From assembly GCF_902652985.1 (NCBI RefSeq), contig NC_047030.1, positions 21,824,001-21,888,000 on the forward strand: a stretch of DNA of 64,000 bases, given 5' to 3'. Below are positions 1 to 64,000 of the stretch, one piece after another. A model generated the notes under the pieces. That model saw only the letters and a program-made list of their open reading frames with translations. It ran no database searches and had not been told where the DNA came from. This DNA is from Pecten maximus (taxonomy: Eukaryota). Positions within the stretch are counted from its first letter, which is position 1. Each line of letters starts with the position of its first letter. The position numbers and the translations under genes were made by a program.

Positions 1-1150
1 TTAGACAAGGTCGCAAATACTGATTCGTTTTCAGGACCATTTTTAGACAAGGTCGCCAACTTTGATCCGCTTTCAGGACCATTTTTAGACAAGGTCGCCA
101 AATTTGATCCGTTTTCAGGACCATTTTAAAACAAGGTCGCCAACTTTGATCCGCTTTCAGGACCATTTTTAGACAAGGTCGCCAATTTTGATCCGCTTTC
201 AGGACCATTTTAAAACAAGGTCGCCAATTTTGATCCGCTTTCAGGACCATTTTTAGACAAGGTCGCAAATACTGATTCGTTTTCAGGACCATTTTTAGAC
301 AAGGTCGCAAATACTGATTCGTTTTCAGGACCATTTTTAGACAAGGTCGCCAATTTGGATCCGCTTTCAGGACCATTTTTAGACAAGGTCGCCAATTTGG
401 ATCCGCTTTCAGGACCATTTTTAGACAAGGTCGCCAATTTGGATCCGCTTTCAGGACCATTTTTAGACAAGGTCGCCAATTTTGATCCTCTTTCAGGACG
501 ATTTTTAGACAAGGTCGACAATTTGGATCTGCTTTTAGGACCATTTTGAGACAAGGTCGCCAATTTTGATCCGCTTTCAGGACCATTTTTAGACAACGTC
601 GCCAATTTTGATCCGCTTTCAGGACCATTTTTAGACAAGGTCGCCAATTTGGATCCTCTTTCAGGACGATTTTTAGACAAGGTCGACAATTTGGATCTGC
701 TTTTAGGACCATTTTGAGACAAGGTCGCCAATTTTGATCTGCTTTCAGGACCATTTTTAGACAACGTCGCCAATTTGGATCCGCTTTCAGGACCATTTTT
801 TAGACAAGGTCGCCAACTTTGATCCGCTTTCAAGACCATTTTTAGACATGGTCGACAATTTGGATCATATTTAGATAAACTCGACAGTTTGGATCCGCTT
901 TTAGGACATTTTTGAGACAAGGTCGACAATTTGGATCCGCTTTTAAGACCTTTCTGAGGCAGGGTCGAAGATATGGATCCGCTTTTAGGACCGTTTGCAG
1001 AAAAGGTCGACAATTTGAATCCGCTTTTAGGACCACTTTGACAAAGTTGACAATTTAGATATGCTTCTAGGACCATTTTTAGACAATATTGAAAATTTGA
1101 TTATGTTTAAAGACCATTTTGAGATAAGGTCGACAATTTGGTTTCGTTTT
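1..1150. repeat. 42-bp tandem repeat (TTAGACAAGGTCGCCAATTTTGATCCGCTTTCAGGACCATTT), degenerating rightwards; runs off the window start
   Basis: Unit recurs at 1, 43, ...; accounts for the 14-aa periodic ORFs 210..1076(-) and 355..549(+). Confidence 0.95.
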
Positions 1151-2260
1151 AAACACCATGTTTTGGCAAGGCCGATAATTTAATTGGTCAAGGTTAGTAA
1201 TTTATATCTATAATATTATATATTTTTGTTCAAAATGTTAACCCTAGACTAGTTTGACGGATTACACATTCCTGTTACATGTATCTTTAACAAATAAAAT
1301 GTACGATATTGGGAGCAAATATTAGATGAAATTTTCAAACGGATAAATCCTCGCGATGGGAGGATTATTAAACGGAAAAGGTATAACGATATGGTAGCAG
1401 TGTACAGTAAAAATGCCAAATTCTGAAAAATATGGCACATGCTTTAGATATGTAAACATTGCCAGTTAACCTTACATATAACCTCTAATAAAGTATATAT
1501 ATTTGAAATCTGTACAACATTTGCAATTTTAATAGAGCTCTGAAGGATAAGTAAACTGATATTTTCTGTGATTTTTAGAGCTGTGAATACCATGGTAACA
1601 GCTTAAAAAATTCTCAAAAATTGCAAAATATTATGATATTTGACCCAAAATGGCACAATTCTCTACACAATTTTTTTTCTGAAACCTATTTAAAATTAGA
1701 TATCTCTATCCCAAAGACAGAATTAATCTTGTTTGGACATATGTTGTAAATTAAGTTTTTCCGCTATCTTACCTTTTCTGTGGGCTTCCATTTTGCGCTG
1801 TAGGCGAAACTAAATTTCCTGTGTAAACACACGTTCGGAAAATCCGGATATTTAAAATCCGGAACCAATTTATTGATTTTTGTTTTAATAAATGTGAAGC
1901 CTGTATGTACTACTTCATACTGGATATACCAATTATAGTGTACATTTATTTTTTCATTTTTTATACATATCATAATACAGGAGTTATTTGCTTAACAAAA
2001 AAATTGCCCATGGCCAGGCTGTCTTACTGTGGTGTGCTACCTATAGCATCAATTCTGTAATGACACACGACTTAAGGGATAAGTTCCACGTGCGTGAAAA
2101 TCAATTGGAGTAGCGCTGTAATTATCCGTAATTATCACAATAAGCCTGGTGAGGACTATCTAATGGGAGGACTTACCTCACAGTTGTCATAGTTACTATA
2201 GCTATATACCGACATGATGACTATAACACACTCCAGAATAACCTCAAGGACGGGGAAAAC

Positions 2261-5200
2261 ATGACGCATTTTGGTGAGTACATTAAGTTTCAATTTTATA
2301 ATTAATGAATTTAATCATCAGTCATTGATATTGTCATTCGATCGGACGGCAACGCGAAAAACGTAAATTATTGAAATAAAAATGTATATCAGGTATAAGC
2401 AAAATAGCAAAGGATAGCTATTACATATCAAATTATTCAGTAAATGTTTTAGTTGTTAGAATTTTTGATTGATTTGTTTCAGTAATATATGCGATGTTGT
2501 CTTGTAATCCTTGGCATTTGCTCTCGTTTACAAATGCATATTTATATTTTTTTCACATTGATATACACATAAATATTAATTTAAATTCAGCGAATTTTGT
2601 TAAAAACAACAGGATATAATCGTGCGCGAGCAGTTTCATCAGGAGTATTTATACTAATCTCTGGTAGCATTAGTTACGTTGTTGAAAAATCTAGAATGAC
2701 TTCATGCCATGGCCATTTTTATTTGTCGATAATTCCACTTAAAATGTGATTTTGTCACGGGTATTTTTGGTTTTGTCGGTAATATTACCAAATTATCAGA
2801 TCATTATCAAAATTACTACTACGCTAATCAGTACGGCAAGGTTGTGGTGAAAAGGTCGATATTATCAAGGAAGTTAGTCTCCATTCCTGAAAAGACAAAT
2901 ACCTCGGAGAGCAACATCATTTTATCATCATTCGTTTCCAACAAAGGCTCTTGAGTGTCAGGAAACGTTTCCACCAAAGGCTCTCCCTAACAATAAACTA
3001 ATTACAACTTTTATGATATGTATACAATGCTTGTGTAGTGAACTGTGAGGTTGGTTGGGGACTCGCTGATTTACATTCCAGATATTATAGTAAGGCAATG
3101 AAAATAAACACGTCTTTCCTGTTCCAAATCTTTCTGTATTCTAACAATTATAATTTTTTATCACAAGAGATTTACAAAAGGGGGAATAACTCCGATACAT
3201 ACTGGAGTTTTATTATCTCCCTTAAACTGTAATGTGTAATCTCCTCACACCCATATAACTATATACATAACACTTGTTTTTTACTTATTGTATTTTGAAC
3301 ATTGTAATGAGAATTCGTGGCAATAAAATATTTTTACCAAGTAAAAGAAACATAAATTGAATTAAGCTGAAATTACGTATAGGTACATTTTGTAGTTAAA
3401 TGTTTCTTTTGAACACCAGATATAAGTTATTTTTTAGACAGTAGTTACAAAATAAATGTTCTTTTAAAAACAAATTCCTTTGTGTATTCCTCAATGTTTT
3501 GGGGTGACAAATTCAATTCTTTAACATTCATTTTTGGATTTCAGCATTTTAGATAAGAGAATTATCAAATATTAACATTTTTAAATCAGATATTAAAATT
3601 AGAAAGATGATTCCGGGACAAGTTTAAATGAAATATGACAAAAGCGATCAATGGCTTTTGCATCCGTCTATCGCGGAAGCTAAAATTAGTTCAGATGTGG
3701 ACGTACATTTTCCGACTATATTGAGTTTTCTTCATTACTACTATGTATCAATACTTTAGGTCCATAGCATCACTGACCAGTCATAGAAGGATGAAGAAGC
3801 CGTATGATGTAGTTAAGTTAATTTTTGGCTTTATTGAATCTAATTCTCAATTAGTATTCTAATGTATTGGTGTCTTGCGCGTATTGTGTACAGTCCCTAG
3901 TGCCTTGTCTGGGGGCCGCGATAGCTCAGTCGACTAGTGTAAAATTCCTTTTTAATATGTCAATTTTACTTTATTTCATATGGTATTGATTGACTACCTG
4001 ATCCGTACACAACGCACAGCGCGCCAATGGACCATGACGATCTATATTGGTACTTTGGAAATCACTCGGGTCACGTGATATTTTACCAGTATTCTTAGCC
4101 CAGACTATCGCTGTACGTGGCCTAGGTCACGATAAACGGAAACGACCATACTTCTTTGCTCATCAAACCTAGGTAGCTTTACACATGTGTTTGTAGTCAA
4201 AAGATTTACAAATGGTACCTTTTTGAATAGAAAGTATAAATATTATCATCTATATATACATAGTTCATACCGATTAATGACCATATAACTGTATCAAATG
4301 GCTGTTTCGTGGCACAAACTGTGTGGCAGGCAAGTTGATCCCGTCATTTCAGAGAGTTACAGCTCATTAAATTTATACTACCTGCGCGTGACTTTATAGA
4401 ATCTGCGCGTGACTTTATATTACCCGTGAAGAATCAGAATAAAGAAAAAACACAGCTGGGTGATTGGCCAATCAAATGCTTTAGATTTTCTTTTGGAGTA
4501 TGACATATATGGATCTAACATTCATTAGTTATAACATTGTGTGAATGATAATATAAAGTGCCATACAGAAACGTAGTATCTAATACATATAATATAGATT
4601 TTTATCATCTTTCCTTAATATTACTTTAATAAAACAGGCAATAAATCTTATTATAAATTCCTGTTATATGATCGAAGAGACGAATTGTTGTGTTTCTGGT
4701 TATCATAATGAAAATTTGTTGAAATATTTTCCTACGAAAATGGTGTTAATGACGTCTAGGCGTTGGTCCTATTTATAAAACGGAGTTAGAACTCGTGTTG
4801 TATTGTCACGTGGTCGCATCCGAATTTTTTGATAACGAATATAAAATGTTGTTCTTATAAACATTGATGTGGCCTGTTACAGCATCACATGTTTGTCCCT
4901 GTAAACATTGGAGTGGTATGTTACAGCATCACATGTTTGTCCCTGTAAACATTGGAGTGGTATGTTACAGCATCACATGTTTGTTCCTGTAAACATTGGA
5001 GTGGTATGTTACAGCCTCACTTTTTGTCCCTGTAAACATTGGTGTGGCATGTTACAGCATCACATGTTTGTTCCTGTAAACATTGGTGTGGTATGTTACA
5101 GCCTCACTTTTTGTCCCTGTAAACATTGGAGTGGTCTGTTACAGCATCACATGTTTGTCCCTGTAAACATTGGAGTGGTCTGTTACAGCATCACATGTTT

Positions 5201-8200
5201 GTCCCTGTAAACATTGGAGTGGTCTGTTACAGCATCACATGTTTGTCCCTGTAAACATTGGAGTGGTCTGTTACAGCATCACATGTTTGTCCCTGTAAAC
5301 ATTGGAGTGGTATGTTACAGCATCACATGTTTGTCCCTGTAAACATTGGAGTGGTATGTTACAGCATCACATGTTTGTCCCTGTAAACATTGATGTGGCG
5401 TGTTACAGCATCACATGTTTGTCCCTGTAAACATTGATGTGGTGTGTTACAGCATCACATGTTTGTCCCTGTAAACATTGGAGTGGTATGTTACAGCATC
5501 ACATGTTTGTCCCTGTAAACATTGGAGTGGTATGTTACAGCATCACATGTTTGTGTCCCTGTAAACATTGGAGTGGTATGTTACAGCATCACATGTTTGT
5601 CCCTGTAAACATTGATGTGGCGTGTTACAGCATCACATGTTTGTCCCTGTAAACATTGGAGTGGTATGTTACAGCATCACATGTTTGTCCCTGTAAACAT
5701 TGGAGTGGTATGTTACAGCATCACATGTTTGTCCCTGTAAACATTGGAGTGGTATGTTACAGCATCACATGTTTGTCCCTGTAAACATTGGAGTGGTATG
5801 TTACAGCATCACATGTTTGTCCCTGTAAACATTGGAGTGGTATGTTACAGCATCACATGTTTGTCCCTGTAAATATTGGAGTGGTATGTTACAGCATCAC
5901 ATGTTTGTCCCTGTAAATATTGGAGTGGTATGTTACAGCATCACATGTTTGTCCCTGTAAACATTGGAGTGGTATGTTACAGCATCACATGTTTGTCCCT
6001 GTAAACATTGGAGTGGTATGTTACAGCATCACATGTTTGTCCCTGTAAACATTGGAGTGGTATGTTACAGCATCACATGTTTGTCCCTGTAAACATTGAT
6101 GTGGCGTGTTACAGCATCACATGTTTGTCCCTGTAAACATTGGAGTGGTATGTTACAGCATCACATGTTTGTCCCTGTAAACATTGGAGTGGTATGTTAC
6201 AGCATCACATGTTTGTCCCTGTAAACATTGGTGTGGCGTGTTACAGCATCACATGTTTGTCCCTGTAAACATTGGAGTGGTATGTTACAGCATCACATGT
6301 TTGTCCCTGTAAACATTGGAGTGGTATGTTACAGCATCACATGTTTGTCCCTGTAAATATTGGAGTGGTATGTTACAGCATCACATGTTTGTCCCTGTAA
6401 ACATTGGAGTGGTCTGTTACAGCATCACATGTTTGTCCCTGTAAACATTGGAGTGGTATGTTACAGCATCACATGTTTGTCCCTGTAAACATTGGAGTTG
6501 TATGTTACAGCATCACATGTTTGTCCCTGTAAACATTGGAGTGGTATGTTACAGCATCACATGTTTGTCCCTGTAAACATTGGAGTGGTATGTTACAGCA
6601 TCACATGTTTGTCCCTGTAAACATTGGAGTGGTATGTTACAGTATCACATGTTTGTCCCTGTAAACATTGGAGTGGTCTGTTACAGCATCCCATGTTTGT
6701 CCCTGTAAAATTGGTGGTATGTTACAGCCTCACTTTTTGTCCTTGTAAACATTGGAGTGGTCTGTTACAGCATCACATGTTTGTCCCTGTAAACATTGGA
6801 GTGGTCTGTTACAGCATCACATGTTTGTCCCTGTAAACATTGGAGTGGTCTGTTACAGCATCATATGTTTGTCCCTGTAAACATTGGAGTGGTCTGTTAC
6901 AGCATCACATGTTTGTCCCTGTAAACATTGGAGTGGTATGTTACAGCATCACATGTTTGTTCCTGTAAACATTGGTGTGGCATGTTACAGAATCAAATAT
7001 TTGTCCCTGTAAAATTGGTGTGTTATATTACAACCTCACTTTTTTGCCCCTGTAATTATTTATGTTACAGCATTACAGGTAAATCCCTGTTAACATTTGT
7101 TTTACAGCAATACCCCGACATAGTGGTGTCCTTCAGGAACTTTACGACATTCACTGTAATAACATTCGCTCCCTCCACAACGGAAGTGTAACCGATAGTG
7201 AGGCAAACACTGATCTGAAGTTCACGCTTAAGGCTCTCGAGTCCCAATCTATCTCAGGTATGTATTGTGACCAATAACAAATATCTGTCGGAACAGTACA
7301 AATCTAAATTTTGTGCTTTTATCATCAAGGGCCAGAACTATCGGTATATCATTATCTGATTTAGAAATAATATCCATAATAACATTCTTACAAATTCAGA
7401 GATTGAGTAAGTTTTACTACTCTGAAACAATTTTAGAGAGTTATTTACTTTTGATGAAATCTCACAAGATAAATTGTGTAAAAGAGTTTGGGGGTACGTC
7501 TAAGGTATGCTAGCTACTGATTGCATCGGAGTATAACAATATGACAAAAGACAATACAGATTTGTTCCATCTGTTTGATCTGACGCTTTGTACTCTTTCG
7601 ACAGGCGAGACGTCCGAACAGATGAAGACGATGCTGAAGATGAAGCGCACACGACTGAGACAATTGGTGGTGGCTGTGTGTATATACAGTTTGCTACTGA
7701 GTCTGTGTCTGTACCATGTAGTCAGCGTCTATCAGCAGCCACATGTCCTAGAACAGGTAAGGATACACCGACAGGTTTTCTATGCCGTGCATGTCGACAC
7801 ACAATGACTCTTCCCAGCGCAACTAAGCGTGAGTTACAGAGCACTCGCTTAAGTAAAGGTTTGCTGTCCCCAAGAAGGCACAGTGGGTTTCTCTTTTGGT
7901 GTTCTCACGTCGTGCCGCTTGAAATTAAGAAAGCGACATTTTGAATGGGCTGCTTAACGACATTTCGTTACCAGGCAACGTTTGCTCGTATAACTGTTAT
8001 CAAATGAGCATTTTATGACAAACTGTTGCAATGTATATTGCAGAAAAGCAGCAAAATAACACATTTTTTACATTCGCTTCGATTGGATCTGAACCGGAGA
8101 ACCGGCGGATTTCAATGCGGTGAAGAAAAAGGACCGTCGTGATTGGTCAAAAATATTTTAAAACGTTATTTCTAGTTGCTCTTTCTGATATTTCACTGAT

Positions 8201-11200
8201 AAAAAAAACCCAATAAAACATCTTCTGTTCCAGTTTTATTTTTTTTATTTTGCAGAGATGTCATTATTTGGAAGATATATCACTGCTTAGACACGTTTTG
8301 ATGAACATCCAGATGGAACTTCGGGCAACCATTATAAATCAATCCTATCATGAATTCCGTCTGAAGGTCGACCGGGCGATATCCAAACTCGGGCATGATT
8401 TTGAGAATCCATCATTTATTCTAGGAACACTTATCAAAACTCGAGTACGATTTGTTCATGTCCTGTCTGAGATAAGACTTGAGGCGGACACATGGCAAAA
8501 TTTTCCCGGTCTTTGTCCCAAAATATAAATTATTGACGCATTTCATATATGATAATCTGATAGAGGTGGCGCGCCAGAGTCATTTTACAACAGATGTGTC
8601 TATCAAAGGAATTGACAAAGCCTTAGAAGTGTTGACAATGCTTCAGGAAGTTGATATCTACAACAAGTTAGACTGTTCTATAGCGATCAGTAGCAACGAA
8701 ACCAGTCTTCGTAGCACTTACAATAACGCCATAATGCAGGGCATCAACAACATTAGGGCGCACAATATAGTGCTGGGTTTTCGTGGTGTGAAAGTTATAA
8801 CACCACAGGAATGGAATTTTCTGTTTTCACTCGGACAAAACACAAGAATATTTCCAAACAAGGACTTAGTCGACATGCACGAAAACAGTTCTCAAAATTT
8901 TATGACTTGTAAAGAAATAGAGTTTGAGCTGACAAGCATTATTAATAATGTTATGGCGTTGTCAGAAGGTTTGTTTTCTAGTCTGACCAACAGGATAAAC
9001 GAGGAACACAGCGACGCGATTAAGAAAATCGTAATATACACCATGTTATTCCTATCATGCGTTGTACTCTTCGGTATCGTTTGTGTCCTGCACCATTTCA
9101 CAGTGAACAGGTTATTGGCGCTGGGGGTCGTCGAGGACAGACTGAATAAACAATTGATGGAAGAGCAAGATAGAATATCTGTCATTTTGCTGGATGTGGT
9201 ACCCCCGGAGTACATACAATTGGTAATGAATGGAACCGATAAAGTATGCACAAGCGTAAAACGTAAAATACAAGACAAAAACAATAAAAACAGCAATAAA
9301 ATCAGTTTGAAAAGTTCTTTCGAATCTCTGGTCAAAACATTAAAAAAAAGCTCTGTGCAACCTACAATATCAACTATCTCAACCGAAGATGAAAAACACA
9401 CTAAACGGTACGACGGTGTTCCAATCAACGTACCCATTCTCAAGTGTGTCAAGCCTGATGTGACATTCGGGACGCTTGACAGTGCCACGCTGTTTATGTG
9501 TGACTTTATACATCTAAACGACCTGGTGGCCGTATACGAACCTGATCAACTAATCAATCTGGTCACATGTCTCATCCAGATCCTGGAGGAGCGGACCAAG
9601 CTTTACGATGTCCACGTTCTGTGTAAAAACATAAACATGTTCTCCGTCATTTCCGGTAAGTGACTGTATTACTTCCGGTACGTTATTGTGATCTATTTGT
9701 TTTTTCTTCCGGATACTATATAAAATTATAAGCACACACTTTATATATATGTTTTCAAATTCCAATAAATAATTATGTGATAACATGATTTGCGATTAGC
9801 CAATCAATTTGGATATTCCTATAAGTAATCTTTCTCTTGAATGTTTTTCGAGATGTACATGTATGCGACGCACCGGTGTTCAAGATGAAGCGCATGGTTT
9901 GATATGTATGTGGCGTGACAGTGTTCAAGATGTGTCTGGCGAACAGGTGTTCGAGACGAAGCGCATGGTTCAAGATGTATGTGGCGCACCAGTGTTTGAG
10001 GCTCGAGATGTGTGTGGCGCACCAGTGTTTGAGATATATGCCATATACTTGTGCTCGTGGACTGTGTTAGAGATAGGGAATACGTGATTATCATATATTT
10101 GCCTTTTCCTAATTAAAATCTTATTCCAGGAGCACAATCCCAGCATGCACTTCGACATGTATCCGAGATAGCTAATATGGCGCTGGACATCCGGGCTTCG
10201 TGCAGTGATCTGGAGATAGACGCACTTCCGGATTCAAAACTACGTATGCGTATAAGCATACACGTGTGTACGTTCAACCAAATATTTTTCTTATTGTGGT
10301 TGTTAACAATTTGCATATTAACGTCTATTAACAAGATAATGCAGAAAATACGTGATAGCCTTGTCGTCTTTTTGTGTAATTAGTATAAATATAGATAACA
10401 GATGTAGGAGGGTTGATAAAAGTTTTACCGAAACATAAAATACTGCTTTATGAAGTATTTTTATGTAGTCATTAAATCCAAGATGTCAATAGACTGCTGT
10501 TTCTATTTTTAGCCGATTGTTTGTATAAATTGTCGTCACATCCGGAGCCTCGTTTTCACATATACGGAGAACTTGTGGATATGACCAGACAACTACAGAA
10601 GAACTGCACCGGTAAGTATGATGAACATATATGTTTTTGATATAGATACGAGTGTTGATGAGTAATAACCATCAAGGAGGCAACCGGAATCTGACATTTT
10701 TGTATGTTAGTGTACTGTATTTAGTAACTTGTTTCGTCCTTCACCGGAAGTGTTTTTTATGTTTAGTTGGGAGGGATATAATAGGTAAACAGTACTCACG
10801 TGTTTGACGACTCTCTCAAATTATTTAACTATCACAAGCCAAGTTATTTCCCCCATACAAATAACATGTTAACGGGTATCACGAGGGGAGATAACTCTAG
10901 TACCTGTTAAATTTGCATCATCAAAGTAAGATAGTTATCGTGCATGCTTGCATAATCTCTAGGAAGATTACCTCAGCGACAACAAAATGATGAATCAAAG
11001 AAGATTATGTTGTCTCAGTTTACACTAAATCTACTGGACAGTTCCATGTTGGTGACATGACGTCCAAATGGATGCACAGTTTAAAGAAATCCAGGGCAAT
11101 AAACTAAATCTACTGGACAGTTCCATGTTGGTGACACGACGTCCAAATGGATGCACAGATCAAAGAAATCCAGGACAAATATTAATTTCTTTGATAACCA

Positions 11201-14009
11201 AGCAAACTCGGGTCGTATTTCAAACACGAAATGTAATAGTGCAGACTGCGATCACATTAATGGGGTCTGCCGACATAAAGTATTACTTAAATATTAAATC
11301 GTTGTACGAAATTTGAACTTCGATGTCAAAAAAGCATACTTGGTTTGGATTTTTCGGCATAGCCGTATAGTATTCTTTTGGCCCAGGATATGACGCGACA
11401 GGTGGCGTTACTGGTCAAGATGAAGTATGTGATTGGTCAATGTAGCAGTAAATGCGAAATGCAGATTTGCAGTTAAAACGTAACAAAGTTAAAGTCTTTT
11501 CAAATGACACATAATGAAATTATATTCCTGATTCAAATGCAGTCTTATTATCACCAAAAATGATTCAAACTGATTTGTTATCATTGCTGAAACGCATTAG
11601 TTCGTTAATTTGTTTCACCAGCAGTTTTATATTATAACCACCAGCATTAAAACTATGCCGTTTATCTTTTTAAAAGATATTTCTTGTTTTTTTGTCTTTA
11701 TTGTTGTTTTCGTTTTTTGTTTTTAACATGTATTCAAGTTTCCAATTATGTTCCCCATTATTTGTTACACAGCAAACAGAATCCACATTAGCGAGGACGT
11801 TGGAACAATACTGCGACAGGAGCATCAGTACCAAATCGAGCGAAGAGGAATGATGATATGTACGGTAAGAGTCGCACCATACAGGCAGACATTCCGTCAG
11901 TCTCATACAAACATTTTCTTATTTTCGCTATTTCTCTGGAATTAAGTAGTGGATATAGGGGGGGGGGGGGGGGGGGGGGGGGGAGTGATGATGCTTAAAG
12001 TACATGCTCATTAATGGGTCTAGCTTAGCTTGCTTAAGTTTGAACATAATCAATAATAAGCCTGGTTGGGCTTGCAAAAATTTGAACATGGTCATTAATT
12101 ACTGTGCTTGTCAAATTTATTTTCTATCTGGTTATCAATCAATATCTAAGTTGCTCATTGGACGTTCCCTCTGTCTCTTAGAGATCGTATTGAAACTTTA
12201 TGAATATGTTCAGATTGTTTTAACTGATCGAGATATTTAAGATGACGTCATGTTTTATTTAGACAGATAGAGCTCGTTATCAGTATTTCTCCTCATGAGC
12301 TAGTGATGATTTTTACTTGACTTAAAGCCTCTCTGTGTTTTTGCAACATATATATTATGTTAAAATACAAAGATGAGATAAATGATAAAATACATATCCT
12401 AAATGTGAGAATCAAGACCGTAGTTCTTCACAACTGAAATTTAAACTGAGAAACTACCAACTGATTACAAGGAATCTCCAACTCGGTGCTCCACTCTCTA
12501 TATGTAAATGAGCCGCGGATAATATGTCGTGTAGGCATGCGCAAATTAGTTTGTTTTGAAAATGGCGGACTGGCGGCCACAAAAACCACGCACCAGAAGA
12601 CCAAGGTCGATTAGACATACTTGTAGCTGCCATGAAGGAAAAGGAAAGTGTTGGGGAAAACTACAACATCATCTACGGCTTACAGAGTCAATGTTAGTCT
12701 GTTAGACAAAAAAAAATAAGATAGGTTATACGTGAAAAGCCACCATGAAATGGCAGTGGAACTTTTCGGCATTGGATAAACAAACCCATGTTTTCCTGTT
12801 TATCATACGGGGATGTAACTCGATTCACGTTGTATTTCTAGATGTTTATTACATATTATACATGTACTTATTAATTTCTGACGTAACTGATCATATTTGA
12901 AGGTAATATCATACAGATAATGTCATAAGGGATAATGATGTTTAGCTTGATAAAGTTTCATATCTATAAACCAAAACATAGAGAGGCTTAAAGGCACATG
13001 TTCGATGTTGATTCTAGTTATACATGTACGTGCTCCATTTTGAACTCAGATATTCAAGATGACCATCAGCTGATGCTGGGATTTTATGTTTGAATTTTCT
13101 TTCTTCTGCTGATCAAGAAGTACTGAAATGATGTATATGATAAAGAGACTTGTGAAGAAAATATCTGTTTATGCCGGAATAAGGGTTATTCCGGCATATT
13201 TATTCCGGCATTATTATCTTTTATATAGATGGTTCTTCTTGTGACATTTTGCTATACTAGACAATAGGTTGAACAGCATCTTTTCTTTAAAGCATCAATT
13301 TTAAAAACATCCTACTTACTTTGTAACAAGCTTATGTTAGTTAAAGATGAAAAAAAACCTCAAACTTAAAAAAAAAAACTATAATCAAAGTAAGAATGAA
13401 AAAAAAATAGAATAAAAATTAATTAATTGATAAAATAAAATGAATAAATACAAATAATATAAAATAAATAAAGAAAGAAAGAAATTAATTAATTAATATA
13501 AATAAAATAAAATCATCAGTTGTAGACGCCAAGATCCGCCCCCTCTTCTCTCCTAACATGAAATTACATGTACATTGCTTCACAAGTAAAATGTGTGTTC
13601 TCAAATTGGCAAATCTTATTCACTTCAACGACAGGATATAGTTTTATCATACATCGCCGCGCCCTTCATACAGCATTGTTTTGATAAGTTTTTCTGGCAG
13701 AAGGTAGGTACTTGTAATTCTTCTAATATGTATTTTTTCCTCTCGCAGGATGGTAGGTATTTGTCTACGCAGTGGTTGCTTGGCCGGCGAGTATCTGTAT
13801 GTAACCCCAACCATCACGATTTCCGAGGTAAAAACTCTATGCCCATTCAGCTTGCGGAGAAAGCGATCTACATATTCGACAAGGAGAAGGTCAAATACAT
13901 CTCCCCATACTGGATGACTCCTTCAGGCCAGTTCAACGAGTCAATATCGATGAGTGAATCGTCCTATTCTGATTCTGATGGTAGCTTTAATGATAGTCAA
14001 CACGAATAG
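2261..14009 (+). CDS. Membrane guanylate cyclase-like protein (NIT-GC-like architecture), catalytically degenerate; one internal frameshift
   Basis: Phase-compatible GT-AG exons: 2261-2273 (tentative, ATG ACG CAT TTT G|gtgagt), 7108-7257, 7605-7756 (TM1 LVVAVCIYSLLLSLCLYHVV), 8256-9655 (NIT-like helical region, TM2 IVIYTMLFLSCVVLFGIVCVL, signalling helix LMEEQDRISVILLDVVPP, cyclase start DSATLFMCD), 10130-10267 (RHVSEIANMALDI...LRMRISIH), 10513-10611 (PRFHIYGELVD), 11773-11864 (NRIHISED...IERRG), 13749-14009 (TQWLLG). Motif order matches class III nucleotide cyclases. A +1 shift is needed between 8476 and 8525. Confidence 0.85.
4855..7075. repeat. 44-bp tandem repeat (AAACATTGGAGTGGTATGTTACAGCATCACATGTTTGTCCCTGT), ~50 copies, upstream of the 7108 exon (intron 1 if the 2261 exon is real)
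   Basis: Period 44 (4861 to 4905); very homogeneous core. Confidence 0.97.
11351..11690. mobile_element. Dispersed non-autonomous repeat, copy 1 (second copy at ~32753-33130)
   Basis: TTTTCGGCATAGCCGTAT...GTTACTGGTCAAGATGAAGTATGTGATTGGTCAATGTAGC...AAAACTATGCCGTTTATCTTTTT is shared in direct orientation. Confidence 0.8.
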
Positions 14010-27600: not shown

Positions 27601-30600
27601 CAAAATTCAATTCACACTGGCATTACTGGTTTTCTTTTATTTAATTGTATATTCTGAGTGGCTCTACAGGAATCGCACATCATAAAAGAATGTAAAATTT
27701 ACCGCAATTTTTGCTTTATTTATTGACCACTCCCTGTGGAGGTAATGTAAACAAGGCGACGAAAGCGACGGGGTGCTTGCAGGTCAACGATGTTATTAGT
27801 TATACAATTGTACATGGTGGATTTGTATTCAGTTTTTATCCTATTCTGATCAATGATAGTTTCCCTTAATATTTCAGAGGTATATCCCTATCAACAACTG
27901 GGATTATTTTCAATAAACTATTGAATCATCCGGTATACAGTTTATCAGAAGAGAGTTGTATCAGTTAAAATTTGTTTACAAATCGAACTTAATCTGAAAA
28001 GATATAACTAAAATGGCAAAAGGTCGACGAAAGTGTGGCACTTGTCACAATATTTATAAACTAAAATGGACTGTCCTAGATCTAGATCACCTGGAGGAAA
28101 ACGCAAAAAAAAAAAAAAAAAAAAACGTTAGGTGTGCGAATTTACGTACTTTGCGAAATTGCGTACTCCCTGCTCTAATAATAAAACATTAGAGATGGTC
28201 TACCGTATATTTGGATGGGAAACAACTTGAACTCACGTGCAATACTTGACGGATGTATGACGGACGAGGTAACGACATTCATCCCCGATGGTGTCGTCTT
28301 TACGGCTGGGGCAGATGTATGATGTGGAGAGTGTGTCACGTGACCAGAGTTACCACCTGTAAATGAAAGTGTGTAATTCAAGGTGAATGCTACATGTTAT
28401 TTTATTGATATACCAAGGAAAAATTTACTAGAAGCACGAATCAGACTTGTTTATCTGTTTATCGGATGTAGCTGAAGTAGTATCAGCCCGATTCTTAAAC
28501 CGGATAAGGTCATTGTTCATTTTGGTGTGACTTATAAAAACCTCAATCATTTGTATAGTAACATATTCGTCATTAAGCCATACTTTGAACTTGAATGTTG
28601 GAAATATCCCATTGTTCGTTAGTTAACGATAACGGTATCCATAACAACACAGGAGAATGTCACTACATGATTATAGGGATTTACACATGTCAATGTAAAG
28701 GATAATAATCATAGGAGGATATGGCAAGCCAATGTTGTCATTTATTCACGCAGCGACATTGATCCAGGATTTTACCAAATTATATAAGATATCTTAAAAG
28801 CTTTCTTTATAGGATATCTTATATAATAAATGAGATATCTTATATAATTTCCTTTATAAGATATCTTATATAATATATAAGATATCTCATAAAAGATATA
28901 AGATATCTTATATAATATATAAGATATCTCATAAAAGATGTAACATATCTTATGAAGAAAATTATATGAGATATCTTATACATTATATAAGATATCTTAT
29001 AAAGGAAATTTTAAAAGATATCTTATATAATTTGATTATAAGATATCTAATTAGAACGAGATTTGAATTTGAGATAATGAACTCTCCTCCACTCGATGAA
29101 GGAGGCGAGATTAAGCTAAAACTAAATATAATGGTTTGAAACATATTTATAATTGCCATATATTCATGTTTGCTCGAACACGACATCTGCTCCGTGCCTA
29201 GCCGATCGTGCTCGAGATAGATTGTTGATTGTGTATGTTCCGCGTGCCTTCCAACAAAACGTTACCTTACAGAGGGAGCAGTCATTCTCGAACTTTAATG
29301 TTTTGCCGGTCTCACGAGAGTCTCATTCTTCATAAAATGTCTAATAAACTTTTCATTATAAGATATTTTATATACTTTATAAGATATCTCATAAAGAAAA
29401 GTTTATAAGATATCTTATAAAAGATATAAGATATCTTATATATTATATATCTTATATATTATATATATAATATTAGATACCTTATAAAGAAAAGTTTATA
29501 AGATATCTTATAAAGGATATAAGATATATCTTTTATGAAATATCTTATATATTACATAAGATATCTAATAAATTTTAAATAGGATATCTCATAAACATAT
29601 AAGATATCTCATAAACATATGAACTATCTCATAAACATATAAGATATTTCATAAACATATAAACTATCTCATAAAAATATCTCATATAATTTGATAAAAT
29701 AGTGGATCAACATTACTCCGCGAATAAATGACAATTTGGCTTGCCATAGGAGAATGTTCCCATATGATTATAGGGATTAACACATGTTAATGTAGAGGAT
29801 AATAATCGTAGGAGAATGCGATACTCCAGTCAGTATTTATACATTTCAACATTTCAATGAACATTCTAGTATACTGTGGTAATCTTCTGAAGCACACAAT
29901 GAGATATTTTGCTTGATAAAGACACGATTTCCTTACAAAATATTGTACAATTCTACCGCCTTACTGTAAATAAATTACTTTACTAAATACCTTCTTATCG
30001 TATCACCAGACAGTTTTATTTTAGATATTGATGTGAACTTTCCTTTTATCTACACGTAAGTGACACTATGGACACACACAGATATATTACCGCTGCCATG
30101 TGTACAGGTATTGGAAACCGTGTCCGATCGGGCCCAGGCTTCCTACCAACGAAATTACAAAATGGTATTTTTAAAGAAAAAAAGTTATGATAATTGATAA
30201 AACAGGAAAGAAGGAAAACATCTTTTAAGAAAATAGAAGGGGAAAAGTTATCAGAAAATTTCTGATGCGTTATCGACCTCTAAAACACTACCGCCACATT
30301 TGGGGGCGTGGCTATACGTCGAAGGAGGGGACGGCTTCGAAGCGCCACAGCTGTGACACAGGTGAGACAATGACAATGACAATATTTTATTCTCATAAAC
30401 ATATAAAGTGTAGAGAATTATATACATGCAAAATTTGTACAGGACATATGATATAATACATCGATACATTTGTTAAGCCAGAGATTATCTTAAATATTGT
30501 TGAGTCGTATACTTATTTCTTTAATTAATTTCACAAGTGATTTCAATTCATCGTCTACTACAAAATTAAAAAAGTGTATCAAATTTGAATGTACTTGGTC

Positions 30601-33600
30601 TTTCATAATAGTATCTAGATATATATTTTTTTCTGTTTAATGCTATTTGATGATCGCTACAATTAAATAGATAATGGAATTCGTCTCTTATTTCATTCAG
30701 GTTACACAGACTACAGATTCTATTTTCTCTTGGGATGTTATTCCATCTTCCGTATTCGATTGGTAATTTAATGTTACAAGTTCGAAATTTACAATAAGAA
30801 TTGAGAAAAATGTTGATATTGTTCCTATAAGGTATCACACTTATACCACGGAACCCAGACGTAATCAGATTGAATTCCACAACATTTGATAGATCGATAA
30901 AATTACCAAACGAGCGCCGTAAAAATGGCATTTCCCGGATAACTGCATTGCTGTCAAACAGGAATAATGCTTGAAAAGTGTTTAAGAAAGGTCAAAAATC
31001 CATTTCAACACGTTTAATGCCGACTTTTTACGAGAAACCCTTAAATTGCGCATTTACTACAAAATTTTCTATGTTGCCCATGAGGTCACGACTGTATGCA
31101 ATTTATAAGCACCGACTTTGTTGTCTCTGCTTTACAGATGGCTTCATCAAATCTCCTTCGCGAAGAATAAACAACAGTGAAACCAAGGAACGTATACCAC
31201 ATCCGTACTAAAAAGTACACATTGGAATCATATCTGACACGTCACGACACGTCAGGAAGTATGATGGTAACCAACACCAATGTTGTCACTGAGGATATCT
31301 TTCACGCTGGAGGTTTACCTCCAGCAACATATCACACTTAAACATGAGACACATCCCAAAGAATATGTCAAAAATGTAGGGTAACTTTCAAGTCTTCGTC
31401 GACGTTGTCTCATAATATAAAACTTAAACACGGCTACAAAGATTATTCATATCTAAAGGAAACTTTGATATTCCTGGGTTCAGTGGTATAAGTATTTGCT
31501 ACGAATGATACCTTATGGGAACAATATCAACACGATTTCTCACCTCTGGCACATCTTTGGCGCTTCGAAGCCATGCCCCTCCTTCGACGTATAGCCGAGC
31601 CCCCAAATGTGTCGGTGAAAACGGTGTGAAATATAGGCCGCCAGTTAACATCAAAGTTCAAGCCATAGTGGCGAACTAGGCCAAAGGCGACACTTCGTTG
31701 TATGTTTTCAAATATTCAGCGGAGAACAAACAGCTATTGATACGTCAAACATTTTTCTACCTATGTCACCATTCATATACAGGCCAATCCACTCATTTTT
31801 CTATCTATGTCACCATTCATATAAAGGCCAATCCACTCATTTTTCTATCTATGTCACCATACATATAAAGGCCAATCCACTCATTTTTCTATCTATGTCA
31901 CCATTCATATAAAGGCCAATCCACTCATTTTTCTACCTATGTCACCATTCATATACAGGCCAATCCACTCATTTTTCTATCTATGTCACCATACATATAC
32001 AGGCCAATCCACTCATTTTTCTATCTATGTCACCATACATATACAGGCCAATCCACTCATTTTTCTACCTATGTCACCATTCATATACAGGCCAATCCAC
32101 TCATTTATCTACCTATGTCACCATACATATACAGGCCAATCCACTCATTTATCTACCTATGTCACCATTCATATACAGGCCAATCCACTCATTTATCTAT
32201 CTATGTCACCATACATATACAGGCCAATCCACTCATTTTTCTATCTATGTCACCATTCATATAAAGGCCAATCCACTCATTTTTCTACCTATGTCACCAT
32301 TCATATACAGGCCAATCCACTCATTTATCTACCTATGTCACCATACATATACAGGCCAATCCACTCATTTTTCTACCTATGTCATCATTCATATACAGGC
32401 CAATCCACTCATTTTTCTATGTCACCATACATATACAGGCCAATCCACTCATTTTTCTATGTCACCATACATATACAGGCCAATCCACTCATTTTTCTAC
32501 CTATGTCACCATACATATACAGGCCAATCCACTCATTTTTCTACCTATGTCACCATACATATACAGGCCAATCCACACATTTTTCTATCTATGTCACCAT
32601 ACATATACAGGCCAATCCACTCATTTTTCTACCTATGTCACCATTCATATACAGGCCAATCCACTCATTTTTCTATGTCACCATACATATACAGGCCAAT
32701 CCACTCATTTTTCTACCTATGTCACCATACATATACAGGCCAATCCACTCATTTTTCGGCATAGCCGTATCATTTTCTTTGACCACGGATATGACGCGAA
32801 AGGTGCCGTTACTGGTCAAGATGAAGTATGTGATTGGTCAATGTAGCGGTAAATGCAAAATGCAGATATGCAGTTAAAGACGAAACAAAATTAAGCTTGA
32901 ATGCAAGCTGAATAAGTGGATGTATCTATTCAAACGACACATTAATAAAATCATATTCCTGATTCTTTTTATCACCAACAAAGGATTCAAACTGATATAA
33001 TTTTGTTATCCGTGCTGAAACTGCGCATGTATTAATTAGTTCGTTAATTTATTTCACCAGCAGATTTACATTATAACCACTAGCATTAAAACTATGCCGT
33101 TTATCTTTTTTAAAGATATTTCTTGTTTTATACAGCTCTTAGTTTCCAAACATTTTGCAGACACATCTGTAGTGACCATGTCGTTCACATGACCTGACGA
33201 GATCTCGCGTGGTACAAGGCAATCATAATATTAAACCACGTGGTTTCATAACAACTATGTCAGCGAAATGTTTGGACAGTAAGAGTTTAATGACATAATC
33301 AGTGGATTACCCGTTTGGTCAAGTATGAAGAAAAATGATCCGATAGATGAGTGTCTTTCATCCATACGATGAAAATGAAAAGTTTAAAACATACGACGAA
33401 TCTTCCAATTATAAAAAAAAATGAACCGAGGATAACAGCAGGATGTTTACACGTGTGTATTGATGGTCATACAAAGTCAAAGGAATCGTGTCAATACTAA
33501 TTGATGATAATGGAAATCACAGGAATTATGTCAACACGAAATGATAATAATGAAAATCACAGAAATGATGTCAACACCAATTGATAATAATGAAAATTCC

Positions 33601-34302
33601 AGAAATGATGTCAACACGAATTTATGAACATGAAAATCTCAGAAATGATGTCAACACGAATTGATGATTATGAAAATTACAGGAATTATGTCAACACGAA
33701 TTGACGATAATGAAAATCACAGGAATATTGTCAACGCCAATTGATGATATAATGAAAATCACAGGAATTATGTCAACACGAATTGATAATGAAAATCACA
33801 GGAATTATGTCAACACTAATCGATGATAATGAAAATCACAGGAACTATGTCAACACGAATTGATAATGAAAATCACAGGAACTATGTCAACACCAATCGA
33901 CGATAATGAAAATCACATAAATGATTTCAACATTAATTGTTGATTAAAAATTCAAACATACATTGTACAAGAGAAACATAAATTGGTTTTGGTTTAGAAA
34001 ATATGAGTATTGATAGTTACCCTGCCATCATAGTCTATTTTGCTGTAAGGAAATCCATATATAACCATCTGGCTCCCCAGACTCCTAAAACATCGGTCCT
34101 CGTGTACATCGCACTGTCCACTCAGGTGCACACACATCACAGAAGCTCCTAAAATATACGGACATATTTTACAGTTGTGATGGCTGCGCGGCCAGAGGTC
34201 AGGCGATGAAATGCTGTCAACATCGTTGGATGTGTCATCGGGCAGGTACGAAAGACAGCCGACACTCACCGACGCTAGTACGACTATCCAGACAAACAGC
34301 AT
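15628..34302 (-). CDS. Secreted protein: signal peptide, Cys-rich module, two divergent SRCR domains, Thr/Pro mucin stalk
   Basis: Phase-compatible minus-strand exons: 34302-34021 (MLFVWIVVLASVSVGCLS...), 30142-30091, 28356-28237, 24213-24057 plus 22573-22416 (SRCR1: DHVVCADGWTEQNSQVVCRAIG...ISCNGQEVDLSTC...C...HVTC), 21135-20979 plus 20640-20480 (SRCR2), 18156-17782 (PT-rich), 17458-17435 (GHWITFGH), 16465-16412 (...VWIALG), stop at 15630-15628. Each SRCR has six Cys (group A pattern). Confidence 0.82.
16802..16953. mobile_element. Short palindromic MITE-like element
   Basis: ~45-bp inverted arms ATAGAATACATGGTCAGTGTCTTAAAAT... and ...ATTTTAAGACACTGACCATGTATTC. Confidence 0.7.
17466..17606. 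repeat. 19-bp tandem repeat (AATAGAACTTTATGATAAT) next to the 24-nt micro-exon acceptor
   Basis: About 7 copies visible. Confidence 0.85.
18400..19170 (-). pseudogene. Decayed Tc1-family transposase relic interrupted by a (GA)n microsatellite
   Basis: Minus-strand translation gives LIDDD...EQYLDQEAIQGMD*PACSVDLNPIDHA*, matching the Tc1 motif WPAxSPDLNPIEHxW, and FFTDKR, resembling LFTDESRF. Multiple stops and frameshifts. Confidence 0.75.
19200..19785. repeat. 18-bp tandem repeat (CCCACATAGATACACCTT)
   Basis: Gives the 6-aa periodic ORFs WEGVSM and GKVYLC. Confidence 0.95.
21330..21682. mobile_element. Dispersed non-autonomous element, deleted copy (fuller copy at 36348-36776)
   Basis: Near-identical TACCAGTGAAATATCAAAAATTATTCATT...GCACCTGGACAGGG...CCCCACTCGTGAAATATATTTGGTATTACTGAAGACACT. 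Confidence 0.85.
24550..24730. repeat. 36-bp tandem repeat, ~5 copies
   Basis: CTAGACACCGGCTCTGTCATACAGGTAACAAATTTA recurs. Confidence 0.85.
25221..27130. mobile_element. Foldback/TIR element with ~650-700-bp imperfect inverted arms and a decayed C2H2 zinc-finger gene
   Basis: ACCAAGATGGCGGCCGAAACAGATCAACAAAGGTAGATGTC (25251) is mirrored at ~27060-27100, and arm similarity continues to ~25870 / ~26440. The ends read CACTG and CAGGG. Four degenerate C2H2 fingers lie at ~25835-26152. Confidence 0.8.
28722..29746. mobile_element. AT-rich MITE/foldback element, TIR TGGCAAGCC..., flanked by TA
   Basis: TA|TGGCAAGCCAATGTTGTCATTTATTC ... GAATAAATGACAATTTGGCTTGCCA|TA; subterminal arrays of the palindromic unit ATAAGATATCTTAT. 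Confidence 0.8.
30289..31617. mobile_element. Non-autonomous TIR element (TIR ~150 bp) with a LINE inserted in its left TIR
   Basis: CACATTTGGGGGC..GCTATACGTCGAAGGAGGGG..GGCTTCGAAGCGCCA (30295) is inverted at 31558-31612. The left arm resumes at ~30802 (TGTTGATATTGTTCC..AAGGTATCA), matching the reverse complement of ~31470-31545. Confidence 0.78.
30368..30801 (-). mobile_element. 5'-truncated non-LTR retrotransposon (LINE ORF2 C-terminus and 3' tail)
   Basis: KFRTCNIKLPIEYGRWNNIPRENRICSLCNLNEIRDEFHYLFNC resembles the C-terminal CCHC region of invertebrate LINE ORF2. The minus strand ends in AATAAA plus a (CATTGT)n tail, with TGAGA on both sides. Confidence 0.82.
31752..32757. repeat. 44-bp tandem repeat (CTATGTCACCATWCATATACAGGCCAATCCACTCATTTTTCTAY) with 40-bp variants
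   Basis: Period 44 (31761 to 31805); produces several spurious overlapping ORFs. Confidence 0.96.
32753..33130. mobile_element. Dispersed non-autonomous repeat, copy 2 (see 11351-11690)
   Basis: Direct similarity to 11351-11690. Confidence 0.8.
33490..33940. repeat. Diverged 40-bp tandem repeat (TCAACACGAATTGATGATAATGAAAATCACAGGAATTATG)
   Basis: Period 40 (33491, 33531, 33571...). Confidence 0.9.
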
Positions 34303-34639
34303 CTAGTAAATGACAGACATTAAATATACAAATATTTGTTTGTTGTATATCGACTTTATAGAAATATGGAACAACTACAATACAAATCAACGATTATAGT
34401 CACGATAAGTGCTTGATTATAATCTCATAGTCGGAAATCGGGTCAGATTAACAACACAATCTGCAGCCTAAGTTGAAATACCTGTTCGACTGAAACAAAA
34501 ATCTACATATTTTATCATTCCTGGTATTTGGAATCAGTCCTATAGACTTACTCCACTGTGACATGACTCTCTACAAACACCATAATGGAGTATTCAGAAT
34601 CAAGACAGACGCGGTATATCTAACTCATATTAACACAAG

Positions 34640-34965
34640 TCGGGACAGAGCATGGTCACAGGCATGGCCACGGACATGGACACGGTCACGGACATGGGCA
34701 CAGGAAATGACACGGACACCGGCGATGGCACGGACATGGACACGGTCAAGGACACGGACACGGACACGGACACGGACATGGACACGGTCAAGGACACGGA
34801 CACGGACACGGACATGGACCCAGACCCAGACATAGACATGGACATAGGCACCGACATCGAAACACGGCCACGGACAAAGACCCGGACACGGACACAGGCA
34901 AGGACCCACACGCGGACATGGACACGGACACTGCCGCGGACAAAGACACGGACGAACACGGTGAC
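34640..34965. repeat. Degenerate (GGACAC)n hexamer repeat
   Basis: Yields the TD/RT/VS dipeptide ORFs; lies upstream of the SRCR gene start. Confidence 0.9.
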
Positions 34966-36347
34966 GAAATTATTTTAAGGTATGGCTATAAGCGCTAAGG
35001 GACCTGCAACCCGATCAACAAAGGGTTAAGATATTTATCAGATACTATCGTCGAGGCTGCCAGTGCTATAAGAGTCAACATAAAAGCAATACTAATGATC
35101 AAGCCACAATTAACTCAATCAGAGACACATTGAATCAGAAACATACGTTAGCATGCAAAAATATATAGAGAAAGCGAGAGAAACTAACCTTACTGATTGT
35201 GTCCAACTGTGATCTGTCCAGATAGATAAAATAGTCTGTATATAGATAACGTTCATAGACAAGGACAGGTTTATATTTCCTATCGGAATTCGAGAGTGTG
35301 AGAACCAGGTGACACAAATACTTCTTCTTGGCCTGGTTTGGTTTGTTATGTTATAATTACGCTCATTTAATGCAAGTTCGTTAAAGAACGGTGTCCATGT
35401 ATGATGGAGCCATTAACGAACGACTTTATAGTGTCCTCACACTGTAATGACACACCTTGACACGAAAATAAACATGTAAAAATTATATCCATACGTGATG
35501 CACATATTGCGATACTTCATATTATTGCAAAATTGATTTTGTATTTTGGCGTTATTTTTCGGAGTTCTTGTTCTAATGCGCGTACAGGTCCTTAATGATC
35601 TTAACTGTTGAAAGGACGTTAAACAATACAAAACAAAACCATACCAAAATATCTTCCATCCATTTACAGCTTAAAATGTAAGATATACCAAAAATATCGA
35701 CATTTCTTTTCGCTGGTAAAATTATATTGAAATGGGTGTTGATAATGTCATGTTTGTCTTTTTGTATTTCGATGAGAAGACATATCGATTGTTTTTGCTA
35801 CTTCCAATGTTTTAATCGTTATATTTTCCAATAATCTGCTATCCACGCAGCGTGGCATTTTATACATACGTTTCATTCGTGTTTTGACAGTCATTTGTTG
35901 ATTATGTAATTCTGGATTATAATTACTGTAATGGGATATGGATTTTGAAGAATCCTCTGGAACTGTTGATCAATCTTGTGGAGAAACCCCTCTGCCATAT
36001 TATACTACCATATCCCATTCCGAGCTCAATGAAAGTCTTGTCTCTGGTGTTTGAACATTCCATTATAAACAAAACGAAACAAAAACTGCTATAACTATAT
36101 GGTTTGGAACTATACACAGAGCTTAATATCGTTCGTATAGGCAAAGATGAAATATCGAGAGTGAATTCCTGAGATTGATTAAATTTCTGGACGATTTTTG
36201 TGATTTTCCAACAGATTATTGTACACCCCTGGGTACAAGCTATGGTCTTTGTCGACTTTTTTGTTTTGCAATATTCCGTCTACTAAATCTACAGTGTTTA
36301 GAGTCCATAGTCAATTCGATATAACAGTCCTTGTTCTAAATATCACG

Positions 36348-36776
36348 ATTTATTACATTTTATACCAGTGAAATATCAAAAATTATTCATTCCATAAAAG
36401 TGATATTTTTCACTAGTGAAAAATATCACTTTTGCTGATTTGACCAATCAAATTAATGATTAGAAAATACAAAAATAATTGACCAATCAGAAAGCCCGAC
36501 ATATATGTCAGCACCTGGACAGGGGGAACTACTTTTTTTGTTTACAAATTATCCCTGTAGGCCTAGTTAGCATACGGGGTAGGGTTTTTATTGATAAAAA
36601 ATGTAATAAACAGAATATCTAACAGTGTCTTCAGTAATACCAAATATATTTCACTCGTGTGGCTAATATTTTGATATTTTTCACTCGTGCTGCGCACTCG
36701 TGAAAAATATCAAAATATTAGCCCCACTCGTGAAATATATTTGGTATTACTGAAGACACTGTTAGACATCCTCTAT
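36348..36776. mobile_element. Dispersed non-autonomous element with a long terminal hairpin
   Basis: Matches 21330-21682; inverted arms CTAACAGTGTCTTCAGTAATACCAAATATATTTCAC... and ...GTGAAATATATTTGGTATTACTGAAGACACTGTTAG at ~36619-36765. Confidence 0.85.
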
Positions 36777-38927
36777 TTCTGTGACCGATGTCGACAGTTA
36801 CCGGATACGACTACAACACGTGGTTTAGAGATCATAACACTACAAATGCATTAAAACACAGATTCAACCACCTTGTTACATCACAACAGCGTATTAATAT
36901 CGACAGGGCTCATTCGAATGTTTGTTTTACGGGTGCTTTATAGTTTTTATTGAACTGTAAATGATCCTGTTATATAATAAACCTCTACGTGTACCTCCCC
37001 CTAACCGTATTATAGGGCTTTATTGGTATTAATAGTTAAACCACAAATTGCAGCATAACTTTATGGAATGTCGTCAGAAATGCTTGCAGCAAATAATTAC
37101 TCTTTTCATCAATATATGACAGACTAGTTTTGATAAGGCAAAGTAATGCTGCTTTATGGTTAATATTAGTAAAAGACGACGTTGTGTTTTATGATCACGT
37201 AACGAATCAAAAATATCTGTTGTTGGTGTTAAAGACTTTGTAATATTCCAAAATGAAAAGAAAATAATCTTTAAAAAAAAAAAAAAAAAAAAACATGTCT
37301 GCACTTCTCGGTGGCAAAACCAAACCACATGTTCTGCGTGTTCGCAAAGAAGACATCTTTTATAACATCTTTGTTTACAATCACTATTTTATTTGTTTAC
37401 AATCAATATTAAAGGAGTAGATGGGATAAGCCCATGATTTCGCCCCTTATGATTGGGAAAACTGAAACTACAAAATTATGTTTTTTATATGCCTAAAACA
37501 TTTTAATATATCAATATCTTTTCGTTTTAACCATTTTTGATTAAAAAATCGTATTTCTAAATACATGTTTTCTTCTTTGAATACGACAATAATCCACGAA
37601 ATCACTGTTTTTACCCTTTTTTCGATGTTTGAAGTCCAAGAAAACCATCAGCGCAGTCGAGAACATGAACAATTTTCATACAGCTGACGTGTTTTACAAA
37701 TATCAAAAACATATTAAAAAATTGGACATGTTCTCCCTTGCGCAGATGCCTAACAATAGCAAAAACGATCAACAATATTGCGGTATTTTCGAGGAGATCG
37801 GCATCGTTCAAGTCGGAAACGAATGCCGTTTCTGCGCGGGGCCTTCCGGAAGGGGTACCAGTACAGTAAACATCGAGAATGTAAACAAGTTTGTTCTCCA
37901 CTGTGGAATATAAGCCTAGAAGATCCAAGAACGATGCTTCACACTTGTGGTTTGTATTTTGACTTAAATAGAAATGTTTTGCTTGATTGTGTTTTTCCTG
38001 CTGTAGTTATTTAACGTTACCAAGTGAAACCGTCGAAATCAGAATCGAAGTGAAAGTGTAAACAATCGATCGAACTGTTGGCAACAGAGCTTGACGTCCT
38101 CAACAAATAACACAGCACATAAGTATTAAAAATCGTCGATATTGTTTTGCTTTATTGCATTTTGTTCATACATTGTATATGAATTGATGGAGACCTTGTC
38201 ACACAGGCGGGTATTTGCCAGCTCCAAATAGAACAATACACAAACAAAAATGGGGGGGAAACGAAGGAATTGAAGTTGTGTGCATAAACGAAACTGGCAA
38301 CATGGGTGTCTCGATCACGACCCCATGCCTATATATCATTAAAACTTGATATGAATATATAAACTATACTCATAATCCAATAGTATTAAAAACATCACCG
38401 AAAGTCATGGAAAATAAAATGCCGGCACTGCACGTTAGAACTAAAGTTAAGCTGTCGTCTGCAAGTTGACCAATCACTACAGTATAGGTCCGCTAAACAG
38501 TTGATCGCGATAAATCAACTGGTCTAACCTTAAAAAATGCATGACTTTTCAAGAACGCATTTAGATTGAATTTAAAAAGGGGCATTACAATAAAAATAAA
38601 ATAAAATAAAACCACTACTGTACCGCTTATAATACTTTCAATAAAACAATTGTAAGACGTTGCCCTAGTCAATTCACCCGCTAGGTGCCCCTAAACATTG
38701 TTTTAAAACTCGATCAATACACGCCTCTGAACAAGGATTGTTAAGATGTTTGAAAAATAAAACTTCATTTGCCCAAATCATATTTTGCGGTATTAGCGAG
38801 ATTGATACATATTTACAAAAACACAACCTTTAAATCACTATTTAGATCTACTAGCATTAATTAGACATCCCTTTGAAACGTTATGCCTTGTCCTAGTGTA
38901 TCCCTGAATAAAATATCCATGTGCTAG

Positions 38928-39074
38928 GCCACAGGTGCCTGACTCGTTTTATAAAATAATAACATATAGAGTACATATAAATGTAAAATAATAACATATA
39001 GAGTACATATAAATGTATCATTTATATGTACTCTATATGTTATTATTTTATAAAACGAGTCAGGCACCTGTGGC
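38928..39074. repeat. Perfect ~55-bp-arm hairpin (MITE-like) inside the Spy element
   Basis: GCCACAGGTGCCTGACTCGTTTTATAAAATAATAACATATAGAGTACATATAAATG and its exact reverse complement; a 32-bp duplicate sits in the loop. Confidence 0.9.
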
Positions 39075-39371
39075 TAGGCCCAACGTTACGTGCTCTGCCG
39101 TAGGAACAGTGCTGTTTAACATCTAAAAGATGCAGATCGCAAATGCAATTCACACAAAACACAATTACACATACGTAATGAGATCAGAACTAATAACTAT
39201 ACAGTATACAGTGATAAAATGACTATGAAATAAGTTATTCTGGCTGACCTGCAGTTTGTCAGCCATCGTCTTCTTTAGGCCTAAATGATTACGTAACATT
39301 ATGCAGGATGACTGATTTAGAGTAATTATTATCAATATGGTAATTGTTTACATCGTCCAACAGCGAAAGAC

Positions 39372-39458
39372 GAAGTGGTGTAGTGGTAACATCATTTCCT
39401 TGTAATGCTAAGGTGGGCGATTCGATTCCACCCAAGGAACTTTTTTTTTTTTTTTTTA
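39372..39458 (+). other. tRNA-like Pol III element (SINE head or tRNA pseudogene)
   Basis: A-box TGGTGTAGTGG, B-box-like GATTCGATTCC and a following T-run; the cloverleaf stems pair poorly. Confidence 0.55.
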
Positions 39459-40077
39459 ATAACATGTTTACTTTCTATCTTTAGCTTTATTATTTTATAT
39501 ATCAGCTATGTAAGTAGTGATATGTTATGCTAAATTAATTTATAATTACTAGTTCTGTCATCTCATAGATAATTAAAATCCTGCTGCACTTTTAAATTCA
39601 ATTTAATTCTAATGAAGTCTAACTGCACTGAACCGATTGATATTTTTGTAAAAATGCATTTGATTTATTGTTGTTAATTAAATGAGTTTAATTCTATAAA
39701 ACAACGTTATATTATTGATACCTTTTCATCTCTTCATTTATTGAAAAAAATATAATGTAGTGTGCTTTAGTTCAGTACAGTTATATTTGGTCAAGTAGTA
39801 ATACCGACAGTACAGTCGATAATTAATTCGCCGAAGGCCTATTGTAATAAATTACGAAACATCTAAGGCGGTGTACAGATGGTATATATAAATAGTTAAA
39901 TAAAAGATCTAAAACAAAATTGCTGAGCAAGTTAAAACGATTTGATGACAGCACATGTTTTGTAGTAAATGTTTATATAATATATTGTATTTGATCGCTA
40001 AAATAAATATCTATTAAATGATAATTACATAATAGCATTTTCTGTTACATGTTTTTATTTGTTTCCAGGTTTCAACA

Positions 40078-42111
40078 ATGCCCAAGGCAATTACATGCTG
40101 CTTATGCAGGAAAAGATGTAAAATTAACTTGAGGCGGAAGGTAACAGGAGGACCATTCCTTAAGTATCTTAAGAAAGCTCTGTGTCGTGACATTTGTAAT
40201 GACGATTTCGTTTGTAGTTCTTGTACAGCAAAGTTTTATAAATATGGAAAATCTACACGAACAAGTAATCATCATGTCAGCAATGTTCCAACATCATTTA
40301 GAAGCCCTAAAACTGTGAATCTTCAAATACTGTCTACTCCTAGAACACACAAATATTGTATTGTATGCCAAAAATATGGAAACAACAGATGCCATTTAAT
40401 ATCTATACCTAAAAATGCAAGGACTCAAGCGTTTATTGAACATGGAATTTTTATAGACTCTACAAATAGATGCTGTGCCAGTCATATAAAAGACAAATAT
40501 TTTGATACTGTATCTCTACAACTAATCAGAAGTACTAAGACATCAGACTTATTTTCCAGATCAGACATCACTGATTTACTCCAGAATGTTAGATCATTAA
40601 TGAAAACATCGTTTCATCTCAATTTTGATATACCCTCTGTGTTGTCAGATGCTAATTATTCCGAACTTACCGGACTAAATAAAGATCAATTTGCAGATCT
40701 TGCATCATACCTGGTGTCCGTTCGAAATACTACAGTTAGATCAACGCGCACATGTCTTGGGGTATTGCTTGTTAAACTGAAAACTGGATTGTCCAATGAA
40801 CTGATATCAGTACTTTTCGGATTGAAGAAATCACAAGTTCAAAGGAGTGTACATAGTGCCAGATCTGCATTGATCGACAATTTCGTGAATAAAAATTTAG
40901 GTTTTAACCACATTACCCATGATAACTTCTGTAAAGACCACACGTCGAGTATTGCCAAGGAACTTTTCACTACCAACAATAATCAGGCAGTCGTCGTTCT
41001 AGATGGGACATATATATATATTCAAAAAAGTGGAAACTACAAGTTCCAGCGTAGGTCCTATAGTTTACATAAACATCGACCTCTAGTAAAGCCTATGGTA
41101 ATTGTGGGTACCGATGGTTATATACTTAGTGTTCTAGGACCATATCTAGCAGATGGCAAAAACAATGACGCCGCAATTACAAAACATATGTTTGCCAACA
41201 ACTTACAAAACATTAACCAGTGGTTCAATGATGGTGATATGTGTATCGTTGACCGGGGCTTTCGGGATTCTGTTTCTTTTCTTGAGGAGCACGGTTATCG
41301 CGTTGAAATGCCACCTTACTTGAAAAAGGGAGCAAAGCAACACACAACACAAGACGCCAACTTATCGCGGCTAGTAACAAAGGTTCGCTGGATTGTGGAG
41401 AGTGTTAATGGCCGTATCAAGCAATATCGAATGATGGACAAAGTGGTCCCAAATACATATATCCATTGTATTGGTGATTTTATACAAATTATTTGTAGCA
41501 TCTTGAACAAATACAAAAAGCCTCTTTTGCAACCCACCGCATCCTCTGAGGAAATGGCTCGCAAAATGCTGATCAAATCAAAGGAGGAGAATCGTCTTCT
41601 TACTGAGCTGGAAGAACGTGGTCTTCTAAAAAAAAGATCAACGTATGTCACCATTGACGCCTCTGGAGAAGAACTTGACGACTTCCCAATTCTAACAAGT
41701 GACGATCTCAGAGATATTACCTTTGGTATATATCAAATCAAGCAAGCTTGTTCATACTCGAGAGAGCACATGTCAGATGACGGTGACTATGAGTTACTTG
41801 TTTGTAAGGAGGACACTGGCTTGTTGAAAGTCAGGATCCAAAGTCGGCATTGTAGCGGTGTTTTGCATTCATTATGGATTCGATATGATGTGTTTACTAT
41901 ACTTGGATGGTACTGTACATGTAAGGTCGGGGCTAGAGTGGTGGGTTGTTGTGCCCATATTGCAAGTGTGTTGTGGTACCTAGGTATCATCCGCCACCAA
42001 GACACCATTGAACCTTCTACTAAAGTGTCATCTGTATTAGATGCTGCAGATATGCCGGAAACTGACACCTCAGATAATTCAGATGATAGCGAATCAGTAA
42101 CTGAGGAGTAA
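40078..42111 (+). CDS. DDE transposase (DDE_Tnp_4/IS5-Harbinger-like) with Cys-rich N-terminus, HTH region and C-terminal SWIM zinc finger
   Basis: Intact 677-aa ORF with LDGTY, KNNDA, VDRGF and RWIVES catalytic motifs, ELTGLNKDQF HTH region and CTCKVGARVVGCCAH SWIM motif; splice acceptor TTTCCAG just upstream of the ATG. Confidence 0.93.
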   Translation: MPKAITCCLCRKRCKINLRRKVTGGPFLKYLKKALCRDICNDDFVCSSCTAKFYKYGKSTRTSNHHVSNVPTSFRSPKTVNLQILSTPRTHKYCIVCQKYGNNRCHLISIPKNARTQAFIEHGIFIDSTNRCCASHIKDKYFDTVSLQLIRSTKTSDLFSRSDITDLLQNVRSLMKTSFHLNFDIPSVLSDANYSELTGLNKDQFADLASYLVSVRNTTVRSTRTCLGVLLVKLKTGLSNELISVLFGLKKSQVQRSVHSARSALIDNFVNKNLGFNHITHDNFCKDHTSSIAKELFTTNNNQAVVVLDGTYIYIQKSGNYKFQRRSYSLHKHRPLVKPMVIVGTDGYILSVLGPYLADGKNNDAAITKHMFANNLQNINQWFNDGDMCIVDRGFRDSVSFLEEHGYRVEMPPYLKKGAKQHTTQDANLSRLVTKVRWIVESVNGRIKQYRMMDKVVPNTYIHCIGDFIQIICSILNKYKKPLLQPTASSEEMARKMLIKSKEENRLLTELEERGLLKKRSTYVTIDASGEELDDFPILTSDDLRDITFGIYQIKQACSYSREHMSDDGDYELLVCKEDTGLLKVRIQSRHCSGVLHSLWIRYDVFTILGWYCTCKVGARVVGCCAHIASVLWYLGIIRHQDTIEPSTKVSSVLDAADMPETDTSDNSDDSESVTEE

Positions 42112-42689
42112 ATATTTCATTATTTTAGCAGTACATAGTAATTACATGTATACTAACACATATATATGTGTACCAGATATATGATATTCATAAAGATATG
42201 TCTCTGTATATTCCATCTATTAGATACAATGTTTACTGTTTTATGAAATTTGCATGTACCATGTCTTTAGGATCACACGTCATAGCGAGATGCATAAAGA
42301 AATGGACCTTGCCAAATACCTTACAATGTATTTGTGCCTACTTTTCGGACATCGTGGTCCTAGTCAGAGGGCAATTACAATGAAACTGTATAACACTTTT
42401 ACCACACAATTATTTTGTTCATAATTGTTGCTGTCTTGGTCATATGAATCTTTAAGCCTGGTTTTATATGAAACCTTCTGTACCAGGACTCAGGAGTTAA
42501 TATAAAAGATTGTGTGTATTTTTCATAGAACTGAAGTTTCTTTAAATTGCAAAGATTTGCTTTCACTTGTGTGATTGAAGATTGTTATAATTTTGTCATA
42601 AATCTAGCCTTGGGACAGTAGTTGTGTCCTTTCTCTTGTTACTGTTTATTAACTATATCCATCCTTGTGATTGGTCATTAAACCCAATA

Positions 42690-44380
42690 ATGCTCATAAT
42701 TGTCATTAATCTTATCAATGCTCATGATTGTAATTAATCTTAACAATGCTCATGATTGGTCATGAATCTTAACAATGCTCATGATTGGTCATTACTCTTA
42801 ACAATGCTCATGATTGGTCATTAATCTTAACAATGCTCATGATTGGTCCTTAATCTTAACAATGCTCATGATTGTTATTAATCTTAACAATGCTCATGAT
42901 TGGTCATGAATCTTAACAATGCTCATGATTGGTCATTACCCTTAACAATGCTCATGATTGGTCATTAATCTTTACAATGCTCATGATTGGTCATTAATCT
43001 TAACAATGCTCATGATTGTTATTAATCTTAACAATGCTGATGATTGGTCATGAATCTTAACAATGCTCATGATTGGTCATTAATCTTAACAATGCTCATG
43101 ATTGGTCATTAATCTTAACAATGCTCATGATTGTTATTAATCTTAACAATGCTCATGATTGGTCATGAATCTTAACAATGCTCATGATTGGTCATTACCC
43201 TTAACAATGCTCATGATTGGTCATTAATCTTTACAATGCTCATGATTGGTCATTAATCTTAACAATGCTGATGATTGTTATTAATCTTAACAATGCTGAT
43301 GATTGGTCATGAATCTTAACAATGCTGATGATTGGTCATTACTCTTAACAATGCTCATGATTGGTCATTAATCTTAACAATGCTCATGATTGGTCATTAA
43401 TCTTAACAATGCTCATGATTGGTCATTAATCTTAACAATGCTCATGATTGGTCATTAATCTTAACAATGCTCATGATTGGTCATTACCCTTAACAATGCT
43501 CATGATTGGTCATTAATCTTAACAATGCTCATGATTGGTCCTTAATCTTAACAATGCTCATGATTGTTATTAATCTTAACAATGCTCATGATTGGTCATG
43601 AATCTTAACAATGCTCATGATTGGTCATTACCCTTAACAATGCTCATGATTGGTCATTAATCTTTACAATGCTCATGATTGGTCATTAATCTTAACAATG
43701 CTCATGATTGTTATTAATCTTAACAATGCTGATGATTGGTAATGAATCTTAACAATGCTCATGATTGGTCATTAATCTTAACAATGCTCATGATTGGTCA
43801 TTAATCTTAACAATGCTCATGATTGTTATTAATCTTAACAATGCTCATGATTGGTCATGAATCTTAACAATGCTCATGATTGGTCATTACCCTTAACAAT
43901 GCTCATGATTGGTCATTAATCTTTACAATGCTCATGATTGGTCATTAATCTTAACAATGCTGATGATTGTTATTAATCTTAACAATGCTGATGATTGGTC
44001 ATGAATCTTAACAATGCTGATGATTGGTCATTACTCTTAACAATGCTCATGATTGGTCATTAATCTTAACAATGCTCATGATTGGTCATTAATCTTTACA
44101 ATGCTCATGATTGGTCATTAATCTTAACAATGCTGATGATTGTTATTAATCTTAACAATGCTGATGATTGGTCATGAATCTTAACAATGCTCATGATTGG
44201 TCATGAATCTTAACAATGCTCATGATTGGTCATTAATCTTAACAATGCTCATGATTGGTCATTAATCTTAACAATGCTCATGATTGGTCATTACCCTTAA
44301 CAATGCTCATGATTGGTCATTTATCTTTACAATGCTCATGATTGGTCATTACTCTTAACAATGCTCATGATTATTCATTA
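42690..44380. repeat. 29-bp satellite (CTTAACAATGCTCATGATTGGTCATTAAT) inside the Spy element
   Basis: Period 29 (42739 to 42768); variant pattern repeats at 692 bp. Confidence 0.97.
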
Positions 44381-44739
44381 ATCCTCTTTGCGATTAGTCA
44401 ACAATCATATTCATCTTTTTGACTGCTGATTAATCATTTCCCTCTTTGTGACTGCTTAGTGACTGATTAATCATATACATTTTGTGACTGGTTAGTGATC
44501 ATATTCAGTCTTTTCTATTTGTCATAGCAATACAGTTGAAAAAAACATGTACAGTTCATGTATTTACATTACATCAGCGTGTTGTTGTTACACAATCGTA
44601 AATACTGGAAGCTGATGAAGATATCAAAGTAGTTCGTTTGCAAAGTAGCCAGAACAAACTAAATGATATTTGACGGTAAAGGAGAAGGTAAGGGAAAGGG
44701 CCAGATACATCTACAATTCTGAATGTAAAAGAATTCCGC

Positions 44740-45335
44740 CTGTTCTGTGCTACATCTTTTTATACTTTGAAGTTGTGACCGCGAGTTCTTTCGTTAGTAT
44801 CAAAAGTGAATAATTTTGAGGTGACTTTTCCATGGAAGATATTGTTAATTATTTTGAAAACTGTTATTAAGTGTCCTTCCATCCTGCGATACTTCAATGT
44901 GGGGAGTTTCATCCCGAGTCTTTCTTTGTACGCAAGTTTCTTCCTCCCTGGAAGGAGCTTAGTATCTTTTCGTTGAACGTTTTCGATAGCTTGAATATCT
45001 TTCAATTGATAAGAATTCCGGGCACATGCTGCATACGAGCGTATTCTAAGTGTGGCCTGGTTAATGTTATGAACAGTTGTTTGAATATAGACTCCAAATA
45101 TGTAAAAGATCTTCTGATTTGACCAAGTTGTAGCTGGTATTTTCGTGTTATCCTTATATGCAATGCCCTGCATTTGTTAAAATAGAATCTTAACGGCCAG
45201 TCTACTGACCATTTTTGGAGGCTATCTAAACCTGATTGCAGAATACTAGCATATTCTTGATTCTTAATATTGCGATATGATTTTGTGTCCTCAGCAAACA
45301 GAGGACAGGGTGATATTGAGTTATCCGGCATATGA
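44740..45335 (-). pseudogene. Decayed CR1/L2-type LINE reverse transcriptase fragment nested in the Spy element
   Basis: LFAEDTK (cf. FADD), LQSGLDSLQKWSVDWPLRF, LTRPHLEYA, IENVQRK, YKERL, LPTLKYRR, RTRGHNFK; spread over shifted frames. Confidence 0.88.
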
Positions 45336-46244
45336 TTGATATGTATCAATGATATATATATAATGATGTTATACTTATGTAGCAACAAATTGATGCATTT
45401 GGTTTGTAATGAGTTATTGTATGCAAATAAAAATGCTATGATGATATGTAAATAAACATGATTGTAATTCGCAATTAAATTAGTATTCTTGCATATTTTA
45501 TTCAGCAAATGTTTTTGTTTTACAATACAATGAAACTAATGTGTATGCATTTGTTTGATTCAAAAATAATAAATGCATTTACACATATACTTTTTATCTG
45601 GCTTATAACTTGCATTTTCATTGGCTTAAAACTTGATGTTATCAGCCCATAACAAAACATTGACGTTATTGTTTCGTATGTCACTTTTGATCAACTGATA
45701 CAGTGGCGTAATGGTTTCTAAGAGAAGAGGCCATCAACAATACAGGATTTCCACAGCATTGTGTATAGTATTTTTCTAATCAAAATGATAAACTTCAATA
45801 CATTTTAATCTTATGAAGCTAAAAAAAAGTATTCTCATCAGGCTGCAAAATCGGAGTGTGCGCTTGTCATAAATCGCGGTTTATTCAGAGGACATACTTG
45901 TGTGTTTGGGCAAGGTTGAGTGTGTGTGTGTGTGTGTGTTTATTTCCATAACATATAACTATGTGGAAGTTACTCCTCATACAAAAATATATAGTAGTTG
46001 TTTATAGTTTAAATAAGACACTGATACAAAGACAATGTTGCAAATATGGACCTCAAATATACCTCAAATGGCTAAATTAGCCAATTTTGCAATGCTCAAA
46101 ATGGCGCCCCCTACATGGTTACCATGGCAACGGAGCACTCTTAATGTTATATTTTATTAATCAGTATACATTTATCTTCAAATATATACAGGACATTAAA
46201 TGTTTCTTTTGGGGGCAAAATATGGCCCTTATCCTACCTACTCC

Positions 46245-49170
46245 TTTCTTGTTCAAAATCATTATCTTATTTCATGTTTACAATCATTATCTCATTTCTT
46301 GTTTACAATCACTATTTCATTCTTATTTACAATCACAATTTCATTCTTGTTTACAATCACTATTTTATTTCTTGTTTACAATCACTTTTTTATTTGTTTA
46401 CAATCACTATTTTATTTCTTGTTTACAGTCACTATTTTATTCTTGTTTACAATCACTATTTTATTTCTTGTTTACAATCACTATTTTATTCTTATTTACA
46501 ATCACTATTTTATTCTTGTTTACAATCACTATTTTATTCTTGTTTACAATCATTATCTCATTTCTTGTTTACAATCACTATTTCATTCTTATTTACAATC
46601 ACTATTTTATTTCTTGTTTACAATCACTATTTCATTCTTATTTACAATCACTATTTTATTCTTGTTTACAGTCACTATTTTATTCTTGTTTACAATCACT
46701 ATTTTATTTCTTGTTTACAATCACTATTTTATTCTTGTTTACAATCACTATTTTATTTCTTGTTTACAATCACTATTTTATTCTTGTTTACAATCACAAT
46801 TTTATTTGTTTACAATCACTATTTTATTTCTTGTTTACAATCACTATTTTATTCTTGTTTACAATCACTATTTTATTTCTTGTTTACAATCACTATTTTA
46901 TTCTTGTTTACAATCACTATTTTATTTGTTTACAATCACTATTTTATTTCTTGTTTACAATCACTATTTTATTCTTGTTTACAATCACTATTTTATTTGT
47001 TTACAATCACTATTTTATTTCTTGTTTACAATCACTATTTTATTCTTGTTTACAATCACTATTTTATTTCTTGTTTACAATCACTATTTTATTCTTGTTT
47101 ACAATCAATATTTTATTTCTTGTTTATAATCACTATTTTATTCTTGTTTACAATCACTATTTTATTCTTGTTTACAATCACTATTTTATTCTTATTTACA
47201 ATTACTATTTTATTCTTGTTTACAATCACTATTTAATTTGTTTACAATCACTATTTTATTCTTGTTTACAATCAATATTTCATTTCTTGTTTACAATCAA
47301 TATTTTATTTGTTTACAATCAATATTTTATTTGTTTACAATCACTATTTTATTCTTATTTACAATTACTATTTTATTTCATGTTTACAATCATTATCTTA
47401 TTTCATGTTCACAATCACTATCTTATTTCATGTTTACAATCACTATCTTATTTCATGTTCACAATCACTATCTTATTCATGTTCACAATCATTATCTTAT
47501 TTCATGTTTACAATCACTATCTTATTTCATGTTTAAAATCATTATCTTATTTCATGTTCACAATCACTATCTTATTTCATGTTTACAATCACTATCTTAT
47601 TTCATGTTCACAATCACTATCTTATTCATGTTTACAATCATTATCTTATTTCATGTTTACAATCATTATCTTATTTCATGTTCACAATCATTATCTTATT
47701 TCATGTTTACAATCATTATCTTATTTCATGTTTACAATCATTATCTTATTTCATGTTTACAATCATTATCTTATTTCATGTTCACAATCATTATCTTATT
47801 TCATGTTTACCATCATTATCTCATTTCTTGTTTACAATCACTATTTCATTCTTGTTTACAATCACTATTTCATTCTTGTTTACAATCACTAATTCATTCT
47901 TGTTTACAATCACTATTTTATTTGTTTACAATCACTATTTTATTCTTGTTTACAATCACTATTTCATTCTTGTTTACAATCACTATTTTATTCTTGTTTA
48001 CAATCACTATTTCATTCTTGTTTACAATCACTATTTCATTCTTGTTTACAATCACTATTTTATTCTTATTTACAATCACTATTTCATTCTTGTTTACAAT
48101 CACTATTTTATTTGTTTACAATCACTATTTTATTCTTGTTTACAATCACTATTTTATTTGTTTACAATCAATATTTAATTTGTTTACAATCACTATTTTA
48201 TTTCTTGTTTACAATCACTATTTTATTTCTTGTTTACAATCACTATTTTATTTCTTGCTTACAATCACTATTTTATTCTTGTTTACAATCACTTTTTTAT
48301 TCTTGTTTACAATGCTATTTTATTTGTTTACAATCACTATTTTATTTCTTGTTTACAATCACTATTTTATTCTTGTTTACAATCACTATTTTATTTCTTG
48401 TTTACAATCAATATTTTATTTCTTGTTTACAATCACTATTTTATTCTTGTTTACAATCACTATTTCATTCCTGTTTACAATCACTATTTTATTCTTGTTT
48501 ACAATCACTATTTTATTTTTGTTTACAATCACTATTTTATTCTTGTTTACAATCACTATTTTATTCTTATTTACAATCACTACTTCATTCTTGTTTACAA
48601 TCACTATTTTATTCTTATTTACAATCACTATTTCATTCTTGTTTACAATCACTATTTCATTCTTGTTTACAATCACTATTTCATTCTTGTTTACAATCAC
48701 TATTTCATTCCTGTTTACAATCACTATTTTATTCTTGTTTACAATCACTATTTTATTTTTGTTTACAATCACTATTTTATTCTTGTTTACAATCACTATT
48801 TTATTCTTATTTACAATCACTACTTCATTCTTGTTTACAATCACTATTTTATTCTTATTTACAATCACTATTTCATTCTTGTTTACAATCACTATTTCAT
48901 TCTTGTTTACAATCACTATTTCATTCTTGTTTACAATCACTATTTTATTCTTGTTTACAATCACTATTTTATTCTTATTTACAATCACTATTTCATTCTT
49001 TGTTTACAATCACTATTTCATTCTTGTTTACAATCACTATTTCATTTCTTGTTTACAATCACTATTTTATTCTTATTTACAATCACTATTTTATTTGTTA
49101 ACAATCAATATTAAATTTCTTGTTCACAATCACTATCTTATTTCATGTTCACAATCATTATCTTATTTAT
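46245..49170. repeat. ~24-bp AT-rich minisatellite (TTGTTTACAATCACTATTTTATTC; 21-25-bp variants); its first two units lie left of the Spy element at ~37370-37413
   Basis: Direct periodicity; accounts for all LFTITI/VYNHYF/CLQSLF ORFs. Confidence 0.97.
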
Positions 49171-50166
49171 TTGTTCTCGACCTTAACTTTATAGCAAAGT
49201 AACAGTGACAGCTCATGACTAAGCGGTATGGCTAGTGTGATAATGTCATTTTCCTTCTAAATAGTTTTTCTTTTTCTCCAAAATAGCACTGTTCCTGTTA
49301 CCAGGTGTTAAAGTTGATTCGATATTCAAATACTTGTTCCCAAGTTCCTTAACAGGTCTGTTTAAGGAGATCCCGGGGAAGGTTTATAGTCTACATCATA
49401 ACTTTATTGGGAAAAATAAGATTAAAATTGTGCGATATGAATCAGACGTGTTAAAAGCTAGATAATATGCCTGGTAGATCCATTTTCACCACCCTAGTTC
49501 TCATACCGAGGGCGTGACATAACTACATTTAGAAGACGAGTGTGGTCGATGAAGCAGAAGACGCTCTCCCTTTTGGAACACCTGGTCGTGTTTTCTTGGT
49601 ACTTTTGTCAACGGTTTACGTGCTAATCGGTATATTTTGCTCTCGTTTTATCAATTTTGAGCAAGAATTACATGTCGGTATTTGTTTTTGTGTTGTGAAA
49701 TTGAATTGACACGCACACGAAAGCTTAAGCCTATTTGTATTTGTAGTGAAGATTTTAATTCAAAATTAATCCAAAACATGAGGTAGTCGATTTGAGCTTG
49801 TGTGATACAATACACGGCAGCGTAACAGTAGTATGTTGATTCATGTAATTTTGTTTTCTGTCGTTTCCTGTACGCATGGAGTAAACTTAGACGTTTTGGT
49901 AGAATTTTCCTTCTAATCGAACAATTCTTCATGTTGGAATATCGAAGTATTAATGCAAAGGCCGCTGATTGTTATGACAACTATTTATACCTGAGCAGGT
50001 GTGCGATGACTTTTAATGTCTCCGTTATATGGCGATTGTAACACTCAGCAACAACATTAACTATTTCATTGCTTTCTTCCTTGCGCATGCGTATTTCGAA
50101 AGATTGTCGTCATCCGAATATCTGATATAAATGGTGATGTGGGCGAGGTAGCGGGATTTGTTGAGT

Positions 50167-53100
50167 ATGCAACGTACGACGACACACCCGACTACAAGTA
50201 TGGCGCAAGGTAAGAATTGTTTATTTCATACAGATACATGTTTGTAGAAAGCAGTACTTTAATGTTCACTAGTTGTATATTTAAGTGGGCTTTTGTTCAC
50301 GTAGGCTTGTGTTCAAGTAGGTGTTGTTCAAGTAGGCGTGTGTTCAAGTCGGGGCTTTCATATATGAGAGTGTTCATGTATGGGTGCGTTCATTTAGACA
50401 TGTAATGTATGTTTCTTTTTCGTGGTGGTAAATACAATACAAACTTATATAGAAGTTTAGTTAAAGTCTTTGGTTTGATATTAATAAAAAAAAACAAGTA
50501 AATTTTCGAATTAAGAATAGAGCTATTATGTTTATTTAGATTGTCACATTGAAATTAAAAGATATGAAGTAAACACATCGTATCTAAGGATCAGATGAAT
50601 GGCAGATATTGTATGCTCTACCTGAATTTTTACTAAAAATCAAATATCTAAGTTTATTTTTCATACAATAAGACACATGTGAAACTCATCTTAAAATCTT
50701 TTTTATCAGTGGTGTAATTTATATAATTTTGCCGTATTTTATTAGAGATAAAACATTTCGGAAGGAATAACATTGTCCTTGTTGTGTTTGTGGCACTGTC
50801 TTCCAACAGACTAACGGTATACCAACGAAAACAATATGTTACTCTATTCTACTTCAAACTCACTTGTGTTTACTTCCACGCAAGGTTGAATTTACTTAGA
50901 ACATGCAGCAAAGACCGCGTCATGGGATTTATAGAGATGGTACGTAGTGCTCTCTTCACATTTTTTCAGTGTACAATTATTTATTGGCATGAAGTGTTTC
51001 ATGTGGTGCATAAATGATGGCATTTTATTAACGATTTGATGTGCACAAAATACAATTCATTTTTTGTTAGGGTATCTAGATAAGCCTGTTAGAGTCTTGT
51101 TTCATCCAATTTCCACAATAATAAGCTGGGTATCTAACATTCTTGATTTTAGTTATTGTGCTGACTTTTCACTAAACCAACCTTTTTAACACGTTTTTTC
51201 ATCTACATCCATCAGTTGTTTTACTTTACCGAGATCATTGATATTAAAAGTAAGTACTTACATTGGATCATTGAATGGTGTTGCAAAAATTAGCCTCACT
51301 CACTAACATCAGTAAATACAATATGCAGAATTATTTCCTCAAAACATTGCACATCGAGTTTCAAAATTGCTATATATTACTTTATATGTTATCGAGATAA
51401 ATTATATCTTTCTGGAAGATTAGTCACCATCAGATCACAAGGGAATAACTGGTCCAGACAATCGTCTGTGATTATAGAAAGAAGAATTATTATCACTTTT
51501 ACATTCATACCGCTTTTAGTAAAATTAGCACTGGTGGGTAGCTACTTGTCAGTAGTCATAACATAGTGGTCAAGTTTCAGATAAAACAAAATCTTAAGTG
51601 GAGATTAAAAAGCGATTCTTATCATGCTCTATTTTACACTGGTTCTCTGTCCTATAGGGACCACATCAATTCAATTATGATGTTCCTGACCAAATATTGT
51701 TAAAGTTCATCTATATAGGAGAAAATATTCAACCTCAAACACGAATAGATATTTACAAACTTGGACAACAAAATTCATGCAATATATACTAAGTTGGAAA
51801 TGTTGTTCATTAAAATCATCTATAATTTGCTTAAGATGCTAACAGTTTCTTTTATAAAGTTACTTTGTGGCAAGATGAAGCATGAAAGTCACGCAAATAA
51901 TCAAACCTGAAAATTGCCAAGCTGTTATGCTCACAAGTGTCTAGAACACACAATAGTAGCATTTTTTTTATGTCATATTTTTGTAACCATATTCACAGCC
52001 GCCATTTGCATTTCCAGGTCAAAACAAAATTAGTGTTTATACATTTTGTGCTTTAGACACTTGTGAGGAAAACGGCATTACTATTTTGTGCAATATTTAT
52101 GACACAAATGAGCTAACTATGTCCCCCTCGGATGTTTTGTTGATTTGTTTTTACAAGCTTAACAAATTGCATGTCAACAGCAACCCCAATGGTTTGCCAT
52201 GATGCATACTAATATTGATCAGGTTACTTCTGTTAAATTATAATCCATATAACCTACTTCAACGACATTTGATCTAAGGGCAGAAAGAATGAAGAAATAT
52301 TTAGATTGCATAATCCATGAGGTTTCTCTACTGTTTATGGTAAACACAGTTTTGAAATATCTCGTTTCACCGCTCAAATTAATATAAAAATAAATAATAA
52401 ATACGTTTGATGTATATAACCGAAGGAAATGTTTCTGTTTCAGGTCTTGTCCCTGAACCTAAATCCAAAGATGACGCCAGGGATTTCTGCCACATTGATA
52501 TTGGCGGGAATAAATATGAAATCAGCAAGAACGTGATGAAGTCGGTACCGGGCTCCCGCCTCTACAGGATAGCCAGGGATGCAAGATGTGGCAGTTTCTT
52601 CGAGCGTCCTCGGGGACCTTTCGAGTCTATTCTGGCTTATCACCAGACCGGCCAGTTGCATATGCCGGCAGATATCTGCCCTGGGGTCTTCAAACAGGAG
52701 ATGAAATTCTGGGGTGTTAACCCGGATGTAATGGAGAACTGTTGTTACCACCGTTACGTCACGTTCGCACGAGACCAGGAGATACTAACTGGTTTCTTAG
52801 AGCAAACAATACAGCGAGAAGAAAAACTGGTAGCATTGTTGTCGGATAGGTCATCACGTTTAGCACGAGTGAGAGCCCGGATATGGAGCGTTCTTGACAA
52901 TAAGGATGATTCTGTTGTAACCAAGGTAACAATGTTATTACAGCTGAGTATTGATGACGTACGTTTATTTAGCAGGATATGAATTCTGTTTGCAGACAAA
53001 TATAAATACGTAACGCGAATAACACAGTGCTAAGAAATAATGATAATCAATACCACATTAGAACACTTGTTAATTATCAAAGAAATAACATTTCCTTTCT

Positions 53101-56100
53101 TTTGATGGAAATCCCAAACGTTTACATCATTACAAATGGCCTTGTACATTTCTTTGAAGGACATTTTGATTTAGAATATAATTATATTAATTACTATTTA
53201 ATAACAAAATTGATAAGAGAAAACAAATCTTAATAATGAATACAAAAGGGGGGGGGGGGGGGCACAAACAAGAGCAATTGTATAAGAAAATAGACAAACT
53301 ATGACCAGAGTACGACATAGAAGACTGAGCGACAACAAAGATAGCCGCTGTGTGATATCAAGTTCTGATAATGTCACGTTCCCAAATTAAGAGCCATGAG
53401 AGTGACAACCTATCTACCGGGTTAGTTCATGTGTATAAAATTCGCCGACGTTATCGCACAATATTTATATACAGTTATGGCACTCTGTTTCTATCGATAT
53501 GTTGATTTATGGAACGAAGACAACCAATATTGACCGAGACCGGAGGCCGAGGTTTGTATTAGTTATCTGAGATCAATAAATAATCATATCAATATAAATA
53601 AAGTGCCATAACTGTTTTACTACTTTCCGATATCAAAACCAGTCACAGAATGCTATGGTATGATCCCATATCATTTAAACTGCATCTTATCCCAGACATC
53701 TATCACGGGAATCAGGAACAAGTTCAGCCTGTATAAGACATCTATCACGGGAATCAGGAACAAGTTCAGCCTGCATTAGACATCTAATACGGGAATCAGT
53801 TCTTCTGTTGCTCTCTCCTCGACATGTCCTAGGTATGAGGTCCGCTAGACACCCTTCTTAACAAGACATTAGGTATGAGGTCCGCTAGACACCCGTCCTA
53901 ACAAGACATTAGGTATGAGGTCCGCTAGACACCCGTCCTAACAAGACATTAGGTATGAGGTCCGCTAGACACCCGTCCTAACAAGACATTAGGTATGAGG
54001 TCCGCTAGACACCCGTCCTAACAAGACATTAGGTATGAGGTCCGCTAGGCACCCGTCCTAACAAGACATTAGGTATGAGGTCCGCTAGACACCCGTCCTA
54101 ACAAGACATTAGGTATGAGGTCCACTAGACACCCGTCCTAACAAGACATTAGGTATGAGGTCCGCTAGACACCCGTCCTAACAAGACATTAGGTATGAGG
54201 TCCGCTAGACACCCGTCCTAACAAGACATTAGGTATGAGGTCCGCTAGACACCCGTCCTAACAAGACATTAGGTATGAGGTCCGCTAGACACCCGTCCTA
54301 ACAAGACATTAGGTATGAGGTTTGCTAGACACCCGTCCTAACAAGACATTAGGTATGAGGTCCGTTAGACACCCGTCCTAACAAGACATTAGGTATGAGG
54401 TTTGCTAGACACCCGTCCTAACAAGACATTAGGTATGAGGTTTGCTAGACACCCGTCCTAACAAGACATTAGGTATGAGGTCCGCTAGACACCCGTCCTA
54501 ACAAGACATTAGGTATGAGGTCCGCTAGACACCCGTCCTAACAAGACATTAGGTATGAGGTTTGCTAGACACCGGTTCTAACAAGACATTATCTGTTGGT
54601 GTCCGCTAGACACCGGTTCTAATAAGACATTATCTGTTGGTGTCCGCTAGACACCGGTTCTAACAAGACATTATATGTTGGTGCCCGCTGGACACCGGCT
54701 CTAATAAGACATTATCTGTTGGTGTCCGCTGGACACCGGTTCTAACAAGACATTAGCTGGTGGGGTCCGCTAAGCACCCATCCTAACTTGACTCTAGCAG
54801 TTTGTGTCCCCAAACCACCGTCCTAACATAACTCATAATAATTGTTAATATTCCCTAGATAACTTGACTTCAGCTGTTGCTGTCCCAAGGAAACCCATCC
54901 TAAAATGACTCTAGCGGTTGATGTCCCCTAGTCACCCGTCCTTACATAACTCAATCTGCTATTGCTTCCTAGACACCCGTCCCAACATGACTCTAGCGGT
55001 TAGTGTCCCCCAAACATCTACCCTAAATTGCCTCCACTGTTAGTGGCTCTACACAACTGTCCTAACATGGCACTACTGTTAGTGTCCCCTAGACATCTGT
55101 CCTAAAAGAATCTACTGTAAATGTTCCCTCGACAATCGTCCTAAAATGACTCTACTGTTAGCGTCCCCCAGACACCTGTTCTAACTTGACTCTACTGTTA
55201 ATGTCCCCTAGACATTCGTCATAATCTTACTAATAGTTGATGTCCACTAGACACCCGTTCCATCATAACTTTAGCTGTTGGTGTCCCTCGAGACACCCGT
55301 CCTCGTATAACCGTAGCTGTCGTTGTACTCAAGCTGTTTGTGTGTCCCTAGGAACCCGTTTTAGGTGACCTGTGATCTGTTGTTGCTAGGGCGTAAAGAT
55401 GAAACAAATACGACTCAGTTTAAGCTTTGCATTACATATTTCTCGTTATGGATTTTATGAATATGCATTGTTGTACGGTATTTAGATTATTGTCATAAAG
55501 AAAACAAGTGTTATTTCATGGAATGAAGACTAGTTTATGTGATGTTCTCCTCAGTCTGAGTAAATCTGTAAATTTTCAGATCTACTTCGGCGTGGCCACT
55601 GTCTTTATACTGATTGCCATCTTCGCCACTGCTCTGGGGACATTGACCCACCACGAAACTAATGTCACTGTAGAAAACGCAGAGGGTAATGACAACAGCT
55701 CCATTGGACTTCATGGGGATGTCTTGGAAATGAATACACCAAGAAACTTTGCATTTAATCGCAGAGTTCGGCGAGATGAAATCTTCTCCAGTATTGAGTT
55801 AGAAAACACGATTATGTCCGAGCAAGAAGACGAGGATGGCTCCATTAGTCACCAATTCCAGATGACCGAAATATCCGGTGATGTCTTGGCGAGAATGTCG
55901 TATGATCAAGCTAATGAGAAACTGGCACAGAGAAATCATGACCAGGAATACCATAATGAGGTATACAAAGATACGAGTCGGCTTCCTTTATCAGATGGTG
56001 ACGTGTCTAGTAGAAACGGGCATACTTCTCAAGGTAATGAAGGTCAACATCAAAAATGGGACATGAAAGAGCATCAAAAAGGTGATATTGAACAGCATCA

Positions 56101-57688
56101 ACAGGACAACAACCAACAGCATAAACAGGGGGACATCGAACAGCATCAAAAAGGTAAAATTGAGCAGCATCAAAGGATCAACAATAAACAACATCAACAA
56201 GGCTATTCCGAAGAGCAACCAACTTATACAAATGAAAAGCAAAGAAATGCCGGAGAGTACCGAATGGAAACATCTGCACAGCACAAAGAAGAGAATACCG
56301 AGAAGCGTGTACAATGGAACGCCGCTGGACAAAAACAACAAGAAGGTTCTGAAAAGTACCAACGCGGTAACCTCAAACAGAACCAGCATTATATTGTAGA
56401 TGACGTCGAATCTGAAAGGCAAATCGAGTTATCAAGCAATGTTATGGAAAGAAATGAGTTTGATATTTCTGATGACAACGATATTGACAGTAGTGACAAA
56501 CTTTCAACCGATGCTCCAAGTAAGCTGATTTCAGGAACTGGAGATGGGAAATCACAGGACCGACATCATATCCGTATACCACGGAGTCTTGATGTAAGAA
56601 ATGTCTCTCGAAATGTTAAGAATGCCACAGAATTTGAAAACGCCACGGAAGACATTAGTTATAGCATCTCTACAAATTCAACAAATGTCACAGATTTTGT
56701 GGAAATGGCTACACAGGGTACTATAAAGTTAACGCCCAACAGAGTGGATTTACCAAGTGTTTCGTCGAATGACAACAGTACCCCTTCAAATGACTCTGGT
56801 GTCAACATCTCACAACTGACCCAATCTGTGGCCGCCAACATCTTGGCATTCGAAATAAACGATGAAACAGGTATTGCAGCGAACAAGTCAAACATCGACA
56901 TAGGTGATCTTGGAAATACCATTCTAAGAAACCAGGACACAATGAAAAACATCATAGAGAATATCCTTCCAAATCCTCCGGCATCAAAGATCCTCACCAT
57001 GGAGACTGCTGTGAACGAAGAGCATTTTACTTATATGTATATAGAATATGCTACAAACATATTCTTCACTTGTGAACTGTTTCTGCGTCTCGTTTTCTGT
57101 CCTCGTGCGATAAAATACGTTTTTTCATTTCAAAATGTAATCGACATACTTGTTTTAGCTGCAGTTTATGCCAGGAGTGTAATTTCCTTAATCGAGGAAT
57201 ATCAGAGCGATATCGACATTCTTTTATATCTACAGATGTTGAGAGTTCTCCGTCTCCGTAGACTATTGGACAACGTGACTGCATACAAGGTACTCTGTTA
57301 TTCAATGAAGGTTGGAAAAAATGACGTATTTCTTATTTTGCTATATGTCTTCTTTGGGGTACTGTTCTTTTCCAATTTTATCTATTTTTTTGAACGAAGC
57401 GAAGATTTCCCCAGTATTCCCGAAGCTTGGTGGTGGAGCATGGTTACCATAACAACAGTAGGATACGGAGACATGGTACCTAAAACATTCATTGGTAAGC
57501 TGATCGGATCAGTGTGTGCTCTATCCGGGGTGTTCATGTTCTCTCTGATAATACCTATATTTGTGAATACCTTCTTGTCTGTTTATCAATACGCCGAGGT
57601 ACGTAATCGGAATGATGACATATCTCAAAACAACAATACTGCAATCCAGAAACAGAAGATGGAAAAAGTCAAAGAACAGAGTGTTTAA
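50167..57688 (+). CDS. Voltage-gated potassium channel, Shaw(Kv3)-like but atypical
   Basis: Exons 50167-50209 (tentative), 52444-52925 (T1/BTB domain with exact HX5CX20CC zinc motif) and 55580-57688 (S1, long loop, S2 IEYATNIFFTCELFLRLVFCP, S3 NVIDILV, S4 LRVLRLRRL, pore SIPEAWWWSMVTITTVGYGDMVPKT, S6). Splice phases are compatible. Confidence 0.92.
53830..55360. repeat. 40-bp tandem repeat (AGGTATGAGGTCCGCTAGACACCCGTCCTAACAAGACATT) in Kv intron 2; homogeneous to ~54590, then progressively diverged
   Basis: Direct periodicity of 40. Confidence 0.95.
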
Positions 57689-57756
57689 TTTGTACTAAAA
57701 CTGTTCAATACAACGGATAACTCGAAGTTAGAATATCGACGGGTGTTTGAGATCTA

Positions 57757-58279
57757 CGAGGGTTGATTGATATGTTGTGTGCCTTGTATTGAAGGAGGTA
57801 CTCAATGATGTTCTTTTTAAGTCCTATTATTCTCTGACTATATAGAGCCGTTTATCTAGGACTGTTAAGTTTTGGTCAGTTTATATCGACGAGTTAACAC
57901 TTTAAAGTAAACAAGAAAAGCAGCTTTTGCAAAATGGACAAAATCGGTTAGGATTAAGGTGAAAGAGTATGTCATTGCCATGGCTGCTATTCACGATTGT
58001 AGCTTGAAATTGATCAAGCCCCCGCCTTATACATCTGATCTTGCTCCACCAGATTTTCATCTATTTCCAAAACTTAAAACAGCTATTCCGCCACCCTAAC
58101 CCTAACCCTAGGCATAAAAGCATGTAGCTGCTCCCGACATCATTCCAGAAATCCCAAACGGCATGAAACCACTGGCGAAAATGTATAGATACTGCAGGGG
58201 ATTATGTTGAAAAATAATACATATCCGGCAATATTCAAATCCTTCAATATAAGGCTCACAACACCTCAATCAACCCTCG
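57757..58279 (+). mobile_element. Internally deleted mariner-family element
   Basis: ~40-bp TIRs CGAGGGTTGATTGA..TGTTGTG.GCCTT.TATTGAAGGA, with TA on the left. The relic peptide PPPYTSDLAPPDFHLFPKLK matches mariner HPPYSPDLAPxDFHLF. Confidence 0.87.
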
Positions 58280-58449
58280 TCGTTACTACTGTGTTAACAC
58301 GTCTTAACACGGAGACCAGAAATGCTTATCGGGTCTGTCAAGTTATTAGACAATAGAATGTCCATAAAAACAGATAATTTATTGTTTGTAAACTTAACAG
58401 GGGAATGTGTATATGAGATGTATCGATCATGCAATAGGACCATGAATAG

Positions 58450-58750
58450 TTACAATATTGGACAATTGCTTGTGTGTTATTTAACCTATCCCAGACACAA
58501 TATATACAATATTAGACAACTGCTTGTGTGTTATTTTACCTATAACAGACACAATATTGGACAGTTGCTTGCGTGTTATTTAACCTATCCCAGACACAAT
58601 ATTGGACAATTGCTTGTGTGTTATTTAACCTATCCCAGACACAATATTGGACAATTGCTTGTGTGTTATTTAACCTATTCCAGACACAATATTGGACAAT
58701 TCCTTGTCTACTATTTAACATATCCCAGACACAATTCATACAATATCTGT
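58450..58750. repeat. 45-bp tandem repeat (ACAATATTGGACAATTGCTTGTGTGTTATTTAACCTATCCCAGAC)
   Basis: About 6 copies. Confidence 0.9.
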
Positions 58751-59192
58751 GAACCGTTTCAGGAAACCTGGAACAAAAAGTTACAATATCAGTGATATTA
58801 CATTTAACGACCCGGAATAGTAACAATATTGGAGTTATGTGTGCTTTACAGCTATTTAACTCGAGCTTTGGATATGGGACATATTTACATTGTGAACATT
58901 CAGAATACAAAATGTGGAGGTAAACAATTATACCCGTCAATCCATCATTTGTAGGTATGTTGGAATATGGCGATGCTCGTGATAACTGATGTTTCAAACC
59001 TATTTTATTTGTCGGAGAGTAACTAGTGTAGCATCATACTTAATATATGAATGATATATATTGCTATTTATAGATGCGGTGTATCATGAATGTTTACGCC
59101 ATGTTGAATTATAGTTATACGATGATTATGTACATGAATAGTGCCTTGTCACATGGAGATGTGGATTTTTCCGGGTTGATTAAGCGGCGAGG

Positions 59193-59309
59193 ATATTTAA
59201 GCATTGAACGGCTTTCAGTTGGCATTCATAGTCAATATGAATGCCAACTGGACAGAGGCAAATTCCATGAAGCGCGCTATGCCAACTGAAAGCCGTTCAA
59301 TGCTTATAT
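59193..59309. repeat. Short nested inverted repeat (MITE-like hairpin)
   Basis: TAAGCATTGAACGGCTTTCAGTTGGCAT ... ATGCCAACTGAAAGCCGTTCAATGCTTA. Confidence 0.75.
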
Positions 59310-59799
59310 TTACCATCTGCGAATTTTTATTTGTCGTGCGATTTTTTTTTTTTTTAAATGTTCAAATTCAAATTTCAGTTGGCAGTTCATAAGCTTGTGA
59401 ACTCGCAACTGAATTGGTAGGGTTATATAGTGGCAGTGCCATACAATGGTAAATATTTGATTATGATGCTGGACTGTTTACTGATCTCTCCCACATACAT
59501 CACATTTTGTATATTGTTCATGTTATAATGTAGTCTACATTAATTGTTGTACACGTAAGTAGTGGTAATATGCAGTTTATCTTGATTTATATTATATATG
59601 TAAATATTTCAATCACTTATGTGAACTAACACAATTTGCACGCTTAATGTTGTATGCTGTGGAGAAGCTTTAAACTTTAGGGATTAAAATAAAGTACCTT
59701 TAAGTAATCTTTGCCGTTATGTGTTAATTTAAGGGATCTGAGAATATATTTCAGAACTTCACAAAACACTTGATATCTTAATCGGCTTACAGAATTGAT

Positions 59800-61095
59800 A
59801 AAACAGGTGTTAGAGGGCAGGTGTGGTGGCCAGGTGTGAAGGGACATGTGTGAGGAGACAAGTGCAGAAACAGATGGGGACATATGTGAAGAGACAGGTG
59901 TGAGGGGATAGGTGTTAGGGGACATGCATGAGGGGACAGGTGTGAGAGGACAGGTGGGGACAGTTGTGAGGGGACAGGTAAGGGAACAGATGTGAGGGGA
60001 GAAATGTGAGGGGACAGGTGTGATGGGACAGGTGTGAGGGGACAAATGTGAGGGACAGGCGTGAGGGGACAAGTGTGAGGAGACAGATGTAAGGAGACAG
60101 GTGTGAGAAGAAATGTTAAGGGGACATATTAAAGAGACAGGTGTGAGGTGACAGGTCTAAGGAGACAGGTGTGAGGGGACGTGTGAGGAAACAGGAGTAA
60201 GGTGAAAGGTGTAAGGAGACAGGTGTGAGCAGAAAGGTGTAAGGAGACAGGTGAGAGCAGAAAGATGTAAGAAGAAAGGTGTGAGCAGAAAGATGTAAGA
60301 AGACAGGTGTGAGGGACAGGTGTGAGGAGATAGGTGTGAGAAGACAGGTGTGATGGGACAGTTGGGAGGAGACAGGTGTGAGGGGACAGTTGGGAGGGGA
60401 GAGGTGTGAGGAGACAGGTGTGAGGAGACAGGTGAGAGGAGACAGGTGTGAGGGGACAGGTGTGAGGAGACAGGTGTAAGGAGACATGTATGAGGGGACA
60501 GGTATGAGGAGACAGGTGTGAGGAGACAGGTGTGAGGGGACAGGTGTTAGGGGAAAGGTGTGAGGGGTCAGGTGTGAGAAGACAGGTGTGAGGGGACGGG
60601 TGTGAGGGGACAGGTGTGAGGGGACAGGTGTTAGGAGACAGGTGTGGGGAGACAGGTGTTAGGGTACAGGTGTGAGGATACAGGTGTGAGGAGACATGTA
60701 TGAGGGGACAGGTGTGAGGGGACAGGTATGAGGTGACAGGTGTTAGGGGGAGGTGTGAGGAGACAAGTGTGAGGAGACATGTATGAGGGGGACAGGTGTA
60801 AGGGGAAGGTGTGAGGAGACAGGTGTAAGGGGACAGGTATGAGGAGACAGGTGTAAGGAGACATGTATGAGGGGACAGGTGTGAGGGGAAGGTGTGAGGA
60901 GACAGGTGTGAGGGGACATGTGTGAGGGGAAGGTGTAAGGAGACAGGTGTGAGGGGACAGGTGTGAGGGTACAGATGTGAGGGGACATGTGTGAGACAAG
61001 CGTGAGAGGACAGATGTGAGGAGACAGGTGTGAAGGGACAGGTGTGAGGGGACAGGTATTATGGGACATGTGTGAGGGTACAGATGTGAGGTAAG
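59800..61095. repeat. Purine-rich ~14-16-bp minisatellite (GACAGGTGTGAGGG/GAGA)
   Basis: Strongly G/A-skewed tandem array; gives spurious HLSPHTC ORFs on the minus strand. Confidence 0.95.
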
Positions 61096-61849
61096 TTGCA
61101 TTTATATAATGGACACAGCATATTCTTTTTTTAAATAAATATTATGATATTTCTCTGTACAATAACAATACTTTAGTATCCTTTTCATTTCAATGCCCTT
61201 TCCCAGCGACCACAGTCTGCCTAAGTTCACAGTCATTGCACCTGGGAATTTATGATTGTGACCTATTGTCTGCAACATCCTATTGCTGTCATTGATCAAG
61301 GAACCATGAGATAGGGTTTCCATCACATAACCTCGCACTCTAAAAAGGGATTTTATTTCCTTAGAAATCAGTTTCATAATAACAATACCGCATTTAACAG
61401 GAAATATCACGTTTTCATGTGTTGTGATATTCATGTGGCGAATATGTTCGTATAGAGAATACATTAATACACAGATAAATGTTACCATTATATACAATAA
61501 AATATTTAGGTGGAGATAATATTTTAGGTTTTACGTCACAATCTCATCATATTGTACTTTTGTGATTGTGCTTAATGATGATTGTATCAATTTTAATTCA
61601 TCTTTTTCTAATAATAATGATTTATCTTCTTGTAATTGTCAAATAAAACAGAAAAATGTAAATTTCATCAGACTTAAATGGTCTTCTCCTCAGCGTTTAT
61701 GGTTTGATGATAATTACCAAAGAGATATGGAGGTGGAAATTGATATCCGGTAGTTTATAATGACATTTTCACAGGTGTTACTATAATAATAATAATAATA
61801 CACCAATCAGAAGCATATCTTTGACGGCATTTGTGTTTGTATAATGTGT

Positions 61850-62750
61850 TCGGTTATACAGTACATCTTTGATACTTTATAATGTGTATGTATGTTATAT
61901 CCGGTTATACAATATAACTTTGATACATTTTAATGTGTATGTATGTTATATCCGGTTATACAATATAACTTTGATACATTTTAATGTGTATGTATGTTAT
62001 ATCCGGTTATACAATATAACTTTGATACATTTTAATGTGTATGTATGTTATGTCCGGTTATACAATATAACTTTGATACATTTTAATGTGTATGTATGTT
62101 ATATCCGGTTATACAATATAACTTTGATACATTTTAATGTGTATGAATATTGTGTCCGGTTATACAATGTAACTTTGTTACATTGTAATGTGTATGTATA
62201 TTGTCCGGTTATACAATATAACTTTGATACATTTTAATGTGTATGAATATTGTGTCAGGTTATACAATGTAACTTTGATACATTGTAATGTGTATGCATA
62301 TTGTTTTCGGATGTACAATGTAACTTTGAAACATTGTAATGTGTATGAATATTGTGTCCGGTTATACAATGTGACTTTGTTACATTTTAATGTGTATGTA
62401 TATTGTTTTCGGATATACAATGCAACTTTGATACATTTTAATGTGTATGCATATTGTCCGGTTTTACAATATAACTTTGATACATTTTAATGTGTATGAA
62501 TATTGTGTCAGGTTATACAATGTAACTTTGATACATTGTAATGTGTATGTATATTGTTTTCGGATATACAATGTAACGTTGATACATTGTAATGTGTATG
62601 TATATTGTCCGGTTATACAATGTTACTTTGATACATTGTAATGTGTATGAATATTGTGTCCGGTTATACAATGTAACTTTGTTACATTTTAATGTGTATG
62701 TATACTATATCCGGTTAAACAAAATAACTTTGATATAGTGTAATGTTTAT
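61850..62750. repeat. 51-bp tandem repeat (TCCGGTTATACAATATAACTTTGATACATTTTAATGTGTATGTATGTTATA)
   Basis: 17-aa periodic ORFs. Confidence 0.95.
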
Positions 62751-64000
62751 GAAGTTTGATATTGTACGCCATGTAACTATATAGCCTTGTTACGTGTGAT
62801 TGATTTGTTATATATTGTAATTAGATAACTTTGTTATTTGATGAAAAGTATAATAGAACATACAGTTTTACGACACTGACCTATGATGACGTGTGGTTGG
62901 ATATATTATATTGTATAATAATGTAATGTAATCGTCTGAACAAATAAACAATGTAAATTTGCAGTGTATTAGGACACAATATGTCATAATTCATACAAAA
63001 TATCATGGTATTTAATATCACATTGTATAATTATGTAACTAATTATACAATGTTATATAATGTTTTACGTGTTGTAATACAGAATTGTTATTTGCATGCA
63101 TCGGTTGTCAAATATAACTACAACATCGTGTTGAGATGTCGAGTGATTCTATACAGAAATGTAATGTGTGCTTTTTAAAAGCATGCACTTTTCAAGTACT
63201 ACTTACGCGAAATCTAAAAAGGAACATCATATAGATCAGATATATATCTTCCAAACGTACAATGATGTTCATGAAGGTTTAATATCTTCTCATTTCTCGA
63301 CAACGCCAGCCATGCAAAGTTAGGAAAAATCCCAGGTATAATATATTTACCCTGGACATTACTCACTAAAAGCACAGCAGTAATAACTACCGGGAAAAGA
63401 AACTCCAACAATTTTTTTAATTAACGTGTGTTAAATGTGCAGATCTTATTATAAAGTAAATACTATTATAAAGATGGCACTAGAGACGTGTATTTTGTCC
63501 TTCAGAAACAGCTGGGTTTCCATTTTGTTTTTACATTCTTGAATGTCTTAAAATTAACTATTTTCAATAACGTCCTACAATATGACATTGGCCAAGCCTG
63601 ATTTAGTTCCATATCAATGATAGAACTATCAGTGTTGAAAGACCATAGCTGTCCAAATCGCTCATCTCTCGAACAAGGAGGGAATTGCTTCATTTTTACC
63701 GTTTATTCTTTTGAACACTTTTATCAATTTTGTTAAGAATAAGAAAATACTCCAGTAAAAGCACTTCTACCTTTTCAAGATTGGATTTTTTATCGCCTTT
63801 AAAACGAGAAGCGTAAAAAAGTTATTACCTAGATTACGTCAACACGAGTGTGTTTTAAAGCAAATAAATAAGATTAATTTCTGTCATCAAATTGTTAGCT
63901 ACATACGTGTTAACAATAAACTACACATGCTTACAATGAACGACAATTGGTATACACTTGCTTATACGTGTGGATATAGAGGTTACACAACGAGTGGTTG

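What the first reader, a model, noticed from the sequence alone, without database searches (positions are those of the whole stretch)
9470..14009. Pseudo-cyclase: NIT-GC-like receptor whose cyclase domain has lost nearly all catalytic residues but keeps clean splicing
Seen: the cyclase fold motifs are in order across five open, phase-compatible exons. Only the first metal Asp survives (FMCD). Canonical KVETIGDAY reads VLCKNINMF (GTP-specifying Glu and second Asp lost), PRYCLFGDTVN reads PRFHIYGELVD (specificity Cys lost), and NTASRM reads DMTRQL (transition-state Asn/Arg lost). Known: class III cyclases work as dimers, and NIT-domain GCs occur in marine invertebrates. Inference: a catalytically dead, dominant-negative or scaffolding partner for an active GC, rather than a randomly decaying gene. 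A ~75-aa Lys/Ser-rich insert also separates the signalling helix from the cyclase domain.
Basis: partly seen in the sequence, partly recalled or inferred. Interest (0 to 1): 0.7.

Follow-up and report, generated by a model that had tools for sequence, protein, structure and literature searches.

The report
Dead cyclase receptor conserved in scallops
A scallop gene encodes a membrane receptor shaped like the nitrate/nitric-oxide-sensing guanylyl cyclases; its enzyme domain has lost six of eight catalytic residues, yet it is spliced and conserved in three scallop species, so it is likely a non-catalytic partner that would damp the cGMP output of its active relatives.

Summary
The five cyclase exons join into one open frame, and all four introns are spliced in transcript contigs.

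It is not decaying. Orthologues in two other scallops carry almost the same substitutions at 75-86% cyclase identity. Displayed cyclase SNPs are 9 synonymous to 1 non-synonymous. Three unnamed distant ORFs join the same long-stemmed clade and share the insert.

- The assembly carries a +1 frameshift allele upstream, heterozygous in one of three samples.
- The NIT-fold ectodomain appears to lack both ligand arginines and evolves fast.
- Degeneration recurs: 7 of 11 NIT-type genes in this genome lack at least one catalytic residue, some in complementary half-site patterns.

Inhibition of an active paralogue by heterodimer formation is the likeliest mechanism, but support is only a weak complex score. 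I found no NIT pseudo-cyclase in print. This scan noted bacterial pseudo-cyclases before, on other DNA. Verdict: new variant of a known kind.

The parts
7108..7257 (+). Upstream exon, open in frame with the rest (cytoplasmic N-terminus or 5' leader); start codon not fixed
   Evidence: 3' end joined to 7605 in one RNA contig; 5' end by acceptor consensus only
7605..7756 (+). Exon encoding the first transmembrane helix (about 7667-7723); absent from the public model
   Evidence: Hydropathy 2.31; joint 7257>7605; its 3' end matches the N-terminus of the Ylistrum orthologue. No joint to 8256 was seen; the one contig here runs on past the donor to 7804
8256..9027 (+). Degenerate NIT-fold ectodomain; both ligand-site Arg positions appear replaced in this species
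   Evidence: Atlas on orthologue P0002 residues 1-300: feature score 0.93 to NIT clusters, TM 0.80/0.77 to NIT proteins; hhalign collinear with NIT-GCs, probability 99.6 over the whole protein; no Pfam NIT hit; own NIT profile at most 6.5 bits
8501..8528 (+). +1 frameshift allele (one extra base in a short homopolymer) and the resulting stop at 8526-8528
   Evidence: sample S1 shows both alleles (run X1 3.3 of 7 without the base; run X2 contig with it); contigs of S2 and S3 lack it; the frame is open without it
8622..8750 (+). Highly polymorphic ectodomain stretch: 11 differences, 6 of them non-synonymous, seen as two haplotypes
   Evidence: Two forms in contigs of S1, S2 and S3; codon effects
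9028..9237 (+). Second transmembrane helix (9028-9084), signalling helix and transducer-like element ending ILLDVVPPEYI
   Evidence: Hydropathy 2.68; continuous helix in the model; aligned to the LLYQMVP element of NIT-GCs
9238..9456 (+). 73-aa low-confidence insert between transducer element and cyclase domain, shared by the whole clade (64-87 aa)
   Evidence: pLDDT below 50 over most of it; 29-37% identity among scallops
9457..9655 (+). Pseudo-cyclase N-half: D1 kept (9502-9504), Glu>Cys (9622-9624), Asp2>Asn (9634-9636); clade signature helix
10130..10267 (+). Cyclase exon 2; phosphate-binding Arg kept (10249-10251)
   Evidence: Pfam PF00211 on this exon alone E=0.019
10513..10611 (+). Cyclase exon 3: Cys>His, Asn>Asp, Arg>Gln; dimer arm of unchanged length but altered sequence
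11773..11864 (+). Cyclase exon 4, ending at the lost pyrophosphate Lys (Thr)
13749..14009 (+). Last coding exon: end of the cyclase domain, conserved C-terminal tail, stop TAG; one transcript contig runs on to 14597
   Evidence: tail 54-77% identical among scallops

Best explanation
The gene is a spliced, conserved receptor with NIT-guanylyl-cyclase architecture whose cyclase domain lacks six of eight catalytic residues; it is predicted to be catalytically dead and likely works by pairing with an active NIT-GC paralogue, which would silence that partner's cGMP output. Shown: architecture, splicing, residue loss, conservation in three scallops, synonymous excess among SNPs. Inferred: no activity as a homodimer. 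In a heterodimer one active site would lack the base, ribose and transition-state residues and the other would lack the second metal Asp, so both would be impaired. Untested: whether it binds any paralogue, which one, and in which cells. The fast-evolving ectodomain probably no longer senses nitrate/nitrite/NO in the usual way.
For: Residue census 2/8, 3/8 and 2/8 in Pecten, Ylistrum and Argopecten. PMC6005667 reports that mutating the second Asp abolishes sGC activity. Fold kept: pLDDT mostly 86-97 over the domain; best PDB match GC-A, rmsd 2.1-2.3 A over about 189 columns. Constraint falls on the dead domain: 75-86% identity among scallops against 87-90% for an intact paralogue, while the ectodomain is 45-51% against 80-89%. 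Displayed SNPs: 26 synonymous to 9 non-synonymous overall, 9 to 1 in the cyclase (pN/pS about 0.03). Signalling helix and transducer element are kept. Four NIT-GC genes intact at every scored site exist in the genome as possible partners. Complex with paralogue P0010: weak support, ipSAE 0.47 against best control 0.01; runs agree in at least 88% of contacts; partner pLDDT at least 82. That mark was reached by 51 of 78 solved complexes and 2 of 108 mismatches, but at 0.60 or under by only 5 of the 78 and by all 4 mismatches (of 180) that passed; cyclase dimers are solved, so the pass may reflect likeness. Precedent: NPR-C suppresses NPR-A/B by heterodimerising (PMC10334801 abstract).
Against: No binding or activity data. 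24 of 54 positions near-invariant in intact NIT-GCs are fixed to a different residue in all three scallops, including dimer-arm Gly>Lys391 and Gly>Ser394, which could mean a different partner. The ectodomain and a 73-aa insert differ strongly from active paralogues and may hinder pairing. The kept residues are both alpha-half residues, and P0003 and P0004 keep the second Asp, which fits a half-site subunit. A frameshift allele is present in 1 of 3 sampled individuals, and one low-depth RNA contig shows a 1-base gap at 9342 (may be an error), so the gene tolerates null alleles. Co-expression with any partner is unknown.
Confidence: 0.42

Rival explanations
1. It is a dead cyclase used as a scaffold or conformational switch for a non-cyclase partner, signalling independently of cGMP through a re-specialised cyclase surface, the insert and the conserved C-terminal tail.
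For: Very long stem branch (2.0 changes per column) followed by short scallop branches; 24 constant-but-different positions; the alpha2-helix signature is kept even in ORFs only 22% identical overall; the tail is 54-77% conserved; the ectodomain is remodelled.
Against: No partner identified. Signalling helix and transducer element, which serve cyclase dimers, are retained. The complex with an active paralogue scored weakly positive.
Confidence: 0.27
2. It is an alpha-type half-site subunit, like sGC alpha or one partner of ODR-1/DAF-11, that supplies metal and phosphate ligands to a heterodimer with a paralogue supplying the base and transition-state residues, giving low or Mn-dependent activity.
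For: Of the three alpha-half residues, D1 and the phosphate Arg are kept in 3 of 3 scallops; of the five beta-half residues 0, 1 and 0 are kept. P0003 and P0004 keep both Asps. Other paralogues here show half-site patterns: the L002 gene keeps both Asps but lacks Asn and Arg; the L010 gene lacks the second Asp but keeps Glu, Cys and Asn. Obligate heterodimers are known (PMC5225109).
Against: The second Asp is Asn in 3 of 3 scallops and in P0005, which also has Glu for the first Asp. The equivalent Asp>Ala abolishes sGC activity. The C-terminal halves of P0003-P0005 are not available, so their full site sets are unknown.
Confidence: 0.18
3. The domain has kept or gained another chemistry, such as binding a nucleotide as a sensor or slow cyclisation of another substrate by non-canonical residues.
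For: The replacements are fixed, not random (Cys329, Asn333, His401 and Asp408 in 3 of 3 scallops). Some bacterial class III cyclases work without canonical residues (recalled, no call).
Against: The transition-state Arg position varies freely (Gln/Arg/Glu); only one acidic metal ligand is left.
Confidence: 0.08
4. It is a decaying pseudogene that is still transcribed.
For: Frameshift and early stop in the assembled allele; lower overall identity between scallops (59-66%) than two paralogues; NIT signature almost erased.
Against: The frame is open on other haplotypes in 3 of 3 samples. Long open orthologues exist in two other genera. Strong synonymous excess. Identity differs by domain, from 29-37% in the insert to 73-85% in the cyclase.
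Confidence: 0.05

Closest known systems
NIT-domain guanylate cyclases (Moroz et al. 2020, PMC7400543; Platynereis NIT-GC1/2, bioRxiv 10.1101/2023.08.02.551600)
   Same: TM-NIT-TM-signalling helix-cyclase order with no kinase-homology domain; collinear profile match; cyclase intron positions shared with NIT-GC paralogues of this genome.
   Different: 6 of 8 catalytic residues lost; NIT arginines (R in 32 of 33 and 33 of 33 aligned NIT-GCs) not kept; 64-87-aa insert; NIT-GC1 makes cGMP in response to NO, which this protein is predicted not to do.
NPR-C (NPR3), silent natriuretic-peptide receptor (PMC10334801, abstract)
   Same: Non-catalytic member of a receptor-GC family; inhibits active members by heterodimerising, the role proposed here.
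   Different: NPR-C has no cyclase domain and keeps ligand binding; here the cyclase fold is kept under selection and the ligand site appears lost.
Half-site cyclase subunits: sGC alpha/beta, transmembrane AC C1/C2, C. elegans ODR-1/DAF-11 (PMC6005667, PMC5225109, passages)
   Same: One chain lacks part of the catalytic set; the residues kept here belong to the alpha/C1 half.
   Different: Those subunits keep a complete half and are active with a partner; the scallop protein lacks the second metal Asp, so neither half is complete.
Degenerate cyclase of algal Cop5/Vop5 rhodopsins (PMC7693036, passages)
   Same: Receptor-linked class III domain lacking metal, substrate and transition-state residues; a regulatory role was proposed.
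   Different: Unrelated receptor module and lineage; independent origin.

Membership tests
Class III nucleotide cyclase fold (PF00211) | Profile match and fold | tested here: met
   Pfam 65.5 bits against cut-off 21.9, E=6e-18; Foldseek best hit GC-A, E=1.6e-18, rmsd 2.3 A
Active guanylyl cyclase | Two metal-binding Asp | tested here: not met
   D1 kept, D2 is Asn in 3 of 3 scallops
Active guanylyl cyclase | Glu/Cys guanine-specificity pair | tested here: not met
   Cys and His in 3 of 3 scallops; not the Lys/Asp pair of adenylyl cyclases either
Active guanylyl cyclase | Ribose Asn, transition-state Arg, pyrophosphate Lys | tested here: not met
   Asp; Gln/Arg/Glu; Thr
Active guanylyl cyclase | Measured cGMP synthesis | not testable with these tools
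   Needs an assay
NIT-GC | Two TM helices flanking the ectodomain, then signalling helix and cyclase, no kinase-homology domain | tested here: met
   TM helices at about 7667-7723 and 9028-9084; collinear with NIT-GC profile. The splice from the TM1 exon to the NIT exon is inferred, not seen in RNA
NIT-GC | NIT fold in the ectodomain | tested here: met
   Atlas structure TM 0.80 and 0.77, features 0.93 to NIT clusters, on orthologue P0002; both sides are predicted models and the atlas marks the aligned scores as under its naming bar
NIT-GC | Pfam NIT (PF08376) above cut-off | tested here: not met
   0 of 6 clade proteins pass; best E=0.2 for P0003; the window locus is not among 10 NIT matches in the genome
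NIT-GC | Two conserved NIT arginines (proposed ligand site) | tested here: not met
   Second Arg aligns to Asn. First Arg position is Leu in Pecten, Argopecten and P0003 and Arg in Ylistrum, placed by eye. The alignment here is weak
NIT-GC | Cyclase domain groups with NIT-GCs in a tree | tested here: inconclusive
   Clade is solid (100/100) but its place is not: support 56/0 next to one NIT-GC subfamily, and grouping with three paralogues that gave no NIT match is not rejected, p-AU 0.23
Alpha-type half-site subunit | Complete alpha half (two Asp and phosphate Arg) | tested here: not met
   2 of 3 in scallops; both Asps present in P0003 and P0004, whose Arg site is not covered
Dominant-negative or decoy receptor | Binds an active cyclase and lowers its output | tested here: inconclusive
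   Weak complex score 0.47 against best control 0.01, possibly by likeness to solved dimers; output not testable

The most novel reading that the evidence does not exclude
Molluscan NIT-GCs form a combinatorial receptor system of active homodimers, complementary half-site subunits and fully dead subunits. This old lineage is its dedicated brake: a pseudo-receptor whose NIT fold has been retooled, under rapid and polymorphic change, for a ligand other than nitrate/nitrite/NO, and which gates cGMP synthesis of its partners through a frozen pseudo-cyclase.
Probability: 0.15. Interest if true: 0.72.

Novelty: new variant of a known kind. Interest (0 to 1): 0.46.

Why it matters
NIT-GCs are a recently described route from NO/nitrite to cGMP in invertebrates, and only NIT-GC1 was assayed in the paper I read. 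If most members in a scallop are half-dead or dead (7 of 11 here lack at least one catalytic residue), gene counts overstate the number of enzymes and the family may be regulated by who pairs with whom. This lineage offers a clean natural test of whether a cyclase domain can be kept purely as an inhibitor or scaffold, plus a segregating null allele for genetics. The public model is also misleading: it is named 'retinal guanylyl cyclase 2-like' and is cut short by the frameshift allele.

Tried and rejected
Assembly error as the cause of the frameshift: rejected, because contigs of two runs of sample S1 carry the extra base.

Recent pseudogene: rejected.

Switch to adenylyl cyclase: rejected, no Lys/Asp pair.

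Second copy in the genome: the protein search gave 1 match of 7 candidates scored.

Wider orthologue searches gave only the three scallops (3 of 289 candidates; 3 of 7154). One search also missed P0003-P0007, which were in its own query, so the absence of mussel, oyster or Mizuhopecten orthologues is no evidence of loss. The 1.84-billion search used only the large exon and gave 5 hits.

Placing the clade in the GC tree failed.

A NIT profile could not align the ectodomain residue by residue (at most 6.5 bits).

No run on record as RNA holds the gene; the four runs laid are guessed RNA. Positions 8256-8745 had no cover in them, so the frameshift region was not seen in transcripts.

Interspecies dN/dS could not be computed: no orthologue DNA.

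The Leishmania RAC-B precedent (inactive, inhibitory) is recalled; the passages read did not confirm it, so it is not used.

A candidate first coding exon ending near 2274 fits in phase but has no support.

Literature searches for a NIT pseudo-cyclase or scallop NIT-GC study found none. Most subscription papers are not in the library, and the bioRxiv supplements with the Platynereis NIT-GC alignment were not seen; they may contain members of this clade.
Full report
1. OBSERVATION. The five cyclase exons (...-9655, 10130-10267, 10513-10611, 11773-11864, 13749-14009, + strand) have GT/AG ends and join into one open frame. From its Met onward this is the public model XP_033763919 of Pecten maximus (P0001, 535 aa). 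The window lies on contig C16 of G000, and the large exon had one match in the genome. In contigs of four runs guessed to be RNA, all from one study, all 4 of 4 cyclase introns are skipped at the predicted ends, and an upstream joint 7257>7605 is seen once. Spliced joints show transcription; they do not give tissue or level.

The domain is a class III cyclase: Pfam PF00211 E=6e-18, best solved relative GC-A by sequence (E=5e-17) and by fold (rmsd 2.1-2.3 A over about 189 columns; model pLDDT mostly 86-97 over the domain). Against the eight catalytic sites tabulated in PMC6005667 (passages and Table 1 read) it keeps two: the first metal Asp and the phosphate-binding Arg. Glu>Cys, Asp2>Asn, Cys>His, Asn>Asp, Arg>Gln and Lys>Thr are lost. 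The insert is 73 aa.

2. An exon at 7605-7756 encodes a first TM helix and the large exon a second. The ectodomain between them has no Pfam NIT hit (0 of 6 clade proteins) and scores at most 6.5 bits against a profile of 33 NIT-GCs. On the Ylistrum orthologue the atlas gives NIT clusters by features (0.93) and by predicted structure (TM 0.80 and 0.77), and hhalign aligns the clade collinearly with NIT-GCs (probability 99.6, driven mostly by the cyclase). Two arginines proposed as the NIT ligand site (PMC7400543, passages) are present in 32 of 33 and 33 of 33 NIT-GC rows. Here the second aligns to Asn and the first, placed by eye, is Leu in Pecten, Argopecten and P0003 but Arg in Ylistrum. This alignment is weak, so the loss is likely rather than shown.

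The assembled allele is broken by one extra base at about 8501, with a stop at 8526-8528. DNA contigs show both alleles in sample S1 (run X1: 3.3 of 7 depth without the base; the X2 contig has it), while contigs of S2 and S3 show only the in-frame form. Contigs drop rare variants, so this is presence, not frequency. It is a real segregating null allele, and it explains the truncated public model. Without the base the frame is open for 762 codons from the 7108 exon.

3. MAINTAINED, NOT DECAYING. Orthologues in Ylistrum balloti (P0002) and Argopecten irradians (P0008) keep 3 of 8 and 2 of 8 sites with the same replacements, except that the transition-state Arg position is Gln, Arg or Glu. Cyclase identity among the three is 75-86%, against 87-90% for an intact paralogue set and 82-90% for a second degenerate set. 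The ectodomain is 45-51% against 80-91%, and the insert 29-37%.

Of the coding SNPs displayed are synonymous and 9 non-synonymous; in the cyclase 9 and 1 (pN/pS about 0.03). One search hid 66 further rows and showed the best supported, and transition bias is not modelled, so the ratio is approximate; the direction is clear. Six of the nine non-synonymous changes sit in one ectodomain stretch (8663-8750).

Three unnamed genomic ORFs (P0003-P0005, 22-34% identical) end at the same intron, carry a 65-87-aa insert and share the helix signature before the beta2 strand. All six form one clade (100/100) on a stem of about 2 changes per column with short scallop tips (44 rows, 186 columns, 6 near-duplicate rows left out). 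P0003-P0005 fill under half the columns, and their species are unknown. Of 54 positions near-invariant in 16 intact NIT-GCs, the three scallops keep 17, fix a different residue at 24 and vary at 13. This is the pattern of a burst of change followed by renewed constraint. The place of the clade among GCs is unresolved. Its link to NIT-GCs rests on architecture and on introns: the four cyclase intron positions match those of the L004 gene, and the single exon from NIT start to the beta3 strand is shared with the L004, L005 and L006 genes.

4. FAMILY CONTEXT. The genome has 10 Pfam NIT matches, 8 on C16 (a lower bound). With this gene that makes 11. Four are intact at every site scored (L004, L011, L007, L009), four lack one to three sites (L003, L008, L002, L010), and three lack four or more (L006, L005, this gene) (several were pieced from tblastn hits and lack the last site). 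L002 keeps the metal half but lacks Asn and Arg; L010 lacks the second Asp but keeps Glu, Cys and Asn. Oyster and Gigantopelta NIT-GCs show separate losses. The finding is therefore the extreme case of a recurring trend, not a one-off.

5. MECHANISM. Class III sites form at the dimer interface: one chain gives two Asps and an Arg, the other gives Glu, Cys, Asn, Arg and Lys. A homodimer of this protein has neither set complete (inferred dead). Paired with an intact paralogue, one site would lack all five residues of the second set and the other would lack the second Asp, whose mutation abolishes sGC activity. Signalling helix and transducer element are kept. I therefore put a heterodimer brake first (0.42). 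NPR-C is the precedent (PMC10334801, abstract).

Direct support is thin. A complex of the isolated domains with paralogue P0010, folded without alignments, scored 0.47 against a best control of 0.01, with at least 88% contact agreement and partner pLDDT at least 82: weak support. The mark was reached by 51 of 78 solved complexes and 2 of 108 mismatches, but scores of 0.60 or under were given by only 5 of the 78 and by all 4 passing mismatches of 180. On eukaryotes it was reached by 39 of 65 solved pairs without a like complex and 2 of 126 unrelated pairs; close relatives were untested. Cyclase dimers are solved, so the pass may be likeness.

Rivals: a scaffold for another partner (0.27), favoured by the remodelled dimer arm and conserved tail; an alpha-type half-site subunit (0.18), favoured by which residues survive and by the second Asp in P0003 and P0004 (ODR-1/DAF-11 precedent, PMC5225109 passages); another chemistry (0.08); decay (0.05).

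6. COMPARISON AND NOVELTY. It works like neither an active NIT-GC (NIT-GC1 makes cGMP with an NO donor and needs its NIT domain; bioRxiv 10.1101/2023.08.02.551600, passages and section 16) nor a complete half-site subunit. It is best filed as a NIT-GC-derived pseudo-cyclase: architecture and fold tests are met, while catalytic, Pfam NIT and arginine tests are not. Degenerate cyclases are known elsewhere (Cop5/Vop5, PMC7693036 passages), and two unchecked notes of this scan describe bacterial ones; none matched this sequence or genome. Seven literature searches found no dead NIT-GC or scallop NIT-GC study, within a library lacking most subscription papers. The passages read from the two NIT-GC papers do not mention inactive members, and their supplements were not seen. 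PMC1435932 and PMC7719234 (passages) added nothing decisive.

7. VERDICT. Real, transcribed, conserved pseudoenzyme; new variant of a known kind. A cyclase specialist would find it worth testing but not startling, since pseudoenzymes arise in most expanded signalling families. Interest 0.46.

Noticed in passing
G000:C16 (L002-L006, L009-L011), C2 (L008), C18 (L007): Ten NIT-domain loci, eight on the window's contig. By catalytic sites scored, L004 and L011 genes are 8/8, L007 and L009 7/7, L003 and L008 6/7, L002 5/7, L010 4/7, L006 4/8 and L005 0/6. L002 and L010 look like complementary half-site subunits.
   Followed up: partly
L006 gene (G000:C16 about 22.27 Mb; P0009, P0012, P0013): A second pseudo-cyclase lineage: 3-5 of 8 sites, both NIT arginine motifs present, 93-95% identical between scallops over the region searched. 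It could be a ligand-binding but silent receptor.
   Followed up: partly
P0028 (Magallana gigas), P0082 (Gigantopelta aegis), P0057, P0068: Other molluscan NIT-GCs with separate catalytic losses (3/8, 2/8, 6/8, 6/8), so degeneration recurs across Mollusca.
   Followed up: partly
window 8622-8750: Two divergent ectodomain haplotypes (11 differences in about 130 bases, 6 non-synonymous) appear together in contigs of all three DNA samples; possible balancing selection.
   Followed up: partly
window 52401-57688 (+): Voltage-gated K+ channel gene (BTB_2 and Ion_trans) with about 450 extra low-complexity residues between a first hydrophobic segment and the rest of the channel domain, apparently a giant S1-S2 loop.
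   Followed up: no
window 40036-42111 (+): Uninterrupted 691-codon ORF with DDE_Tnp_4 and HTH_Tnp_4 domains: a PIF/Harbinger-type transposase (family name recalled).
   Followed up: no
window 11350-11690: High-copy repeat inside the third cyclase intron, with summed contig depth in the thousands.
   Followed up: no
window 4858-7055, 1-1141, 31750-32757, 42668-44383, 46246-49167, 53830-54787, 59885-61091: Long minisatellite arrays (periods 14-44); a 44-bp array of 50 copies lies directly upstream of the 7108 exon.
   Followed up: no
XP_033763919 (P0001): The public model starts at a Met after the frameshift, lacks the first TM helix and part of the ectodomain, and is named 'retinal guanylyl cyclase 2-like'.
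   Followed up: yes

Follow-up and report, generated by a model that had tools for sequence, protein, structure and literature searches.

Voltage-gated potassium (Kv) channels of the Shaw/Kv3 type, such as Aplysia Kv3.1 (T1 structure 3KVT) and human Kv3.1, combine a T1 domain, a six-transmembrane core, a GYG filter and a short set of S4 charges. The silent subunits of vertebrates (Kv5/6/8/9) and cnidarians (KvR) show degeneration of the gate (available portions of PMC6279357 and PMC9989356). In ENaC alpha, two furin cuts remove an inhibitory piece, furin cutting after R-X-K/R-R in the trans-Golgi network (available portions of PMC10155048 and PMC3083689). TRPML and TRPP channels possess a polycystin-mucolipin domain that is folded and conserved (available portions of PMC7054860).

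We analysed a window of 64,000 nucleotides from the scallop Pecten maximus (contig NC_047030.1, positions 21,824,001 to 21,888,000 of the forward strand) that contains a Kv gene comparable to each of these systems in part. Its product has all four of the Shaw/Kv3 features listed above; unlike Shaw/Kv3 channels, it carries 460 residues between S1 and S2 where the Shaw of the same genome has 32, its PVPVIV motif is replaced and the RH at the end of S4 is lost. It shares gate degeneration with Kv5/6/8/9 and KvR, but its lineage is an independent, molluscan/spiralian one, and the available portions of those two papers mention no giant or cleavable loop. ENaC alpha resembles it in the outline of the mechanism only, in that an extracellular piece is flanked by two furin sites and its release would alter function (available portions of PMC10155048). 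In ENaC alpha the fold is trimeric with two transmembrane segments and the excised peptide is small and sequence-specific, whereas the Pecten piece is 270 aa long, unconserved and predicted to be cut out within the voltage-sensor domain. Membership in the ENaC/DEG family was rejected, the Pecten protein having a Kv fold and not a two-TM trimeric one. A polycystin-mucolipin domain was rejected as well: the loop has no Pfam match, is unconserved, and is disordered in a model whose alignment is shallow over the loop.

We propose, with a probability of roughly 0.52, that the outer loop of this Shaw-derived Kv subunit is a likely substrate of a furin-type protease in the secretory pathway, and that cutting would leave a voltage sensor split between S1 and S2.

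Gene structure

The gene consists of two exons, with a GT donor after 52925 and an AG acceptor preceding 55580. Its features are given below in window positions; arrows mark predicted cuts, P0002 is a paralogue from Pecten maximus (genome locus L002 plus its upstream exon) and P0001 is a Logan protein discussed further on.

52410..52925, + strand: T1 (BTB) exon and T1-S1 linker; Pfam BTB_2, E 6e-15; 172 codons open
52926..55579, + strand: intron, phase 0, GT-AG; position shared with paralogue P0002
55580..57688, + strand: exon from S1 through S2-S6 to the C-tail, 702 aa; Pfam Ion_trans, E 8e-26
55580..55648, + strand: S1 helix; hydropathy, S1 profile and model helix (residues 2-21, pLDDT ~90)
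55649..57028, + strand: S1-S2 loop, extracellular, 460 aa; S1/S2 profile
55760..55774, + strand: site 1, RRVRR↓DE, full R-X-K/R-R, 42 residues past S1
55775..56584, + strand: predicted excised spacer, 270 aa, between sites 1 and 2
55877-55972, + strand: predicted spacer helix, residues 100-131 of the model
56048..56215, + strand: His/Gln repeat, in frame, 8-aa (24-bp) unit; tandem-repeat analysis
56573..56584, + strand: site 2, RIPR↓SL, minimal R-X-X-R; counterpart in P0001 is RMRR↓SV
56585..57028, + strand: stalk joined to S2, 148 aa, 9 N-glycan sequons; short helices adjoin the membrane in the model
57029..57590, + strand: S2-S6; TVGYGD filter at 57455-57472, S6 gate IIPIFV at 57548-57565, extra S4 Arg at 57257

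The intron, which contains a 40-bp tandem repeat, interrupts the same codon as the intron of P0002. The T1 exon is 50% identical to the N-terminus of that paralogue and both end at the same codon. The 5' limit of this exon is uncertain: it may start at ATG 52410, or at the acceptor AG 52442-52443 following an upstream exon. Contigs of sequencing runs X1, X2 and X4 extend over the intron as well as the exon and read through both splice sites with no joint, and run X3 contributes a single 174-base piece from the pore region. No intron-spanning joint was found in these four runs, which behave like DNA or unspliced RNA.

A divergent, probably regulatory Shaw-like subunit

The presence of a T1 domain, S1-S6 and a TVGYGD potassium filter (Pfam, model) places the protein in the Shaker family. 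A Kv channel had already been recognized in an earlier sequence-only reading of this DNA, which overlooked the Shaw derivation, the regulatory-type S6 gate, the molluscan expansion and the signs of relaxed selection described below. The T1 exon carries H-x5-C-x20-CC, which we take to be the zinc motif of Shaw-type T1. Compared with solved T1 structures, the domain matches Shaw (3KVT, E 3e-18) ahead of Kv2 (4e-13), Kv4 (3e-10) and Kv1 (3e-5); the score of the channel core gives Kv3 no preference. The S4 charges form a short set like that of the genome's own Shaw, without its final RH.

The S6 gate reads IIPIFV, as opposed to the PVPVIV of Shaw/Kv3 alpha subunits. Pisupati et al. (PMC6279357, available portions) report that 42 of 43 regulatory subunits have a changed S6 gate, and the Pecten gate carries substitutions of the kinds given there, with the hinge proline lost and an aromatic residue inserted. 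Because of this replacement of PVPVIV, the Pecten subunit is likely of the regulatory type, judging from its sequence. In a tree that has Shaw inside the outgroup, it groups with other divergent subunits in a clade of their own, which has good support. The Pecten genome yields 45 Kv-like matches, many with changed gates and with loops of about 10 to 262 aa. Together with the trees, these features place the gene in a large expansion, within molluscs, of Shaw-like subunits that are divergent and probably regulatory. A 2025 preprint mentions, with no detail in its available portions, that Kv3 was duplicated separately in lophotrochozoans (10.1101/2025.09.21.677649), and some genes of this expansion may stand in its supplements.

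Content of the S1-S2 loop

The S1/S2 profile bears out the earlier estimate of about 460 residues between S1 and S2 in one exon: the loop measures 460 aa in one open frame. It is an extreme case but not a unique one, with loops of 113-262 aa in other scallop paralogues and of 475-482 aa in two ark-clam-type proteins. The loop is cysteine-free, has no Pfam family, and is a single copy at the DNA level in the Pecten genome. In an AlphaFold2 model built from a 94-row alignment that is shallow over the loop, pLDDT is below 50 across most of it and the channel core is confident. The loop had been read as containing two R-X-X-R sites around a piece of about 270 aa, and RRVRR↓DE and RIPR↓SL indeed lie exactly 270 aa apart. 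Site 2 does not have R-X-K/R-R, its basic P2 residue being missing, while its P0001 counterpart has the full motif. The abundance of sequons downstream of the bracketed piece was likewise confirmed, the 11 sequons of the loop being divided into 2 before site 1, 0 between the sites and 9 after site 2. The repeat, which had been put at about 9 aa, has a measured unit of 8 aa (24 bp x 5.3; 72 bp x 2). The predicted spacer is acidic (31.4 kDa, pI 5.0) and without a sequon.

Both sites are predicted to be lumenal and solvent-accessible, lying between S1 and S2, flanked by sequons and in a region of low pLDDT; their accessibility follows from the predicted disorder of the loop. When the Pecten loop was shuffled, at least one R-X-K/R-R was obtained with P = 0.10, three R-X-X-R with P = 0.097 and 11 sequons with P = 0.09. 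Taken alone, the motifs of the Pecten loop are within chance, and significance comes from the relatives.

Two further readings of the loop were considered. Capture from the gene of a secreted pro-protein is unsupported, given the single DNA copy, protein matches that are weak and of low complexity only (E 0.002-0.008) and the lack of a Pfam family. A neuropeptide precursor was rejected, the loop having one inner dibasic pair and no repeated units with amidation signals. A search with the whole second exon, using words mostly derived from the loop, gave no homologue at E 0.001 among 7992 candidates.

Paired sites in relatives

P0001 is the reciprocal best match of the Pecten gene, with 80% identity in the core, and is probably its orthologue on this sequence evidence. 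Its loop of 415 aa carries RRKR↓SE and RMRR↓SV; of its 15 sequons, 13 lie beyond the second site and none in the spacer. The two stalks align at 27% identity (E 7e-11). No alignment was obtained between the two spacers in a pairwise run (best E 0.016), which leaves a signalling role for the secreted fragment suggested earlier without support. Further relatives, mostly gene predictions, carry the following sites:

Physella (XP_059164000.1): VRKR↓SA and RQKR↓DI
Elysia: VGKR↓SV and RHRR↓SA
Plakobranchus: VGKR↓SV and RHKR↓AP
Nucella: IRKR↓SV, RPKR↓YP and RVRR↓AA
Mya: RKKR↓FE and RQIR↓AT
P0114 (ENA protein): RKRR↓DV and RGRR↓ST
Pinctada, the nemertean Lineus and P0151: one site only

The Elysia and Plakobranchus loops are 32% identical, with both sites in register. 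The database matches included no protein identical to the product of the Pecten gene, no orthologue came up from the annotated Argopecten, Mizuhopecten and Ylistrum sets, and the protein atlas returned no result for the Pecten subunit or P0001.

Furin motifs are enriched in long extracellular loops

To place these sites in a wider sample, S1 and S2 were located in 190 of 234 channel domains. We kept 155 of these after removing one repeat artefact, rows whose S1 score was negative (including P0058, with a 295-aa loop and no full site) and cores more than 90% alike. The 21 non-redundant loops of at least 200 aa contain 15 R-X-K/R-R motifs against 1.63 expected, a count reached in none of 500 shuffles. 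The excess is smaller in the 33 loops of 100-199 aa (4 versus 1.1 expected, P 0.03) and absent from the 101 loops below 100 aa (1 versus 1.0). On the cytosolic side, 128 C-tails contain 10 motifs versus 6.4 expected (P 0.10), and 59 N-termini contain 15 versus 7.5 (P 0.007), 8 of them being one conserved T1 motif followed by Pro. With one row per lineage, a site is found in 7 of 12 versus 1.0 expected (P 2e-6). By these counts, the enrichment of candidate furin motifs is about nine-fold and confined to long extracellular loops. Retention of the R-X-X-R sites in relatives, a check named beforehand, is thus seen both in the paired layout of P0001 and in the clade's long loops.

The full site is present in 11 of the 21 long loops and absent from 10, including cysteine-containing scallop and ark-clam loops. 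Among loop sites, 13 of 20 have a P1' residue from the set S, D and A, which was picked post hoc; among C-tail sites, 1 of 10 does. In nine paired-site proteins, with the pairs picked by eye, the spacers hold 14 of 62 sequons in 51% of the length (P 3e-6); Physella opposes this trend, with 9 of 12 sequons within the spacer.

Phylogeny and state of the Pecten copy

Site carriers are scattered over the trees, which were obtained with FastTree and one IQ-TREE search. The first tree gives 13 changes for 15 carriers (at least 10 forced) and the second 11 for 14 (at least 6 forced). With carriers from snails, clams and scallops spread in this way over both trees, sites must have been gained or lost several times. 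The node pairing Pecten with P0001 is without support in the tree.

Core changes are more numerous on the Pecten side than on the P0001 side with two outgroups (20 versus 3, P 0.0005; 19 versus 4, P 0.003) and number 11 versus 8 with a third. They include Leu to Arg in S4, for which contigs of run X1 confirm the base, and Met to Ile before the filter; most are conservative. An out-of-frame ATG at 52429 resembles, by eye, the paralogue's start with two extra bases. These sequence features suggest that the Pecten copy may be under relaxed selection even with the family feature real.

Proposed maturation and alternative explanations

In the proposed pathway, the Pecten subunit would be expressed and would use its Shaw-type T1 to co-assemble with a Shaw subunit of conventional type, a partner that we propose because the S6 gate of the Pecten subunit is altered. 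The loop would face the Golgi lumen, where a cut at RRVRR↓DE is likely and one at RIPR↓SL less sure; convertase P-domains give 7 matches in the Pecten genome. After cutting, S1 would end in a stub of 42 aa and S2 would carry the glycosylated stalk of 148 aa. The T1-S1 piece (~27 kDa) would then stay with S2-S6 (~42 kDa plus glycan) by helix packing and the T1 tetramer. For Kv1.5, the N-terminus with S1 is reportedly able to co-assemble with the remainder of the channel in the absence of an S1-S2 link, going by the title of Lamothe et al. 2018. A natively split Kv channel is plausible on that account, although the Kv1.5 split is said to be experimental and not a native maturation. The acidic 270-aa piece (~31 kDa) would be a spacer to be discarded, its removal maturing the channel by allowing export or by relieving a steric block; it is probably not a sequence-specific signal. 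Its lack of conservation is why we read the spacer as disposable and take the stalk to be what the channel keeps. Of the sequence-only proposal, the protease-matured channel is the half that finds support, its sites being kept and enriched in relatives; the released fragment as a secreted signal finds none.

The foremost alternative, which we consider unlikely, is that cutting amounts to mere trimming: a convertase would have to remove long, repeat-grown disordered loops for them to be tolerated, and the subunit would behave as a short-loop paralogue. The sites track loop length in addition to being scattered on the tree, the spacer is free to drift and carries a young 24-bp repeat, and the nearest paralogues manage with loops of 113-133 aa and no site. 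Nevertheless, site-free long loops persist (the scallop C5 cluster, ark clam and Mactra), so that trimming is not obligatory, and the arrangement of two sites plus a glycan stalk is found repeatedly.

Somewhat less probable still is that the family feature is real while the Pecten copy is decaying or silent and its motifs are relics. No stop interrupts either exon (172 and 702 codons), the splice sites are canonical, the filter and the T1 zinc motif are intact, the repeat units are multiples of three and the core changes are mostly conservative. Set against this are the faster evolution of the core, the odd S4 Arg, the weakened site 2, the ATG at 52429 that is like the paralogue's start, and the lack of spliced reads in the four runs.

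It is improbable that the loop remains uncut and covers the voltage sensor as a large glycosylated shield or tether, with motifs arising by chance. Such a reading agrees with the chance-level motifs of the Pecten loop alone and with the 10 of 21 long loops that lack a full site, but not with a nine-fold enrichment found only in long extracellular loops or with the furin-like P1' residues.

A role of the 270-aa piece as a secreted signal after its release seems very improbable, despite the clean paired sites, the absence of glycan, the one confident helix (residues 100-131) and the 32% identity of two sacoglossans across the loop: the piece is unalignable to the P0001 spacer, spacer lengths range from 53 to 270 aa, and neither a Pfam family nor repeated amidation signals were found. 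Finally, the loop has no RNA confirmation in the runs examined, but an unannotated intron or gene-model artefact, and with it the concern that the loop is spliced out, can practically be dismissed, as the coding frame alone is open (0 stops versus 16-47 in each of the other five), a simple scan shows neither a donor-like sequence close to S1 nor an acceptor-like one close to S2, and a second organism has an in-frame loop with an alignable stalk.

Significance

Convertase cleavage of a Kv channel would combine a known kind of channel with a known kind of processing in a way that we did not find described; the feature is real and the cleavage is predicted from sequence. Neither this cleavage nor the loops of the clade were found in the literature searched, which consisted mostly of papers outside subscription, nor in the available portions of PMC12184066, PMC9989356, PMC11339754, PMC7054860, PMC5972805 and PMC7866247. 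No paper was found that joins furin, voltage-gated potassium channel, S1-S2 linker and cleavage.

More tentatively, and with the odds leaning against it, molluscs may have repeatedly evolved protease-matured Kv subunits in which convertases excise an S1-S2 spacer, giving native split sensors, a protease switch on Shaw currents and the first ENaC-like activation in the Kv superfamily. Kv channels are among the best-studied proteins, and native convertase processing was not found reported for any of them. If our main reading is true, it would add proteolysis to the controls acting on Kv channels, provide natural split voltage sensors for biophysics and offer a testable function for the large uncharacterised Shaw-like expansion in molluscs.

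Other features of the Kv gene

The Kv protein encoded in the window terminates in Val (window 57677-57685), as do its probable orthologue P0001, the Pecten maximus paralogue P0002 and the proteins P0003 and P0019. The C-tails of these proteins diverge, yet the final Val is common to all, and we take it to be a possible PDZ or export signal. At the 5' end of the gene, window 52429-52445 holds an out-of-frame ATG in a context like that of the paralogue's start codon plus two extra bases; this stretch can also be read as a splice acceptor. Much of the intron is occupied by one repeat:

window 53830-55214, 40-bp tandem repeat

Many further minisatellites are found elsewhere in the window.

Other open frames in the window

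window 40036-42111, + strand, 691-aa open frame with DDE_Tnp_4 (E 3e-18) and HTH_Tnp_4 (Pfam)
window 8476-9663, + strand, 395-aa frame with one hydrophobic stretch

The first is a Harbinger/PIF-type transposase. Judged by eye, the second ends in a stretch similar to the beginning of nucleotide cyclase domains; Pfam returned no significant match for this frame.

Scallop paralogues and cysteine-rich loops

Genome searches of Pecten maximus (G000) identified 45-47 Kv-like matches, most with S1-S6 within one exon. Tandem groups occur on C2, C4, C5, C8 and C17, and three copies on C7 and C18 (L044-L046) are partial or contain stops. One cluster comprises four paralogues:

G000:C5:43.41-43.44 Mb, L003-L006, in tandem

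Their loops, of 233-262 aa with five cysteines each, all lack a full furin site, and orthologues exist in Argopecten and Mizuhopecten. Another scallop paralogue, L013, has a 113-aa loop with one full furin site (REKR|DS).

Two related Kv subunits, P0009 (Tegillarca granosa KAJ8305139.1) and P0013, have S1-S2 loops of 475-482 aa, each with 28 cysteines and no full furin site. These loops, a lead distinct from the window's Kv gene, are candidate ectodomains of Kv channels that would be folded and held together by disulfide bonds.
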